Assembly (NCBI GenBank): GCA_049320885.1 | Contig: JBMORA010000063.1 | Span: 1 to 64,000, forward strand | Length of the DNA stretch: 64,000 nucleotides | Source: Thermodesulfobacteriota bacterium | Lineage (GTDB): Bacteria; Desulfobacterota; Desulfobacteria; Desulfobacterales; SURF-7 | Reading direction: 5' to 3' | Part shown: in pieces, positions 1 through 64,000 of the stretch | Numbering within the stretch: position 1 is the stretch's first letter | How the letters are laid out: each line of letters begins with the position of its first letter | The notes under the pieces: generated by a model | Told to the model about the DNA's origin: nothing | Seen by the model: only the letters and a program-made list of their open reading frames with translations | Databases searched by the model: none | Made by a program: the position numbers and the translations under genes

Positions 1-103
1 AGTTAGGTGTTTTTTGCGAAAAAACAGCGGCAGCCTTCTTCGATGCCATCATAAATACCGCGTTGCAGTGCCTTGGCTTGTCAAAGAACAAATTGGCGAT
101 CGC

Positions 104-175
104 TTAAATCGATCCCGAAAGTTGAGTTACAAGGAAATCGCGTTCGTCGTCGACGATGATGATCCGGTTGCTCAT
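104..175 (-). pseudogene. Truncated response regulator receiver-domain N-terminus
   Basis: Manual translation MSNRIIIVDDERDFL-VTQLSGSI*. It has the classic receiver beta1 plus DD acidic pocket, an AAGAAAGG RBS, and lies just downstream of a histidine kinase. Similarity stops at about position 130. Confidence 0.6.
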
Positions 176-270
176 TTCCCAGCCTTTCTTGCCTGAAATA
201 CGGATACGGTCTATCCGACGCGTTTGTTTTTTCCGATGGGACAAGCTTGCCTTTCCTGGTTCCTTCCGCC

Positions 271-3180
271 CTATCCCCGCTTTTTCTTCCTTCGTTCCAT
301 ATCGGGAATGATCACTCGAAACGCACTGAATTCTCCGGGTTTCGCCTCCACTTCAATGCGTCCCCCCAACCCCGCCACCAGGTTATGGCAAACGTAAAGT
401 CCCAATCCCGTTCCCTCCGTCATCGGCTTTGTGGAATAAAAAGGATCGAAAATTTTCGAGAGATTGTTTTCACTGATCCCGCAACCATTGTCCCGCACTT
501 CGATAATGGCATGATCCAGCCAGGTGCCACCGATGGAGGCGCTCAACCGTATCCAGGAATCCTCCTTGTCCATCGCCTGGGTCGCATTGATCAGGAGATT
601 GATGAGAATCTGTTCCAGGGCGATGGGGTCGGTATGGATCCGCGGGAAATTGTCCGGGATCTCCACCGAAAATGATTTTACCGTTTTCTTGACCTTGGCC
701 CGACAGATGGAAACGGCTTTTTCGGCCACCGCCGGCAGGTCAATCCAGTTCTGGTTGGTATTGAATTTGGTTCGGGAAAAATCCTTCAGATTGGAAACAA
801 AGGCATGGATTCTTTCCGAACCGTGTTGAATGTTGTCAATCAGCATCGATAAATCGTTGCGGAATTCCGCATACGGCATGTTGCATATTTCCAGTCCTGG
901 CTGAATACCGCCTTGTCTCTCGATCAGGCCGATCAATTGTTCTGCATATTCCTTCAAGATCGGGATATTAAATGCGATAAACGCATTGGGATTGTTGATT
1001 TCATGGGCCACACTGGAAACCAACACACCCAGGGAGGCCATTTTCTCATTCTGGATCAAACGTTTTTCGAACATTTTTTTTTCAGTGACATCGGTGATGC
1101 GGTAGATGATCTCCGCCGGTTCTCCCTTTGCGTTGCGCAGCGGATATAGAAAAACCTTTTCCTCCCGCCGGGGATCCCGAAAGCCTTTGCGTTCGAACTG
1201 GATATCCTCAGTGTTTGAAAACGCCGACGAAATCCTGCAGCCCCTGCACAGATTCGGGCTGCTTTTAAACGCCTGGTGGCAGAACTCACCGACACCCACC
1301 CGCGTTCCGGTCATGCCGAAATAATCGACGGCGCTCTTGTTCAGCAGTTTGACCCTCATCTCCCTGTCCAGCAACACCAGCGGATCCGAGATGCCGTCAA
1401 AAACCTTCTGCAGCATGTCCTTGCTTTCCAAAAGACGCGCTTCGGCTTCCTGACGTTCCTCGATCTCCCGCAAGAGCTGCTGATTGGAAAGGGTCAGTTC
1501 CCGGGTCCGCTCCCGTACCCGATTTTCCAGTTCATCATGAGCTTTTTTTCTTTTTTCCTCCATTTCCTTCAATTCGGTAATGAGATCGAATACAATGACA
1601 AAGTGATCGTGGACCGGACTGTATACGGAAACCGAAAACCAATTTTTCAGGGATTCGACGAACATTTCGAACCGCTCGGGATGACCGGTACGAACGACGC
1701 GGCCGTAAATTTCAAAAAGTCGCGGGTCGGTCTCCCGTATGCCCGGAATCACTTCCGTGACCTTTTTACCCACAACCCCCGTCAACCCGGTGAGGGTGCC
1801 AAAGGCCTCATTGACCGATAAAAAGATGAAGTCATGCGGTTTATCGTCTGCATACACCATCCGGCAATAGGCAAACCCGTCCAGCATGTTCTCGAACAAA
1901 ACGCGATACAATTTCTCGCTTTCCTGCAAGGCCTCCGCGGCGCGCTTGCGGTCGGTTATATCCTGGGTGATCCCGAATCCACCAAGCAATTCCCCTTTCC
2001 CGTCGAATTCAAGATAGGCCTTTTCCCGCACCCAGCGGACATCTCCATCCCGGAGGATGCGGTGCTCGATGTCGTAGGGATCGCCGCGCAGGCCCGCCTT
2101 CCACCGGGTATCCACATATTCGCGATCATCGGGATGAACCCGCTCCAGAAAGGATTCATAGGTCAGCCGCTGTTCCTTCGGCAAGTCGAAGATGCGGTGG
2201 TTTTCTTCGGACCAGGTCAGCACATTGTTCAGCACATCCAGCCGCCAGCTGCCGATTTCGCCGACTTCCTGGGCGCGGGCGAAATCCTTCCGGCTTTGTT
2301 CCAGTTCTTTCAGCAGCCGGTTGTGATCGGTTACATCCCAGGTCACCACCAGGACCGACGACTCCTCGCCGTCTCCGCCCGGCAGGCGGTCGATCTGGTG
2401 GTCCCAGGCGATATCCGGCTTTCCCGGAATCAGCGCATGATACCCTCTGCCTTCCATGGAAACGCCGGTTTCGAGAACAGTCCGCAGCAGCGCTTCGGAA
2501 CCAGCGGCAGCAGCCTCGGGAAAGACCTCGCGATATGTCCTTCCGATCATCGGCATCGTGGGCCGCAATGCCTGATACGCCCGGTTAACCAGTGTGTACC
2601 GGAAATCGCGTCCTTCCATCACGGCAATGCAGGCCTGCGCCTGGTTCAGCAGCATCTCGAGGAATCGACGCTGCCGGAACTGACGTCGCTCGCTCTCCCG
2701 CAACTCATTCTCGGTTTTTTTGCGCTCGGTGATGTCCAGGTTGAGACCGGCCCAATTGGTGATATCTCCGTTTTCGCCCATGACCGGCCTTCCAATTGCC
2801 AGCACATTGCGGAACGAGCCGTCCCTGGACTTGAAGCGATGTTCTCTCTCGAATTCCGCGCCCGACCGGACACATTCCATCCAATGGTTTTTCGTGGCCT
2901 CCACATCCTCCGGCGGCAATAAATGCAGCCAGCCGAAACGCTGCACCTGGTCCATGGTCATACCCACCATATCCAGAAATGACCGGCTGGCATAGGTGCA
3001 ATATCCTGCCGCATCCGTGACCCATACGCCGTATGGAATCGTCTCGCCGATGGTGCGATAGATCCGTTCGCTTCGTTCTCTTTCCCGGGCTGTTTTTTCG
3101 GCTTTTTGGCGCCCCAGTTCAGCCAGTTCCAGTTCCCGGACTCTTTTTTCCAACTCTTCGTATGATGGTTTTTCAGACAT
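271..3180 (-). CDS. Multi-PAS/PAC sensor histidine kinase (NtrB-like)
   Basis: Several PAS/PAC repeats, H-box VAHEINNP, N-box EQILINLLINA, DNGCG and GTGLGL boxes. Start placed at MSEKPSYEELEKRVRELE (3180) rather than the track start 3279. Confidence 0.95.
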   Translation of the reverse strand: MSEKPSYEELEKRVRELELAELGRQKAEKTARERERSERIYRTIGETIPYGVWVTDAAGYCTYASRSFLDMVGMTMDQVQRFGWLHLLPPEDVEATKNHWMECVRSGAEFEREHRFKSRDGSFRNVLAIGRPVMGENGDITNWAGLNLDITERKKTENELRESERRQFRQRRFLEMLLNQAQACIAVMEGRDFRYTLVNRAYQALRPTMPMIGRTYREVFPEAAAAGSEALLRTVLETGVSMEGRGYHALIPGKPDIAWDHQIDRLPGGDGEESSVLVVTWDVTDHNRLLKELEQSRKDFARAQEVGEIGSWRLDVLNNVLTWSEENHRIFDLPKEQRLTYESFLERVHPDDREYVDTRWKAGLRGDPYDIEHRILRDGDVRWVREKAYLEFDGKGELLGGFGITQDITDRKRAAEALQESEKLYRVLFENMLDGFAYCRMVYADDKPHDFIFLSVNEAFGTLTGLTGVVGKKVTEVIPGIRETDPRLFEIYGRVVRTGHPERFEMFVESLKNWFSVSVYSPVHDHFVIVFDLITELKEMEEKRKKAHDELENRVRERTRELTLSNQQLLREIEERQEAEARLLESKDMLQKVFDGISDPLVLLDREMRVKLLNKSAVDYFGMTGTRVGVGEFCHQAFKSSPNLCRGCRISSAFSNTEDIQFERKGFRDPRREEKVFLYPLRNAKGEPAEIIYRITDVTEKKMFEKRLIQNEKMASLGVLVSSVAHEINNPNAFIAFNIPILKEYAEQLIGLIERQGGIQPGLEICNMPYAEFRNDLSMLIDNIQHGSERIHAFVSNLKDFSRTKFNTNQNWIDLPAVAEKAVSICRAKVKKTVKSFSVEIPDNFPRIHTDPIALEQILINLLINATQAMDKEDSWIRLSASIGGTWLDHAIIEVRDNGCGISENNLSKIFDPFYSTKPMTEGTGLGLYVCHNLVAGLGGRIEVEAKPGEFSAFRVIIPDMERRKKKRG

Positions 3181-3596
3181 GCCGGCACCCGATGAAAAAG
3201 GATCACTTCCGGAAGGAGGTGAGCTGTCAGGACGTCTTCTTGCCGCATTTCGATGGCTTCTTTTTACCAATATCGCCATTCCATTGTCAATTTTTTTGGG
3301 AACCGACGCCGTTCACCACGGGTACAAGACCGACCGCTCTTGGCAAGAAAAAAATTCGATCCAACATGTATCCCAGATCGTCGGGTTTTAAGGGGGGACG
3401 AATGAAGGCGCTGAATACGGTACGGTGACCCGCAACAGCCATTGCATTTCATTTCATCATGCTTACGGTAAGGGGAAACAATATACCGTATCTCATTTTC
3501 AGATAATTCAGCGAATCTTGAAACGGGACAACTGGACTGCGTTCCCATGAAAGACGTTCCGGTTATTGGAGACCTCGTCCATATGGAGGTGACCTT

Positions 3597-4199
3597 ATGG
3601 CTTTCACACTTGAAAAACTACCGTATGCATATAATGCCCTGGAACCGTTCATCGATGCCAGGACAATGGAAATCCATCACACCAAACATCATCAGACCTA
3701 TATCGACAAACTGAATGCGGCCTTGGCCTCTCACCCGGAATTGCAATCCTTCCGGGCAGAGGAGTTAATCCGGACCCTTGACAAGATTCCGGACAATATC
3801 CGGACCGCCGTGAGAAATCATGGCGGCGGTCACGCCAACCATTCTTTCTTTTGGTCGATCTTGAAAAAGGAAACCGCCTTTAAGGGCGAAATCGCCGATG
3901 CCATATGCGCGGGATTTGGCGGTTATCAACAATTCAAGGAGTCGTTTTCCTCTGCGGCGACATCGCTTTTCGGCAGCGGCTGGACATGGCTGGTATCGGA
4001 TGGCGGCGTTCTGAAAATCATGACCACCCCCAATCAGGACAATCCCATCAGTCAGGGGAAATATCCCCTGATCGGCCTGGATGTCTGGGAACATGCCTAT
4101 TATCTCAAATATCAGAACAGGCGGCCTGAATACGTAGATGCGTTCTTCAACATCATCAACTGGGAAACGATCAACGATTATTATCGCGCGATCCGATAA
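3597..4199 (+). CDS. sodA: Superoxide dismutase, Fe/Mn family (Mn-type signature)
   Basis: [15 protein letters not shown] and DVWEHAYY motifs; GGAGG RBS. Confidence 0.95.
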
Positions 4200-4230
4200 T
4201 GATAGATCCTTGCCATGAAAGGATAGACCA

Positions 4231-4386
4231 ATGAACGATAATCGAAAAAAACAAGAAAATGTCAACAGTGAAGAAATGCAGGAAACGGCTGATGCCGGAT
4301 CTTGCGAGTGTTATGCCGAGGACGACGACACCGAGTACCGGGAACTCTGCTTCGATCCTGAAGAGGATTGTTGCTGCTGTTGCTGA
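4231..4386 (+). CDS. 51-aa acidic Cys-rich microprotein ending in CCCCC (not in ORF track)
   Basis: GAAAGGA RBS at 4217-4223. MNDNRKKQENVNSEEMQETADAGSCECYAEDDDTEYRELCFDPEEDCCCCC*: 8 Cys, 17 D/E. Cys codons alternate TGT/TGC. Confidence 0.7.
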   Translation: MNDNRKKQENVNSEEMQETADAGSCECYAEDDDTEYRELCFDPEEDCCCCC

Positions 4387-4449
4387 TCGATATGGGCCGG
4401 CTGGGATTATCGCGCCTGCCCGTCATGATAATCGAAGGAGGTGATCGAT

Positions 4450-4626
4450 ATGAAACGTTCCAAAATCCAACCGGATCATCATTGCTGTTCCATTGAAAAG
4501 AAGCAGCTGATGAAAGAATTGAAAGCGTGTGACGAAACATTCGCCGGGCATGAGGCGCATCACCAATGCTACCGGGAGGCTGCCAGGAGAAGCGGCCGCC
4601 GCGGCAAAGCGTGTATGTACTCATAG
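4450..4626 (+). CDS. 58-aa Cys/His-rich microprotein
   Basis: Strong RBS GAAGGAGGTG before ATG 4450. MKRSKIQPDHHCCS...KACDE...GHEAHHQCY...KACMYS: 5 Cys, 5 His. Confidence 0.75.
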   Translation: MKRSKIQPDHHCCSIEKKQLMKELKACDETFAGHEAHHQCYREAARRSGRRGKACMYS

Positions 4627-4808
4627 CCGTCGGTGGTAAAAAGCTATATCAGGCTGTCGGGAAGTGGCGCACGGAATCGTTGATATTTCGTGCGCCTGCC
4701 CGGAGTCTTGGAATACAAACATAGACTCGACTTTACTTCCTGCGACTATTATAGCGATACTGCAAACGCATTCGCGGTTTTATCGTAACAACTTATATTA
4801 TTTTGATA

Positions 4809-4955
4809 TCAAACTCCCGTATCGGACTGGCATTTTTCTTTACAGACGCGATATGCTTCGACACAACCGCTGAATTTACGGCTCGTGCATTCAAAAAACG
4901 CGTCATCGCATTTTGTTCGGCATTCTGGTTTCTGAAGGATTTGATCGTTTTTCAT
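4809..4955 (-). CDS. 48-aa six-cysteine microprotein, CX3CX6C-X7-CX6CX3C (not in ORF track)
   Basis: Strong RBS GGGAGGTGA 5 nt before ATG. MKNDQILQKPECRTKCDDAFFECTSRKFSGCVEAYRVCKEKCQSDTGV*; the Cys spacing is mirror-symmetric. Confidence 0.75.
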   Translation of the reverse strand: MKNDQILQKPECRTKCDDAFFECTSRKFSGCVEAYRVCKEKCQSDTGV

Positions 4956-5134
4956 TAGAATCACCTCCCTTTCTGCTGGCTCAGGTTTTCGTTACCATCT
5001 TTCCTCCTTCTACAGGCGAATATAGGCATCCTCAACCGATGGGCAAGTTTTGAATTGCTTTTCAACAAGCAAAATTTGGCGGATTTGCATGCCATTGGCG
5101 ATTATTGAATTGGGAGTTTTGGCGATGCTGCCCG

Positions 5135-5320
5135 GAAGCGATCCGGCTTGACCCGCGCCAGCGGACCTTTTATATCAACCTGGGAGAAATCCTGCGGAAT
5201 CAGGGAAAGCGGCAGGAAGCGATAGCCAATTACGAGCAGGCCCTGCGGCTCATACCCAATGACCGGGAAATTATCAGCCGGTTGCAGGAGCTGCGGATTT
5301 CGCCGGTTTCCTCACGGTAG
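5135..5320 (+). pseudogene. C-terminal fragment of a TPR protein
   Basis: EAIRLDP...FYINLGEILRNQGKRQEAIANYEQALRLIPND is a TPR consensus. There is no credible start or RBS upstream. Confidence 0.55.
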
Positions 5321-5378
5321 GCATCCGAAATGCGGTTATGACGGCAAGCAACCATCGGCCCTCTTGCTCATCGGGCTA

Positions 5379-6146
5379 CTATTCATAACGGTCTTCCGGT
5401 TTTTCATTTTCGGTCTTGTCATTCGGCTCTATCCGAATCGTCACCCGCCGGTTTTTGGCCCTTGCCTCATTGGTGTCATTCGGGCCCACCGGCCGCTGGT
5501 CGGCATAGCCGACGGCCATGAGCCGGCCGGGAGCCACCCCGTTTTCAATGAACAGTCTCACCACGCTGCTGGCCCTGGCCGATGACAGTTCCCAATTGGA
5601 TGGATAAACAGTGGAGCTGATGGGAATATTGTCGGTGTGACCCTCCACCATCACCATATCGGGAACCGTCGCCACCACGTAGGCCACTGCCTTCAACACC
5701 TCCACCGGCTTTTCTCCCAATTCGGCCTGTCCCGGCTGAAACAAAACGCCGGCATTGATTTCCACGCAGACACCCAAGCGGCTTTGGGTCACCGTTACCT
5801 GACCTTCCTGTATCAAGGGTTCCATCACCTTGAGGATATCGTTGGCGATTCCCCGCATTTTTTCTTCCTGGGCCGGATCACCCTGATCCGACGGCACTTG
5901 CACGGCGACCACGGGGATCCCGGTCGTCACGGTTTGATCTGCGGATTGAATGGACACCGGCTGGCCGGGAGTACTTTGAAACGCCTCGATGAGGGCCGCG
6001 CTCAATGTTTTGTATTTTCCCTCGTTCACGGAGGAAATGGCGTACATGACCACAAAGAAAGCAAACAGGAGGGTAATGAAATCGGCATAGGAAACCAGCC
6101 AGCGTTCATGGTTCTCATGCTCTTCGGGTTTTTTCCGGCGCATCAT
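5379..6146 (-). CDS. motB: Flagellar stator protein MotB/MotD
   Basis: ERWLVSYADFITLL (proton-binding Asp) plus OmpA-like domain EGHTDN...NWELSSARA...NRRV. Start at MMRRKK. Confidence 0.93.
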   Translation of the reverse strand: MMRRKKPEEHENHERWLVSYADFITLLFAFFVVMYAISSVNEGKYKTLSAALIEAFQSTPGQPVSIQSADQTVTTGIPVVAVQVPSDQGDPAQEEKMRGIANDILKVMEPLIQEGQVTVTQSRLGVCVEINAGVLFQPGQAELGEKPVEVLKAVAYVVATVPDMVMVEGHTDNIPISSTVYPSNWELSSARASSVVRLFIENGVAPGRLMAVGYADQRPVGPNDTNEARAKNRRVTIRIEPNDKTENEKPEDRYE

Positions 6147-6229
6147 CCAGGTTCTCCGTCCCGGCGAAGCGGAAAAGTCGAAAGCAACCTTCCGCCATGG
6201 TGGCTGCATTCGACGGCCCGCCGGCTGAT

Positions 6230-6985
6230 TTACGCGATATAGGCCTGCAATCTGGTTTCGATGTTCCGCGGATTTTCACCATTGGCAATGGCGCACAACC
6301 CCTCGATCATCATCTCCCGAATGGTCACCTGCCGGGCGATGATATTCTTCAATTTGTTGGCCATGGGGAGGAATACCAGGTTCGCCGATCCGACGCCGTA
6401 TATCGTGGCGACAAAGGCCACGGCAATACCGCCGCCCAATTTGGACGGGTCGGACAGATTTTCCATCACGTGAATCAGGCCCATCACGGCGCCCAGGATG
6501 CCGATGGTGGGGGCATAGCCTCCCGCCCCCTCCCATACCTTGGCCGCCTGGCGTTGATATTCTTCATAACTGCTGATTTCGGTTTCCAGTTCCTCGCGGA
6601 TTTTTTGGGGCTCGAACCCGTCCACCAGCATCTGCAGGCCCTTGCGTTGAAACGGATCACCCAGCCTTTCGATGGCCGGCTCCAGCCCGAGGATTCCGAC
6701 CTTGCGGGAAGTCTGGCTCCAGTCGACCACCTCGCGTATCAGTGCATGCGGATCCTCATGGGGCGGCATGAACACCCATTTGATCAAGCGCAATCCTTGC
6801 ATAAAAGCCGGCGATGTGGTTTGCAGCATGATGGCGCCCATGGTGCCGCCGATGACGATAAAAAAGGCGGTCAATTGCATCAACGATTGGGCCTTGCCGC
6901 CCTCGAGGATCTGGCCGCCCAATATGGCGCCGACGGCCACCGCCAAGCCCACGATGCTGATAAAATCGATTCGATTGCGTTTCAT
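6230..6985 (-). CDS. motA: Flagellar stator protein MotA/MotC
   Basis: Four TM segments, GILGLE, YAPTIGILGAVMGLI, VAFVATIYG, GENPR. Confidence 0.93.
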   Translation of the reverse strand: MKRNRIDFISIVGLAVAVGAILGGQILEGGKAQSLMQLTAFFIVIGGTMGAIMLQTTSPAFMQGLRLIKWVFMPPHEDPHALIREVVDWSQTSRKVGILGLEPAIERLGDPFQRKGLQMLVDGFEPQKIREELETEISSYEEYQRQAAKVWEGAGGYAPTIGILGAVMGLIHVMENLSDPSKLGGGIAVAFVATIYGVGSANLVFLPMANKLKNIIARQVTIREMMIEGLCAIANGENPRNIETRLQAYIA

Positions 6986-7091
6986 TTGATTGTTGGTTCT
7001 TCCGGTGGTTGCACGATTTGTTCACTATAAAATAGATGGGGAAAAATTACAAAAGAATAAAGCGGAGCCGGTTGCATGGAGCGGCCATCGA

Positions 7092-7937
7092 CTACCGCTT
7101 GTCTCGTGACGTCACTTCTCCCGGCAGGGCCTTCAGCGGTCCGGATGAAAAGGCCTTTGCGCTCCCGAACTCCGTGAGATGGCGGATGCGTTCGGCAACC
7201 TCCGGATGAGACGTAAAATACTGGCCGAAAAGTTCCGGGTCCTCGGCTTCCCGGATTTTTTCAAAAAAAACGGTGGCGCCCCCCATATGCCCGTAGAAAC
7301 AATTCACGGCCGACAAGGCGAATTCATCCGCCCGCGTCTCCTGAATCCGGGAGAATCCCATTTCGGTGATGCCGATTGACCGGGCCAGGAATTCGCCGGC
7401 AGTGCTGTCAGAGCCGAAAACCAGCGCCGTCAGGGCCATGAAGGCCAAACCTCGACCCATGGCTCGCAGGTGATCCCGATGCTGAAAATGTCCAAGTTCA
7501 TGCGATAATACAAAGGCCAACTCATTTTCAGAGGACATTTTTTCCAGCAGCCCGGAGAAAACGACGACGGTGCCGCCGGGAAGCGCCACGGCATTGACCG
7601 TTTCATTTTCGGTGACAACCACCCGGATGTCATAGGGCAGGGCCGCGCAGCGCGCCCTCAGTCCATCCGCCAGCGCCTGGAGATATTTCGCCCGACTGGT
7701 GGTCTTTTCCGCCGTATCCGCCAGTTGGGAAAAAAAACCGGCGATCCGCCGTTCCGTCTCCATGGACATGCGTGGTACGAGAAAATCCACCAGGAGTCCG
7801 AGACCGATGTAGAGCGCCAGGATCCCGCCCAGCAGACCGCCCAGCAGGATGCCGAGTTCCTTCATCGGCGATTCGGGCGACAGGTTGTCATTCCTTCCGG
7901 GCAACTTGGGCGTATACGGTACCGGGTTCATGGTCAT
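7092..7937 (-). CDS. M48 family zinc metallopeptidase
   Basis: NAVALPGG, HELGH, ETRAD and SHP motifs; N-terminal TM. Confidence 0.92.
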   Translation of the reverse strand: MTMNPVPYTPKLPGRNDNLSPESPMKELGILLGGLLGGILALYIGLGLLVDFLVPRMSMETERRIAGFFSQLADTAEKTTSRAKYLQALADGLRARCAALPYDIRVVVTENETVNAVALPGGTVVVFSGLLEKMSSENELAFVLSHELGHFQHRDHLRAMGRGLAFMALTALVFGSDSTAGEFLARSIGITEMGFSRIQETRADEFALSAVNCFYGHMGGATVFFEKIREAEDPELFGQYFTSHPEVAERIRHLTEFGSAKAFSSGPLKALPGEVTSRDKR

Positions 7938-7946
7938 CCATGCGCA

Positions 7947-8393
7947 TTACTGGAGAGTCAGGGCCGTACCATAGGCCAGCACCTCGACACAGGTGGATTT
8001 TTGCTTGCGGCCGCTCTGCCCGATGGTGGAAGTCTCAAGCCGGACATTTACGATGATGGCGGCGTCTCCCGCCGCTTCTTTCATTCGCAGGATCGCCTCC
8101 CTCCGGGCTCTGTCGATCAGGCTTTCATAGGATCGCACATTGCCGCCGAAAATATTGCGCAACCCCGCCAGAAACTGCTTGAAATAGTCGACGGCGATCA
8201 CGGCGCTGCCCGAAACGAGCTCAGCCTTCCGCACGGCGCTTTCATCGATCACCGTTTTCCAGAACGTCACGGCCGGCATTCGCAAAAAGGCCTGCTCGCG
8301 CGCTTCAATGGATTTATAATGCTTCCGCTCCGCCATGGTGCCGGCTGTGTAACCGACGGCCATCAGAATCAGAAAAATAATCAGCTGTTCCAT
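7947..8393 (-). CDS. YbjQ/UPF0145-family protein with N-terminal TM
   Basis: GLRNIFGGNVRSYESLIDRARREAILRM...YGTA. Confidence 0.88.
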   Translation of the reverse strand: MEQLIIFLILMAVGYTAGTMAERKHYKSIEAREQAFLRMPAVTFWKTVIDESAVRKAELVSGSAVIAVDYFKQFLAGLRNIFGGNVRSYESLIDRARREAILRMKEAAGDAAIIVNVRLETSTIGQSGRKQKSTCVEVLAYGTALTLQ

Positions 8394-8402
8394 TCCGCCT
8401 CC

Positions 8403-8975
8403 TTATTCAACCCGCACGGCGGTGCCGTAGGCGTATAATTCGGCCGCGCCCTGGGCAACGGAGGAAGTGGAAAACCGCACATTGACGACGGCGTTGGCGC
8501 CGAGTTGACGGGCCTGGCTGACCATGCGCTCCACCGCCTGCTCGCGGGACTCCTTCAGCAGCTCCGTGTACCCTTTCAATTCACCGCCGATGAGATTTTT
8601 CAGGGATGCCATGATATCGCGGCCCACATGCTTGGCGCGGATGGTGCTGCCGGAAACCAGGCCGAAATGTTCCACAATGGTCGCGCCGGGAATGGTTTCC
8701 ACATTGGTCAGGATCATACCGTCCGCCGGAATGTCTGTGCGCCGTTTCATTTCGATCAACCGGCAGACGGCGCCGGCTTTTTTGAATGCCAGTTCGTATT
8801 TTTCCGCCGCGGCCTCATCGACGGCCGTCTTGATGACCACCGGCGCATCGGCGAACATCCGATCGATGGCTTCAGGGGGTTTCTTCAGTACCACCCCGAG
8901 ATCCTGTTTGACTTCCTCCATGGATTTATCGCCGGCCAGTTTGCCCTCAAATACAACCTTAAACGTCCTCGCCAT
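8403..8975 (-). CDS. YbjQ/UPF0145-family protein with extra N-terminal domain
   Basis: GLVSGSTIRAKHVGRDIMASLKNLIGGELKGYTELL...YGTAV. Start at MARTFKV with GAAAGGA RBS. Confidence 0.9.
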   Translation of the reverse strand: MARTFKVVFEGKLAGDKSMEEVKQDLGVVLKKPPEAIDRMFADAPVVIKTAVDEAAAEKYELAFKKAGAVCRLIEMKRRTDIPADGMILTNVETIPGATIVEHFGLVSGSTIRAKHVGRDIMASLKNLIGGELKGYTELLKESREQAVERMVSQARQLGANAVVNVRFSTSSVAQGAAELYAYGTAVRVE

Positions 8976-9059
8976 CTGCTGTTTCCTTTCTGGTTGGAAA
9001 TCCGCTTTGCATTTCACAGGATTTTCATGACTGCTCACACTGGTGTTTATTCCAGCCAC

Positions 9060-9704
9060 CTAATATCCTAGCTGCTGATTGACGATCACCACGGAAACAG
9101 CGGTCATCATGGGTTTGCGATGCAATATCGTCGTGATATTGCAAATCCGCTGGGGGGAATTGCAATCGATGCAGATGCCGGTTTCCGCGCAGGGGGTTTT
9201 CATGCCGAGACTTCTGGCCCGCATGGGCGCCGCCACCTGCCGGACCCTTTTGATGGCGCTGTCCAGGTCGGGGGTCACCTTGTTGATGCCCGCCACGATG
9301 ATGACCTTCCCCGGACCGAAGGCCATGGCGCTGGTGCGGTTGCCCACGCCGTCCACGTTGACGATTTCACCGGTCATGGCAACGGCGTTGGCGCTGCACA
9401 GAAAACAATCGCAGGATAGTTGACGGCGGCGGCATTCCAGGCTTTCCGTCAGGTTGAACCCACCGGCATTGTGGTCGTACAGAATCTTGCCGCGCTCTTT
9501 AAGTGCCTCCATCAGGCCCAGGGAGCGGGTGGTGTCGGACCCGCCGAAACCGACGGTTGCGCAATCCGCTGCAACCCCCAGAATCACTTCCAGGGCGCCT
9601 TGCCGATCCTCGGCCCAATGAGCGTCAAAACCATGCTTGTTGAGATTCCGGATACAGGTTTCACCGATTTTTTGCCCTAGCCAGGTATGATATGGTTTGG
9701 TCAC
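9060..9704 (-). CDS. LUD-domain (YkgG/LutC-like) protein
   Basis: SANAVAMTGEIVNVDGVGNR, GINKV and CAETGICIDCNSPQRIC. GTG start with GGAGG RBS. Confidence 0.88.
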   Translation of the reverse strand: MTKPYHTWLGQKIGETCIRNLNKHGFDAHWAEDRQGALEVILGVAADCATVGFGGSDTTRSLGLMEALKERGKILYDHNAGGFNLTESLECRRRQLSCDCFLCSANAVAMTGEIVNVDGVGNRTSAMAFGPGKVIIVAGINKVTPDLDSAIKRVRQVAAPMRARSLGMKTPCAETGICIDCNSPQRICNITTILHRKPMMTAVSVVIVNQQLGY

Positions 9705-9759
9705 TGCACACCTCCCGCGGCTGGAAATCACCAGTCCGGCTCTGGCAGGGGATTCCCGC

Positions 9760-10470
9760 TCACTGTTTCAAGAAATATAAAACCAGGCTTTTTCCCAGGA
9801 TCGGATTGAACAGTCTGTCCAGAAAACGGGTCAAAAAAGGTTTTTGCATGATATCCCAGGTAAGAAACCGGTGATACAGGTTGACCGGCCAGGAATCCTT
9901 TCTGCCCGGCCCCACCAGACATTTCAGCCACCAGTAGGGGGAATGAAGGCTATGGGCGTAATGGGTTTCGAAATGACGAACCCCCCCGGCTTCCAATCGT
10001 TGGATCAATTCCCTTTTATCGTAGATGCGGACATGGCCCTGGTTGGCATTGAAATAGTCATCGGACAAGGCCCAGCAGATCCGCTCCGGCAAATACCGGG
10101 GGACACTGACCACCAGCGGCTTCCGGGGCTTCAGAACCCGGATGATCTCCCGCATGGCGGCCCGGTCGTCGGGAATGTGTTCCAGCACCTCGGAGCAAAT
10201 CACCAGATCAAAGCTTTCGTTCTTGAATGGCAGCTGCCGGATATCCGCCGACGAAAGGCACCAGACCCCGCCGCCGTGCTCGGCAAGCGCGTCATGATAG
10301 CACAACCGGTTCCGGGCTTCCTCGAGATCGCTGAAATTCCGGTCCGCCCCCACCACCACGGCGTCCTTCAGACGGTATGCCTCACAGGTGTGGCGTCCCG
10401 GCCCGCAGCCGATATCCAGAATCCGGGCTCCCGGCTCCACCTGGACCCGCTTGAAATCAACGGTGATCAT
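9760..10470 (-). CDS. Class I SAM-dependent methyltransferase
   Basis: LDIGCGPG motif I; LPF..ESFDLVICSEVLEH. Confidence 0.9.
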   Translation of the reverse strand: MITVDFKRVQVEPGARILDIGCGPGRHTCEAYRLKDAVVVGADRNFSDLEEARNRLCYHDALAEHGGGVWCLSSADIRQLPFKNESFDLVICSEVLEHIPDDRAAMREIIRVLKPRKPLVVSVPRYLPERICWALSDDYFNANQGHVRIYDKRELIQRLEAGGVRHFETHYAHSLHSPYWWLKCLVGPGRKDSWPVNLYHRFLTWDIMQKPFLTRFLDRLFNPILGKSLVLYFLKQ

Positions 10471-11707
10471 GGATCACCTCGTTGTACGCCGCAATGGTCT
10501 TTTCCGCCGCCCGCCTCCAGGTGAAATTTTCCTGCACCCGGCGGTACCCGAGCGCACCCAGCTCGGCGGCGCGCTCCGGATTGTCCAGCAGGGAAACGAT
10601 GGCCCCTGCCAGAGCGTCTTCATTGGCCGGCGGCACCAGAATCCCCGCATCCCCGACCACTTCCGGCAGGGCTCCTCCCGTGGTGCTGATGACCGGCACA
10701 CCGCAGGCCATGGCCTCGCCGGCGGGAAGCCCGAACCCCTCGTAGACCGAGGGCACCACGGCCATGGTGGCGCGGGCGTATTGCCGGACGAATTCCTGGT
10801 CATCGATTCTGCCGGTGAAGCGGACATGGTCCTCAATGCCGAGCCGTCCCACCAGCTTGAGGATGCCGCCGTCCGGTTTGGGTGTTCCCACCACGATCAG
10901 ACGGATGGAACGGATCTTTGCCACCCGGGCAACCGCCTTGAGGAGATAATAAAGACCCTTGAGGGGCGTGTCCGCACTGTTGGTGACGATAATACGGTTT
11001 TTGGCCCGTTCGATCTCCGGGATGGGATAAAAAATATCCGTATCGACGCCGTTGGGAACGATCCGGAACCGGTCCCGGGGAACATTGAAATCCCGGCAGA
11101 TATCCTCCCGGGCGCATTCGGATACCGTTATAATGCTTGACAGTTTGCGGGCGACCCGCTTCTGCATGCCGATGAACGAGTGCCACCGCAAATGCTTCAA
11201 TTTCTTCCACGGCGAGCGAACACTGCGGATGGCAATATCCCGGTCCACCGTGATGGGGTGGTGGATGGTGGCGATGGTGGGCACGTATTGACCGATGAAC
11301 CAGATTCCATAGGACAAACTTTGGTTGTCATGAATGATATCGAACTCTTGAAACCGGTGGCGCAGGTAGCGCATAGCCCGCATGCCGAAGGTCAACGGCT
11401 CCGGAAAGCCCATGGTGGCTACTCCCAGCCATTCCAAAAAATTCACGGGGTCGGCAAGCTCCGGCAGGGTCGGTATGCGAAACAGATCCGCTGGATTGTA
11501 CAGATCCAGGCATGGCAGCATGGTCAGCTTGACATTCTGGTCCAGCAGCGGATCCGGCGGCCCGGCGATGACCTCCACGGAATGCCCGAGCCGGCTGAGC
11601 TCCCGGCTCAGATTGCGGATGTACACGCCCTGCCCGCCGCAGTGAGGGTTGCTCCGATAACTGATCAGACCGATCCGGAGCCGCCTGTTTGTCAATGGTG
11701 CCTTCAT
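10457..11707 (-). CDS. Glycosyltransferase family 4 (GT-B)
   Basis: GGQGVY, KG, and EGFGLPAGEAMACG motifs. Confidence 0.93.
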   Translation of the reverse strand: MKAPLTNRRLRIGLISYRSNPHCGGQGVYIRNLSRELSRLGHSVEVIAGPPDPLLDQNVKLTMLPCLDLYNPADLFRIPTLPELADPVNFLEWLGVATMGFPEPLTFGMRAMRYLRHRFQEFDIIHDNQSLSYGIWFIGQYVPTIATIHHPITVDRDIAIRSVRSPWKKLKHLRWHSFIGMQKRVARKLSSIITVSECAREDICRDFNVPRDRFRIVPNGVDTDIFYPIPEIERAKNRIIVTNSADTPLKGLYYLLKAVARVAKIRSIRLIVVGTPKPDGGILKLVGRLGIEDHVRFTGRIDDQEFVRQYARATMAVVPSVYEGFGLPAGEAMACGVPVISTTGGALPEVVGDAGILVPPANEDALAGAIVSLLDNPERAAELGALGYRRVQENFTWRRAAEKTIAAYNEVIHDHR

Positions 11708-11876
11708 CCGCGCATGCCTTTCTGAACGCCATGGAAAAGTCCACTCTTACGCCAGCCGCATCCGGCGTAATCCACATTCGAGCGTTTTCATTAACGCCCG
11801 TCCATGAATTTCGTCAAGTGTTTTTTCCGGCCATGCCGCCTGCGGTAACCCGCAGGTCGGGTTGGCCGGCGGTTAC

Positions 11877-11929
11877 CCGACTGAACGCTTGCTCAAAATT
11901 GTTGACAAATCCGAGAAATTGCTTAATCT
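11877..11929 (+). promoter_or_regulatory. Operator (11877-11901) abutting a sigma70-like promoter of the por operon
   Basis: CCGACTGAACGCTTGCTCAAAATTG is followed directly by TTGACA (11902-11907) and TAATCT. It is 23/25 identical to the reverse complement of 21658-21682. Confidence 0.7.
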
Positions 11930-12005
11930 AACCATTTATGCCTTTTCCCGGAGTCGTTGAGGTCCCGGTGAAGCAACCGGCCCGGTCGCATGGCGCGGCG
12001 GGCTG

Positions 12006-12620
12006 ATGAAAAAAACAGATTTGAATATAAGCGGTTACATGATGAAAAACCAAATTATTGAAATCAGATGGCACGGCCGGGGAGGCCAGGGTGCGATCAC
12101 CGCCGCCAAAATCGTCGCCAATGCGGCCTTTGGATCGGGGTACAGCGGTGTTGTCATGGCCCCAACCTTCGGGACGGAACGGCGGGGGGCACCGGTTTTC
12201 ACCTCCCTGAAAATATCCAAACAGAAAATCTACGACCTGTCCCCCATCGAACAGCCGGACATGATCGTCGTCCTGGACCACCTTCTCCTGGAGGAGGCCG
12301 CCATCGTAAGGGGCTTGAAACCCGGCGGACTGATCATTCTCAATACACCCAAACCACCGGAGGCCTATAATTTCCCGGGAATGAAAATTGCCACGGCCGA
12401 CGTCACCTCCCTTGCCGTCTTGGTGGGCCTCAAACCCGGCATCGTCAATACGGGAATCATTGGCGCCTTTGCCAAAGCCAGCGACCTGGTGGATATGGGA
12501 ATGCTTACCCAGGCCATCAAGGAGGAATTTCACACTCGGAAACCGAACCGGAATGCCCAGGCGGCCCGTCTGGTATATGAAAAAACCGTCATCGGCAGTT
12601 CATTGGAGGTCCGCCCATGA
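12006..12620 (+). CDS. porC: 2-oxoacid:ferredoxin oxidoreductase gamma subunit
   Basis: EIRWHGRGGQGAITAA and FGTERRGAPV. The real start may be 12039 or 12042. Confidence 0.92.
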   Translation: MKKTDLNISGYMMKNQIIEIRWHGRGGQGAITAAKIVANAAFGSGYSGVVMAPTFGTERRGAPVFTSLKISKQKIYDLSPIEQPDMIVVLDHLLLEEAAIVRGLKPGGLIILNTPKPPEAYNFPGMKIATADVTSLAVLVGLKPGIVNTGIIGAFAKASDLVDMGMLTQAIKEEFHTRKPNRNAQAARLVYEKTVIGSSLEVRP

Positions 12621-12922
12621 GTGATCCCACTTACGCCTGCAGAAAATCCCATAGCGAACCCGGACCGGGTGATGCCGGAAAGACCGGATCCTGGCGAGTG
12701 CTGCGTCCGATCATTGATGTCACTGTCTGCATTCCGGCCAAAACCAACAAGATGGCCTGTTTCAATTGCTGGTTGTACTGTCCGGACGGCGTCATCACCC
12801 GCACCATTCCACCTACGATCAATTACGACTATTGCAAAGGCTGCGAAATCTGCGCGGAAGAATGCCCGGTGGACGCCATCCGGATGGTGGAGGAAACCAA
12901 ACTGATCAACGAGGAGAAGTAA
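12617..12922 (+). CDS. porD: 2-oxoacid:ferredoxin oxidoreductase delta subunit (2x4Fe-4S)
   Basis: KTGSWR..RP, CFNCWLYCPD and YCKGCEICAEECP. Confidence 0.92.
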   Translation: MSDPTYACRKSHSEPGPGDAGKTGSWRVLRPIIDVTVCIPAKTNKMACFNCWLYCPDGVITRTIPPTINYDYCKGCEICAEECPVDAIRMVEETKLINEEK

Positions 12923-12926
12923 TCCC

Positions 12927-14120
12927 ATGCATATTATCGAATCGGGAAACGTCGCAGCCGCGAACGGCGTCAAACTGGCCCGGGCCCAGGTAATCGCCGC
13001 CTATCCCATCACGCCCCAGACACCGCTGACTGAAAAACTCTCTGAGTTCGTGGACGCCGGAGAAATGCAGGCCCAATACATCCCGGTGGAAAGCGAACAC
13101 AGCGCCCTGGCGGTCTGTATCGCGGCCTCCAGCGCGGGCGCCAGGGCGTTTACGGCCACGAGCGCCAACGGCCTGCTATATATGGTGGAACAAATTCACT
13201 GGGCCGCCGGAGCGCGCCTGCCCATCGTCATGTGCGTGGTGAATCGCGGCATCGGGGCGCCCTGGACTGTCTGGAACGATCACCAGGACTCCATCTCCCA
13301 GCGCGACGCCGGCTGGATTCAATTGTATGCCTGTGACCATCAGCAGATCATCGACACGGTGATTCAGGCCTTCCTGCTGGCGGAAACGGTCAGCATCCCG
13401 GTGATGGTCTGCTACGACGGCTATCTGCTTTCCCATACCTACATGCCCTTCGATGTTCCGGATACTGAAAAAGTGGATGCCTTCCTGCCGCCATTCCAGC
13501 CGGCATACTACCTGGATCCCGGGAACCCGGCCAACCTCAATACCGTGACCCTGCCGGACATCCGTCCGGATGTGCGCGGCAATATGGCGCCGGGTTACAT
13601 GGAAATCCGTCACAACCTGCATACCGATCTCCGGCGCGCCATGGATAAAATCGCGGAAATCGACGCCCGCTTTCTGAAGCTGTTCGGACGGGGAGGGAAC
13701 CCCTTTGTCGAAGCCTACCGCAGCGATGACGCCGATTTCATTGCCGTCTGTCTCGGGTCCCTGGCCTACCAGCTGAGGGATGTGGTGGATCAGCTGCGGG
13801 AGGAAGGCGTAAAGGCGGGTGTCGTGGGCATTCGCCTGTACCGTCCCTTCCCGGATCAGGCCGTGATCGAAGCGCTGTCAAAAGCCAGAAGCATCATCGT
13901 CTTTGAAAAGGCGCTGAGCTACGGCAACGAGGGCGCCCTCTTCGCCGATATCAAGGCGGCCCTCTATCACAGCCCGCGCAAACCTTCCGCATCCAACTAC
14001 ATCCTGGGACTCGGCGGGCGCGAAATCAGAACGGTGGATCTGCTGAAAACTTTCCGTGAGGCCTGCGCCCTGAACGGCCCGGAAGCCGGAACGCCCAAAT
14101 GGATCGGGCTGAAGCTTTAG
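12927..14120 (+). CDS. porA: 2-oxoacid:ferredoxin oxidoreductase alpha subunit
   Basis: AAYPITPQT, ESEHSA, TATSANGL, RLYRPFP, GLGGR. Confidence 0.93.
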   Translation: MHIIESGNVAAANGVKLARAQVIAAYPITPQTPLTEKLSEFVDAGEMQAQYIPVESEHSALAVCIAASSAGARAFTATSANGLLYMVEQIHWAAGARLPIVMCVVNRGIGAPWTVWNDHQDSISQRDAGWIQLYACDHQQIIDTVIQAFLLAETVSIPVMVCYDGYLLSHTYMPFDVPDTEKVDAFLPPFQPAYYLDPGNPANLNTVTLPDIRPDVRGNMAPGYMEIRHNLHTDLRRAMDKIAEIDARFLKLFGRGGNPFVEAYRSDDADFIAVCLGSLAYQLRDVVDQLREEGVKAGVVGIRLYRPFPDQAVIEALSKARSIIVFEKALSYGNEGALFADIKAALYHSPRKPSASNYILGLGGREIRTVDLLKTFREACALNGPEAGTPKWIGLKL

Positions 14121-14167
14121 AAACAAAATCAATTCATCGCCGGGTTGTCCGGTAAAGGAATACGATC

Positions 14168-15088
14168 ATGAGCGCCAACACGACCATCCTCAGTCTCCCG
14201 GAAGAAGAACTGGTCCATCCGGGCAACCGCGCCTGCGCAGGGTGCGGACTCAGCATTTTATACCGCGTCGGTCTGAAAGCCCTCGGCCGCAACACCATCC
14301 TGGTGGTTCCGCCAAGCTGCCTAACGGTGCTGCAGGGTCTGTATCCCATCGCCGCGACCCAGCTGCCCTGCCTGAACGTCACCTTCGCATCCACGGGCGC
14401 CGCCACCACGGGAATCATCGGCGCCCTGAAAGCCCAGGGCCGCACGGATATCACCGTTGCCGCCTGGGCCGGCGACGGGGGCACCGCCGACATCGGCATC
14501 CAGTCCCTTTCCGGAGCCTGCGAGCGGGGGGAAAACTTCATTTTCATCTGTTATGACAACGAAGCCTATATGAATACAGGCGTACAACGGTCCGGCACGA
14601 CTCCCCAGGGGGTGATCACCACCACCACGCCCATCAGCGGCAAAGCCCAGCAAAAAAAGGATGTGCCGGCCATCATGGCCGCCCATCATCTCAACTATGT
14701 GGCCACGGGCAGCGCCGCCTATCCATTGGATCTGTATGACAAGATCGTCAAGGCCAAAACCGTTTCAGGCCCCAAATACATCCACTTGCAAACCCCCTGC
14801 CCGGCCGGCTGGGGTTTCGATCCCCGCTACACGGTCAAAATCGGCCGTCTGGCCATCGAAACCGGTCTGTTCGATCTCTACGAAATCGATCACGGCGTCT
14901 TCCGGCTGACCGCCGCGTCCCTGAAACTGCTGGGGAAAAAACGCAGACCCGTCTCCGAGTATTTTGAAACCCAGACCCGTTTCCGGGCTCTTTCCGAGGA
15001 GCAGATCACCGCCGTCCAGCGGCAGACGGACGAAAAATGGGCGGAATACGAACGGACACTCGCGGATGCGGGGAAAAGCGAAAAGTAA
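14168..15088 (+). CDS. porB: 2-oxoacid:ferredoxin oxidoreductase beta subunit (TPP-binding)
   Basis: ACAGCG, GDGG...YDNEAYMNTG and PCPAGW. Confidence 0.93.
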   Translation: MSANTTILSLPEEELVHPGNRACAGCGLSILYRVGLKALGRNTILVVPPSCLTVLQGLYPIAATQLPCLNVTFASTGAATTGIIGALKAQGRTDITVAAWAGDGGTADIGIQSLSGACERGENFIFICYDNEAYMNTGVQRSGTTPQGVITTTTPISGKAQQKKDVPAIMAAHHLNYVATGSAAYPLDLYDKIVKAKTVSGPKYIHLQTPCPAGWGFDPRYTVKIGRLAIETGLFDLYEIDHGVFRLTAASLKLLGKKRRPVSEYFETQTRFRALSEEQITAVQRQTDEKWAEYERTLADAGKSEK

Positions 15089-15114
15089 TCAGTAGTCAGA
15101 AGCCAGAATCCAGG
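15087..15114 (+). repeat. Degenerate 7-bp tandem repeat, 4 copies
   Basis: AATCAGT AGTCAGA AGCCAGA ATCCAGG at the porB stop. Confidence 0.5.
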
Positions 15115-15143
15115 AAACGGAAGACGTCATCATACCCCCATCG

Positions 15144-15172
15144 AAGCCGGAGGCATTAAAAGCCTCCGGCTT
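15144..15172. terminator. Hairpin between the convergent por and liu operons
   Basis: Perfect 11-bp stem AAGCCGGAGGC / GCCTCCGGCTT with a 7-nt loop; a T-run follows on the + strand. Confidence 0.75.
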
Positions 15173-15178
15173 GGATTT

Positions 15179-15937
15179 TTAGGCGGTTTCCAGCCCCAGG
15201 GTGAACCGCCAGGCGCAAACCCATTCCGCCGGATGATCATCCGGCGGACAGCCGATGCATTCGGTCCGGATCCGCGGATCGATGGCCCGGGCGAAATACG
15301 TATACTCCACCAGACCGCCGGATTTGCAGGGGTAGTCGTCCAGGTTCTTCCGCCTGCGGGCGGATTGGACGCGGCATTCATTCATCTGAAACACCAACCG
15401 GTCGGATGCCTCTTCGATAAAGGACTGGGTGTTGACCCGGGCGTACAGACGGAACTGGAGGGCCTGCTTCAAACCGGCAAGCCCCGGCCGCGCCGGTAAG
15501 TCCAGAAACCGGCGGATGGACCAGGCTTCGAAGGGGGAAAAATGGGCCCAGCAAGAATCATTGCAGCGCTTGGCGTCGGTCATGCCGTTCTCGAATTCCA
15601 CCGCCTGAAACCAGACGCCGTCATTGGCCAGCCAATTGTTGGCCATGCCGTCCAGCAGTTTCAGGAGGTTTTCCCTGCCCAACTCCAGCAAGGGCGCCGG
15701 CAATTCGCCGGTCATCTCGAATCCCAGGATTTTTGCAAGCCGCTGGAGCTGGATGGGCCAGCTGCGCCGGGATGCCGCACCCAGGGCTTCGAGAGCCCGC
15801 TCCATCCCCATCTGGTGACGGACCTCGGCAAACCAGAGCCCGTAATGCATGATGATGCGGTGCCCCATATCCATCACTAGACGGGCCAGCTCGACTTCTT
15901 CCAGGTCATCGATCCGTTTGACGGCTTGCCCCTTCAT
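15179..15937 (-). CDS. Conserved protein, probably DUF6125 family
   Basis: Duplicated motif HYGLWFAEV / WLANDGVWFQAVE and C-terminal CRVQ..R...PCK...CIGCPPD..CAW. The family name is from recall. Confidence 0.7.
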   Translation of the reverse strand: MKGQAVKRIDDLEEVELARLVMDMGHRIIMHYGLWFAEVRHQMGMERALEALGAASRRSWPIQLQRLAKILGFEMTGELPAPLLELGRENLLKLLDGMANNWLANDGVWFQAVEFENGMTDAKRCNDSCWAHFSPFEAWSIRRFLDLPARPGLAGLKQALQFRLYARVNTQSFIEEASDRLVFQMNECRVQSARRRKNLDDYPCKSGGLVEYTYFARAIDPRIRTECIGCPPDDHPAEWVCAWRFTLGLETA

Positions 15938-15942
15938 CCCGC

Positions 15943-15981
15943 TTCTCCCATTCTACCATTCTACCATTCTACCGCTCTACC
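15943..15981. repeat. 8-bp tandem repeat (TTCTACCA) in about 5 copies
   Basis: TTCTCCCA TTCTACCA TTCTACCA TTCTACCG CTCTACC fills the intergenic gap. Confidence 0.8.
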
Positions 15982-16615
15982 GGTCATACAAGACGGCCAA
16001 TATGGTCGCCTTCCCGGATTTCGCGGCGATCCGATGGGGAGTGGTGGAAAGGTAATATACCGTATCCCCCGGCTCCAGTTCAAACGCATCCTCGCCGATG
16101 GTGACCGCGACCTGCCCTTCCATCACATAGATGAACTCCTCGCCGTCATGAACCGACATCTCGCCGTCGGGATTCTCCTCCAGGACGACCATCAGGGCTT
16201 CCATATGCCGGCCCCTGACCTCCGGAGCCAGGCTTTTGTAACTGTAGAGCTGTTTTTTCCCCTTTTGCGATGTGGAACGGGAGACGGTTTTGCGTTCATT
16301 CTTTCGGGTGACGGAGTAGAACTTGCAGCCGACGCCGGATACGACGCGACTGAAGGCCGAATCCAGGGCCTTGGACAATTTGATGACCGTTCCCAGCTGC
16401 GGCTGGACCTCCTTCCGTTCAATACCGGCCAGCAGGTCCACCTCGAAACCGGTCAGTTTCGACAGTTCCTCAAGGGAAACGCCTTTTGCCTGCCGGATCG
16501 CCTTGATTCTTTCGCCGATGGCCTCGATCCCCTCCTGGGTCGAATGGCAGATATCGCCGGTCAGATCCTCAAAATAATCCACATTGATATGCGGTTTTTC
16601 CTTTTTCGTTTCCAT
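15977..16615 (-). CDS. XRE-family HTH regulator with cupin domain
   Basis: IGERIKAIRQAKGVSLEELS..TG..IER HTH; HDGEEFIYVMEG...GDTVYY..PH cupin. Confidence 0.92.
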   Translation of the reverse strand: METKKEKPHINVDYFEDLTGDICHSTQEGIEAIGERIKAIRQAKGVSLEELSKLTGFEVDLLAGIERKEVQPQLGTVIKLSKALDSAFSRVVSGVGCKFYSVTRKNERKTVSRSTSQKGKKQLYSYKSLAPEVRGRHMEALMVVLEENPDGEMSVHDGEEFIYVMEGQVAVTIGEDAFELEPGDTVYYLSTTPHRIAAKSGKATILAVLYDR

Positions 16616-16660
16616 GGAGACTCCTTGTAATCCCTCTTCTAAGCCATTGACCCTGGAAAA

Positions 16661-17830
16661 TCAACGGGCGCGATATGTTTCCGGCAACTCGGCCCGCTCC
16701 GACCACTCTTTGGGAAAGCGCTGGCCGGCGTCCTCGCCGAATTTCTGTTTGAGCTTCGCCAGACCGGGCCTGGCGTATTGCATATGGCCTTCCTTCAAGG
16801 TTCGGCCGTTGATGATGGCCTCGGATCGCAGGCGGCGTCCGATGGTTTTCTCCATCTGCCGGCCGATCCACAGCACGCGGTCCACATCCCAGCCGTGTTC
16901 GATACCCATCTCATCAATCTGCACCAGGGTGTCCTCCAAGGTCACCAGCCCCACATACCGGGGATCGTCATAATAATAATCGCCGGTTCCCTTGACCGGG
17001 CAATCGTCCAGGAAATTGGCCGGTTGCCCGCCAAGACCGCCGATGGTGGCTTCAAAATTGATGATTCCCGCCTGGAGCGAGGCCAGGACCGAAGCGGCCG
17101 CCACCCGTTTGGTTTCATGGAAATGGGCGATATGGAGCCGCGGATCGGGGATTTCATCCAGAATCATGGAAAAATACCGATAGACTTCCGGAGCGGAAGC
17201 GCTGCCGTCGTGATCGGCATGCTCGATGTCGTGGGCACCGATGGAAAGCCAGCGTTTGGTGAACTCCACGGCGTCTTTCATATCCGTGGCGCCGCCGATG
17301 GGACTGCCCCAGATGGTGCTCACCGTGCCGCACATCTTGATGCCGGCATCCGTGCATTTCCGGATACAGCGTTCCGCTTCCTTCCAGTAAGCCGGGAGGG
17401 TCGTACCGGAATTGGCGAAATGGTGCTGTTCCTCGGTGCTGACCATCATCAGGATGCGATCCGGACCGATCCCCTGTTTTTTCAACTCGATGGCGCGATC
17501 CACGGCGCTCTCCCGGATGGTGATGGCGGTCAGACAGATATCCTGGTAATTAATTCCTTTTTTCGCGCAACGCTCCTTAAAGGCGTCGTCACGGAGATGC
17601 CGGAGCAATTCCTCGGCGTCCCGGAACTGCGGCATCAGGTGGGGATTCCCCAGGTTGGTGACTTCGATATACCGGCAGCCGGCAAAAATCAGCTCTTCCA
17701 GATAAAACTTCTTGGCGGCCGTGGATACGAATTTTTCCTCATGCTGAAAGCCGTCACGGATGGTGATGTCGCCGATGGTGACTTTTTTCGGCATTCGCGG
17801 GAATATGTTCCAGTAATTGTGTTTCGACAT
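16661..17830 (-). CDS. HMG-CoA lyase-like DRE-TIM metallolyase
   Basis: DITIRDGFQHE (DRE helix), HFH metal ligands, GGLGG loop; located in a liu-like operon. Confidence 0.8.
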   Translation of the reverse strand: MSKHNYWNIFPRMPKKVTIGDITIRDGFQHEEKFVSTAAKKFYLEELIFAGCRYIEVTNLGNPHLMPQFRDAEELLRHLRDDAFKERCAKKGINYQDICLTAITIRESAVDRAIELKKQGIGPDRILMMVSTEEQHHFANSGTTLPAYWKEAERCIRKCTDAGIKMCGTVSTIWGSPIGGATDMKDAVEFTKRWLSIGAHDIEHADHDGSASAPEVYRYFSMILDEIPDPRLHIAHFHETKRVAAASVLASLQAGIINFEATIGGLGGQPANFLDDCPVKGTGDYYYDDPRYVGLVTLEDTLVQIDEMGIEHGWDVDRVLWIGRQMEKTIGRRLRSEAIINGRTLKEGHMQYARPGLAKLKQKFGEDAGQRFPKEWSERAELPETYRAR

Positions 17831-17856
17831 TGGTGGGGTTCTCCTTTCTTCAACAG

Positions 17857-19458
17857 TTAAAATCTCAGATTGCCGAAGGCCGGCTCACCGATCTCCCGCA
17901 AAAGACTGACCTCGAAGGCCATGGCCAGCCAATCGCGGATTTCCGCAAATTTAAGCACCCGGTCGCTGAGCAACCGCGCACCGCAATAAAACGGATGAGC
18001 CTCACCGTCGTATTTAGCGATCATTTTTTCACGAAACGCTTGTTTTTCCTCTTCGCTCATGGGTTTGCCGGAACTTTCCCGCTTGCGCTCTTCTATGGAA
18101 AGCAGCACTCCCGCGGCGCTCCGGCCGCTCATCACCGATGTACGCGACCGCATGGTATGGAACAGAAAATGGGGCCGATAGGCCCGACCGCACATCCCGT
18201 AGTTGGCGGCCCCGTTATCCGGACCGATCACGAGTTGGATCCGCGGTACTTGGGCGCAGGAAACCGCCCGCACCATGTCGGCGCCGTATTTTCCGATACC
18301 CATATGCTCGGATTCCGAACCGACCATATAGCCGGGTGAATTCTGCACGAACAGCAGCGGCACTTTTTCCTGACTGCAGCGGATAATCCATTCCGCCGCC
18401 TTGCGGGCGGCTTCGAAAAAAATAATCCCCACCTGATTCGAGGCAATGACTCCCACCGGCAACCCTTTGATGCGGATCTTTCCGGTGACGATGTTGTCAC
18501 CCCGTCCAGGGGCGTAGTTTTTCTTGTATTCGATGATCTGGCTGTCATCGGCGACGGCGTGCAGGAACATACGGACATCCACTCCCTGCTGAACGGACGC
18601 CGGCAGGTTTTCATAGATGGATTCAACGGGAAGCTGAGGAGGAACCTCGGCATACCGGTGCAGATGGAGTTTCTGCGGGGGTTCCAGAGAAAGAATTTCC
18701 CTGACCTGCTCGATGGCCTCGGTCTGATTGCGGCAGAAATGGTCGGCCCCGCCGGACACATGGGTATGAACCCTGGCTCCGCCCAAATCTTCAGCGGAGA
18801 TCACTTCCCCGGTGGCCATTTTGACCAGAGGGGGGCCCCCAAGAAAGGAATAGGCCAACTTGTCGATCATCACCGCCTGGCAGGCCATGAAGACCATATA
18901 AGCGCCGCCGGCCGTGTTTCCGCCGGTGCTGAGGGTGACCTGTTTCAATCCCTGGGCCGACATGCGGGCCATATTGTAGAACATGGAGCCGAAATGCTGG
19001 TCATCCGGGAACACGTCCGCCTGCATGGGCAGAAACGCGCCGCCCGAATCGGCGATATAGACGCAATTCAGGCCGCAACGCTCCGCAATGGCCTGGGCGC
19101 GCATATGCTTCTTCAGGGTGATGGGAAAATACGTACCGGCTTTCACGCGGCTGTCGTTCCCGAATATCATGGTCCAGTTGCCGTGGATTTTACCGATGCC
19201 GGTGACGACCCCGCCACAGGGCACATCTTCCACACCGGGATAATTCATTCCGAAACCGGCTATGCGGGACAATTCATAAAATTCCGTGCCGGGATCGATC
19301 AGTTCCTGGATCAATACCCGCACGGGCTTCTTGCCTTGTTTGGCCAAGCGGTCCACTGCTTCCTGGCCGTCCGGCCACATGGCCTGATACAGCAATTCAT
19401 CCAGCTTTCTTTCCTCATTCTCCCAAAAGACCCTGTTTTCAATTCCCATGCTCGTCAT
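17857..19458 (-). CDS. Acyl-CoA carboxyltransferase (methylcrotonyl-CoA carboxylase beta-like)
   Basis: KKHMRAQAIA, DSGGAFLP, TAGGAY, FLGGPPLVKMATGE, GAANYGMCGRAY. Confidence 0.9.
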   Translation of the reverse strand: MTSMGIENRVFWENEERKLDELLYQAMWPDGQEAVDRLAKQGKKPVRVLIQELIDPGTEFYELSRIAGFGMNYPGVEDVPCGGVVTGIGKIHGNWTMIFGNDSRVKAGTYFPITLKKHMRAQAIAERCGLNCVYIADSGGAFLPMQADVFPDDQHFGSMFYNMARMSAQGLKQVTLSTGGNTAGGAYMVFMACQAVMIDKLAYSFLGGPPLVKMATGEVISAEDLGGARVHTHVSGGADHFCRNQTEAIEQVREILSLEPPQKLHLHRYAEVPPQLPVESIYENLPASVQQGVDVRMFLHAVADDSQIIEYKKNYAPGRGDNIVTGKIRIKGLPVGVIASNQVGIIFFEAARKAAEWIIRCSQEKVPLLFVQNSPGYMVGSESEHMGIGKYGADMVRAVSCAQVPRIQLVIGPDNGAANYGMCGRAYRPHFLFHTMRSRTSVMSGRSAAGVLLSIEERKRESSGKPMSEEEKQAFREKMIAKYDGEAHPFYCGARLLSDRVLKFAEIRDWLAMAFEVSLLREIGEPAFGNLRF

Positions 19459-19543
19459 GGTGTGCCCCTATTCTGCAGTAATTTCGGTCGTCACGAAGGA
19501 TGTCGTTTATTATCGCGCCTGTAAAAAATTCCAACCCAGCCCG

Positions 19544-20326
19544 CTATTTGCCGATATAGACCGGTTTACGCTTTTCCCGAAAAGCGGCGAGCCCCTCCAG
19601 CCGGTCCTGGGTCGGGATGGTTATCCAATATGCATTGGACTCGATGGCCAGCCCGGTGTGGAGATCCGTCTCCAAGCCCATGTTGACGGCATATTTGGCC
19701 TGCTCGATGGCAATGGGGCCCGTCTCGCAAATCATGGCCGCCATCTTCCGGCATTCCTCCATGAGGTTTTCTGGCGCACATACCTGGTTCACAAGGCCGA
19801 TGTGCAAGGCCTCTGCCGCATCCACCCGCCGGCCGGTAAAGATCAGCTCCTTTGCCTTGCCGCGCCCGATAAGACGGGGCAGACGCTGGGTTCCTCCCGC
19901 ACCGGGGATGATCGCCAGCCGGGTTTCGGTCAGGCCCATGCTCGCGGTTTCCGCCGCCACCCGGATATCGGCGGCCAGCAGCAATTCTGTCCCACCCCCC
20001 AGTGCGATGCCGTTGACAGCCGCGATAACCGGTTTATTCAGGGATTCGATGCTCGTAAAAAGATTGCGGATGGTAAAAATGAACCGTTTGACTTCCTGTT
20101 CGGGCAGCGTTGCCCTTTCCTTCAGGTCGGCGCCGGAGCAAAAGGCCTTTTCTCCTGCTCCGGTGATAATGACTACTCGAATCTCCGGTTGGAAACGGAT
20201 GGTTTCGATACGTGCTTTCAAAGCCTCCAGCAAAGCGAAATTAAACGAATTCATCACTTGCGGACGATTCAGCGTCAGCGTCACGATCCGGTCTTTTTCT
20301 TCGTATAACAGCACTTGTTCGTTCAT
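19544..20326 (-). CDS. Enoyl-CoA hydratase (methylglutaconyl-CoA hydratase-like)
   Basis: FCSGADLKER, ALGGGTE and LTETRLAIIPGAGGTQRL. Confidence 0.92.
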   Translation of the reverse strand: MNEQVLLYEEKDRIVTLTLNRPQVMNSFNFALLEALKARIETIRFQPEIRVVIITGAGEKAFCSGADLKERATLPEQEVKRFIFTIRNLFTSIESLNKPVIAAVNGIALGGGTELLLAADIRVAAETASMGLTETRLAIIPGAGGTQRLPRLIGRGKAKELIFTGRRVDAAEALHIGLVNQVCAPENLMEECRKMAAMICETGPIAIEQAKYAVNMGLETDLHTGLAIESNAYWITIPTQDRLEGLAAFREKRKPVYIGK

Positions 20327-20351
20327 ATGGCCTCCAGGCAGTCGTTCTTTT

Positions 20352-21500
20352 TCAGCATCCGATATACCGGGAAATCACCAGCCGTTGAACCTCCGACGTA
20401 CCCTCGCCGATATCCAGCAGTTTCTGATCCCGGTAAAACCGTTCAACACTGTACTCTTTCATCAAACCATAGCCGCCATGAATCTGGACGGCATGATTGG
20501 CCACTCTGCCCATTAACTCGGAACAATACAGCTTGGCCATGGCCGCTTCCTTTTCAAACGGACGGCCCTGGCTTCTGAGCCAGCAGGCCTTATACAGCAG
20601 ATTGCGGCCACACTCGATCTCCGTGGCACAGTCCGCCAGCTTGAATGCAATCGCTTGGAATTTCGAGATCGGCTGCCCGAATTGCTCACGTTTCCTCGCA
20701 TATTTCAGGGCAAGTTCATAGGCTCCCTGGGCGCCGCCCAGTCCCATGGCGCCGATGGACAACCGGCCGCCGTCCAAGGTTTTCAGCATCTGATGGAAGC
20801 CGTCCCCCTGGTTTCCCAGGATATTCTCATGGGGCACACGGACATCGTCGAAATACAACTCGGCCGTGTTGGAGGCGCGCCACATCATTTTTTGATGCAT
20901 GGGAACCGCCTTGAATCCGGGCGTGCCTCTTTCAACGATAAAGCAGCTGTACTCCGGTTTGCCGTTGGGACGCACTCCGGTCACCGCCTGCACGGTTACC
21001 CCCAGGGTCATTTCCGTTGCCGCATTGGTGATGAATATTTTCGAACCATTGATGACCCATTCATTGCCATCTTTCACGGCGGTGGTTTTGCTGCCGCCGG
21101 CGTCTGATCCCGCGGTGGGTTCGGTCAAGCCGAACCCCCAGAGGGCTTCACCCCGGCATAGTTTCGGCAGGTACCGTTTCTTTTGTTCCTCCGTCCCGAA
21201 ATAATACAGCGGACCGATTCCCAGAGAATTGCCAGCCGCGATGGTGGCTGCCTGGGAACCATCCACCCGGGCGATTTCCTCTACGGCAATGATATAGGAC
21301 AGGTAATCCATCCCCTGGCCTTCATATTCTTCGGACACAAACATGCCAAATAGACCGATCTCCCCCATCTTCCGGGTCAATCCCTCCGAGAATTCCTCCT
21401 TTTCATCCAGTTCTAGCGCCACCGGGACAACTTCTTTTTCGGCGAATTTCCGGACTTCCCGGCGTATCATTTCCTGTTCGTTTGTCAGATCAAAATCCAA
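20352..21500 (-). CDS. Acyl-CoA dehydrogenase (isovaleryl-CoA dehydrogenase by context)
   Basis: LTEPTAGSDAG, GSKIFITN, REQFG, QIHGGYG, IGEGTSE. TTG start at 21500 with GAAGGAGG RBS. Confidence 0.92.
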   Translation of the reverse strand: MDFDLTNEQEMIRREVRKFAEKEVVPVALELDEKEEFSEGLTRKMGEIGLFGMFVSEEYEGQGMDYLSYIIAVEEIARVDGSQAATIAAGNSLGIGPLYYFGTEEQKKRYLPKLCRGEALWGFGLTEPTAGSDAGGSKTTAVKDGNEWVINGSKIFITNAATEMTLGVTVQAVTGVRPNGKPEYSCFIVERGTPGFKAVPMHQKMMWRASNTAELYFDDVRVPHENILGNQGDGFHQMLKTLDGGRLSIGAMGLGGAQGAYELALKYARKREQFGQPISKFQAIAFKLADCATEIECGRNLLYKACWLRSQGRPFEKEAAMAKLYCSELMGRVANHAVQIHGGYGLMKEYSVERFYRDQKLLDIGEGTSEVQRLVISRYIGC

Positions 21501-21657
21501 GGCCCCCTCCTTCAAGCGGCTGCCCCTTTTATGCAGCGGCGGCAACCATGCTCGCGCATCCTTTTGAGATATTCCCGCTCCCGCCAGCCGCCGAAGTACC
21601 GCTTCCGGAAAAGGGTTGCAGCCACTGCAGCGGATGGCAGATACACATCCAAAAAAC

Positions 21658-21748
21658 CAATTTTGACCAAGCGCTCAGTCGGTATTCTCCATCAGGATTC
21701 TGATCGAGCGCTCAGTCTGTATATCGGGCATTCCATTCGGTTTGTCAA
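21658..21748 (-). promoter_or_regulatory. liu-like operon promoter with two palindromic operators
   Basis: TTGACA at 21748-21743. Imperfect palindromes GACCAAGCGCTCAGTC (21665-21680) and GATCGAGCGCTCAGTC (21702-21717), consensus GACTGAGCGCTCAGTC, lie downstream of the -10 region. Confidence 0.75.
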
Positions 21749-21938
21749 CTTTTTTCTGGCGCGATGTTTGGATCACAAGCAATTACAATGGATAATCGAA
21801 TCAACGACGGACGGCTTGGCTCCGCGAATTCTGTTCCGGACGAATGAGAACATGCCGGCATGGTCAGCGAAACTGCCGCGACAGGCGGATGGGCCGAATT
21901 GTCTCAACGCGCAACCGGAAGGATGGCGTCTCTGGGGC

Positions 21939-22361
21939 TTACATTTTTTCAACCAGGGATTTCAGGATTTCTTCCTGGTATTTGGTCACGTTCGAAAATT
22001 TCACGGCAATGCCGTCATTGGTTGTCCGTGTCACCTTGCCGGTGATCCGGAAAGGAATTTCGGAATTGGGGATGGAAAACGTGAGGTAGATCTCCTGGCC
22101 GGCGGCAAACAATTCCCGCGTCTCAATAAAAATTCCGCCGGCGCCGATATCTTGAATGAAGTCTCTGAAGAAACGATCCTGGGTGGAATAGTCGACCGCA
22201 ATGAGGCAGGAACGCCTGTTATGTTCCCTTTGCCCCAACAAATTCCATTCATTCAAGAGCTCCAGCAGCTTCTGTTGTTTGCTTTCCGGCATAATCCGGA
22301 TAATCTGAATCAGCTGTTCCGTGACATTTCCCGATTTTTTTTGATCTTCTGAAGCTGCCAT
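21939..22361 (-). CDS. PilZ-domain (c-di-GMP receptor) protein
   Basis: QREHNR (RxxxR) and DIGAGG (DxSxxG-like) motifs. Confidence 0.88.
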   Translation of the reverse strand: MAASEDQKKSGNVTEQLIQIIRIMPESKQQKLLELLNEWNLLGQREHNRRSCLIAVDYSTQDRFFRDFIQDIGAGGIFIETRELFAAGQEIYLTFSIPNSEIPFRITGKVTRTTNDGIAVKFSNVTKYQEEILKSLVEKM

Positions 22362-22439
22362 AGTGGGTATCCTCTGTTTGGCGACGATGCGCGATGGATC
22401 GTTTTCCGAAAACGGGAATAATAAGGAATAATAAGATTA

Positions 22440-22469
22440 ATGATACAACGAAGTGGTAGAACTTGTCAA
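22440..22469 (-). promoter_or_regulatory. sigma70-like promoter for the PilZ gene
   Basis: TTGACA-18 nt-TATCAT. Confidence 0.5.
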
Positions 22470-22528
22470 TTGTTTAATGAAAACAATAGACAAAAAGGCC
22501 GGCAGCCGAGGCGTTCAAACAATCGAAT

Positions 22529-24328
22529 CTACTGTCCGGCATCGATGAATTCTATTTCCACCCTCCGGTTGAATTTTCTTCCCGCTGCAGTGGCATTGCT
22601 GCCTGTCGGATTCTCCGGCCCCATGCCCGAAACGACCATCGAATCAGGATGGACGCCTTTTCCCACCAGGTAGCTCTTGATGATATTGGCTCGAAACAGG
22701 GACAGGCTTTTATTATAGCTGTATACACCCGATGAATCGGTGTATCCGACGATTTTCAGCTTCCGGGAAGCATCGCCTTTCAAGACCGCCGCCATACGAT
22801 CCAGGGCTTTTCTTTCCGCATCCGGCAGTTCGTTGGAGTTATGGTTGAAGTAGATGATCTTTTTCGGCTGGGCGGGTTTTACCCCGACCGGCGTTGTTGT
22901 TTCCCGGGCAAACGAAATGGAACCTTCTTGTATGGAACTCCCCGTTGTCGCGATGGGGCGGGCGGGGACATGCGCTTCGGCTTCGGTCATTTTTTCCAGA
23001 TTCCTGTCAGGGATGTCCGCGGAATGGATGCCACCATTATGGACCGATCCGTCCGGGGTCGTTTGCATTGCCGGGAAGGCTCCTGCCGGAGAAGCAACCA
23101 CCCCATGCGGGGCAACCGCATCCTCATTGGAAGTGATTTCTCCGGCAAGACCCTGCGGTTGTGTTTCCGAGTTGATCAATGGAACATTTTCAGGACGATC
23201 ATCCCTCCGGGAGGCGTCCATTTCTTCCGGCCGTTTTGAGCCATCGAGCTCTTTTCCCGACCAGCGGTGGTTTGTTCCCAACAGGGCCCGCCAGTATTTT
23301 TCCAAATCGTCCCGATATGCCGTATTTTGACTCAGGAAATAAACGGCTGCCGCGCACACGGCCATGAAACAAAAGGCAGCGATCGGAATCCCATAACCAC
23401 GGCGAACCTGGCCAGAATGTTGATTGTTATCGGTATCCTCGGTCGTTACCTCCGGTATTGCCGGCACAACCGCCCGGGTCGGTTCATCCGGAGTCTTCCT
23501 TTTCTCATCGGTTTGCTTGGTGCTGCGGGGAATTTGCAGATCCTCCGCGCATTCCCGGATGATCCCCGGCCCGATCAACGTAACCCCCTTGACGAATCCG
23601 GTCAGCAACGCATGATCACAGATGATATTAATCATACGGGGGAAACCTTCGGAAAACTGCATAATGCCCCGTACCGCCTCCGACGTGAAAATCTTCTTGT
23701 CCGTTCCCGCGACCCTCAGCCGATGACGGATATATTCCCCGATTTCTTCCTCGGTAAGGGCATACACATTATAGTTTACCGTAATCCGCTGACGTAATGC
23801 ACGGTTCCGGGGTTCCCAGAGCAGGTCGTTGAATTCATTCTGACCCACAAAAAAGATATTGATCAATTTGGTGTTCTGCTTCTCGATATTCGACAGCAGG
23901 CGAATTTCCTCCAACAACTCATGATTGAGGCGCTGGGATTCGTCGATTATCAGCAGGACCTTCTTGTTCGCTTGGTTGGCCTGATCGAGAAAATGCCGGA
24001 AATAAAATAAAAAATCTCCTTTACTCGCGAACCTCTTTTTGATCCCGAAGGCACCGGCGATATAGTTGAAAAAATCCATGCCGGAAAGACCCGGATCCGG
24101 CACGAAAGCGGCTATCACTTCATCACCCAGACCATCCAGCAGCGCGTTGATCAGGGTTGTTTTGCCAGTACCCACATCGCCGGTCAACAACAGGAAGCCC
24201 CGGTTTTCGACTATGCCGTATCTCAAAATGGCCAGGGCTTCCTTATGATTTTCGCCCAACCACAAAAATTTCGGGTCGGCGCTGATTTGGAAGGGCTTCG
24301 ATTGTAATTGATAATGCTCCAGGTACAT
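22529..24328 (-). CDS. ExeA/GspA-family AAA ATPase with TM and C-terminal OmpA-like domain
   Basis: MYLEHYQL..KPF, Walker A GDVGTGKTT, IIDESQ, GFPRMINIICD; C-terminal VGYTDS...NRRVE. Confidence 0.9.
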   Translation of the reverse strand: MYLEHYQLQSKPFQISADPKFLWLGENHKEALAILRYGIVENRGFLLLTGDVGTGKTTLINALLDGLGDEVIAAFVPDPGLSGMDFFNYIAGAFGIKKRFASKGDFLFYFRHFLDQANQANKKVLLIIDESQRLNHELLEEIRLLSNIEKQNTKLINIFFVGQNEFNDLLWEPRNRALRQRITVNYNVYALTEEEIGEYIRHRLRVAGTDKKIFTSEAVRGIMQFSEGFPRMINIICDHALLTGFVKGVTLIGPGIIRECAEDLQIPRSTKQTDEKRKTPDEPTRAVVPAIPEVTTEDTDNNQHSGQVRRGYGIPIAAFCFMAVCAAAVYFLSQNTAYRDDLEKYWRALLGTNHRWSGKELDGSKRPEEMDASRRDDRPENVPLINSETQPQGLAGEITSNEDAVAPHGVVASPAGAFPAMQTTPDGSVHNGGIHSADIPDRNLEKMTEAEAHVPARPIATTGSSIQEGSISFARETTTPVGVKPAQPKKIIYFNHNSNELPDAERKALDRMAAVLKGDASRKLKIVGYTDSSGVYSYNKSLSLFRANIIKSYLVGKGVHPDSMVVSGMGPENPTGSNATAAGRKFNRRVEIEFIDAGQ

Positions 24329-24373
24329 ACGGTTATGATGATTCCATTAAAAGGCTGATTGGTCTAATGAGGG

Positions 24374-24733
24374 TTATTCCTCACCTTCACTCCGGTTCTT
24401 TCCCTTGGCGATGATTTCCAGGAGTCCGATGATCTGGTTGTTTTGCTCGATCAGTTTGTCGTATTTCTCAATAATTGCTTCGTTTTGAACGGCTATTTTC
24501 TGATTCTGGCGATAGATCAACCCGAGGGATTTGGTGGTGTAGAATCCGCCGAGCGCCGCCTGGGATAATTTGTAATCCGCATTGACCGAGCTGTTGGGCG
24601 AAGGGGCCAACTCCTCGTATGCCCGCCCGAATTCATCCATCAAGGTCCCCATTTCGTCGCAAAAGCCGCTGGCCGGCCACACCATAGTCAGACATATTGC
24701 GGTCAATAACAGGGTCTTTTGGAGTGCGCCCAT
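24374..24733 (-). CDS. Hypothetical secreted protein
   Basis: Signal-peptide-like N-terminus, C-terminal coiled coil, RBS AAGGAAG. Confidence 0.7.
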   Translation of the reverse strand: MGALQKTLLLTAICLTMVWPASGFCDEMGTLMDEFGRAYEELAPSPNSSVNADYKLSQAALGGFYTTKSLGLIYRQNQKIAVQNEAIIEKYDKLIEQNNQIIGLLEIIAKGKNRSEGEE

Positions 24734-24798
24734 GGTTTTCTTCCTTTATTATAGTTAACAATTGTTATCCTTATATCATGCAAAACCGGCGTTCGGCG

Positions 24799-25371
24799 TC
24801 AGGGAGGTATCGTTGGTCCGGTTTTGGCTGTCTGCTGCAATTGCATGGGTATATGCACAAATTTCCAATCGGAATACCGGCGGGCTTTTTCGAATTTCTG
24901 GTATATGGAAGGAAAATTACCGGTTTTGAGCGGCACCCCCCTGCTCCGGGAGCAAACCCCGCTGATTCCGGCCCCGGTATTTGAAATGAGAGCCCATTGA
25001 CCATTCCTGGTCAATGGATCGCGGTACAGCTTTCGCAGATGACGTTTGGTTCCCGGGAACCGCGGGTCTTTCAGCAGTTCCTCCAGACGCGTTGGATAAG
25101 CCGCCCCGCCCGATCCGCCGACTCCGGCATAGGAAGCGATGGCACGGCGGATCTGGTCCCCGCGGAACAGCAGTTCCTCCTCCCGCTCTCGTTTGGCGGT
25201 CAGCTGCCACACCCTCCCGGCTTCGGTGAGGGCGATACTAGATACGGCAATCAGGATCAGGGCGCTGATATACGTGAATCCGGTTTCGCATCGCCGAGTT
25301 CCGGCTTGGAACCCCCTGCCGGCCCTGGAAGCATGAAGCGACGGTTTCCCTTTTTCAATCCTACCACTCAT
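24799..25371 (-). CDS. Type II secretion pseudopilin-like protein
   Basis: GFTYISALILIAV prepilin-like motif; REREEELLFRG..IRRAI; HLRKLYRDP. Confidence 0.85.
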   Translation of the reverse strand: MSGRIEKGKPSLHASRAGRGFQAGTRRCETGFTYISALILIAVSSIALTEAGRVWQLTAKREREEELLFRGDQIRRAIASYAGVGGSGGAAYPTRLEELLKDPRFPGTKRHLRKLYRDPLTRNGQWALISNTGAGISGVCSRSRGVPLKTGNFPSIYQKFEKARRYSDWKFVHIPMQLQQTAKTGPTIPP

Positions 25372-25747
25372 TATATGGAGTTCCATCCAGACTGACACGA
25401 TAGCTGCCGCTATGGATATCGTATACGTTGCCCTCCTCGCCTTCATCGGGGGGTATGATGATCCATGTTTCGGAGCTTCCGGTAAACGGGTCCTTTGGAA
25501 CCGCCCGGATATATTTTTTTTCAACCAGGTCATGCAACGAATCCGGATAGCGTCCATGATCGCCGTAATGTTGATCGATCACATCCCGAAAAACAAACAG
25601 CATGTTTTTGAGCGATGTCTCCCGGGCCCTGATAATCGACCGCTGCATGTTCGGCAGGGCGATGGTGCCCAGGATGCTGATGATCGATATCACGATCATC
25701 AACTCAATCAAGGTATATCCTCTTCGATCCATCATTTTCATCGTCAT
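25361..25747 (-). CDS. Type II secretion pseudopilin (GspG/OxpG-like)
   Basis: GYTLIELMIV cleavage/methylation motif; YP..L..LV..KYIR.VP.DP. Confidence 0.9.
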   Translation of the reverse strand: MTMKMMDRRGYTLIELMIVISIISILGTIALPNMQRSIIRARETSLKNMLFVFRDVIDQHYGDHGRYPDSLHDLVEKKYIRAVPKDPFTGSSETWIIIPPDEGEEGNVYDIHSGSYRVSLDGTPYNEW

Positions 25748-25777
25748 GTCACGGTTATAGGGAACCCCATTTTGACG

Positions 25778-26248
25778 TCACCAATCCCTGTAAAAACTTC
25801 CATCCAGGGCTTGTTGATCGCTCTTGGAGTACACATCGAAGACATCCTGTCCGCCCCAGACATCGCTATCCGGTTCATCCTCATGGGATCTCATTCCCCA
25901 CTCACCATCCTCCATCATGGGATCCCTTGGTATCCGTCTCAGGAATTTCATCTTCATCTTCGTTGTTCCGTCGATCACTTCAGCCCCTTCCACGAGGAGT
26001 TCCAAATCCTTTGGATACCCGCTGGAAAGGGGGGGCAATTGAATTCTCTGTTCGTCGACCAGCTCCTTGTATTTGTCGATCGCCCTTCGAATCGTACGCA
26101 AATTCTGCCGCAGTTCCAGCTCTTTCATCCGTTTATAGGTCACTGTGGTAAGCGGCAGAATCCCCGCCGCGAGGATCGACAGAATCGCCATGGTTACAAT
26201 CATCTCGATCAGGCTGAATCCGCTGCGATCCGCCAAACGCCTCTTCAC
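25778..26248 (-). CDS. Type II secretion pseudopilin (GspG/PulG-like)
   Basis: GFSLIEMIV; GYPKDLELLVEG; FLRRIPRDP. GTG start. Confidence 0.9.
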   Translation of the reverse strand: MKRRLADRSGFSLIEMIVTMAILSILAAGILPLTTVTYKRMKELELRQNLRTIRRAIDKYKELVDEQRIQLPPLSSGYPKDLELLVEGAEVIDGTTKMKMKFLRRIPRDPMMEDGEWGMRSHEDEPDSDVWGGQDVFDVYSKSDQQALDGSFYRDW

Positions 26249-26250
26249 CG

Positions 26251-28650
26251 CTACCCCCTGTAGGCCCAATCCCGGTTCACCGCATGGATGTCTCCGGCGA
26301 ACTCCTTTCGTTTTTTATAATCCATGCAAGCCTGCCGGGCGGCTGGATAGTCGGCGAACCTCCCGACAAAAACACGGTAATAGGCCCCCTTGCCTTCCAC
26401 TTGCGAATACACCAGAAAACATTCATACTTCATCCGAGTCAACTCTTTGATTCGTTCCAACGCATATCGTTGGTGCGGAAAGGAATTGACATGGATACTA
26501 TATGCAACGGTTTCCGGCCATTCATAGCCGGACGAAACCACTGGATTTTCCGCCCGGCTCACCTCCGGGGATGGAGCGGCCGGAGTCCCGGAAGGTTCTG
26601 CCGGCGGCGGCGGGACATTCCCATCGATCTCAAGGCCTGAACCGGTTTCCTGCCGGGGAACAGCCGGCGGTATGGTGGGAGCCGTCTCCATTCCTTTCGG
26701 CTGAGCGTCTCCGCTCGCTCCGGTCCGGAAACCGGGCTGATCCGACAGGCTTTTCCCGTTTTCGCTGCTTTCGTTCCCAATTTCGGCGGAAGATTTGTCC
26801 GCTTCCAGATTGTCAACTCGGAATTCGGGCTCGTCAAGGGATTCGGTTTGGCGTTTCAGCGTATTTTCGTATGGTTCCTCAAGGGAAAAATGGTCCTCAC
26901 TCCCGGACCAGATCTGGGTCGCTTCCAGGCTTGGAATTTCCTGGTTCCGGACAACAATGGGCGTTATCGACATGATCACATCGGTGCTGATATCATTCCG
27001 GCCCTCGTTCCGGAACAGCCTGCCGAAAATGGGTATTTCACCGATGTAGGGGATTTTCCGGATTGTTTCGCGCTCCTCATCGCTGATCAGGCCGCCGATA
27101 ATCACGGGCTCGCCGTCCCGGATGGACAATACGCTCTTGGCGGTCCGGGTGCGGATGGAATACTGGGGATCGTCCGCCGTTCCAATGTTGGGGCCCAGCG
27201 CGCTGATTTCCAGACTCAATTTAAGAGAGATCTCGCCGTGAATGTTGATTGTCGGCTCCGCATCCACCTTGACCCCCACATCCTGGTATTGGTAATCGTA
27301 GGTGATGTTGCCGGTGGCGTCCAAGCGCCGGTTGGTCCGCAAGGGAACCCGCTCACCCACATGAATTTTGGCTTTTTCCGTATTTCTGACGCGCAGCTGT
27401 GGATTGGCCAGAACCTGGGTATCACCGTCCTGTTTCAGAAAATGCAGCGTGGCCGTGGGCAATGACATCAGGAATTCCTTGTTTGTCGAATGGCCCAGGG
27501 CATAAAAGGAGGCATAACTCGCCAGCTTGCTGTCGCTGCTGATTTCCGGCGCGCTCTTCCCCATGCCGAACGTCACGGAAGCCGGGTTGACCTCCAGCCC
27601 CAGTTGTTTTTCCTTCGTCCTGCTGACCTCCAGTATTTCCACATTTAACAGCACTTCCGAGGGAAGGCAATCGTTGGCTTCGAGTATCCGGGAAGCAATC
27701 TCGAGTACGTCTTCCCGGCCCCGGAGGACCACCGCATTCACTTTCTCGTTTGCGATGATGTCCTTGCTGCTCAACAGCTTCGTCAGCAACCCCACGGCCT
27801 TTTTCGCGTCCAGGTTCGCCAGATAAAACGTACGAATTTTAAGATCCTGATATTCCTTGATTTTTGCTTGTGTATTCGGATAGATAAGCAATGTTCTCTC
27901 GCTAACCAGTTTCATGGCCAGATTATTGCTTTTCAGCAGCACCTCCAGGAAACGCTCGAAGGAAACATCGGTCATGAAGAGCGTCACCTTGGTGTCGGCC
28001 AGATCCTTGTCAAAAATGAAGTTGACATCCGAGAGTCTGGACAGGACTTCAAACACATTGAAGATGGAGGTTTTTTTAAATTTGAAAGAAACCGGTTCCT
28101 TCAACTCTATCCCCAGGCGCCCCCTGGACGACGGAAGATTCTCCCGTCGGATGTCTTCCAGAACCTTGCGGGCTTCCTCGTTGGACGGATCAAGCGTCAG
28201 GGCCTCTTCAAGGGATTTGCGGGCCTTCCCGTATTTCTGTGATTTCAAATAGTCCACGCCCTTTTGAAAATACAGGATGGAATCTTTCATCTGTCTCGTT
28301 TTTTCAATCAGCTGAAGCGCTTTTTGATTGGACGGGTTGAAGGCGATACTCAACTGAAATTCGGTGATGGCATCATTGTACATTTTTTGTGCCAGCAGGG
28401 ATTGCCCCTTGTCCATATGGGCGGATGAGGCTTTGTTTTTCGCCTTCAGGAGGCTCATGAGGATGATCTTGTCTTCCGGGTTCTCTTCCAGTTTCTGTTT
28501 GTAGTACTGGACGCTCTTGTCCCAATCGTCCCCAATGGGGTGCCGGGGTTCGCCTTGGAGATAGCTCCCTGTATTGCCGCATCCGGCAATCGCCAGAACC
28601 AGCCAGCCGATGACCGCCGGGAAAAGAAAACGATGAATTATCCGGTTCAT
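26251..28650 (-). CDS. gspD: Secretin (GspD/PulQ-like) lipoprotein with N-terminal TPRs and C-terminal SPOR domain
   Basis: Lipobox IAGC, TPRs, secretin motifs (LANPQLR, IIGGLI, KIPYIGEIPIFGRLF, ITPIVV), Pro-rich linker, SPOR (YSIHVNSF...YRVFVGRF). Confidence 0.9.
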   Translation of the reverse strand: MNRIIHRFLFPAVIGWLVLAIAGCGNTGSYLQGEPRHPIGDDWDKSVQYYKQKLEENPEDKIILMSLLKAKNKASSAHMDKGQSLLAQKMYNDAITEFQLSIAFNPSNQKALQLIEKTRQMKDSILYFQKGVDYLKSQKYGKARKSLEEALTLDPSNEEARKVLEDIRRENLPSSRGRLGIELKEPVSFKFKKTSIFNVFEVLSRLSDVNFIFDKDLADTKVTLFMTDVSFERFLEVLLKSNNLAMKLVSERTLLIYPNTQAKIKEYQDLKIRTFYLANLDAKKAVGLLTKLLSSKDIIANEKVNAVVLRGREDVLEIASRILEANDCLPSEVLLNVEILEVSRTKEKQLGLEVNPASVTFGMGKSAPEISSDSKLASYASFYALGHSTNKEFLMSLPTATLHFLKQDGDTQVLANPQLRVRNTEKAKIHVGERVPLRTNRRLDATGNITYDYQYQDVGVKVDAEPTINIHGEISLKLSLEISALGPNIGTADDPQYSIRTRTAKSVLSIRDGEPVIIGGLISDEERETIRKIPYIGEIPIFGRLFRNEGRNDISTDVIMSITPIVVRNQEIPSLEATQIWSGSEDHFSLEEPYENTLKRQTESLDEPEFRVDNLEADKSSAEIGNESSENGKSLSDQPGFRTGASGDAQPKGMETAPTIPPAVPRQETGSGLEIDGNVPPPPAEPSGTPAAPSPEVSRAENPVVSSGYEWPETVAYSIHVNSFPHQRYALERIKELTRMKYECFLVYSQVEGKGAYYRVFVGRFADYPAARQACMDYKKRKEFAGDIHAVNRDWAYRG

Positions 28651-28699
28651 ACTCTCTCCTGCAACACTAACGCAATCAGTTCCTGCAAGTATTCCGACA

Positions 28700-29323
28700 T
28701 TATTGCGAAGCGTCTGTTGCTTTTGGAATTGACAACCCGTCCATATCCATCGCAACAGAGACATTCATGTCCTCCGATTTAAAAACAACGTCACGATCGG
28801 TAATCCGTTCCACCAGATATTTGCCATGAATACGATCACCCTCCCGGACCATCAGGACATCCTTGTCTTTTTCCAGGAAGAGGATCTTCTTCCCAGCTTT
28901 TTCATACAATCCGAATATCCGGAATTGCTGGATCTCCTCCCGGATCAGGGTCGCCGGATCCGATTCCTTGGCAGCAGCCTGCTCAGCCGTTTTCGTTTGG
29001 TTATCGCTTACTCCGGTCGAATTGCTGGTTTCCACCACCGCTTTCGGCATGGAGAACAAATCCCGGACGGTCTTGTCGGAATGCTGGGGCGGATTGATCA
29101 TCAGATCAAGCAGGACCAGTGCTTCCGTCCGTTCCGCAGGATTCTTATGAATCCGGTGGCTGGAAGCAGCCGCCTCCCCGGGTTTGCCCGTATATGTCAG
29201 GCTGTCCACGGTTTGCTGCTGGAACGGATTCAAAATCCGATGGATGACGGCCACGCATAAAACCATCAGTAATACAATCAGAATTTTGCCGTTACGACTG
29301 ATATTCATCAGGGCTATTTTCAC
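28700..29323 (-). CDS. PilP/PulP-like assembly protein
   Basis: N-terminal TM, RDLF motif, VREGDRI..KY.VERIT; position between the PilO-like gene and the secretin. Confidence 0.7.
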   Translation of the reverse strand: MKIALMNISRNGKILIVLLMVLCVAVIHRILNPFQQQTVDSLTYTGKPGEAAASSHRIHKNPAERTEALVLLDLMINPPQHSDKTVRDLFSMPKAVVETSNSTGVSDNQTKTAEQAAAKESDPATLIREEIQQFRIFGLYEKAGKKILFLEKDKDVLMVREGDRIHGKYLVERITDRDVVFKSEDMNVSVAMDMDGLSIPKATDASQ

Positions 29324-29330
29324 TCCGGAG

Positions 29331-29864
29331 TCACCTGCAATAAGTAGCGATGGCGAGCTTCAATTCCACCAATCCCGTACGGATTTCTTTTTTGATCGAT
29401 AAATGTTCTATGCAAAACAGGCTGGGGGAATTTTGAATCGCCGCCAGCAATTTCTTTATTGTTTCATATTGGTTTGTTATGGTGATGGAAGCTTCATAAC
29501 GCCACAGACCGAGGCCTTCGACCCGTTTCGGCTTGAACATCATGGCACCGGCATCCACCCCCTGGTTCCGGATGATTTCTCCGAGTTCCCGGGCTTTTTC
29601 GGAAACCACGGCCATGGAAGGCAAGGTATCCGCAAAAGCACGCAACGAATCTTCCGCCTTGCGATAGTGTTTTTCGGAATCCGCCGGTTCATCCCGCCGC
29701 AAATGCTGGGTGCGGATTTTCGAATACCGGATGCGGAGCTGGTCCACCTCGTTCTGCTGCTTGACGATGGCCCCCCAGTAAATCATCAGATTGATGACCA
29801 GGATCGATCCACACACGCTCCAGAAAATTTTATACACAGAAAAAATGGTGATCAACCGTCTCAT
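29331..29864 (-). CDS. PilO/GspM-like inner membrane platform protein
   Basis: TM plus coiled coil plus Y..IKKLL..IQNS; operon position. Confidence 0.75.
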   Translation of the reverse strand: MRRLITIFSVYKIFWSVCGSILVINLMIYWGAIVKQQNEVDQLRIRYSKIRTQHLRRDEPADSEKHYRKAEDSLRAFADTLPSMAVVSEKARELGEIIRNQGVDAGAMMFKPKRVEGLGLWRYEASITITNQYETIKKLLAAIQNSPSLFCIEHLSIKKEIRTGLVELKLAIATYCR

Positions 29865-29896
29865 GGCACCCTGTCATCCCGAAAGCAAAAAGTCCT

Positions 29897-30529
29897 TTAC
29901 CGGAAAATGCTCGTCCCGATGTTGCGGTAGTACGGATCGCTGAAAACCCCATTCCGGGAAAGCCGGCTTTCAATGGTGAACTGAATGCCGGATTCTCCGT
30001 TTCCCTCGCTTGTGGAATCCTTGTTCGGGTTCACCTGGAATGTCAGCAAGGTATTCCCGTCGAACAGCTTGGATTCTTCAAGCCGTTTAAAGAAAAAGGA
30101 TATCCTGTTTTCGGATTCCGCCCGTCCCTTCATCGTAAGTGTCTGAAAATCGTCCGCGGGTACAAAAGAAACCAGACAGAGTCCCGCGGGACTGCTTCTC
30201 TCCAACTCCTCCAATATTCGATTCCACGGATAAATATCGGTCGCGATCAACCGGTTGAATTGAACGACTTGATGTTCGATGGATTTGATCTGTTCCTTGG
30301 TTATCGCCTGTTGATCTTTCTGGCTGTCCTTGATTTTAACGGCGATTTCCTGCTCCTTTTGATAAATTTTCTTCTGGTATGTCTGGATTTGATCGGCGCC
30401 ATCGAAGAACTGACGGATCGTGTTGACGGAAATGAGTAAAATGACCGCGCTTGTGGAAAGAATCAGCAACAATGAAAGCCGCCTGTCGACATATTCAAAG
30501 GTTGCCAGATTGGTGTGAATCGCTTTCAT
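29897..30529 (-). CDS. PilN-like inner membrane platform protein
   Basis: NLAT motif, TM, coiled coil, W..IL.ELE...P; operon position. Confidence 0.78.
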   Translation of the reverse strand: MKAIHTNLATFEYVDRRLSLLLILSTSAVILLISVNTIRQFFDGADQIQTYQKKIYQKEQEIAVKIKDSQKDQQAITKEQIKSIEHQVVQFNRLIATDIYPWNRILEELERSSPAGLCLVSFVPADDFQTLTMKGRAESENRISFFFKRLEESKLFDGNTLLTFQVNPNKDSTSEGNGESGIQFTIESRLSRNGVFSDPYYRNIGTSIFR

Positions 30530-30541
30530 GGATACCTTTCC

Positions 30542-31474
30542 TTACCGCATCAGGCTCTGGGCGGCGCCCACAGCGGAAGCGACGGCAGATAATCGCTCCC
30601 GCTCCTTTTCTTTTTCCAGGTTCATATCCGTCAGGATCAAACGGCTTTCATCGATGATTTCAACCTCCATGTCGCTCAGGTTGCGAAATACATCCCGCAA
30701 TTCGCGGTGAAAGGCGACCTGGCTGCCGACATACAGACGTTCAATCTCTTTGTCCGGATTGACATTTGAATAATGCTGCATGGTCATATCGACATCCTGA
30801 AAGAAATGCAGATCCGAGAACCCCCGTTTGACGCTGTGATAAAAGGTCATGTTGGCGTCCTCGAAAACAAAAAAGGTAAAGCAGCTTTCATATAACCCCA
30901 AAAACGCGATGATCCCGGATCCCGGCAGCGCCCGCCTGTAAAAATTGAACTGATTGATTCCGGCGGGTTGAACGACAACTGGATCGAGTTTCAATTCCCT
31001 CAGCTTCAATTCATATTCCTGCACAACGGCTTTTATTGCAACGCTAACCAGGAGCAGGTTGTCATCTCCGCGAACGCTTTCCAGTCGTTGATAGGATATC
31101 CGGGTGCTGTCGGCCGGAAAGTGCATGGTTTTTTCCGTATGCCAGGCAAGCATCTTTTCCACCGCTTTTCGGGAAGAAGGCAGTTCTTCGAGCTTCTGGA
31201 TCGAAACCTTCACCACTTCGTTCGGTATGGCCAGCCCCACCCATCCCGGACCGATTCCCGCCTGCTGTATCGCCTCCCGCAACGTCGCAATCAAAAGGTC
31301 GGCGTCCGCCACATTTGTTTTCTGATACGACAGCTGGAGTGATTCGGAGGGCAGGGGCACGGTAATCCCGTTGATCAAACGCCAACCGAGCTTGTCCCGC
31401 ACTATTTTAGCGGCACTGATGGCGTTTGAACTGATCTCGATCCCGCACAGTTGTTTGTGAAAGCTGAAACGCAT
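30542..31474 (-). CDS. PilM-like actin-fold assembly protein
   Basis: GIEISSNAI N-terminal motif, C-terminal AVGAA; operon position. Confidence 0.8.
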   Translation of the reverse strand: MRFSFHKQLCGIEISSNAISAAKIVRDKLGWRLINGITVPLPSESLQLSYQKTNVADADLLIATLREAIQQAGIGPGWVGLAIPNEVVKVSIQKLEELPSSRKAVEKMLAWHTEKTMHFPADSTRISYQRLESVRGDDNLLLVSVAIKAVVQEYELKLRELKLDPVVVQPAGINQFNFYRRALPGSGIIAFLGLYESCFTFFVFEDANMTFYHSVKRGFSDLHFFQDVDMTMQHYSNVNPDKEIERLYVGSQVAFHRELRDVFRNLSDMEVEIIDESRLILTDMNLEKEKERERLSAVASAVGAAQSLMR

Positions 31475-31547
31475 CCTTAGGGTTCCTGGTGTTATCCTAG
31501 ATATCTAAAATACCATAAAATAACAATATATGCCAATGAAATCAATT

Positions 31548-33284
31548 TTATGCGTTCGGCTCAATGAAGGTGACCCGGTTTGCTTCCCGCAAGCTTGTAT
31601 TGCCATTCAGGACTTCCCGCAATGCGGCATGCCGCAAAAAAACGGTTCCCGCTTCGGATGCCTTTTTTTTAAGCCTGGAAGGACCGACCCCCCGATCCAT
31701 GAAAAGCGCCCGCAGATCATCATCCAGCTCAATGAGTTCGATAATGGCTTTCCGTCCATGGTATCCCGTCCCTTTGCAGCTGCTGCAGCCTTTGGCATCG
31801 TAAAATACCTTGTCCCCGTATAATTTGGGGTCCAGACCGGAATCCATCATTTCCTCATTGGTCAATCGTTGTTCCACCTTGCAATGACAGAGGGCCCGGA
31901 TCAGTCTCTGGGCAACGATGCAGTTCAGCGCCGACATCAGCTGGTATGGTTCGATCCCCATATGAATAAAACGGTTGATAACTTCAAAGGAGTTGTTCGC
32001 ATGGACGGTGGTAAAAACCAGATGTCCCGTGAGGGCCGACTGCAGGGCGATCTGGGCGGTTTCAGCATCCCGGATTTCACCCACCAGCATCTTATCAGGA
32101 TCATGGCGCAGGATGGAACGTAATCCCCGGGCAAACGTCAAACCGGTTTTTTCATTGACCTGAATCTGGGTAATCCCCTTCAGCTGATATTCCACCGGGT
32201 CCTCAATCGTTATGATCTTCACATCCTTGCTGTTCACCTCCGAAAGGGCGCGGTACAAGGTAGTCGTCTTGCCGCTGCCGGTGGGGCCGGTCATGAGAAA
32301 CATGCCATACGGGGCACGGATCATCCGCCGGATCCGGCCCAGTTCCCTTTCCGGCAATCCCACACTGTCCAGCCTGAAATCCCCGGCATCCGAAGCCATG
32401 ACTTCCCGATCCAATATGCGAATCACCGCATCCTCGCCATGGACTGTCGGAAGGATCGATACGCGGAAATCGATATTGCGATCCCGGACCTTCAATTTGA
32501 ACCGGCCGTCCTGGGGCACCCGTTTCTCGGAAATATCCAGTTCGGACATGACTTTTATCCGGGAGATGATGTGGCTCAAATGCTGTATATCGATGGGATC
32601 GGTGGCCTGGTGAAGCATACCGTCTATCCGATAGCGGATGATCACGCCGTTCTCGGATGTTTCAATATGAATATCGCTGGCCTGTTTATTGATGGCGTCC
32701 AGGATGGTGGAATCCACCAGGCGAACGATGGGGCTTTCCTCAGCGGATACTTTTTCAGCACTCAGGATGTTTTCGCCCCGGTCCGTTTCCCGGATGATGG
32801 AAAGGCGCATATCATCCGAAACACTGTCGAGTACGCTCTGGGAAGCCTCGATCTTTTTCAGCAGTTCCCCGACCCGTTTCTCGCTTGCGACCACCACCGA
32901 TATTTTCATATCGGTCAGCATTTCAAGCTCACTAATCACCTTGAAACAATAGGTCGGCTCCGCTGCCGCAATCACCAGTTCGTTTCCTTTTTTTTCATAG
33001 GGTACAAACAGGTAACGCGTCATGTACGGCAATGGCACTATATTCAACAATTCCGGATCATCTATCCCTTTCAGCTCGATATATTTGAATGAATATTGGG
33101 CCGCCATGATCTGGGCCAGTTGCTCATGGTCGATAAAACCTTCTTCAACACAGAGATGTCCCAGCATCTGTTTCGTAATCGTTTTTTTGGACATGACGAA
33201 TTCGAGTTGCTCGGCGGTCATGAACCCGAGCTTGACCGCCCAGTCGCCGAATTTCATCTTTTTAAACACATTGACAACCGTCAT
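31548..33284 (-). CDS. gspE: GspE/PilB-type secretion ATPase
   Basis: ASDIH, PQDGR, GPTGSGKTTT, TIEDPVE, LRHDPD, GEIRD, TGHLV and a tetra-Cys site. Confidence 0.95.
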   Translation of the reverse strand: MTVVNVFKKMKFGDWAVKLGFMTAEQLEFVMSKKTITKQMLGHLCVEEGFIDHEQLAQIMAAQYSFKYIELKGIDDPELLNIVPLPYMTRYLFVPYEKKGNELVIAAAEPTYCFKVISELEMLTDMKISVVVASEKRVGELLKKIEASQSVLDSVSDDMRLSIIRETDRGENILSAEKVSAEESPIVRLVDSTILDAINKQASDIHIETSENGVIIRYRIDGMLHQATDPIDIQHLSHIISRIKVMSELDISEKRVPQDGRFKLKVRDRNIDFRVSILPTVHGEDAVIRILDREVMASDAGDFRLDSVGLPERELGRIRRMIRAPYGMFLMTGPTGSGKTTTLYRALSEVNSKDVKIITIEDPVEYQLKGITQIQVNEKTGLTFARGLRSILRHDPDKMLVGEIRDAETAQIALQSALTGHLVFTTVHANNSFEVINRFIHMGIEPYQLMSALNCIVAQRLIRALCHCKVEQRLTNEEMMDSGLDPKLYGDKVFYDAKGCSSCKGTGYHGRKAIIELIELDDDLRALFMDRGVGPSRLKKKASEAGTVFLRHAALREVLNGNTSLREANRVTFIEPNA

Positions 33285-33303
33285 CCGGCACCAGCCCACA
33301 TGT

Positions 33304-34512
33304 CTATATGGTTCCGGCCATTTGAAAGATCGGCAGGTAAAGCGCCAAAACAATCAGGCCGATAACAAGTCCCATGAACACCATCAGCATCGGTTCTATG
33401 GCGGATGTCAGCACCGCCAATTTTGCGTCAACATCGCCGTCATAAAAATCGGCCACATCGCTTAATATCTGTGGAAGCGCTCCGCCGGTTTCTCCGGCTC
33501 CGATCATCCTGACCGCCAATTTCGGGAAGGTATCAATCCGTCGCAACGATTCGGAAAAGCCCCCCCCTTCGGCGATCTGCTTGACGACTTCTGCCAGTTG
33601 CGAGGTAATGGCCTGGTTACGAATGGTCCCGCTGGCGATCTGAACCGCATCCAGTAAGGGAATTCCCGCGCTTAAAAGCGTGGAAAGCGTCCGACAGAAC
33701 ATGGAAGTGATATAATTCCGATACAAGGTTCCCAGGAAACCCATTCTCAATTTTAATTGATCGAAAAACAATCCGCCGGAAACCGTTCGGCGGGCGCACA
33801 CGCCGGCCAGCCAGAGACAACCCGCAACTGCGATCATGGCAACAAAGTGATCGCGAAAAAAGGTGCTGACGGCGATTAACAGGTTGGTCATTTCAGGCAG
33901 TTTGTTACCGGATTCCAAAAAGGTCCCCGCAATGGTCGGAACCACATAGATCATCAGGAAAAACAAAACCGAAATGGATACAACCATCAGAATGATCGGA
34001 TAAATCGCGGCGGCAATCACCTTGCGCTTCAATTCCGCGCTCTTTTTCATGTATGCCAGATAGCGCGCGATGGTCGTGGGGATATCGCCACTTTTCTCTC
34101 CGGCCTTGAGGGACATGATATACAATTTTGAAAACAAATGGGAAAATTTGTCAAAAGCGCCGGACAACGATTCACCAGCCGTTATATCCTGACGGATCTC
34201 CAGCAACAAGTTGCGCAGCTCACTCTCTTCATTTTTTTCGATGATCGCACCAAGAGCCGCCACCACCGAAAGCCCCGCTTTCAGCAACACACCGAATTCC
34301 TGGTTGAAGGAAAAAAATTCCTTGTGGGAGATCTGCTTCCCCAACCTCAGGCGTGAACCGAGAAGCCGATCTCCTCCGGCGCGGGAAATATCCAGAACAA
34401 AATTTCCTTCGCTTTCCAGTTTCCTCCTCAAGGAAACCATGGAATCGGCAATAACCGTCTTCTCCTTGACCTGGCCTCCTGGAATGGCTATTTTATATCG
34501 AAATGTCGACAT
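33304..34512 (-). CDS. gspF: GspF/PilC inner membrane platform protein
   Basis: AGEKSG, YP, AGETGG, IEP and LPIF motifs. Confidence 0.95.
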   Translation of the reverse strand: MSTFRYKIAIPGGQVKEKTVIADSMVSLRRKLESEGNFVLDISRAGGDRLLGSRLRLGKQISHKEFFSFNQEFGVLLKAGLSVVAALGAIIEKNEESELRNLLLEIRQDITAGESLSGAFDKFSHLFSKLYIMSLKAGEKSGDIPTTIARYLAYMKKSAELKRKVIAAAIYPIILMVVSISVLFFLMIYVVPTIAGTFLESGNKLPEMTNLLIAVSTFFRDHFVAMIAVAGCLWLAGVCARRTVSGGLFFDQLKLRMGFLGTLYRNYITSMFCRTLSTLLSAGIPLLDAVQIASGTIRNQAITSQLAEVVKQIAEGGGFSESLRRIDTFPKLAVRMIGAGETGGALPQILSDVADFYDGDVDAKLAVLTSAIEPMLMVFMGLVIGLIVLALYLPIFQMAGTI

Positions 34513-34656
34513 GTTCGGATATCTTTTCCTAGCAATATCTGCGGAACATCACTGCCTCCGTCTTTATCCGCCCTGTACGGAAAAATAAGCCGGCCGGTCA
34601 TCAATCGTCCGGAGCAGCACATCCATTCGTCCGGCCGACCTTCGGACAACATTTCT

Positions 34657-34685
34657 ACTATGACCAATTATAAAAACATTGTCAA
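34657..34685 (-). promoter_or_regulatory. sigma70-like promoter for the T2SS operon
   Basis: TTGACA-17 nt-CATAGT in an AT-rich intergenic region. Confidence 0.55.
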
Positions 34686-34759
34686 GATATTATAATGAGT
34701 TAGATAGAAAGAAACATCCAGGAGGAGGTTTTTCCAATCGCCATACATATGGCGAGCAA

Positions 34760-35908
34760 TTACAGGCTGTCTAAAAATTCCAGATCTTTTGCCTGCGAAT
34801 TCTTGGTGCCTATTGACAATACTTCGATTTTATTATCTTTTATTTTTCTGAAATACAACCGCCCACGATAACCGAAAGTCACCTCCAAAACCGTTTCCCT
34901 GCTTTTCCTGTGGAAGACTTTCCGCTTGATATGAACTTTTGTGGCATCGTCGTTCAGCTGGTGGATGATTTCCTCGCTCTTGATCCGCATTTCATCGGAC
35001 AAGTCGATATACCCCTCCACGGCCCGCTTGTGCATGACCGTGTTCTTATATATCGCCCTGAACCTTTTGTGGGCCATATCAACCCCCTTGATCATCTGCT
35101 TGGGGTCGCGCTGGCTGCCTTTCTCCAGTTCCTTGATAATTTCTTTCAGCGTTTCGATTTCTTCATTCTGTTCTTCCTGAAGCAAAATGTTTTTTTCGAT
35201 CCGGGCTTCGAAATTGACGATTTCGTCGATCAGCTGATCCTCATTTTTCATGGCCCGCATTTTTTCGTTCTCCAGTTCGTTCTTCAGCTGTTCACATTTC
35301 AGCTGTAACTCCTCGCGGGTCCTTGAAAGGGTATCCAGTCTGTCCGTGTAGATCGTCTTGAGGTTCGCCAGTCGCTCGATTTCCCGGTTCGCCTCTTCCT
35401 CGCTCCTTTTGATTTTGCGGATGCCGGACCGATAGTATACAGAGATATACGCCAGCGCCATCAAGATATAAGCGACCAGAATCAGATTCGATAGAAAGGT
35501 GTTGTGGCCGATCTCGATATCAACGCTTACAAGCAGCCCCTCGTTCATGATCGCGAAATTTTCCGCCGCCACGGTCATGGGGTCGGACATGGCCATATTT
35601 TCCTGGGACATTTCAAAGAGCGCCGGATATAAAACAGTACCTTTCTTTGTCGCCACACTGATGGTCGACTTCACCCCCCAGGAGATCATCCGGCTGCTGT
35701 TCAGGAAATTGTGAATGTTCCTGGCGATGGCCGCGCGGATATGGATATTCCCGTTCAGCAGCTCACGAGTGTCGCCGATATAACATTTTTCGATGTCATT
35801 GGTGAAAACCGTTTTTGTGCGCCCTTCGATGATCAGCAGGGTGACGATATACAGAACGGGCGGCAGCAATATGCAGAGCGCCAGTATTTTTAAGGAAAAG
35901 AACTTCAT
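34760..35908 (-). CDS. Hypothetical membrane protein: two TMs, coiled coil, C-terminal globular domain
   Basis: Hydrophobic segments near residues 7-29 and 137-159, a long E/K-rich heptad region, co-oriented with neighbours. Confidence 0.85.
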   Translation of the reverse strand: MKFFSLKILALCILLPPVLYIVTLLIIEGRTKTVFTNDIEKCYIGDTRELLNGNIHIRAAIARNIHNFLNSSRMISWGVKSTISVATKKGTVLYPALFEMSQENMAMSDPMTVAAENFAIMNEGLLVSVDIEIGHNTFLSNLILVAYILMALAYISVYYRSGIRKIKRSEEEANREIERLANLKTIYTDRLDTLSRTREELQLKCEQLKNELENEKMRAMKNEDQLIDEIVNFEARIEKNILLQEEQNEEIETLKEIIKELEKGSQRDPKQMIKGVDMAHKRFRAIYKNTVMHKRAVEGYIDLSDEMRIKSEEIIHQLNDDATKVHIKRKVFHRKSRETVLEVTFGYRGRLYFRKIKDNKIEVLSIGTKNSQAKDLEFLDSL

Positions 35909-35947
35909 CGATTCTCAGGACCTACTTTTTCCGCAAACGCAGCCGGA

Positions 35948-38233
35948 TCACATCTCCGCCAACAGCCTTTTCGCATCGTCAGCCTGATCGAAATTCGGAT
36001 CCAATTCAAGAGCTTCCATCAGCTCTTTTTTTGCAAGGCCGACTTCTCCCTTGGCATGATACGCCAACCCCAAGTGATACCGGATGATGGGGTTCTTAGG
36101 TAGTTTTTCAATACTGCCCGCCAATTCTCTGATGGCGCTGTCGAACAACCCCTTTTTATAATAAACCAGGCCGAGCGTATCCATTACGCCCGGATCGTCC
36201 GGCAACTTTTCCCTGGCCATCTGAGCGTACCCCAGGGCGATATCCAGCTCCTTTCCTTGTGTAGCCAGCAGATATGCCAGGTTGTTGGCCGCCGGCGCAA
36301 AATCAGGCCTGATCCGGATGGCTTCGCGATAATGTTTTTCCGATTCGGCGGTCTTTTTCTGCATATCATATATGGTTCCGAGCAGCATATGAATCCCGAC
36401 CTGATCCGGTTTTTTCTCCAACGCAGCCTGGTATTGGGCAACGGCCTTGTCGACCTCCTTTTCCTGCAGGTATATGCGGGCCAACGAGAAATAGGATTGC
36501 AGATAGTCCGGATTCTTCTGTAATGAATCCTGGAAAGACTTCTCCGCATTGGGACGGTCTTTTTTGGCCCAATACAGCTCTCCCTTCAAATTCAAAACCA
36601 AGGATTGGAGCACCGGTGACTCCCCCACGACTTCCAGTTGTTTCTCACATCGATCCAAAGCCTGGTCATATTTCTTCTGGGAAGCGAGGGACAATACAAG
36701 TTGGGTGAATACATCCATCAGTTTCGGATTGATGGAAAGCGCTTTTTCGAAAGCATCCATCGCCTCCGTGTATTTCTGCTGCAATCGGTAGACAACCCCC
36801 AACCGATAGTATCCGGAAGGATTCCGGGGGTCCATCCGGGTCAGGGATTCAAAAGACGTCTTTGCTTTTTCCAGGTCGCCCTGGTCGAAGTGGATACGAC
36901 CGCCGAGCAACGCCGCCTGATAGTTGTCCGGATGTTTTTCCAAAACCGCCTGGAGCTCTTGCTGGGCATGTTTGAAATCCCTTTTCGCCAGGTAGGTTTC
37001 TGCAAGCAGTACTTTGGATTTGATGAAGCGTGGATTCAATTGCACCGCCTTGTTCAGCGCTTCCTGGGCGAGCCCGATATCCCCTTTGCCGAAATAGGCC
37101 ACCCCCATGAAATACCGGGCAAGAAATGAATCGGGGTCTTCCTTGATGATCTCCTCATAACCGGCAATGGCTTTATCAAATTCCCGACGGATGACGGCGA
37201 TTTCAGCCTGCAGCATCCTCGCCGGCAGGTATTTCGGCCTTTTCCCAAGCATTTCCTTGACCAGGGATTCCGACTGCTCAATTTCCAGATTGTCCATATG
37301 ATACCGGGCAACGGCTTCCAGAATACGGATATTGTCCGGCTCGATCGAAACAGCCTGTTTGTACATTTTCTCCGCTTCGTCGTTGCGTCCGATGGAGTGA
37401 TAAAATGCGGCCGCTATCATATAAGGCCTGACGCCTTCCTGGTTCCTGGCGATGGCGTTTTGAAATGCCTCCTCGGCTTTCTGGTTTTCAAACCTTGCCG
37501 CATAAAAGTTACCCAGTATCAGATACAAATCCTGGTCTTCCGGATTTTTTTCGATCGTCTTCAGCAGGCTCGTTTCCGCCGCCGCGAAGTCTTTTTTCTC
37601 CATGTATAAGCTGAAAAGCGCCATCTGGAGATTCAATTCTTCCGGATTTTTCTCAATCGCCTGTCTAATAAGAGCTTCCGCCTCCTCAAATTTATCTTCC
37701 ATCATGTTCAAACGTGACAGTCCCAATATGGCATTGATCTGACCGGGGTCAATGGACAGAACCTCCTGATAAGTTCTTTTTGCGGCCTCTTTGTCCCCTT
37801 CATGGGTCGACAAACCGGCTTTCAGCAACAGGGCTTTTGTATTTTTCGGCTCTTTCTGCAGAATAAATTCAATTTTTTCCTTTGCTTCCTCCGGCTTTTT
37901 TCCCAGTACCAGAAAAGTGGCGATTTTGCTCTGCGCGTCGAGATGATCCGGCTTGAGTTTGATAACCGATCCGAATGCGCTATACGCGCCCTGGGGGTCA
38001 CTCAACTTCAGACAGGTCTCACCCAGATACCAATATGCATCGGCGAATTTCGGATCGATCTGGATCGCATTTTTAAATTCCAGCTTGGCACTCTTGTACT
38101 CTCCTTTATCAAAATAGGTCTTGCCTCGTTCATAATGAGCAATTTTCTTTTTCTCATCGGATGTACATGCCGTGATGAAAAGAACGAGGCCGATCACTGC
38201 GACAACATATGGAATCCAACGTTTCATTCCCAT
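35948..38233 (-). CDS. Multi-TPR lipoprotein (PrsT-like)
   Basis: Lipobox ITAC, TPRs throughout, C-terminal NNLAYLL...DTLGLVYY...YHLG. Confidence 0.88.
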   Translation of the reverse strand: MGMKRWIPYVVAVIGLVLFITACTSDEKKKIAHYERGKTYFDKGEYKSAKLEFKNAIQIDPKFADAYWYLGETCLKLSDPQGAYSAFGSVIKLKPDHLDAQSKIATFLVLGKKPEEAKEKIEFILQKEPKNTKALLLKAGLSTHEGDKEAAKRTYQEVLSIDPGQINAILGLSRLNMMEDKFEEAEALIRQAIEKNPEELNLQMALFSLYMEKKDFAAAETSLLKTIEKNPEDQDLYLILGNFYAARFENQKAEEAFQNAIARNQEGVRPYMIAAAFYHSIGRNDEAEKMYKQAVSIEPDNIRILEAVARYHMDNLEIEQSESLVKEMLGKRPKYLPARMLQAEIAVIRREFDKAIAGYEEIIKEDPDSFLARYFMGVAYFGKGDIGLAQEALNKAVQLNPRFIKSKVLLAETYLAKRDFKHAQQELQAVLEKHPDNYQAALLGGRIHFDQGDLEKAKTSFESLTRMDPRNPSGYYRLGVVYRLQQKYTEAMDAFEKALSINPKLMDVFTQLVLSLASQKKYDQALDRCEKQLEVVGESPVLQSLVLNLKGELYWAKKDRPNAEKSFQDSLQKNPDYLQSYFSLARIYLQEKEVDKAVAQYQAALEKKPDQVGIHMLLGTIYDMQKKTAESEKHYREAIRIRPDFAPAANNLAYLLATQGKELDIALGYAQMAREKLPDDPGVMDTLGLVYYKKGLFDSAIRELAGSIEKLPKNPIIRYHLGLAYHAKGEVGLAKKELMEALELDPNFDQADDAKRLLAEM

Positions 38234-38329
38234 TCCTCCAGGTTAAAAATCATCCGCTTTGGATAACATTTTTTATATCATAACAGGATGTAGGAAATTG
38301 CCCGGCAATCCCGGATGATGGCTCAACAT

Positions 38330-39307
38330 TCATTTCCGGTATTGATCATTGGATAATATCTGTTTGCTGAAATACGCGATGGTTTTTTTCAATCCTTCCT
38401 CAAGTGACACAACCGGTCTCCAATTCAACACCGTCATTGCCTTGGTAATATCCGGCCGTCTTTTGACCGGGTCGTTCTCCGGCAGGGCCTTGAAAACGAT
38501 GCTGGATTTCGATCCTGTCAGCCGCAAAATCATTTCCGCTGCTTCCAGAATCGAAAATTCCGTCGGATTCCCCAAATTGATCGGACCGATAATATCATCA
38601 GGAGTGTCCATCATACGGATCATGCCCTCGATCAACTCATCCACATAGCAGAAGGAGCGCGTCTGGCTGCCATCCCCGTATATGGTGATATCCTCACCGG
38701 TTAACGCCTGAATAACAAAATTGCTGATAACCCGTCCGTCGTCCGGGTGCATTCTGGGCCCATAGGTGTTGAAAATACGAATCACCTTGATCCGGATATT
38801 GTGTTGACGGTGATAATCGAAAAACAGCGTTTCCGCGCAACGTTTTCCTTCATCGTAGCAAGCCCGGGGTCCAATGGGGTTGGTGTTTCCCCAATAGCCT
38901 TCCGGTTGGGGATGCACCGTGGGATCACCGTATACCTCACTGGTGGACGCCTGCAATATCTTGGCTTTGATCCGCTTGGCAAGGCCCAGGATATTGATGG
39001 CCCCGTGAACGCTGGTCTTGATCGTCTGCACCGGATCGAACTGATAATGAACCGGTGACGCCGGGCACGCCAGGTTATAGATTTCATCAACCTCACAATA
39101 GAGGGGGAAGGTGACGTCATGCCGCTGCAACTCGAAATACGGATTTGGCAGCAAATGGGCAATATTCGATTTGCGGCTGGTGAAAAAATTGTCGACGCAG
39201 ATGACTTCGTTTCCATCTGTTATCAACCGTTCACACAAGTGGGAACCCAAGAAACCGGCACCTCCGGTAACAAGTACGCGTCTTTTGTCAAATTTGGTCC
39301 GCCTCAT
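38330..39307 (-). CDS. uxs: UDP-glucuronic acid decarboxylase (UDP-xylose synthase)
   Basis: [41 protein letters not shown]. Confidence 0.92.
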
Positions 39308-39393
39308 AAAGTCCTATTTCCTCGCCGTTGGTATGGTGAAATCATGAAAAAGCAGATGCCGAACCATATCGTAAGGATTGAAAACAAACAATC

Positions 39394-39436
39394 AAAAAAA
39401 GACCCCGTTATCCGGTTCAGGATAACGGGGTCTTTT
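39394..39436 (-). terminator. Rho-independent terminator of the Fn3/Ig gene
   Basis: Perfect 13-bp stem GACCCCGTTATCC / GGATAACGGGGTC flanked by A7 and T4. Confidence 0.88.
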
Positions 39437-39538
39437 GCCGCAGGGCAGGAGGTTGCATCCATTCGACGGGCGGCTACGATTCCAGACTCATCCGGCAGTA
39501 TCGTTGAAACATCTTGATCGGGCAGTCCCTGTTTTCGT

Positions 39539-41839
39539 TTACCACTTGACGACGGAGATCAGGTCTTCCACCGAGTTCCCGGCTGCATCCGTTGCCGTGA
39601 TCGTAATGTTGTTCCAGCCTTTCACAAGATTGATTTTCGCAATGGACCAGCTCGTGGTTCCCGATGCTGTTCCGCTGCCCCCCTTGGAGTTCACCCAGGT
39701 TACCTTAACAACCCCGACATTGTCGCTGGCCGTTCCGGATATGGCCACCGTCGCGCTTCTCGTGGTGTAGTATGAGCCGGTGGTCGGCAACTCGTGTCTA
39801 ATCACGGGAGGAGTTGTATCCGGTATTTTATAGGTGACGGTTTTGGTCGCTTTTCCGATATTTCCCGCCTTGTCCTTCGCGAAGACAGTGATCAGATTGT
39901 CGCCATCATACAAGGTGATGTTGCTGACGCCCCAATTCGACGTACCGGTGATGCTTCCGCTTCCTCCGCGGGAATTGGACCACCATACGGTCACAACACC
40001 GACATTGTCACTCGCCGTGCCACTGAGATTGACCGTTGCAGCGGTCGTGACATAGGGATTCCCGCTGGGTGTGGCGATCGTAACGCCAGGAACCGTGGTA
40101 TCCGGTTTGGTGTAGGTGACAACCAGATTCCGCATAGCGCTGTTGCCGGCCGCATCCAGCGCCGTAACCGAAACCGTGTTGGAACCCTCCAGCAGACCGA
40201 TTCCGGTCGCGGACCAACTCTGGGTCCCGGTCGCAGTGCCGCTGCCTCCGCTTGTAGTGGACCAGCGGACCTGCGTCACGCCCACGTTATCCGAAGCACT
40301 GCCGGATATGGCCAGGGTGGCCTGCTGCGTCTGATAGGTGCCGGTGTCGGTCGGCGACAGGATCGCAAGAACGGGGTCAATGGTATCCGGCGGGGTATAA
40401 GTTACCGTCAAAACGGATTGTCCCTGGTTACCCGCGGCATCCAGCGCCGTGACCGTGATTTTGTTCGTGCCCTCCGCGAGTGCGACCCCGGAGACGGACC
40501 AGGTGTTGGTGCCGCTGGCCGTATCGCTGCCCCCGCGATCATTGGTCCATTTCACCTGAGTGACCGCCTTGTTGTCGGATGCGGTGCCGGAAAGATTCAC
40601 GGTGGCGTTGGCGGTCTGGTATTGCCCGCTGCTCGACGGCGCGCCGATGGATACCACCGGAGCGGACACATCGGGAATGACGTAGGTCATGGTAATGGTT
40701 TTTGCACTGGCATTGCCGGCAGCGTCAGTGGCGGTAATTGTGATGACCGTGTCCCCCTCCGTCAGAGATAGATTGGAGATGGCCCAGGCGGTTGTGCCGC
40801 TTGCCGTGCCGCTGCCGTTCCGGTTATCCCGCCAGGTCACCTGGGTAACGCCGATATTGTCGGAAGCGGTCCCGGAGATGGATACGGAATTCGTCGTCGT
40901 TGTATAGGCGCCGCTGCTGGTGGGCGCCACTATCGCCAGGCTGGGACTCGTGGTGTCCGCTACCACGGACTTTCCGTAGGAAACGGTCAGGATTTTTCTC
41001 CCATAGTTGCCGGCGGCATCCTTCGCTGCTATGGTGAACACATTATCCCCGGCAAGCAGGGGGGCGTTCGATATTGACCAACTGCTTGTTCCAGTGGCCT
41101 TGCCATATCCCCCCAGGGAGTTTTTCCAGTAAACCGCCGTCACGCCGACATTGTCGCTGGCCGTGCCCGACAGGTTGACTGTCTGGCTTGTGGCGGTGTA
41201 GACATCGCTGCTGGTGGGTCTGGTGATCGCCACCACCGGCTCCGTTGCGTCCGCGGTCGACGTGATGGTCGACGTCACTTCCGTCGAATAGATGCTTTCA
41301 TTTCCAGCCGTGTCGACGGCCGTCACCGCGAAATAATATTTGGTGCCGCTTTGCAGGTTGGCGACGGTGTATGAGGTCGCTTTACCGGCCGGAATATAGG
41401 GTTGGTATTGTCCCGAGGAGGTGCCGTAATACACCCGGTATTCCCGCAGATCGCTTTCCGTGTTGGCGCTCCATTGGAGCGTCGCGGTCCCGGCCTGGCA
41501 GGATACGCCGCCGGGAGGCAGGGGAGCTGTGGAATCGGCTACGGTATAGATCACTTCATTTGAATTCGGGCCTTCACCGGCTGCATTATACGCCCGTACA
41601 ACAAAATAGTAGGTGCTTCCTTCCGTCAGGGATAAATTGGAAAGCGCATACTGCGTCACGTTGCCGACTTCCCGATTCGAAGCGTATGACCCGGATGTGG
41701 TGCCGTAATAGACCCGATACCCGGTTACTTCCCCTGTACATGCCCCCCATGAAAGGATTGCATCCGCGCAGGCGATGCTCTGTAACAGATATAAAAAAAT
41801 GAACACGCCCAGGCCGGTTACGATAGTTTTCCGTGCCAT
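39539..41839 (-). CDS. Secreted surface protein: 2 fibronectin-III domains plus 6 tandem Ig-like repeats
   Basis: Signal peptide after MARKT; two GY/EYRVYYGT..G...YYF.V.A Fn3 units; six repeats of about 95 aa with SG[TS]ASDN..V..V.W...GT..W...D[AK]AGN; very Thr/Ser-rich. Confidence 0.9.
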   Translation of the reverse strand: MARKTIVTGLGVFIFLYLLQSIACADAILSWGACTGEVTGYRVYYGTTSGSYASNREVGNVTQYALSNLSLTEGSTYYFVVRAYNAAGEGPNSNEVIYTVADSTAPLPPGGVSCQAGTATLQWSANTESDLREYRVYYGTSSGQYQPYIPAGKATSYTVANLQSGTKYYFAVTAVDTAGNESIYSTEVTSTITSTADATEPVVAITRPTSSDVYTATSQTVNLSGTASDNVGVTAVYWKNSLGGYGKATGTSSWSISNAPLLAGDNVFTIAAKDAAGNYGRKILTVSYGKSVVADTTSPSLAIVAPTSSGAYTTTTNSVSISGTASDNIGVTQVTWRDNRNGSGTASGTTAWAISNLSLTEGDTVITITATDAAGNASAKTITMTYVIPDVSAPVVSIGAPSSSGQYQTANATVNLSGTASDNKAVTQVKWTNDRGGSDTASGTNTWSVSGVALAEGTNKITVTALDAAGNQGQSVLTVTYTPPDTIDPVLAILSPTDTGTYQTQQATLAISGSASDNVGVTQVRWSTTSGGSGTATGTQSWSATGIGLLEGSNTVSVTALDAAGNSAMRNLVVTYTKPDTTVPGVTIATPSGNPYVTTAATVNLSGTASDNVGVVTVWWSNSRGGSGSITGTSNWGVSNITLYDGDNLITVFAKDKAGNIGKATKTVTYKIPDTTPPVIRHELPTTGSYYTTRSATVAISGTASDNVGVVKVTWVNSKGGSGTASGTTSWSIAKINLVKGWNNITITATDAAGNSVEDLISVVKW

Positions 41840-42034
41840 GTTGCCCCTCCCTCTGTTGGTATGGATGTTTTGCTGATATAGATATTTCATGATCGTATAG
41901 TAAGAATTTCTTTTCATAATTCCCAAAGTTTCGAAAGTTTCCCGTTGCCGGCTTCCGGTTACCGATTTTTCTCCTTCGCATTCGGTCCGGCTCTTGCCAA
42001 CCAAGCAGTGTGCCGGTATTCGACGATACAATGC

Positions 42035-42050
42035 AGCAAATTGCATGCCA
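42035..42050 (-). promoter_or_regulatory. sigma54 (-24/-12) promoter
   Basis: TGGCAT-GCAAT-TTGCT matches TGGCAC-N5-TTGCW, with an AT-rich tract upstream. Confidence 0.75.
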
Positions 42051-42630
42051 TCTTCGGTCCAACAACTTTTCCGCGCCGCCCTTCCGATTAGCCGCCACCG
42101 TCAATAACTTAAAATAATTCTAAAAATAAATCACTTAGGTTCGTATAAACAGAATCCATCCCCCATGTTCTCCCGGATTCAATGTACATGCGGAAATATT
42201 CCCGTCCACTATCCTACAGTATGCTTTTGTCCACTTCCAAAGGTCAAGCTAAATAGACACCTGTTTGGTCAAAATGACATATACCATGATTGTTTCTTCC
42301 AGCACCATCTGTATTAATTATCATACATCCGTGCCAAAAGAGAATACACCGGCCATTGGGACGATGATCCTGGGGCAGCCATGACGGGGGATACTACAGA
42401 ACCGATTGCATGCGCCGAACGAAATCGCAATTCAACTTCAGAAGGCGGTGGGACTCGGAGCAACCGCATGGGAAAAGGATTGTGGCAAGAGCATTCAAGC
42501 AATTTCAAAGCAAACAACGATCCGGACCATATCCACCTGTTGAACAGGTCGTCAATTCCTTACGGATTCCTTTTTCATATCACGGGAAAACAAAAAAAGT
42601 AAATCAAATTTCATGGTGCCCGAATCCACG

Positions 42631-43833
42631 CTACCCCGCTTCGGGACATTCCACTGGAGGGTCTGTGTTCCGAAAACCGCTTGTCCTTCCCTGTTTTTCA
42701 AATCGACTCAAGATTTCGATATGGGGTGTATGCGGAAACATGTCCAGGGGCTGAACCTCCGCCAGCATCCATTGCCGTCGACGAAGCGCGCAGGCATCAC
42801 GGACAAAGGTCCCCAGATGGCATGAAACATAATAAATTATTTGAATTTCAGGAAAAATATTCAATAATCGAGGGAAATACCGAAATCCCGCGCGGGGCGG
42901 GTCCAGGAGTAGTATCCGGGGGGATTGACAATGCCGTCGCAGCGCATGCAGATCAGGGAGATGATACAAGTCGGTCTCGAGCATTCGCACAGCGGGGAAA
43001 TCCATGGCGGTTTTCCTTCCTGCCGGACAGCCGGAAATATCCACCGCGATAATTCTGGTGAACCCCACTGCAGCCGCCGCCCGGGTAAGATTTCCATCCC
43101 CGGCGAACAGTTCCAACATGGTCTCCGAAAGAGCATGACGGCGCAACTGCTCTTTCAACCAGGTTTTGATTTTTTCGTTTTGAGGTGCATTGGCCTGCTG
43201 GAAAAAACGTCTTTCATTTATAACCAGTTGATCCGGATCGGAATTTTCGTCTATCTCAATGAAATTCCATAGGAATCCACCTTTAGGGCGCCATTGCGGG
43301 TTGGGCAGCCGGCGGCGCAGTTGATATAAGAGCCGGCGGTTTGCATCACTCAATACCAGACAATCCTTAACCGGCACCAGTATATGACTGGCCGCGGATA
43401 CAAAACCGATTTCCTCACCATCGGTTTTGAATTGAGCTCGATTGCGATACCCCCAATACCGCTCCGCCCCCAGGATGGGCTGCAAACCGGTTTCCCCCGG
43501 GGAAAAACCGGCTCTTTGCAAGGCGTGTTTCACGATCTTCTCTTTGGAGCGCAGCTGCGATTCATAGGAACCGATCATCCAGGAGCAACCACCGCAGGCA
43601 CCGTGTCCATACCCCTGATGAGGGCAGAGAGGCATCACGCGCTCCATTGACGGAACGTCCACTTCCACCACGGATGCTTTTCCGTAGCGATTGTCCATCC
43701 ATTCCACCATGAAGCTCCCCTCGTCACCGGGCCACGCGCCGGGGACAAACAATACTCCCCCATCCGGATGGTCGACAACTCCCAGTCCCTTGACGGTCAG
43801 ATCGCGAACCTTACCACGAATGATATTCCGCAT
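42631..43833 (-). CDS. rlmD: 23S rRNA m5U methyltransferase, RlmD/TrmA family with TRAM domain
   Basis: CPH...CGGC, YRNR, F.QAN, LDPPRAG, YVSC and DMFPHTPHIE. Start uncertain. Confidence 0.85.
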   Translation of the reverse strand: MRNIIRGKVRDLTVKGLGVVDHPDGGVLFVPGAWPGDEGSFMVEWMDNRYGKASVVEVDVPSMERVMPLCPHQGYGHGACGGCSWMIGSYESQLRSKEKIVKHALQRAGFSPGETGLQPILGAERYWGYRNRAQFKTDGEEIGFVSAASHILVPVKDCLVLSDANRRLLYQLRRRLPNPQWRPKGGFLWNFIEIDENSDPDQLVINERRFFQQANAPQNEKIKTWLKEQLRRHALSETMLELFAGDGNLTRAAAAVGFTRIIAVDISGCPAGRKTAMDFPAVRMLETDLYHLPDLHALRRHCQSPRILLLDPPRAGFRYFPRLLNIFPEIQIIYYVSCHLGTFVRDACALRRRQWMLAEVQPLDMFPHTPHIEILSRFEKQGRTSGFRNTDPPVECPEAG

Positions 43834-44065
43834 CCTTGTTGTTTTGCACATCCTGAACCGGTATGCAAGATGAGTGGTTTCCCCATGGATCAGGGGACGA
43901 AACAGCAGCTCGGTGATCATCCGTTCCGTCCGGTTTAATAGTCTTGACAAAAAAGTTTTCAAAACGGATAAATTACGGTGTTTTTTCATATGGCGTTCCA
44001 GAGAATTGCCGCATTCATGGATTCATGACACGGCGGCGGAAAAATCGCCTGCAAGGAGGGTAAGG

Positions 44066-45931
44066 ATGAAAGGCCGGTGTTACGGATGGATATTGTTTCT
44101 TCTTTTGGCCGAAGCACTTCCGGTCATGGCGGCTGACAGGGCCCTGGAGATCAACATGGCGGAAAACGCCAGACGCACGGCTCTGGTGATCGGCAACTCG
44201 GCCTACCCGAACGCGCCGCTGAAAAATCCGGCCAATGACGCCCGAGATATGGCCGCCGCCTTGAAAGAATGCGGCTTTACCGTAACCGTGGCCATCGACT
44301 CCGATTTGCGAAAAATGGAAGAAGTGATCAGCGATTTCGGCCGGAAGCTGCGGGAAGGCGGCGCCGGTCTTTTTTATTATGCGGGTCACGGCATCCAGAT
44401 GGAAGGCGCCAACTACCTCATCCCCGTGGACGCCGTCATCGAAACCCCCGCGGATATCCGTTATAAGGCGGTTGACGCTTCCTGGGTACTGGGGAAAATG
44501 GGCGACGCCGCCAACGGCCTCAACATCGTCATTCTGGATGCCTGCCGAAACAACCCCTTTGCCAGGGGCACCCGGGCTGTCGATCAGGGGCTTGCCAAAA
44601 TGGATGCGCCCACGGGCTCGATTATCGCCTATGCCACCGCTCCCGGATCGGTTGCGGCCGATGGTGAGGGGGAAAACGGTATTTTTACGCGCCACTTGAT
44701 GCATTTCATGCGGCAGCCCCGCTTGAAAGTGGAAGAGGTTTTCAAAAACACCCGTATGGCGGTGATGAAAGAGACGGATAACCGCCAAACGCCCTGGGAG
44801 TCGTCATCTCTAATGGGAAATTTTTATTTCAATCCCGGCGTTGCCGATGTCGCCGCTGCACCGCAACCCTCGGACGACGTTGTCCTACCCCCTGAAGCAA
44901 CGGATATCGGCAATTTCGACAAGATCCTGAAAAAGCGCGAACAGGCCAGGCAGAAATGGTCGGAATGGCAACTGGACATGACGGCCCAATACAAAAAAGC
45001 GGAAGAATATGATGGCAGCAAGCTCCTGACGCCTGCGGAAAAAATCGCTGTCTGGAACCGATTTTTAGCGGCGTATGGCCCGGACAATCCCTATTCCAGG
45101 AAAGATGATACCCTTCGACAGGCGGCCATGGAGCGCAAGGGAATATGGCAGGAAACGGCCGCCACTCCCCGGCCCAAGGAAGACAGCGTCTCCGACGCGC
45201 CGGTCAAGACCGTTCTGACCAATTCCCTGGGGATGAAATTCGTTTACATCCGGCCGGGGGTCTTCCAGATGGGCAGTCCCGGGGGGGAGGCCGGCCGGGG
45301 GAAGGACGAAACCCGCCACCAGGTAACCCTGACCCGGGGGTTTTTTCTGCAGACCACTGAAGTGACCCAGCGTCAATGGAAAAAAGTGATGGATGACAAT
45401 CCGGCGGTTTTTTCAGATTGCGGCGGGGATTGCCCGGTTGAAAACATCTCCTGGGAAGATACGCAGCAATTCATCGACAAATTGAATCAGCGGGACGGCA
45501 GGATATACCGGTTGCCGACGGAGGCCGAATGGGAATTCGCGTTCCGGGCCGGTACCCGCAAGATGTTCTATACGGGTAATTGCCTGTCCGCGGACCAGGC
45601 CAACTACGACGGGAACTTCCCCATGGACGGATGTTCCGGCGGCCCGAATCGCAAATCGATTGTCGTTGTCGGCAGTTTTCCGCCGAACCCCTGGGGCCTG
45701 TACGATATGGCCGGAAATGTATGGGAGTGGTGCCAGGACTGGTATGGAAGCTATCCCGGAGGGCCGGTTTCCGACCCCGCCGGTCCATCCTCCGGCAGTC
45801 AGCGGGTGATGCGGGGAGGTGCATGGAACAGCTACGCCGATAATTGCCGCTCGGCAAACCGCATCGGCTACGGACCCGGGGAAAAATACGGCAACTTCGG
45901 TTTCCGCCTGGCCCTCAACACGGATCGCTGA
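44066..45931 (+). CDS. Caspase (C14) domain plus FGE-sulfatase/CLec domain protein, probably secreted
   Basis: GGAGG RBS, hydrophobic N-terminus, ALVIGN..Y, YYAGHG and ILDACR dyad, QTPW; C-terminal RLPTEAEWE, YDMAGNVWEW, RGGAW, GFR. Confidence 0.92.
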   Translation: MKGRCYGWILFLLLAEALPVMAADRALEINMAENARRTALVIGNSAYPNAPLKNPANDARDMAAALKECGFTVTVAIDSDLRKMEEVISDFGRKLREGGAGLFYYAGHGIQMEGANYLIPVDAVIETPADIRYKAVDASWVLGKMGDAANGLNIVILDACRNNPFARGTRAVDQGLAKMDAPTGSIIAYATAPGSVAADGEGENGIFTRHLMHFMRQPRLKVEEVFKNTRMAVMKETDNRQTPWESSSLMGNFYFNPGVADVAAAPQPSDDVVLPPEATDIGNFDKILKKREQARQKWSEWQLDMTAQYKKAEEYDGSKLLTPAEKIAVWNRFLAAYGPDNPYSRKDDTLRQAAMERKGIWQETAATPRPKEDSVSDAPVKTVLTNSLGMKFVYIRPGVFQMGSPGGEAGRGKDETRHQVTLTRGFFLQTTEVTQRQWKKVMDDNPAVFSDCGGDCPVENISWEDTQQFIDKLNQRDGRIYRLPTEAEWEFAFRAGTRKMFYTGNCLSADQANYDGNFPMDGCSGGPNRKSIVVVGSFPPNPWGLYDMAGNVWEWCQDWYGSYPGGPVSDPAGPSSGSQRVMRGGAWNSYADNCRSANRIGYGPGEKYGNFGFRLALNTDR

Positions 45932-46104
45932 AGATGGCCGATATGCAAATTTAACCTTAAATTACAAATAGTTATAAAATGATATTTTGCTATTGACACG
46001 GGACTGTTTATGGCTCATTGTTGTCGGCATCCCATGTCAGAAAAGCAAGAACGCATCTTCGTTTTCTTCATACTCCTTTACACCCTATCGTCATGAGGTG
46101 AATT

Positions 46105-46668
46105 ATGGCCGGAAAGGAAAAGGATTATTTCATTTCACTTTACGATGTGGCGAAAGTCATCAACGCCTCCCTTTCACCCTCTCAGGTTTTGGAGAAAATA
46201 GTAACCTCCGTGGCGGCGGCCATACAGGTCAAGGCCTGTACCCTGAGGGTATTGGAAGCCAGAAAGAAACGGCTGGTGATGGGTGCCCATTGCGGCCTGT
46301 CCGATGGCTATATCCGTAAAGGCCCCATCTGGGTGGGAGAAAGCGGCCTGGACCAGAAAGCCCTGCAGGGCAAGACCGTCTGGATGAAAAACGCCCAGGT
46401 CGATAAGGATTTCCAATACAATGAAAGAGCCAGGCTGGAAGGCATCACCTCCGTTCTGGTGGTCCCCCTGATGGTGGAAAAAGAAGTCATCGGTGTTTTG
46501 CGGGTGTATTCGGAAGAAGAGCGAGAATTCGATGAAGATGAAAAAAAATTTCTGGAGGCAGCGGCCAATTTAAGCGCCATCGCCCTGGAAAACGCCAGGC
46601 TGCACCATGCACTGCAGAAGGACTATGACTTGCTGGTGGCGCACAAATACCGTCTGGACGACAATTGA
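46105..46668 (+). CDS. Stand-alone GAF-domain protein
   Basis: SVLVVPL...VIGVLRVY...F...AIALENARL. Confidence 0.88.
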   Translation: MAGKEKDYFISLYDVAKVINASLSPSQVLEKIVTSVAAAIQVKACTLRVLEARKKRLVMGAHCGLSDGYIRKGPIWVGESGLDQKALQGKTVWMKNAQVDKDFQYNERARLEGITSVLVVPLMVEKEVIGVLRVYSEEEREFDEDEKKFLEAAANLSAIALENARLHHALQKDYDLLVAHKYRLDDN

Positions 46669-46744
46669 CGCCGGAGGAAACCGTTCGACTTTCCTGGGTG
46701 TAACAATGATTTTCAGTTAAACGGCAACGAAAAAAGGAGGAGCC

Positions 46745-47755
46745 ATGGTTCGTATCGGAATCAACGGTTTCGGACGCATTGGTCGACAAGTTCTCAAGGC
46801 GATCCTGGAGCGGCACGCGGAGCGGCTGGAAGTTACCGCCATCAACGACCTTTTCGACGTCGAAACCAATATGAATCTGTTCAAATACGACACCAATTAC
46901 GGCCGGTTTCCGGGAGAAGTCAAGGCCGAAGGAAATCAATTGATCGTCAACGGCCGAAAGATCAGGAGTTTCGCCTTGCGCGATCCGGCAACCATACCCT
47001 GGGACGACGTGGGCGCCGACATCGTCGTTGAAAGCACCGGACTTTTCAAGACCGGCCCGAAAGCCGCCGCCCATTTGGAAGCAGGGGCAAAGAAAGTAAT
47101 CATCTCCGCTCCCGCAAAAGAAGAAGACATCACCATCGTCATGGGGGTGAACCACAAACAGTATTCCCCCGGCGATCACCATATTGTCTCGAATGCCTCC
47201 TGCACCACCAATTGTCTGGCGCCGCCGGCCATGATTGTTCATCGCATGTTCGGAATCGAGAAAGCGCTGATGACCACCGTACATTCCTATACTGCGGACC
47301 AACGCCTGATGGATCTCGCCCACAAGGACCCCAGGCGAGCCAGGGCAGCGGCCCTGAACATCATCCCCACCACAACCGGGGCCGCGAAGGCCGTATCGCT
47401 TGTAATCCCCGAACTTGCTGGTCGATTCGACGGATATTCATTGCGGGTGCCGACCCCCACGGTTTCCATCGTCGACTTCGTCGCCCTGATTGAAAAAAAG
47501 ACCGATACGGAAACGCTTCGGGAGGAACTGAGAAAAGCCGCGGAAAAAGAACTGTCGGGAATCATGGCCTGCGAAGAAGAGCCCCTGGTTTCCATGGATT
47601 TCAAGGGCAATCCCCATTCATCCATCATCGATATGGAATTCACCCAGGTACTGAACGGCAACATGGCCAAAGTCGTGACATGGTATGATAACGAATGGGG
47701 ATACTCCTGCCGGGTGGCGGATCTGGCAGCCTACATGGCCGAAAAGGGACTGTAG
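46745..47755 (+). CDS. gap: Glyceraldehyde-3-phosphate dehydrogenase, type I
   Basis: [33 protein letters not shown]. Confidence 0.98.
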
Positions 47756-47803
47756 CGCCCCATTATTTTTCTCTTGTCCGGCGCCGGGAAATCGGATAGG
47801 AAT

Positions 47804-47819
47804 CGGCATGGCGATTGCC
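47804..47819 (+). promoter_or_regulatory. Possible sigma54 promoter
   Basis: CGGCAT-GGCGA-TTGCC with correct GG-N10-GC spacing, about 65 nt upstream of the next gene. Confidence 0.4.
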
Positions 47820-47884
47820 CGGGAAATCAGGCTTTCGGATGATAATTCCCGACAGGCAGCAACCGATGGCCCCGAAGAGGTATC

Positions 47885-48937
47885 ATGTCCGAACCGCAGA
47901 CTTTTTTCACGATCATTCGGGAAGCGGATTGCCCATTGTATCGCCTGGGAGAGGAATTCCTGCTTACCGGCCTGGCCCTTTCCCCGCCCATGGCAAAACC
48001 CGTCTGTATTCAACTGGCCAGGGATATCGCCAATCTGCGAAATGCCGATGACGGAGGAGGCCCCAAGGGAAAAGGCGGTGAGATCTTTACCTGCAGCGGC
48101 TGCAACGGTTCCGTCGGCATTGCCATCCACCACCCCATCATCCAGGGGGATCGCTCCGAACAAATTAAAACCATCGAAAATATCGCCCACATCCTCAGCG
48201 GTTTTTCCATGTTTCGCAGCCTTTCCGCGCACCAGATTCGGGATCTGGTCGCCTTGATCCGGCTCGCCCAGTATGAATCCGGTCAGGAAATTCTCCGCAA
48301 AGGAGAGCCGGGCCGCCATCTCTACATTATTCTATCCGGCCGGGTAGAGGTTCTGGACGAAAACCTGCGCAACATCGCCGTGCTGGAAAAAGGGGAAGTT
48401 TTCGGTGAGATGAGTCTTCTGAGCGGCGAACCGGTGAATGCCACCATCCGGGTCACCATGCCGACCAAGGTGCTCTATTTTCACGGCCGCGACTTCAGCA
48501 AGGTGCTGCACAAATATCCGCCGCTCCAGCTCTATCTGGCGAAGCTGCTCACCAGGCGGCTTGCCAGGACCACCAACATCCGTCTGGAAGAAACCACCGT
48601 CGGCATGAGCGGCAGCCTCGCGGAAACACCGCCGCCGGAGCTTTGCCAGACCATTAATATCAACCAGAAGACCGGCGTCCTGTTACTGAAGCTGGACAAC
48701 GGCACCGCCAGGATATCCTTCCGTGACGGCAATATCATCAAGGCCTCCTACGGCGAAAAGCAGGATAAAGGCGCCTTCTTTGAAATCCTGAAAGCCAATG
48801 ACGGTCATTTCCATTTTCATCCGGGGATACCGGCCGAGGAAAAAGCGCACCCGGAAATCGGCCATTTCATGTGCCTGTTGATGGAAGGCGTCAGCCGGAT
48901 GGACGAAGAGAGCGTCACGCGGAATCAATCGTCATGA
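47885..48937 (+). CDS. cNMP-binding domain plus DUF4388/PATAN-like domain protein
   Basis: GEPGRHLYIILSGRVE...GEVFGEMSLL cNMP motif; MSGSL......L.Q.....QKTG.L C-terminal domain. Confidence 0.85.
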   Translation: MSEPQTFFTIIREADCPLYRLGEEFLLTGLALSPPMAKPVCIQLARDIANLRNADDGGGPKGKGGEIFTCSGCNGSVGIAIHHPIIQGDRSEQIKTIENIAHILSGFSMFRSLSAHQIRDLVALIRLAQYESGQEILRKGEPGRHLYIILSGRVEVLDENLRNIAVLEKGEVFGEMSLLSGEPVNATIRVTMPTKVLYFHGRDFSKVLHKYPPLQLYLAKLLTRRLARTTNIRLEETTVGMSGSLAETPPPELCQTININQKTGVLLLKLDNGTARISFRDGNIIKASYGEKQDKGAFFEILKANDGHFHFHPGIPAEEKAHPEIGHFMCLLMEGVSRMDEESVTRNQSS

Positions 48938-49674
48938 CCAACGGTCCGGATTATTCATTCAGTGCAAAAGAGCGCCTGCTGCTCCGATTCGGCATGCCTC
49001 TTCTGGCCTTGTTCATCCGCTGCTGGAACGCCACCTGCCGAAAATCGGTGATCTTTCTGAACGGAAACGAAGAACAGCTGATCTCACGCCATGCCGGCTG
49101 CATTTACGCCACCTGGCATCAACGCATGTTTTATTTTTTTCATTATTTCGGCCCCCAAAAAATCATCATGATGATCAGCCAGAGCAAGGACGGTGAATTT
49201 GCCACCGCTGTCGCCCGCCATCTGGGTTTCGATGCCGTTCGCGGCAGCGCCAACCGGGGCGGCAAAAGCGCCATGCTGGCCCTTATCCGGCTCCTCCGGA
49301 AACCGGATACCAGGGCCGGCATGATGGTCGACGGTTCCCAGGGACCGCCGCGGATTCTGAAAATCGGCACTGTCCGGCTGGCCCGCGCCACCGGAAAACC
49401 CGTCATTCCGGTAATCTGCGGCGCCCGCCGGAAAATTGTTTTCAAGAGCTGGGACCGTTACTTCCTGCCGCTGCCCTTTACCGATGTCGTTGTCATCCAC
49501 GGAACCCCCCGGTTCATTCCCGTCAACGCCTCCAACGCGGAATGCGAAGTACTTCGCCTGGAAATTGAACGGGAGATGAATCACCTGGCCGACCTGTGCG
49601 ACTTATGGTGGGGAGGGAAGCCCGTGGGCAAGCCGGGTTTTGATTTGCCGGCCAACGGCGCCGACATCTATTGA
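48934..49674 (+). CDS. DUF374 lysophospholipid acyltransferase family protein
   Basis: WH, SQSKDGE, VRGS, DG..GP and SWDR..LP.PF. Confidence 0.85.
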   Translation: MTNGPDYSFSAKERLLLRFGMPLLALFIRCWNATCRKSVIFLNGNEEQLISRHAGCIYATWHQRMFYFFHYFGPQKIIMMISQSKDGEFATAVARHLGFDAVRGSANRGGKSAMLALIRLLRKPDTRAGMMVDGSQGPPRILKIGTVRLARATGKPVIPVICGARRKIVFKSWDRYFLPLPFTDVVVIHGTPRFIPVNASNAECEVLRLEIEREMNHLADLCDLWWGGKPVGKPGFDLPANGADIY

Positions 49675-49755
49675 ACATTTCCATTCGTCCCTCATCCCAT
49701 ACCGGGATGGCGGCCGGATTCCATCATTTTCGATTGACAGAAAACAGAGGAGCTT

Positions 49756-50580
49756 ATGGCCATTATCACCATTTCCAGAGGTTCTTACAGCCGCGGCAGC
49801 GAAGTCGCCTGCAAAATCGCCGCCGCATTGTCCTATGAATGCATCTCCCGGGAAATCCTGCTTGAGACCTCGGAAGTCTTCAACATTCCGGAAATCAAGC
49901 TGGTTCGCGCCATTCATGATGCCCCTTCCATCCTGAATCGCTTCCATCACGGCAAGGAACGATATGTGGCCTATATCCGCGCCATCCTGTTGCGTCATGT
50001 CCAGAAAGACAATGTAGTGTATCACGGCCTGGCCGGCCATTTTTTTCTACAAGGGATTCCGCACGTATTGAAGGTCCGCATCCTCGCGGACATGGAGGAT
50101 CGGATCCGGGAGGAAATGCAACGGGAAAAACTCACGATTGAAAAGGCGCGCCTTCTGTTGAAAAAGGATGATGAGGAACGCCGGAAATGGAGCCAGACCC
50201 TGTACGGCAAAGACACATGGGATCCGGGACTGTATGATATCGTCCTGAAAATAAAAACCATCAAAGTGGATGACGCGGTCGGGATCATTCGGGACACCGC
50301 GCGGCTTTCTTCTTTTCAAACCACCCCGGAGTCCCAACAGATTCTGGATGATCTGGTACTGGCCGCCCAGATCGAGGCCCTGCTGGTTACCGACTTTCCC
50401 GGAATCAAAGTCGTCGCCAAGGGCAACACGGCCGACATACACGTAGCCGTCAATGCCAATCTGATGTCCTCCGCAACCGGGAAAAGAGAAATCATCCATC
50501 GCATCCAGGAAATCGCCGTCAACCTGGGCGGGGCTGAAAAAGTCCAGGTGTACCTGACCACCGGGGTTGCCGATGGGTGA
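49756..50580 (+). CDS. Cytidylate kinase-like family protein
   Basis: MAIITISRGSYSRGSEVA, VYHG, LKVRI, DP.LYD. Confidence 0.85.
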   Translation: MAIITISRGSYSRGSEVACKIAAALSYECISREILLETSEVFNIPEIKLVRAIHDAPSILNRFHHGKERYVAYIRAILLRHVQKDNVVYHGLAGHFFLQGIPHVLKVRILADMEDRIREEMQREKLTIEKARLLLKKDDEERRKWSQTLYGKDTWDPGLYDIVLKIKTIKVDDAVGIIRDTARLSSFQTTPESQQILDDLVLAAQIEALLVTDFPGIKVVAKGNTADIHVAVNANLMSSATGKREIIHRIQEIAVNLGGAEKVQVYLTTGVADG

Positions 50581-50676
50581 CGACGGAACCGGACCGGCCG
50601 CCATCCATGGAGCATTCTCTGAAATTTGTTCCCTGTAGTATGGATCGCGGAGGGGTAAACCAGGGTCGGACGGCCT

Positions 50677-51810
50677 TCAAACCGCTGGCAGGAAAATACG
50701 GATGCTGGTTCCCTGGCCGGGAGCGGAATCGACGTAAATATATCCGTCGTGATTTTTGATGATGCCGTATACCGCGGCCATGCCGAGGCCGCGGCCCTGG
50801 AATTTGGTTGTGAAAAAGGGCTCGAACACCCGGCGGCGGGTCTCCTCATCCATGCCCCCGCCGTCATCCTCAACGGTCAGCCACACATATTTCCCCGGTT
50901 GCAAGCCGGGATAATGCCCAGCCGAAACCGAATCCACCTCCTGAATTCCGGTGCGGATCCGGATGCTGCCGCTCACCGGGGTGGCCTCCATCGCGTTTTT
51001 CAGAATGGCCGACATCGCCATGGATATCTGGGCTTCATCGGCATTGATGCGCATGGACAGGTCCGGAAGAGCTGTCGATACCCTGACGGCCGGATTCCGG
51101 AACAGCTCTTTTATCCCCGGCAGTACGCGACGAATCAGGTCGTTCAATTCCAGAACCCTTGCATGATATTTGCCGCAGCGCGCAAAAGCCAGGAGCTGGC
51201 GAACCAGGTCGCTGAGGCGCCGGATCGACTGCCATGACGTCTGCCGGAACAAACGGGTCTTTTCATTGTCCGCCAATTCGTCCTCAATCAACTCGATATG
51301 ACCGGACAATATGTGCAGCACATTGTTGAATTCGTGGGCGATGCCTCCGGCCAAGGTGGCCAGTGATTCCATCCGGCCGGTTTTCTGTCGCCGCAACTCC
51401 GCCCGGCTGCAATGAGTAATATCACGATCGACTCCCCGGTATCCCAGCAGTTTTCCCGTCGTGTCGAAATACGGGACACCGCTCGTTTCGAGCTCCACCA
51501 TACGTCCTTCCCTGTGCAGGCAGATATGGATCCAACGAAAAAACGGGGCCTGTGAAGCCAACATATCCAAAAAAACAGGTTTGACCCGCGCCGACTCCTC
51601 TCCGGTCATAAAGTCAAACGGTGTTTTCCCGAGCATTTCTTCCGGAAGGTATCCCAGAACATCTTGGACTTTTCGATTGGAGTAGGTATAGCGGCCGCTG
51701 CAATCCACTTCCCAGATCCAGTCGCTGATATTTTCGGTAAACTCCTCGAAGCGAGTATTACCGTTTCCCGGCATGCCGTTTGGTTTCCCGGGTAGTGGAC
51801 TTTCTTTCAT
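50677..51810 (-). CDS. PAS sensor histidine kinase
   Basis: One PAS/PAC, GGIAHEFNN, DDGGGM, FEPFFTTK, GRGLG; no receiver domain. Confidence 0.92.
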   Translation of the reverse strand: MKESPLPGKPNGMPGNGNTRFEEFTENISDWIWEVDCSGRYTYSNRKVQDVLGYLPEEMLGKTPFDFMTGEESARVKPVFLDMLASQAPFFRWIHICLHREGRMVELETSGVPYFDTTGKLLGYRGVDRDITHCSRAELRRQKTGRMESLATLAGGIAHEFNNVLHILSGHIELIEDELADNEKTRLFRQTSWQSIRRLSDLVRQLLAFARCGKYHARVLELNDLIRRVLPGIKELFRNPAVRVSTALPDLSMRINADEAQISMAMSAILKNAMEATPVSGSIRIRTGIQEVDSVSAGHYPGLQPGKYVWLTVEDDGGGMDEETRRRVFEPFFTTKFQGRGLGMAAVYGIIKNHDGYIYVDSAPGQGTSIRIFLPAV

Positions 51811-51852
51811 AAACGCCCTATTCCGGTTGCGATGGTGGCGGTGGTTCTCTTG

Positions 51853-52494
51853 TTATTCGATCCGGGGAAGAAAGGCATAGCCGTTGCTGATGGCGTATCG
51901 CACCAGCTCGATCACATTCTTGAGGCCGAGCTTCTCCATGATGTTGGAACGGTGCTTGTTGACGGTCCATTGCGATATATGTAGCAAATTGCTGATTTCC
52001 TTGCTTGTTTTACCCTCAGAAAGCAAGGCCATGATCTGTTTTTCCCTCAGGGTCAGGGTCTCGCCGTTCTGCTTGTTCAGCTGACCGTTATCCGATACAA
52101 GCGCTTTTTTGGAAACCCCATGACCTTCATTGATGACCTTGTCAATCGCATGGATCAGGTGGTGCATGGAATCCCCTTTGGAGATGATGGCGCACGCCCC
52201 GGCCTGGATCGCCCGCTGCCGGTTTTTTTCGTTCACGAAACCGCTCAACACGATGGCATGGATCTCCGGATACAATCGCTTGATTTCCGCGATGGTCTCG
52301 CAGCCTTTCATCCGCGGCATCTCCAGGTCCACGATGACGATATCGGGACGGGTGTTTTTCAGCATATCCAACAACTCGATCCCGTCCCGGGCTTCGCCGA
52401 CAACCTTCCAATTATCTTTTGATTTAAAGATCATTTTCAGCGCATCCAGGACAATCGGATGGTCATCCGCAACTATGATTGTATGTTCCGTCAT
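51853..52494 (-). CDS. NarL/LuxR-family response regulator
   Basis: ADDH...D.EMP receiver; LTLREKQI..L.SEG.TSKEI HTH. Confidence 0.95.
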   Translation of the reverse strand: MTEHTIIVADDHPIVLDALKMIFKSKDNWKVVGEARDGIELLDMLKNTRPDIVIVDLEMPRMKGCETIAEIKRLYPEIHAIVLSGFVNEKNRQRAIQAGACAIISKGDSMHHLIHAIDKVINEGHGVSKKALVSDNGQLNKQNGETLTLREKQIMALLSEGKTSKEISNLLHISQWTVNKHRSNIMEKLGLKNVIELVRYAISNGYAFLPRIE

Positions 52495-52634
52495 GTCAGC
52501 CCACAGTCCGGTTCAGGGTATGAACACCACAATAATCTAAAATGATTTGACATATTCGCAATTTTCTTTCAATACATAGATATATGTATTTTTTTGAAAA
52601 AGGCTCCCCAGCCCTCCCAGGAGAAAATACCGGC

Positions 52635-54032
52635 GTGACCAATATCCCCAGCATTTCCTGCGGCAACCCCTTCGCCGTCGGCAATATCCGTCTGTTCATC
52701 GCCTTTCGCGTTTTCTTCAACGCGCGTTTCTATTATCCGGTCTTCACCATTCTCTTTCTGGATTTCGGATTGACCCTGGATCAATTTGCCCTGCTGAACG
52801 CGGTCTGGGCCGCCACCAACGTGCTGGTCGAAATCCCCTCCGGGGCCTTGGCCGACAGCCTGGGCCGGAAGAATGTGCTTTTGGTCAGCACGATTCTGAT
52901 GATCCTCGAGATGGCGCTTTTATGCCTGGCCCCCAGGGAGAACCCTGAGCTGCTGTTTGGGGTTTTTCTGATCAACCGTCTGCTGAGCGGAACGGCGGAA
53001 GCCGCAGCCAGTGGTGCCGACGAGGCCCTGGCATACGATACCCTGAATCTCTGCGGCAGAGCGGATGAATGGCCCCGGGTGCTGGACCGCCAGATGCGCT
53101 GCCAATCCATCGCCTTCATTGCCGCCATGAGTGTGGGCGCGGCGGTATATGACCCGGCCCTCATGGAGCGGGTTTTCGGCTGGGCAGGATTTCCGGTGCA
53201 ACTGTCCCAGGCCGACACCCTGCGTTTTCCGATTTATCTCACCCTCGTAATGGCTTTTCTGGCATTCGGGACGGTCCTGCGCATGCGCGAACCGGCAGCG
53301 GGAGAGGCGGGTTCCTGTTTTCAGACGGACCGCTGCCGCTCCGCCATGGCCCTGGCCTTTCGCAGAACAATCCAAGCCGGCCACTGGATCATCATGACCC
53401 CCTTTGCTCTGGTGCTGATCACGGCCGGCATGGTATTCGACCACATCGCCCGTTTTGCGGTCACGATCAGCAGCCAGTATTTCCGGATCATTGAACTGCC
53501 GGAGGCAAGTTTCGGCCTGATCGGGTCCGGGTTGGCCCTGCTGGGGATGTTTGTTCCGCGCCTTTCCATGCATCTCACGGAGCGCCGCTCACCCCGGTTC
53601 AATTTTTACCTCCTGGCCGCCATCGGTCTTGCCGGTTTGTGGGGCCTGGGTGTCGCGGCGCCGCTGATCGGCCTGGCGCCGATGATCCTGGTGTTCGTGG
53701 TGATGATGATGAACACCTTTTTCCTCAGCCATTACCTGAACCGCATCACCCGCTCCCAGGAGCGCGCCACGGTGCTGAGCTTCCGGGGGCTGGCGTTGAA
53801 CCTGGCCTACGGCTGGATCGGAATTGCCTACTCCCTGTTTTTCGCCTGGGCCAGGCGGCAGCCGGGCATCCTGTTTCCACCGGCAGGATCGCTCTCCCCC
53901 GATGATGCCGCATTCCTGCTTTCCCTGAAATGGCTGCCGGCCTATTTTGCCGTCCTGCTGATTCTTTTCCTGGGGTTTTCCACGTATTCCCTGCGCCGTA
54001 CGGATATCCATGGAAAAAGCGGATCCGAATAG
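52635..54032 (+). CDS. MFS transporter
   Basis: EIPSGALADSLGRK motif A, about 12 TM segments, RATVLS. GTG start inferred. Confidence 0.9.
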   Translation: MTNIPSISCGNPFAVGNIRLFIAFRVFFNARFYYPVFTILFLDFGLTLDQFALLNAVWAATNVLVEIPSGALADSLGRKNVLLVSTILMILEMALLCLAPRENPELLFGVFLINRLLSGTAEAAASGADEALAYDTLNLCGRADEWPRVLDRQMRCQSIAFIAAMSVGAAVYDPALMERVFGWAGFPVQLSQADTLRFPIYLTLVMAFLAFGTVLRMREPAAGEAGSCFQTDRCRSAMALAFRRTIQAGHWIIMTPFALVLITAGMVFDHIARFAVTISSQYFRIIELPEASFGLIGSGLALLGMFVPRLSMHLTERRSPRFNFYLLAAIGLAGLWGLGVAAPLIGLAPMILVFVVMMMNTFFLSHYLNRITRSQERATVLSFRGLALNLAYGWIGIAYSLFFAWARRQPGILFPPAGSLSPDDAAFLLSLKWLPAYFAVLLILFLGFSTYSLRRTDIHGKSGSE

Positions 54033-54104
54033 GATCCGGAAATTCTTGCGTGCGTCCTCCCGGATCTCCGGCTTTCTGTCCGGCGATCCGGGAGTTCCAA
54101 CAGG

Positions 54105-56504
54105 TTATTCGAACAGGGGGAATTCGCGGTGGGCGAATCCGTCATACACCGGGGTCATGCTGAAGAAATGGGAGTCGAATACCGGTGCATAGCCCGGCCC
54201 CATAAGGATATTGCCGGATTCTCCCAGCGGGAACATGCTTTGGATCCGGACCGGTCCCATGGAACCGTATTCGACGCAATGCCCGTAGGTGGAACGCGAG
54301 GAGAACGGCATGGTATGGACGACTCCCAGCATATCATGCCGGAAGTTGATGGTCCCTCTGGCACCGATGCCCCAAGGCCTCGGCCCAAGAATCCCAAGAA
54401 CATTGTCCAGGGCCGTGACGATAATCGCTTCCGGCGTCTGGGGAGCCGCGGGGTCGGTCAGATTGCGGAACCAGTTATAGCGGTTGGTGATTCCAGCACC
54501 GGGATGCAGACCATGTAACAGAACGTTGAACAACAGGGAATTGCTTTCCTTCAATACGATTTCACCGTCTTCTGGCATTCCGAGTTCATCCAGGAATATG
54601 AGCCGGACAACCTCCCGGATCCATTTATCCATCAAGATCCAGGCATCGGCTCGGTCCGCGCCAAAGGCCCACTGGGTCGGTCCGCCGTCGACGAAATGCC
54701 CGTCCCATCCGGACAAAATATCAAGGGCCGCCTGGCGCTCCGGAGTTGCGTTGTTCATCACCGCGTCCGTGAAATCATCGGAAACGAAGGCCCAGGGATT
54801 GCCGCCGCCGTGGAAGGAATCCGTCGCGGCGATGTACAGCGCCAGATCACGGACCGCTTCAAAGCTCACCTTGCCGCCGCCGGCCAGTGTCTCGTCGAAA
54901 TAGTCGTAAATCACATGGGTGCGGTGGAACGGGCCATAGGTGGCGTAAACCGCGTTGAAACCGCTGGGATAGAAGGCGCCGGTCTTGTTGTTCCAGCCGG
55001 CGTACCAGCCCCGCGGCGTGTTCAAATCGCTGGACAGCGGCCGGACGAACCTGGCGTTCCATTCCAATTGAATGCCGAAGAACAGCCCCTGGGGCAGACG
55101 CCACTCCCCGGGCAGGCGCAGGGGATCGCGGCCGGACATCCAGTAGCCGATGTTGCCGTGTTTGTCCGCGTAACAGAAATGCTGGCTTACCGCCACCTTG
55201 CGGATGCCCTGGTGGAACTGCAGGATGGATTTGGCCCGGGCCAGGTCCAGGAAGGCCTCGATGGTCTTGAATTCATAATTCCAGTGAGCGTATTTCCAGG
55301 CCACCAATGGATTTTCCAGGGTTGGGGAATAGGTCCCCGGATCATAGGGGATCGGATTGACGATGGGACCATGGTCGGACCGGAATACGGGCAGCAAGAC
55401 GGGATCGGCGCCGCGGACCTGGATGGTTTCCAGCCGGTGCAGGGTCACATCGGACGGGTTTTCGATATAGTAATCCGTGGTATGGGCGTGCCCCACCTGC
55501 ATGGACCAGGCGTGGTGCGGCGTCCGGCCGATGATGATGCCGGGCAGACCCGGCACGTTCATGCCGGATATATCCAGACCGCCGGCCCGGATGGAGCCCT
55601 CGGCGGTGATGGACGGCACGGAAAAGCCCATCTGCGGGCCTGAGTAGACGATGGGTTTCCCGGAAACGGTATGCCGGCCGGCGACCACCCAGGCATAGCT
55701 GCCCATCTTGATATGGGCGTTGATTTTTTTGAGGCGTTCGACGATCCGTTTGCTGCGTTCGATCATAGCGTCAAATCTCGCCCGCGACATTTGCTTGCCA
55801 ACCGGCGATCCGGTCGGCTCCGCCTGAACCGATGCCGTTTCCCCGGCGGACTCGTAGTCGATATAGGTGGGGGCGGCGGGATCGTTGGTCCAGCGGAGGT
55901 CGTTGAACATCCGCAGCGCACTCAATACGCCGAATTGACTCTGAAGCCGCAGGAGCAGTTCGGCGTTCTCCATCTGGGTCATGTCCAGGGCCTCGGGGTC
56001 GAAGAAACGCTGCATGGTCGCGGTCCAGGCCAGGACATCCTGGCAGGTCCAAGGCGTCGGCATGATTCCGACGGCGAAAAACTCGAAGGGAACCAGGGCC
56101 GGATTCGCGCCGATCTCCGCTATGCGGCGGTTGATGCCGGCGACATACCCGTTGATGATGTCGCGGGCTTCACCGCCGAGGGAATTGAAACCCGCGGTCA
56201 GTTCCGCGTCCGAATAGCCGATGATGCGCATGAAGACGTCGGTTTCGAGCTGGTCCGGCCCGAAAACGGCGGCCAGGGTCCCCCGGGCCTGACGGCGGTA
56301 CAGCTCCATCTGCCACAGCCGGTCCGTGGCCACCGCATATCCCATTTCCTCGAATACGTCATACAGCCCGGCTTCCGGCGGTCCGGAAATGAACCAGACC
56401 CCTTTATCGTCCCTTACGGTATCGACACCGTTCAGGCCGAACGCCGGCGTGATGAAAAAACTGATCAGACAGATGATGATCAAACAGATATTTCTCTTTG
56501 ACAT
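54105..56504 (-). CDS. Penicillin acylase family Ntn-hydrolase (secreted)
   Basis: Signal peptide, RDDKGVWFI, GYAVATDRLWQME, beta-chain start G/SYAW, GPQ, HGPI, WNNK; RBS GGAGGAGG. Confidence 0.92.
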   Translation of the reverse strand: MSKRNICLIIICLISFFITPAFGLNGVDTVRDDKGVWFISGPPEAGLYDVFEEMGYAVATDRLWQMELYRRQARGTLAAVFGPDQLETDVFMRIIGYSDAELTAGFNSLGGEARDIINGYVAGINRRIAEIGANPALVPFEFFAVGIMPTPWTCQDVLAWTATMQRFFDPEALDMTQMENAELLLRLQSQFGVLSALRMFNDLRWTNDPAAPTYIDYESAGETASVQAEPTGSPVGKQMSRARFDAMIERSKRIVERLKKINAHIKMGSYAWVVAGRHTVSGKPIVYSGPQMGFSVPSITAEGSIRAGGLDISGMNVPGLPGIIIGRTPHHAWSMQVGHAHTTDYYIENPSDVTLHRLETIQVRGADPVLLPVFRSDHGPIVNPIPYDPGTYSPTLENPLVAWKYAHWNYEFKTIEAFLDLARAKSILQFHQGIRKVAVSQHFCYADKHGNIGYWMSGRDPLRLPGEWRLPQGLFFGIQLEWNARFVRPLSSDLNTPRGWYAGWNNKTGAFYPSGFNAVYATYGPFHRTHVIYDYFDETLAGGGKVSFEAVRDLALYIAATDSFHGGGNPWAFVSDDFTDAVMNNATPERQAALDILSGWDGHFVDGGPTQWAFGADRADAWILMDKWIREVVRLIFLDELGMPEDGEIVLKESNSLLFNVLLHGLHPGAGITNRYNWFRNLTDPAAPQTPEAIIVTALDNVLGILGPRPWGIGARGTINFRHDMLGVVHTMPFSSRSTYGHCVEYGSMGPVRIQSMFPLGESGNILMGPGYAPVFDSHFFSMTPVYDGFAHREFPLFE

Positions 56505-56882
56505 GGCATCCTCCTCCGATACGTATAAGCGTGCAGTTGCTGGTGAGATGGGCTTCGGCAGGGAAACGGCGCAGGCTCCCGGCGTGGATGCGGACGACTG
56601 CCGGGAGCGGCTCAAAGGAATTTGCACCGCCTGATGGTCACGGCCTGACGGGTTTGTGGGAAAGCTTCCATTACCTGTCTTTCCGGTTCCGGCTCAAAAA
56701 AGTATCCTTGTTTTGGTATGATCCGGAAATATAATCAAACCGGTTGGGTGTCAACAGATATTAATTTGTATTTTTTGCATTTTAATTCATAATGTTAAAT
56801 AATCCATAAGCGCCCCCGCCGTAAAGAGCGGGCGACAAATGCCCTTGGCAAGCCGTCCCAAATCGGATATGGCGACTGTATA

Positions 56883-58496
56883 ATGGAAAAACCGCCGTCA
56901 TACGGAACATGCCCGCTGCAATCCCCTGCCGCCTTTCTGCTCATGCTGCTGGTGATACCGGGTTTGACCGCGGGTTTCTACTCCGGGAAAGAGTTGTCGG
57001 TCCATGAAACGATTACCGGGGCGATGCTGCTGACCGGCCTTGCCGCCCTGATGCTGAAACGCGGGAAAAGAAATTTTCCATATCTGTGGCAGGAACGGAA
57101 TCTTTACGGCGAGTTCGTGATCGGCGCCAGCCTGCTCATGCTCTTCCAGTTTTTATGGTTCCAGACTTACATCCGCACCGCCATTGCGCATTCCTATGCC
57201 ACCGGCATGTTTCGAACCGCCTTCCGCAACATCCACGCGCCGCTTTACGGGTATCCCGAAATTCCGGAGATCCGCTGGGCCGTTGCCATGGCCGGGTGCG
57301 CCTGCCTGTTTTTTCTGTTCTGCCGCCAAGTGACAAGACGGACCCAAGCGCTTTCTTCTCCTTCGATTCTGGTCGGCTGCCTCTTGTTCCAGGCTGCGTT
57401 CATGATCGTTTTCGCCTTGTCGGAGAACCCATCGCGCCTGCTCGATTATATCGGTTCCCTGGCCACCTTCCGGGAAGACGCGGTCTTGTTCCAGGGGCCG
57501 CTGGATATCCTGAAACACTTCAGCCGATCCCTGGGGGAAATCGGCAGCCGCACCGCGCATTATCCCCCCGGCTTCCTGATGTTCTACAGCATCGGCGAAA
57601 AACTGGGCATCTCCTGGCTGTTCAAGTTCTCCTGTTATGCCGCCGCCCTGGCCACGACCATCGTCTTGTGGACCTCGTCCGCTTTCTTCTCCTTTTCCGC
57701 CAGGGCCCGTTTCCTGACGGCGGGCCTCTTCCTTACCGCCGCCCAGGTCCTGATCTATCCATCCCACGATCCCTGCTGCTGGAACATGCTGCTGTGCCTG
57801 CTCGCCACCGTCCTCTTCCTGAAAGCCCTCGCCGAAGACCGGGTCGTTTTCGGGATCCTGAGCGGCCTTGCTTTTTCCCTGTCCATCCACCTGTCCTATG
57901 TCACTTTCGTCGCCGGACTGATCCCGGCCCTCGCCTTCCTGATCGCTTTTTTCACAAGGACGATCGGGACGCGCATCCTGGTCCGGCAGACCCTCATCAC
58001 GCTGCTTACCATCTGCCTGGTCGGCCTGGGCATCTGGCTGCTTTTCGACCTGAACATCATCACCCTGGTATTGTTTTCCATCGCCAAAAACCATCAGACC
58101 ATCGCTTTCCATCCCTTTGAAAGCATCACTTATTATCTGCTGCGATCCACGGGGAATCTGCTTGCCTTTTTCTTCGTGATCGGCGCGCCCGTCCTTACCC
58201 TTTGCGCCATCGGCACCCGGTATCTGCCAGGGAGAACCGGTTCAAGCCTCTTTTCCATCTTCTGGCTGAGTACGCTGGGCAGCCTGCTGGTTGCCGGTTT
58301 CAGCGAATTGTTCATACTCGAGACGGAACGGATCTGGATCTTTTTCACCCCCGCGCTCACCCTCATGGCCGGTCATACGTTGGATCGGATCCTCCCGGCT
58401 GACGAAACCGCGTCCGTTGCGGGCGTTTTGGCTTGCAGCCTGATTCCAAGCATGGTCCTGGAACTTTTTTTCCGCTCCCATCTTGCTGCGTATTGA
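56883..58496 (+). CDS. Polytopic membrane protein, GT-C-like glycosyltransferase
   Basis: Many TM segments, loop motif HYPPG and late ETERIW motif. Confidence 0.6.
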   Translation: MEKPPSYGTCPLQSPAAFLLMLLVIPGLTAGFYSGKELSVHETITGAMLLTGLAALMLKRGKRNFPYLWQERNLYGEFVIGASLLMLFQFLWFQTYIRTAIAHSYATGMFRTAFRNIHAPLYGYPEIPEIRWAVAMAGCACLFFLFCRQVTRRTQALSSPSILVGCLLFQAAFMIVFALSENPSRLLDYIGSLATFREDAVLFQGPLDILKHFSRSLGEIGSRTAHYPPGFLMFYSIGEKLGISWLFKFSCYAAALATTIVLWTSSAFFSFSARARFLTAGLFLTAAQVLIYPSHDPCCWNMLLCLLATVLFLKALAEDRVVFGILSGLAFSLSIHLSYVTFVAGLIPALAFLIAFFTRTIGTRILVRQTLITLLTICLVGLGIWLLFDLNIITLVLFSIAKNHQTIAFHPFESITYYLLRSTGNLLAFFFVIGAPVLTLCAIGTRYLPGRTGSSLFSIFWLSTLGSLLVAGFSELFILETERIWIFFTPALTLMAGHTLDRILPADETASVAGVLACSLIPSMVLELFFRSHLAAY

Positions 58497-58522
58497 TGCC
58501 ACACGCGGATGAAAAAAAAATC

Positions 58523-58571
58523 TTGACAATTGATACAACAATATTTGATATATCAACTATTGTTGCGTCAA
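58523..58571 (+). promoter_or_regulatory. MarR operator overlapping a sigma70 promoter
   Basis: TTGACA at 58523 and a 42-bp palindrome 58530-58571 (18 of 21 pairs) centred on perfect TTGATATATCAA. Confidence 0.75.
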
Positions 58572-58622
58572 GTATCTGAACGGTCCATCTTGGCCGGACC
58601 ATCAGCGTCGGAGGTTTCCTTC

Positions 58623-59138
58623 ATGACCCACCAGGACATGCTCATCCATCGGATCGGCAAGGCCCAACAGCAGATACGCGCCATTCTGAACAGCGAATTC
58701 ACCGCCAAAGGCATCACCATCAGCCCGATCCAAACCAGAATTCTCTCGATCATTCTGAAACATCACCCCCTGACCATGACCCGTCTGAGTCAGCTCTTGT
58801 CAACGGACAACGCCGCCATCACCCGGCTGGTGGATCGTCTGGAGAAGGCCGGACTGGTGACCCGGGAGACCTGCCGCGGCGACCGGCGGACCTACCATAT
58901 TTGTCCGACGGAAAAAGGATCGGAGGAAATCGTCCGGGCCGAATCCGCGCTCCAGCGGGTGAATGAAGCCGTCCAATCCGTTTTCAGCCAGGAGGAAAGA
59001 GAACGGTTGTGTGAATTGCTCGGCCGCATCCGGCCGAAGGAACCCAAAACGCCGGAGCAAGCGGAAGCGACGTTTTTTCCAATGGATATGGTCATTGAAG
59101 GGCTGGAAGATGTGTGCGCGCCCCACATGCTCTGGTGA
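58623..59138 (+). CDS. MarR-family transcriptional regulator
   Basis: ITRLVDRLEKAGLV.R....DRR...TEKG; GGAGG RBS before ATG 58623. Confidence 0.92.
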   Translation: MTHQDMLIHRIGKAQQQIRAILNSEFTAKGITISPIQTRILSIILKHHPLTMTRLSQLLSTDNAAITRLVDRLEKAGLVTRETCRGDRRTYHICPTEKGSEEIVRAESALQRVNEAVQSVFSQEERERLCELLGRIRPKEPKTPEQAEATFFPMDMVIEGLEDVCAPHMLW

Positions 59139-59220
59139 TAAAACGACAAACCGGGGGGCCGGAATCACGCTGCGGTTCCCCTGATCATAAAACCCTGTGT
59201 CAAGGAGAAAGGAGTCAGCA

Positions 59221-61005
59221 ATGGAAAAGAGGAAGCTTTACAAAGGCGGCGCCTTCTTGTTCACCCCCATCCCGGCCGGCGACGTTTTCACCCCCGAGGA
59301 GTTCACCAAGGAACAGAAAATGGTCTTCAAGGCGGCCCAGGACTTTGTGAAAAACGAGCTCGCCGGCAACGCCGAGCTCATCGAGGAGAAACAGGAACCC
59401 CAGGTCCGCAAATGGTTCCGCATGATCGGCGAACTCGGCCTCAACGCCATCGATGTGCCGGAGACATACGGCGGTGAGGGCATGGACAAGATCAGCGCCT
59501 GCCTGGTGACCGAAGCCATGGGGGCCGGGCATTCCTTCAGCGTTGCCCATACCTGCCAGACCGGGATCGGCAGCCTGCCCATCCTGCTCTTCGGCACCCA
59601 TGAACAAAAGCAAAAATACATCCCCCGGCTGGCCAGCGGCGAAATCATCGGCGCCTACTGCCTGACCGAATCCGGGGCCGGTTCCGACGCCCTCAACGCC
59701 CAGACCACGGCCCGGCTTTCCGAGGACGGCCGCCATTATCTGCTGAACGGCGAGAAAATCTTCATCACCAACGGGGCCTGGGCCGATGTGCTGACCGTCT
59801 TCGCCAAGGTGGACGGCGACAAGTTCACCGGTTTCATCGTGGAACGGGGATTCCCTGGGTTCTCCACCGGCGCGGAGGAAAAAAAGCTCGGCATCAAAGG
59901 CTCGTCAACGGTTTCCGTGATCCTGAAGGACTGCCGGGTGCCGGTGGAAAACGTGCTCTTCGAGGTGGGCCAGGGGCATAAAATCGCCTTCAACGTGCTC
60001 AACATCGGCCGCTACAAGCTGGGTCCCGCCACGGTGGGCGCCATGAAGGCCTCCCTGGCCCAGGCCGCCAAATACGCCACGGAACGGGAGCAGTTCGGCA
60101 AGAAAATCGCCGAATTCGGCCTGATCCGCGACAAGCTCGCCCAGATGGCCGTCGGCATCTACATCGCCGAAACCGCTTCCTACCGCTTGGCCGCCGCCAT
60201 CCAGGACCAGCTCGACACCCTGCATTCGCAGCAGGAAATTTCCGGGGCCGATATCTCCCGCGCCATCGAGGAATACAGCATGGAATGCGCCCTGGTGAAA
60301 ATCGCCGGCAGCGAATGGCTGGACTATGTCGTGGATGAATATGTCCAGATTTACGGCGGCAACGGCTATATAGCCGAATACCCGGCCGAGCGGGCCTACC
60401 GCGATTCCCGCATCAACCGGATTTTCGAGGGCACCAACGAGATCAACCGCATCGTGGCCGCCGGCACCCTGCTCAAGCGCGCCCTGGCCGGCCGCATCGA
60501 TCTAATGGGCGCCATCAAGGCCCTGCCGGCCGTGGACCCGGGGGCCCAGACCGCGCCCCTGGATGCGGAGAAGCCCCTGGCCCGGCAGCAACAGCTCCTG
60601 ACCGCCTGCAAACAGTTGTTCCTGCGGACCGTCGAGGCGGCCGCCGCCAAACTCATGGCCAACATGGACGGCGAGCAGGAAATCCTCGGCCTGCTGGCCG
60701 AAATGATGCTCCAGGTCTATCTCATGGAAGGCGGGCTCCTGCGGGCCGTGAAAACCGCGGGAAGCACCGGCGGGCAAAAAGCCGAATTTCATGTTGCCGC
60801 GGCCCGCGTTTACCTGGCCCGGACCCTGCCGGAAATGCTCTCCAGGGCCCGGCAGATCGTGTCCTATGTCGGCGACGGCGCGGTGCGCGCCGATCTCCAC
60901 AAACAGATTCAATGGCTGAGCGCCTTCCCCCAGGAGGACATCATCACCCTGAAACGCCAGATCGCCGACCGCGTGGTCAAAAGCAAGAAATATCCCCTCG
61001 GATAA
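59221..61005 (+). CDS. Acyl-CoA dehydrogenase (long FadE type with C-terminal extension)
   Basis: KGGAFL..FTPEEF, YCLTESGAGSDA, GEKIFITN, REQFG, RIFEGTNEINR. Confidence 0.95.
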   Translation: MEKRKLYKGGAFLFTPIPAGDVFTPEEFTKEQKMVFKAAQDFVKNELAGNAELIEEKQEPQVRKWFRMIGELGLNAIDVPETYGGEGMDKISACLVTEAMGAGHSFSVAHTCQTGIGSLPILLFGTHEQKQKYIPRLASGEIIGAYCLTESGAGSDALNAQTTARLSEDGRHYLLNGEKIFITNGAWADVLTVFAKVDGDKFTGFIVERGFPGFSTGAEEKKLGIKGSSTVSVILKDCRVPVENVLFEVGQGHKIAFNVLNIGRYKLGPATVGAMKASLAQAAKYATEREQFGKKIAEFGLIRDKLAQMAVGIYIAETASYRLAAAIQDQLDTLHSQQEISGADISRAIEEYSMECALVKIAGSEWLDYVVDEYVQIYGGNGYIAEYPAERAYRDSRINRIFEGTNEINRIVAAGTLLKRALAGRIDLMGAIKALPAVDPGAQTAPLDAEKPLARQQQLLTACKQLFLRTVEAAAAKLMANMDGEQEILGLLAEMMLQVYLMEGGLLRAVKTAGSTGGQKAEFHVAAARVYLARTLPEMLSRARQIVSYVGDGAVRADLHKQIQWLSAFPQEDIITLKRQIADRVVKSKKYPLG

Positions 61006-61018
61006 TTCCTCGCGCCTC

Positions 61019-61061
61019 CCCGCCGCGCCCGGCCGCCGTCATGGCTACCGGGCGCGACGGG
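61019..61061. terminator. GC-rich hairpin after the acyl-CoA dehydrogenase
   Basis: CCCGCCGCGCCCGG / CCGGGCGCGACGGG, 13 of 14 pairs. Confidence 0.6.
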
Positions 61062-61269
61062 TGCCTTCCTGAAAAATAGAAATGCTCCGCCCGGACATTC
61101 ACATTGCCGCTACCAATCCGAACGGAGTGGTTGATGTTTCGGTCGACTGAATCCAGCCGACACAGGAGTAAAACCTGGACTTGCATGCAGCGCTCCTGCT
61201 CTTTTCTTTTATGCAGAAGATGAAAAACGCCTGCGGGATAACCCCGCCATGGCGTAAACGTATGTTCTC

Positions 61270-61293
61270 TCGCGAAGGCGCCAAGACGCGAAG
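61270..61293. repeat. Short 8-bp-period repeat at the avd breakpoint
   Basis: TCGCGAAG GCGCCAAG ACGCGAAG. Confidence 0.55.
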
Positions 61294-61300
61294 AAAAACA

Positions 61301-61378
61301 GGGGAACTTGTCCAGTTTCGGAACCATCCATACCAGATAATCATACAGTTTCGTGATGGCGCCGACTTCTTTCGGCAT
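61301..61378 (-). pseudogene. avd: Truncated DGR accessory variability determinant (first 26 codons)
   Basis: MPKEVGAITKLYDYLVWMVPKLDKFP matches the Avd/four-helix-bundle N-terminus (K.YD...W..P...KFP). It has a GGAGGGGG RBS and sits directly behind a CLec gene; the frame continues only as unrelated sequence. Confidence 0.75.
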
Positions 61379-61431
61379 GGGCCAATCCCCCTCCGCGGCG
61401 GCAAAGGGTAAAAGAGTAAAAGGGAAAAGGG

Positions 61432-63408
61432 TTACCGTTCCATCCTGACGCAGCGGAACCCCACGAGGATGTTACGGTTCTCCGGGTTGAGCCTGAGGCG
61501 GTTCGCACAGCGCGCAATGTCCTGACGGCTGTCCCAGGAACCCCCGCGCAGCACTTTGCGACCATGCTCATAGTCTGTTTCAGTCCATTCCCACACGTTC
61601 CCGGCCATGTCATAGCAGCCAGATAAGCTTGTGCCATTAGGATAGCGAGTTACGCGTGTAGTCTGTCCGATACCCGATTCAGCAGTGTTGCACTTTTCCG
61701 GATCGAATTCATTCCCCCAGGGATAGGTCCGCCCGTCATTCCCCCTGGCCGCCCGCTCCCATTCGATTTCGGTGCTCAGGCGCTTTCCTTCCCATTTGGC
61801 AAAGGCGTCGGCTTCGTAAAAGCACACGCCCACCACCGGGTGGCCGTCCTTGTTCCATTTTTCATCGTTCCAGTATCGCGGCTCAGTGATATTGTTTTTC
61901 TTCCGCCATTCAAGTCCTTCGGGAGACCAGAAATCGTCCTTTGAATACCCCCCGGCCTGCAGAAACTTGCGGTACCGGTCGTTGGTGACCGGGTATATAT
62001 CGATCTGGAAGGACGTTTCGATGGTTTCTTTTTTCCTGTTTTCGCCATAGAGGAAATCCCCCGCCGGCACCAGGGCCGTTTCTTCATAGTGCCGGACCGG
62101 TTTCACCGTCTGTTCCGCCAGCCCCTCCGGCGACTCGACCATCCCGCTCAGGGTGATCAATTGTGCCACCTCCTCGGGCTTGCCGGAAAATGTGCTTACT
62201 ATTTTCACCAGTTCCCGCACCCGCAGATAGTTTTTCAGTGTTTGGGGGACCTCCTGGAGATCATCTTCGGAAAGGCCCCGGACATCATCGGACTCGAACT
62301 GGGGCGACAGCTTATTGATCCATTCTTTCAATACAAACAGGTTGTTGGGATTATCCTGGATATCCTGATAAAAATCCGGAAACACATATTCAAAAACACA
62401 CATGCTCAATATGGAGGAAAATTCGATGGACATCCCTTTGCTGGCAATGATCCCGGCCAGCAGGTTCAGGTTGTTCAGGAAGCGCTTAATTTGCCGTGGG
62501 TTTTTCTGCAAGGCCGGGGCCAGGAGGGGCATATAGTCCAGAATTTCCTTCTTGTTGCGCAGCTTGAACCGTTCCTGGCCCACCCAATCCTTCAGGTCGT
62601 CGGCAGGTATCGGCCGCAACTTGAAAGCCACCTGCACGATCTTGTCCATGAAACGGGCCGCTTCTTTCCCGCCGTATTTTTCCTCCAGGGCCTTTATGAT
62701 GATTTCATCCGCAGCCCCCAGCACAAAGGCGCAGCATTTCTTGTCCAGGAACAGCTTGACGGTTTCCAGCACCTTGACGATTTTGTCCGGCGGGCAGCGG
62801 TCCAGATCGTCGATGAAGATCACCAGGGCGCCCTTCCGGTCGTCCGGCTCTTCCCAACTCTTCCATTTCGGCCGCCACCGCAGGTAGTCCCATATCAAGG
62901 CGTCGAAAAAATTCTGGAACGTTTCGAAAAAACCGAGTTTTTTTCTGTATTCGAGCTCGGCGAAAAACGCGGTCACATCCAGGCCGGCAAATCCCGTCAG
63001 CTTGCCGACAGCAGCCCGAACCTGATGGGTCTTGACCAGTTCCTCGACCCTAGCCTTGCAGCTGTCCAGGAACGAGTCGCGCTTCATGGTCCGGAAAATC
63101 TCCTCGATCAGGGCCGCCAGGATCGCGTCCTCGTCGGCATGCTTCCAGGCCTGGAACCAGACGGTCTTGGTGGCGCGGCGGTGGACCTCGTCCGCGGCGG
63201 CCCCGGTATCGAGCAGGCGTTTGATTTCCCTCATCAGGGTGGTCTTGCCCGAGCCCCATGAGCCGTATACGCCGATGACAAAGGGCGTCTGATTGTCTTT
63301 GTCGGCGATCAGGTCGGCGATGGTCCGGGCATAGGCATCGAACCCGAACATAATGGTTTCTGTTTCCGGATTATCGCTGAGAATTTCGACGCGTTTGCTA
63401 TCCGTCAT
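61432..63408 (-). CDS. KAP-family P-loop NTPase fused to FGE-sulfatase/CLec domain (DGR target-like)
   Basis: GVYGSWGSGKTT Walker A, F.AW, VIFIDDLDRC Walker B, DKIVQV, NPRQIKRF.N; C-terminal EWERAARG, YPWG, DMAGNVWEW, RGGSW, GFRC. RBS GAAGGAG. Confidence 0.93.
   Translation of the reverse strand: MTDSKRVEILSDNPETETIMFGFDAYARTIADLIADKDNQTPFVIGVYGSWGSGKTTLMREIKRLLDTGAAADEVHRRATKTVWFQAWKHADEDAILAALIEEIFRTMKRDSFLDSCKARVEELVKTHQVRAAVGKLTGFAGLDVTAFFAELEYRKKLGFFETFQNFFDALIWDYLRWRPKWKSWEEPDDRKGALVIFIDDLDRCPPDKIVKVLETVKLFLDKKCCAFVLGAADEIIIKALEEKYGGKEAARFMDKIVQVAFKLRPIPADDLKDWVGQERFKLRNKKEILDYMPLLAPALQKNPRQIKRFLNNLNLLAGIIASKGMSIEFSSILSMCVFEYVFPDFYQDIQDNPNNLFVLKEWINKLSPQFESDDVRGLSEDDLQEVPQTLKNYLRVRELVKIVSTFSGKPEEVAQLITLSGMVESPEGLAEQTVKPVRHYEETALVPAGDFLYGENRKKETIETSFQIDIYPVTNDRYRKFLQAGGYSKDDFWSPEGLEWRKKNNITEPRYWNDEKWNKDGHPVVGVCFYEADAFAKWEGKRLSTEIEWERAARGNDGRTYPWGNEFDPEKCNTAESGIGQTTRVTRYPNGTSLSGCYDMAGNVWEWTETDYEHGRKVLRGGSWDSRQDIARCANRLRLNPENRNILVGFRCVRMER
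61441..61551 (-). other. Putative DGR variable region (VR)
   Basis: RGGSW DSRQDI ARCANR LRLNPENRNIL VGFRC. The variable codons GAC AGC CGT GAC ATT CTC CTC ATC CTC all end in C/T, as expected for mutated AAC/AAT template codons. Confidence 0.65.
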
Positions 63409-63673
63409 ACGTCTCCTTCCGGAGTTGCCGTGGTCAAGGCAAACCAACTGTTATTCATCACCAAGACGGACAGGTGGAATCATCCGCCGGACCCGGAAAA
63501 CCGTGCCGGACGGCGCCGGTTTCGCAACCAATGGATTGTTGACGACGATAGTAAATGCCGGCCGGTTTGTCAATCCGGAGGGATAGCACCTTCAGGGGAA
63601 TCGCATGTAAATTTAGATCCCGCCTTTCGGTCTTTTCACCACGCCATAGGCAGGATTTTTCTTTTCGTGTTTC

Positions 63674-63762
63674 ATCTGCGTAAATCTGCGTCATCTGCGG
63701 ATAGTCCGTTTTTTTTATCAACCGATTTTTGCTATCCGCAGATTACGCCGATTGACGCAGAT
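63674..63762. repeat. Imperfect 31-bp inverted repeat built from ACGCAGAT-like subunits (MITE/REP-like)
   Basis: ATCTGCGTAAATCTGCGTCATCTGCGGATAG (63674-63704) versus CTATCCGCAGATTACGCCGATTGACGCAGAT (63732-63762), 27-bp spacer. Confidence 0.75.
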
Positions 63763-64000
63763 TATGCAGAAGGCAAAACAGGTGCTCCTTCATCCCTGCT
63801 GGACACAGAGCCGAAGGAAAAAGCAAAAAGAAAACGGGTTGGTTGTACAATCTCGGTCCTCAGGATTCGTCTCTCAAAGAAAGGTTCCGGATTGACACCC
63901 CGGCTCCGGCGGCATATGGTCGTTCCGTTTGAAACATTCGTTGCGATACGCCAGGGAAAGGGTTCTCCGGAATGATGTGGTTTCTGCTGTCCATGCTCAC

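Follow-up and report, generated by a model that had tools for sequence, protein, structure and literature searches.

The window, by which we mean the whole stretch of 64,000 nucleotides that was analysed, holds near one end a superoxide dismutase (SOD) gene followed by three small cysteine-rich open reading frames, here termed ORF1, ORF2 and ORF3 (Table 1). As the initial annotation had reported, these encode 51, 58 and 48 residues with 8, 5 and 6 cysteines behind sod, and together they span 756 bp; the gaps of 31 bp between sod and ORF1 and 63 bp between ORF1 and ORF2 are likewise confirmed. The three had been described as a single cluster, which they form, but that description left out that ORF3 lies on the minus strand and converges on ORF2, with 182 bp between the two stops, and ORF3 therefore cannot share the sod transcript. 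A clear Shine-Dalgarno (SD) sequence had been assigned to each; those of ORF2 (AAGGAGGTGA) and ORF3 (GGGAGGTGA) are strong but that of ORF1 (AAAGGA) is weaker. Two of the ORFs had been said to escape a 60-residue cutoff; all three are under 60 aa from their SD-supported ATG, with ORF2 reaching 61 aa only when an upstream GTG is used. Only 27 comparable ORFs (ATG start, 38-70 aa, at least five Cys, SD match of at least five bases) are present in the whole 5.6-Mb genome, and three of them are inside the 756-bp cluster, which is more than chance would give.

Table 1. Features of the sod locus (positions in the window)
Feature	Coordinates	Strand	Description
SOD, cytoplasmic Fe/Mn, Mn-type signature (sodA-like)	3597..4199	+	200 aa; Pfam Sod_Fe_N and Sod_Fe_C
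ORF1	4231..4386	+	51 aa, 8 Cys; unnamed Cys-tail family, as a likely but divergent member
ORF2	4450..4626	+	58 aa, 5 Cys; predicted helical hairpin; unnamed family
ORF3	4809..4955 (start 4955, stop 4809)	-	48 aa, 6 Cys; predicted helical hairpin; unnamed family
Hairpin, 12-bp	4666..4696		Between converging ORF2 and ORF3; candidate shared terminator
Upstream ORF, five codons	4981..4998	-	Perfect AAGGAGG site; in ORF3 leader
Sigma-70-like site	5019..5046	-	9/12 match; upstream of ORF3; weak candidate promoter

The SOD carries GGG and NQD motifs, which we take to be the Mn-type signature, its best NCBIfam model is PRK10925 (SOD[Mn]; 258 bits, under the cut-off of 363), and its nearest relative is from Desulfatitalea. 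A second SOD in the same genome (C12:67124-67840), 41% identical to the first and with a twin-arginine-like N-terminal leader, has none of the peptide families adjoining it. On the other side of sod, across a gap of 317 bp, lies a divergent multi-PAS histidine kinase of 1002 aa (271-3279, minus strand). The single-TPR frame at 5105-5320 (plus strand, 71 aa from a TTG) is probably the remnant of a longer TPR gene. An Rfam scan of positions 3200-5500 returned no match. The statement that no RiPP maturase is nearby holds for the 64-kb window, from which both radical SAM and YcaO genes are absent; the nearest radical SAM gene on the same contig is at 190848, and YcaO genes are found on other contigs. 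Also upheld is the lack of a signal peptide, as no signal-peptide-like hydrophobic stretch appears in 47, 37 and 22 members of the ORF1, ORF2 and ORF3 families in a hydropathy scan (the best 11-residue value over residues 1-30 does not exceed 1.33).

The hairpin between the converging genes is more stable than any of 200 shuffles (z = -3.7 on the plus and -3.8 on the minus strand); the terminator scan did not call it and called no U-tract. Sigma-70-like sites in the region number four against 2.8 expected, which is not above chance. In a same-genus relative, too, a second SD-like site lies upstream of ORF3. Among 97 upstream regions of the families no Fur/PerR-like box was found, and four contain the palindrome CCAC-N3-GTGG. 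This palindrome stands about 85-110 bp upstream at loci L006, L009 and L010 (ORF2) and L070 and L072 (ORF1), and at L070 it falls, operator-like, inside the spacer of a near-consensus sigma-70 promoter. A sigma-54-like site, a pattern picked after looking at the upstream regions, precedes 7 of 43 ORF1 genes versus 3.4-4.3% of the genes of the window genome, and none is upstream of the window's sod or ORF3. Such sites with a TTG(T/A) -12 element precede ORF1 relatives or the SOD-led cluster at L028, L044, L060, L081, L108, L113, L120 and L125, and sigma-54 activator genes lie beside six loci (L081, L090, L092, L095, L120 and L125).

None of the three peptides, and none of their relatives to any meaningful degree, matches a Pfam or NCBIfam model. 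Searched as a single sequence, ORF2 finds matches in 17 of 61 related genomes (E <=0.1), with 12 of the 60 besides the window genome at E <0.001, ORF3 has three clear relatives among 60 genomes, and ORF1 has none among 60 related genomes. In a word search of 5.8 billion proteins ORF2 finds only itself and ORF3 nothing, and the best ESM Atlas scores (0.77-0.78) are to unnamed clusters and serve as leads only. Because single sequences recovered so little, profiles were needed to find relatives, and that of ORF1 was seeded with Cys-tail peptides that adjoin ORF2 relatives in eight genomes. The profiles identify ORF1, ORF2 and ORF3 relatives in 43, 47 and 22, respectively, of 301 genomes of the host order, likely the Desulfobacterales, counts that include the window genome, whose own sequence went into the models. 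The ORF2 profile yields 96 cluster representatives, two of which are long repeat proteins and probably chance matches, and the weakest ORF3 match is at about E 1e-4. Some copies decay: an ORF2 relative (L088:394-489, genome G169) is interrupted by a TAA, and an ORF3 relative (L102, genome G151) is split in two. The 233 database proteins matched by the ORF1 profile are all named merely hypothetical and come from Desulfosarcina ovata, Desulfobacterales, Desulfosalsimonadaceae and unnamed deltaproteobacteria; thus an ORF1 relative is carried by a cultured genus, Desulfosarcina. It is these names, along with Desulfatitalea as the source of the nearest SOD, that point to Desulfobacterales as the likely host order. 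In phylum-wide samples ORF2 is present in 3 of 301 genomes in all, one of them outside the host order, and ORF1 and ORF3 only in the window genome (1/221 each). Literature listings name no such families, and proteomic tables for cultured Desulfobacterales could carry ORF1-ORF3 as hypothetical proteins.

The initial annotation had proposed Cys conservation and dN/dS as checks, and both come out in favor of genes: the cysteines are kept and the families are under purifying selection, with median omega about 0.2 (ORF1 0.19, 40/66 pairs usable; ORF2 0.20, 15/34; ORF3 0.18, 13/13), by a crude count on pairs of at least 60% identity, a choice of similar pairs that biases omega downward. Substitutions in the family pairs concentrate at third codon positions, and an SD match of at least five bases precedes 41/47 ORF1, 33/37 ORF2 and 18/24 ORF3 entries. 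Four metatranscriptomes, selected together with this stretch, were also aligned to the window. Two studies have contigs over ORF1 (4233-4430 and 4246-4396), one has a contig over ORF3 (4726-4968) and one has a contig over the start of sod, all with 1-3 differences from the window. Over window positions 1-20000, at 97% likeness, five contigs of at least 150 bases fit over their full length, and these are the two over ORF1, the one over ORF3, the sod start and one in the neighboring kinase gene. A diverged ORF3 relative in the RNA has 15 of its 19 listed changes at third codon positions. No contig in the four metatranscriptomes bridges sod and ORF1; for runs X2 and X5 no near-identical sod contig is listed and most of the 20-kb control stretch is uncovered; missing cover proves nothing. 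These contigs, which carry neither strand nor level and to which DNA may contribute, are consistent with transcription in the environment. ORF1, ORF2 and ORF3 are real genes that represent three conserved, unnamed, order-restricted families, ORF1 as a divergent, likely member, and the suggestion that they are undescribed thiol microproteins is borne out.

The ORF1 peptide has a net charge of -13 and cysteines at positions 25, 27, 40 and 47-51. Family members (median 50 aa and 9 Cys, with His rare at 0.5 per chain) combine a variable, charged N-terminus, in which the alignment reveals no conserved motif, with a C-terminal Cys block that has a conserved C, D-x-C and CC, and this tail is metallothionein-like and probably disordered. 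In most members a Cys-Tyr-Val-Asp-Pro-Cys unit is repeated one to four times, and a smaller subtype, which includes the window copy, is without it. Identity between the window ORF1 and its closest relatives is only ~29%. A subtype model built without it, with bias correction off, scores it at 35.6 bits, above all 500 Cys-preserving shuffles, and it receives 5 bits from a bias-corrected model of members that do not adjoin ORF2. Like other members it adjoins ORF2 and SOD, which together with the near-identical RNA contigs argues that it is real and likely a divergent family member. Selenocysteine read-through was considered for ORF1 and rejected, as the stop codons of 47 members are mixed (TAA 23, TGA 19, TAG 5) and no SECIS-type hairpin is supported downstream (z = -0.6).

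A different architecture is predicted for ORF2 and ORF3. ORF2, with a net charge of +6 and cysteines at 12, 13, 27, 40 and 55, is predicted to form helices at 8-30 and 34-57 (pLDDT 81), and ORF3, with the pattern Cx3Cx6Cx7Cx6Cx3C, at 8-26 and 31-44 (pLDDT 75). Of 96 distinct ORF2 sequences, C12 is retained in 95, C27 in 96, C40 in 96 and C55 in 94, with C13 present in 69; several non-Cys residues are also conserved (K17 in 59, Y41 in 68, S48 in 80, G49 in 69 and R51 in 83). Around the predicted turn, the ORF2 positions sum to 67 for both C12+C55 and C27+C40, and the ORF3 pairs 12/42, 16/38 and 23/31 each sum to 54; such constant sums are the signature of cysteines that face each other across a hairpin, placing the conserved cysteines of both predicted hairpins in exact cross-helix register. 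The ORF3 pattern, as Cx3Cx6Cx7or9Cx6Cx3C, is retained in 20 of 22 members, and in one relative both cysteines of the inner pair are gone together. For ORF2 C12/C55, the 96 sequences show three single losses and no paired loss. Since there is no signal peptide and the cytoplasm is presumably reducing, the ORF2 and ORF3 pairs would be mostly thiols or metal ligands, with disulfides forming under oxidation. A zinc site in ORF2 (C27-x2-C30...H38-x-C40) was considered and is not supported, as covariation of C30 and H38 is absent (p = 0.40). The ORF2 and ORF3 profiles are unrelated to each other (probability 0.7%). A PDB profile search returned nothing significant for ORF2 (Jug r 2 at E 9.4), and for ORF3 it gave NF-YB/HapC rows (best E 0.006) that seem to be fortuitous matches between helices. 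Foldseek matches for both are at E 2.6 or worse and are generic hairpins, the best VIA fold-search hits (Z 7.1 and 6.5) are generic helices, and an ORF3 homodimer prediction scored 0.00, which is evidence neither way.

The peptides had been presented as a module attached to sodA, which is not supported. Only in the window genome is SOD within 2.5 kb of ORF2 (1 of 38 genomes) or of ORF3 (1 of 19). In a same-genus genome (G001) an 83% identical SOD belongs to an Hcp-SOD-Hsp20-Lon cluster that includes none of the peptides, and ORF3 is at another location. In a species-genome scan, 80 loci of SOD relatives gave no peptide-family match at any, on 5 of 64 parts covered, with most loci outside the host order and some short-flanked. 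The proposed synteny with sod does extend beyond the window in the case of ORF1, which has SOD within 2.5 kb in 4 of 29 genomes of four families (0.05 expected), three of them additional to that of the window; the adjoining SODs in all four families share the Mn-type motifs, and ORF1 is directly upstream twice. Hence the SOD arrangement is local, partly repeated for ORF1, and not a fixed SOD operon. The peptide families also pair with each other. Of the 23 genomes with both ORF1 and ORF2, 10 have the two within 3 kb of each other, and ORF3 joins them in three genomes of three families, namely the window genome, G169, with its stop inside ORF2, and G193. Eight of the ten ORF2-linked ORF1 genes, besides that of the window, are profile seeds found by adjacency, and an ORF1 model built without such seeds recovers 7 of the 10 genomes.

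Aconitase is a commoner partner than SOD for the peptide families. At a distance of up to 2.5 kb, an aconitase of the TIGR01342/PRK07229 type accompanies ORF1 in 7 of 18 genomes, ORF2 in 6 of 18, and one or the other in 10 of 27 genomes from seven families (0.08 expected); in one genome ORF1, SOD and aconitase are consecutive on one strand. The window genome has no TIGR01342 aconitase. Among 275 neighboring ORFs scanned (picked by coding score among 298 candidates, with a few more chosen by eye), rubrerythrin, MsrAB, thioredoxin, DCC1 and pyridine nucleotide-disulfide reductase recur, as do WrbA-like flavodoxin, Usp, Hsp20, Hsp90, Lon and DUF1328. ORF3 is beside rubrerythrin, MsrAB, thioredoxin or DCC1 at 5 of 21 other loci versus roughly 1% expected, an expectation taken from the gene counts of the window genome for a category picked after the neighbors were seen, and the five cases come from three families only, three of them from one; kin are not independent. 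Relatives sit beside oxygen-stress genes, an iron-sulfur aconitase included, more often than beside SOD itself. The oxygen-stress setting suggested initially is borne out in that rubrerythrin, MsrAB and thioredoxin recur, but most peptide loci have no recognizable stress gene within 1.5-2.5 kb.

Several unnamed proteins accompany the peptides. A fourth family (~62 aa), which contains CxxxC and ends in a conserved RNDPPG...GGRV, adjoins ORF1, ORF2 or ORF3 relatives in nine genomes (L088:2327-2512, plus strand, and L028, L030, L044, L081, L096, L098, L099, L120 and L125), has a further copy in the window genome (G000 C51:6450-6632) and has no Pfam or NCBIfam match. A protein of ~440 aa adjoins ORF2 relatives in seven genomes and is also in the G001 SOD cluster (L124:4224-5555, minus strand, and L003, L006, L009, L010, L046, L050 and L051); it has an N-terminal helix-turn-helix by eye, no family match and no copy in the window genome, and it is a candidate regulator or partner. 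Other small unnamed proteins, several of them Cys-rich, are at L124:9098-9355, L124:3819-4016, L078:1123-1353, L034:1169-1345, L044:2113-2280 and L142:3702-3851, and at L142 a 50-aa, 5-Cys ORF is convergent on a SOD gene.

We propose that ORF1, ORF2 and ORF3 belong to a shuffled stress-gene kit of cytoplasmic, thiol- and metal-buffering microproteins, a reading drawn from their anatomy and neighbors that we consider to have an even chance of being correct. They would be separately mobile genes that recur beside oxygen-stress genes, with ORF1 binding metal ions via its metallothionein-like Cys tail, and with the facing Cys pairs of ORF2 and ORF3 holding metal when reduced and closing into disulfides when oxidized. 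Such genes may be co-regulated with SOD, aconitase, rubrerythrin, MsrAB, thioredoxin, Usp and Hsp20 and induced by oxygen exposure or starvation. At the present locus ORF1 and ORF2 would have ended up downstream of a Mn-type SOD, probably on a common transcript, with ORF3 presumably transcribed on its own, toward ORF1 and ORF2. Aconitases lose their cluster to superoxide. The likely benefit would be to absorb oxidant together with the loose Fe, Zn and Cu shed by damaged metalloproteins, the buffering being placed beside enzymes that remove superoxide or are harmed by it. The nearest working model is the Pseudomonas metallothionein described in PMC7387436, and the same paper argues against the proposal in that its knockout pointed to no part in metal resistance or oxidative stress. 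Also against it are the many loci without a stress gene, the presence of SOD beside ORF2 and ORF3 only here, and the window ORF1 itself, with its ~29% identity, its lack of single-sequence relatives and its 5 bits. The conserved residues K17, Y41, S48, G49 and R51 of ORF2 argue against a plain buffer, which would need none, and the single but never paired losses of C12 and C55 likewise speak against the proposal.

Those same residues, together with the two invariant in-register Cys pairs, fit a role for ORF2, and perhaps ORF3, as a redox switch that operates like CP12, whose oxidized form would bind aconitase, the ~440-aa protein or ORF1. The first two are recurrent neighbors of ORF2 (6/18 and seven genomes), ORF1 is acidic and ORF2 basic, and CP12 itself is described in this way in PMC9406205. 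However, ORF2 lacks the CP12 motif, the window genome has ORF2 but neither a TIGR01342 aconitase nor the ~440-aa protein, and the order and orientation of the partners differ among loci, so that we regard such a switch as rather unlikely. Distinctly less probable in our estimation is that ORF1 stores and returns iron, Fe-S clusters or sulfane sulfur in the repair of aconitase and other Fe-S enzymes. Its placement beside aconitase (7/18) and SOD (4/29), including the one-strand row of all three, points this way, as does the subtype to which the window copy belongs, which is beside SOD or aconitase at 5 of 11 loci versus 6 of 38 for the other subtype, but that difference is not significant (p = 0.09), no Isc/Suf gene is present among the 275 neighboring ORFs, and a varying number of Cys repeats is more in keeping with a buffer than with one fixed site for a cluster. 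A reading in which a strongly expressed Desulfobacterales kit guards Fe-S enzymes, with ORF1 as a new metallothionein-like reservoir of iron, metal or sulfane sulfur and ORF2 and ORF3 as cytoplasmic, CP12-like disulfide-hairpin switches that bind aconitase-type enzymes on the entry of oxygen and shield them or turn them off, is one to which we give fairly low credence.

Detoxification of heavy metals (Cu, Hg, Cd) unrelated to oxygen stress would suit the poly-Cys tail of ORF1 and the heavy-metal ATPase or HMA genes that adjoin ORF1 in two genomes, both from one family, as well as the ZIP transporter beside one ORF2. Nevertheless, metal-transport genes number about three in all among the 275 neighboring ORFs, and no ArsR/SmtB-type sensor is present among these or in the window flanks, which makes such a function very unlikely. 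The layout of ORF1 also resembles a RiPP precursor, with a charged leader and a Cys-rich core of varying repeat number that would be modified in trans, and radical SAM genes occur near three ORF1 loci and number 67 in the window genome; yet a conserved maturase, protease or exporter is absent from the ORF1 loci scanned, the window has none, and the N-terminal part has no conserved motif, so we consider this exceedingly improbable. Hardly more credible is that these are real genes of unrelated function, small and strongly translated, that pile up in plastic regions. Each family is mostly found without the others and without SOD, and several further unnamed small families share the same regions, but against this stand the recurrent pairing of the peptides among themselves and with a single kind of aconitase in seven families, and the sigma-54-like sites upstream of 7 of 43 ORF1 genes.

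Accounts of how sulfate reducers in sediments, rice roots and wetlands survive oxygen usually center on SOD, rubrerythrin and oxygen reductases. The three conserved, unnamed and soluble thiol proteins, mostly shorter than 60 aa and present in ~7-16% of the sampled genomes of the order, represent a layer that annotation pipelines miss, with ORF1 as a candidate new type of bacterial metallothionein and ORF2 and ORF3 as candidate bacterial disulfide-hairpin redox proteins. A kit that guards Fe-S enzymes, if true, would mean CP12-like logic in an anaerobe, surfacing in soil, root and sediment RNA.

Among known systems, ORF1 is most like the metallothioneins SmtA/BmtA and PmtA/PflQ2, which are also small, without a signal peptide and in the range of 8-10 Cys. 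SmtA and PmtA are tabulated at 55-79 aa and 8-10 Cys in PMC8636135, which also reports PmtA as possibly protective; the ORF1 medians are within this range in Cys and just under it in length. According to PMC7387436, the Pseudomonas metallothionein lacks a metal regulator, responds to stationary phase by induction and helps cells to survive over the long term, and like ORF1 it has no adjoining metal sensor and has neighbors of unknown function. In contrast, none of 37 ORF1 members matches PF02069, nor does anything in the window genome, with a Synechococcus control positive. The ORF1 cysteines are packed as CCC...YxDxC...CC at the C-terminus with His rare, the family is confined to one order in the samples searched, and its loci (window flanks and 275 neighbors) are without the ArsR/SmtB sensor of an SmtA-type operon.

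ORF2 and ORF3 resemble CP12 in being small, charged and cytoplasmic, with two or three Cys pairs and a possible oxidation-folded helical hairpin. CP12 is described, in PMC9406205, as loose when reduced and disulfide-folded and target-binding when oxidized, as a weak binder of Cu and Ni, and as marked by an AWD_VEEL core and a C-terminal CxxxPxxxxC pair. Neither marker is in the ORF2 or ORF3 alignments, no CP12 Pfam match is found in 99 ORF2 and 22 ORF3 members, the pairs are nested across the predicted hairpin and not local, and there is no GAPDH or PRK linkage. A Foldseek match to CBS-CP12 is not significant (E 5.5). The plant alpha-hairpinins or vicilin-buried peptides and the mitochondrial twin-CX3C and twin-CX9C proteins share with the predicted ORF2 and ORF3 structures two antiparallel helices whose cysteines are in register. 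ORF3 bears CX3C at both ends, and in fold ORF2 most resembles walnut Jug r 2 (rmsd 1.0 over 35 columns, E 2.8). Alpha-hairpinins and twin-CXnC proteins are eukaryotic and of oxidizing compartments, the sequence and fold scores are not significant, and a common hairpin is no sign of kinship. The Csp copper storage proteins have Cys-lined four-helix bundles with Cys at i, i+4 and i+11, a spacing repeated in the predicted helices of ORF3, which look like half such a bundle (Foldseek row 6ek9, weak at E 9.2). ORF3 differs, with just six Cys on two predicted helices; none of 22 members matches Pfam, and no copper genes are beside it. By the tests that could be run, the three families fall outside BmtA, CP12, Csp, RiPP clusters and selenoproteins, and it is in function, we infer, that they are like metallothioneins and disulfide hairpins.

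Follow-up and report, generated by a model that had tools for sequence, protein, structure and literature searches.

An intact KAP NTPase-CLec gene as the probable survivor of an internally deleted DGR in a Thermodesulfobacteriota bacterium

The stretch of DNA analysed here (the window, 64,000 nucleotides at the start of a contig of a Thermodesulfobacteriota bacterium) carries an intact gene for a 658-aa protein in which a KAP P-loop NTPase is joined to a C-terminal CLec domain of the FGE type (61432–63408, minus strand, as are the variable repeat and all cassette remnants described below). This gene is best explained as a former target of a diversity-generating retroelement (DGR), left as a sensor of fixed specificity when the DGR to which it belonged was gutted, and we regard this account as a whole as likely. 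Its firmest part is the history of the locus as a frozen DGR, which we hold with high confidence; a role of the protein against invaders is put only slightly above even. On this reading the ancestral locus was a cellular DGR with the order target-avd-RT-TR-spacer. One internal deletion took everything from avd codon 27 into the first part of the spacer, with RT and template repeat (TR) in full, and the target gene outlived this deletion with the last variant of its variable repeat (VR) that it had received.

A domain search of the 658-aa protein placed KAP_NTPase at residues 23–318 (62455–63342; E 1.5e-41, and 143 bits with PF07693 against a cut-off of 20) and FGE-sulfatase (PF03781) at residues 442–655 (61444–62085; E 3.4e-51), so that the fusion of the two domains read from the DNA alone in the original prediction is borne out. 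Walker A and Walker B are intact in the window protein and are conserved across the KAP-CLec family. A transmembrane insert is found in many KAP NTPases, not all; the NTPase domain here is without one and no transmembrane segment was detected in the 658-aa protein (top 19-residue hydropathy 1.38), in agreement with the cytoplasmic receptor-like NTPase proposed earlier. The hallmark of the formylglycine-generating enzyme is a catalytic cysteine pair after an RGG motif, and this pattern is absent from the window protein and occurs in 1 of 120 listed KAP-CLec relatives. The DGR variable protein TvpA of Treponema denticola is a lipoprotein. When an AlphaFold2 model of the 658-aa protein (mean pLDDT 86.6) was used for fold comparison, the CLec domain was found to share its fold with TvpA (PDB 2y3c; Z 24.4, rmsd 2.1, 191 aligned) and also scored with EgtB (Z 30.1), CalU17 (Z 25.6), Mtd (Z 15.9) and TaqVP (Z 13.1). 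As EgtB and CalU17 outscore TvpA, the CLec fold by itself is no proof of a DGR target. The N-terminal part of the model gave the RADAR ATPase RdrA (Z 15.4, rmsd 6.7, 299 aligned) tied with ORC/Cdc6 (Z 15.4 and 15.2), so that the fold search gives no pointer to defence. Foldseek with the whole model returned FGE-fold entries only, among the matches listed, and a metagenome scan with the whole protein gave mostly CLec-domain matches (28–53% identity) with no close ortholog among the matches listed.

The VR comprises residues 621–655 (61444–61548) and is now fixed. It had been claimed that the last 35 or so codons fit an adenine-based template with changes confined to the first two positions of AAY codons, and the guessed template turned out to lie near a real TR, that of an intact DGR in the same order (locus L103), which was the nearest to the window VR among 46 same-length TR-like sequences compared. 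Relative to the L103 TR, the window VR is changed at 14/31 adenines and 0/39 non-adenines of codon positions 1 and 2 (Fisher p 1.4e-6), as the claim would have it; at position 3, 11/33 non-adenines are changed, which marks the L103 TR as that of a relative and not the cognate one. The search for the cognate TR of the window VR came no closer than L103. It should be noted that control FGE domains of the window genome (G000; six of the eight other FGE matches in the genome, the pattern having failed to catch two) are likewise skewed to differences at TR adenines (p 0.001–0.18), because the TR-adenine codons sit in variable loops. These controls differ from the L103 TR at 10–16 of the 39 non-adenines, and the informative part of the VR comparison is therefore the zero non-adenine changes. 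About 13 codons at the tip of the non-catalytic CLec domain once underwent adenine-directed diversification. A second FGE-domain gene in the window (45239–45913, plus strand), which by eye has a caspase-like N-terminus, is unlike the TR (11/39 non-adenine changes).

Past the stop codon the pyrimidine repeat described earlier is present at 61403–61431; this tract is conserved after targets of the same DGR lineage and is probably part of the target-recognition signal. The DGR cis signal past the VR consists of an IMH and a hairpin. At the window VR the hairpin folds no better than shuffles (z −0.16), and the pyrimidine tract beside the VR is conserved. Beyond this lie the first 26 codons of avd (61301–61378), which form the left edge of the deletion and which alone matched no Pfam family, yet are identical at 21/26 positions to an intact Avd passing PF22296, so that the avd start read there previously holds up. 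A palindrome-rich junction filler of ~90 nt (61209–61300) follows, of which no full copy exists elsewhere in the genome and for which a MITE origin is unproven, and then a remnant of the structured post-TR segment (the DGR RNA spacer), namely the first hairpin's 3′ arm with the next three hairpins (61082–61208), which forms the right edge. The original prediction was correct in that no TR or RT lies downstream and that an acyl-CoA dehydrogenase gene (59197–61005, plus strand) converges on the target gene, and its proposal of a decayed DGR cassette is upheld by the avd and spacer edges; the persistence of the post-TR segment at ~61082–61208 had been overlooked. No sigma-70 promoter match was found at the locus, and its one terminator-like site equals chance expectation.

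A query of the L103 TR with its downstream sequence matches the genome at two sites only, the VR (75%, E 5.5e-15) and 61087–61196 (75%, E 5.2e-12), and the post-TR segment alone was found at full strength in 3 of 21 chosen genomes, two with an intact cassette and the window genome. Across eight intact loci the segment folds as four stem-loops, with both-sided changes at 23 of the 43 predicted pairs, and the window retains the last three of these and half of the first. Rfam gave no meaningful match in 60900–61500. The segment resembles the spacer RNA of the Bordetella phage DGR, which binds Avd and RT according to the accessible part of 10.1101/2023.10.23.563531, an element-by-element mapping between the two being presumptive. 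The avd start and the spacer core lie 1571–1573 nt apart in 6/6 intact loci measured and 197 nt apart in the window, which with the ~90 nt of filler means that ~1.4–1.5 kb was deleted. The spacer remnant at 61082–61208 indicates that the locus is an internally deleted DGR and not a remote target, and both edges, together with the spacing in the intact relatives, show a single internal deletion.

Intact relatives were sought with DNA in 401 genomes of the order and with Avd in 401 genomes of the phylum, which gave the DGRs of genomes G121 (L103) and G533 (L093). Others came from a scan of a genome collection with the L103 Avd, in which 110 relatives were confirmed, 80 kept and 11 inspected in detail. 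RT, TR and post-TR segment are present in 6 of these 11 loci (L115, L116, L117, L119, L120 and L121). All these intact relatives share the order target-avd-RT-TR, with an overlap between the TR and the end of the RT gene, so that in this lineage, of the order target-avd-TR-RT assumed earlier the avd behind the target stands and the TR before the RT does not. The core order avd-RT-TR followed by a structured RNA was found in eight intact relatives, and in the window its two remnants, avd start and post-TR segment, still stand in this order. The core is exactly architecture B2 (avd-RT-TR) of Wu et al. (2018; PMC5758913), for which NTPase, metallophosphatase and FGE targets are listed in the text available; the intact relatives often have two targets, and of the core only its two ends survive in the window. 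The direct intact counterpart is L115 (a 658-aa KAP-CLec protein, 51% identical, with avd, RT, TR and spacer), in which the VR, set against its own TR, is changed at 14/30 adenines and at 0/75 of the remaining bases; the corresponding figures for L121 are 20/33 and 1/72. The intact single-target cassette of L115 and the deleted window locus, with proteins of the same length, thus make a clean before-and-after pair. A KAP-CLec gene of a different DGR lineage (G034) differs from its TR at 15/26 adenines and 1/79 other bases, and the one in G533 has diverged from its TR (24/33 and 12/72). TR-like sequences are therefore present in related genomes (e.g. L103, L115 and L121), in keeping with what had been expected of a DGR target.

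In a protein search 402 matches at E 1e-60 or better were found among 8000 candidates scored, and 120 listed proteins of these (query included) were aligned, all with both domains and at 46–61% identity; one (P0112) comes from a cultured species, named by the source as Desulforapulum autotrophicum HRM2. The excess variation forecast for the predicted codons is seen in this set. With relatedness uncorrected, the 13 columns with AA at TR codon positions 1 and 2 have a mean of 3.45 bits against 1.31 in the remainder of the domain (p 2e-9), and NNY-reachable residues make up 1370/1416 (96.8%) at the 12 AAY columns against 11097/17189 (64.6%) at other high-entropy columns. A family of compact, soluble 658-aa receptors with many natural tip variants makes the ligand question of DGR-diversified cytoplasmic CLec sensors directly testable.

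The machinery has been lost repeatedly. In the same-genus genome G001 (99% complete) an ortholog of the target (61% identical) stands in tandem with three NACHT/STAND-CLec genes, the four orphaned targets having all reading frames open over 3936 codons in total; no RT match was found in G001, and behind its KAP gene lie 88 avd codons, interrupted by a stop, and a short remnant of the spacer. Compared with the window, G001 therefore retains a longer piece of avd and a shorter piece of the spacer, and as neither deletion contains the other they are independent. The junction of L189 runs from avd at about codon 54 to the spacer end, that of L118 from about codon 96 to a weakly similar spacer end and that of L095 from 25 avd codons to a second target, while L096 keeps 38 avd codons and L184 and L188 about 93; as the junctions differ among loci, nothing points to a programmed excision site. 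A strict pattern of VR end and pyrimidine tract, built from earlier matches and known to miss G001, is matched by 8 of 401 genomes of the order. In only one of these eight was the lineage TR pattern matched or an RT of at least 60% identity found; the seven without a TR match are 98–100% complete but for one at 86%. Orphaned targets are thus the usual state in the lineage, so that searching for DGRs by way of the RT would overlook most DGR-shaped receptors. The G001 array (contig C98; L034:10146–19362 and L035:1107–4325) comprises metallophosphoesterase-NACHT twice, KAP and caspase-STAND-TPR genes, each followed by a pyrimidine tract and decayed cassette remains, and an alpha/beta-hydrolase-like gene lies upstream of the caspase-STAND-TPR gene.

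The protein is most likely a cytoplasmic sensor of fixed specificity. Its CLec tip would bind a ligand (probably an invader protein, from a phage or otherwise), ligand binding would switch the KAP NTPase to an active, probably oligomeric state, and the active NTPase would restrict the invader itself or via a partner encoded elsewhere. That the window protein acts in defence is suggested by analogy, from the PADLOC models that match its KAP domain (PifA, E 2.9e-30, QatA and PDC-S20, the shared KAP domain alone being covered), from the defence-type effector domains on tandem paralogs (in relatives the tandem neighbours of KAP-CLec are NACHT/STAND-CLec genes with metallophosphoesterase, caspase or HD domains), and from the block of phage by an unrelated KAP NTPase, which needs Walker B and the C-terminal region for this according to the part of PMC13552941 available. 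Like the phage-defence KAP NTPases PifA, QatA and EF_KAP treated there, the window protein has intact Walker motifs and a C-terminal region; unlike EF_KAP, with two transmembrane helices, it has none, and its C-terminal region is a DGR-type CLec receptor. The strongest competing explanation, to which we give appreciable weight of about one chance in three, accepts the same history and makes the protein a non-defence signalling switch (a fixed-ligand sensor or a partner subunit) or a neutral leftover nearing loss. In line with it, no effector domain was found in the 658-aa protein, the gene is solitary between housekeeping-type genes with no partner gene alongside, no defence island was seen in ~12 kb to either side, no full-length match to the target protein was obtained in G002, a genome of the same genus, and inactivated DGRs are common, over half of candidates having been discarded as broken or incomplete in the survey of PMC5758913 as far as its accessible text reports. 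It is countered by the G001 orphans, uninterrupted where the avd remnant beside them has an internal stop, which suggests that selection keeps the targets after loss of the machinery, and by the defence-type effector domains of the paralogous targets; a neutral leftover also sits poorly with a dN/dS of 0.15 between the window and G001 genes, although dS is almost saturated and part of the interval predates the deletion.

The second alternative is that the target still undergoes diversification, whether in trans by a DGR that the assembly lacks or among a subset of cells whose cassette is intact; we consider it very unlikely. The assembly (G000, 5.6 Mb in 68 contigs, 98.24% complete) contains no TR by BLASTN, by an adenine-tolerant scan (best non-self match with 9 non-adenine mismatches in 60) or by the TR pattern with three mismatches, so that the search for a repeat in the same genome differing from the VR only at adenines came out negative. 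The sole RVT_1 match is a 309-aa RT directly upstream of a cas1-like gene (L001; G000:C15:19748–23359), which was rejected as a DGR RT on account of this position and of its 29% identity to the lineage RT, and which is probably part of a CRISPR adaptation module. No intact avd was found either, tblastn with seven intact Avds giving only the 26-codon fragment at a meaningful E-value; three weak bAvd (PF22296) matches in contigs C35 and C23 fell below the cut-off and presumably represent four-helix-bundle proteins. Small four-helix-bundle genes were seen between heptamer repeats (G000:C23:12535–14050, C35:1027–1314 and L034:19470–19680), the remnant of one sitting behind the third target in G001. 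In viral contigs no Avd relative was found with the one query used. With no TR, DGR-type RT or intact avd in a 98% complete genome, mutation in trans as originally suggested is unlikely, and the spacer remnant means that machinery in cis was once present here and then cut out. On the other side, the window VR and pyrimidine tract are well preserved, an assembly of 68 contigs leaves room for coexisting cells with the intact cassette, such coexistence having been described in another organism, and activity in trans and mixed structural variants are on record (PMC10907252, in the part available). Remote targeting also exists in the lineage, a target in G121 (L060:10–156, G121:C11) on a contig other than that of the DGR agreeing with the L103 TR at 72/72 non-adenine sites. 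Among sequencing runs the locus was listed for a single one, which may be that from which this DNA came, and for none of RNA. Its contig across the window locus gave no differing letters and no listed VR variant, which, as contigs drop rare variants, is silent on activity. In the assembly the target can no longer be diversified, and the same presumably holds for the population. The last alternative, that of an ordinary KAP-FGE fusion whose loop varies by nature and which never belonged to a DGR, has in its favour the adenine skew of the non-DGR FGE controls and is refuted by the zero non-adenine changes in the window VR (10–16 in the same controls), by the avd and spacer remnants and by the exact TR-VR pairs of intact family members, and we give it practically no credence.

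The kind of protein, a putative sensor, is already known. DGR-diversified NTPase-CLec proteins are described as putative antigen sensors (clade 5D), with KAP NTPases among the target types, by Dore et al. (2024; PMC10907252), the available text of which also covers degenerate DGR loci (RT or TR lost), activity in trans and one non-diversifying locus, and states that CLec-bearing STAND proteins are experimentally untested; the original description of a little-described system was therefore overstated. Like the clade 5D sensors as presented in that text, the window gene is a target of a cellular DGR and encodes a P-loop NTPase with a single FGE-type CLec VR at its C-terminus; unlike them, it lies in a genome without a DGR-type RT, a TR or a source in trans, and the target has no N-terminal extension or effector. 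FGS/FGE domains are treated as sensors of STAND-type systems in the accessible parts of PMC7159879, 10.1101/2022.07.19.500537 and PMC13581612, and the window protein shares the NTPase and C-terminal FGE/FGS sensor with the bacterial NACHT/STAND-FGS 'antigen-receptor' proteins discussed there, several of which are DGR-linked, but it is a KAP protein of two parts (NTPase and sensor) rather than three. Literature searches, whose coverage left out most subscription journals, found no paper that has KAP-CLec proteins, or the repeated deletion of RT and TR in this lineage, as its subject. What the locus adds is the exact anatomy of a deletion, the frequent orphaning of targets and a receptor family amenable to experiment.

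Beyond the frozen DGR itself, loss of RT and TR could have been a selected lock-in, a cycle of 'diversify, then freeze', although we think this improbable. A mobile DGR would then have entered the lineage, matured effector-less KAP-CLec and NACHT-CLec receptors and been deleted. Were this so, heritable immune receptors of fixed specificity would remain, the 120 or more variants would amount to a library of selected binding sites, and KAP-CLec would be a two-part receptor class with its own output.

Several further loci were noted. In G160 three tandem NTPase-CLec genes (L101:6175–15161, G160:C2) have well preserved VRs (1/39 non-adenine changes each); this genome (99% complete) gave no TR pattern match; it also carries a separate DGR, with a TR that by eye is dissimilar. 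Another decayed DGR is represented by L282 (G056:C2:115717–116625), a DGR-like RT with three TGA stops beside a frameshifted-looking VR. In G094, KAP-CLec and other CLec genes surround a 1103-aa P-loop protein (L105:1594–13179, G094:C23) in a genome without a lineage RT match. In G533 the second target of the intact DGR is trailed by its own short avd fragment (L092 / L093:14420–14620), so that avd starts can travel with duplicated targets too. The DGR of the other lineage in G034 (L036:6810–13758, G034:C47) has the order target-avd-TR-RT-target with a KAP-CLec target; its RT is without ~100 middle residues (matching the query at 6–169 and 269–350), and both VRs still match the TR.
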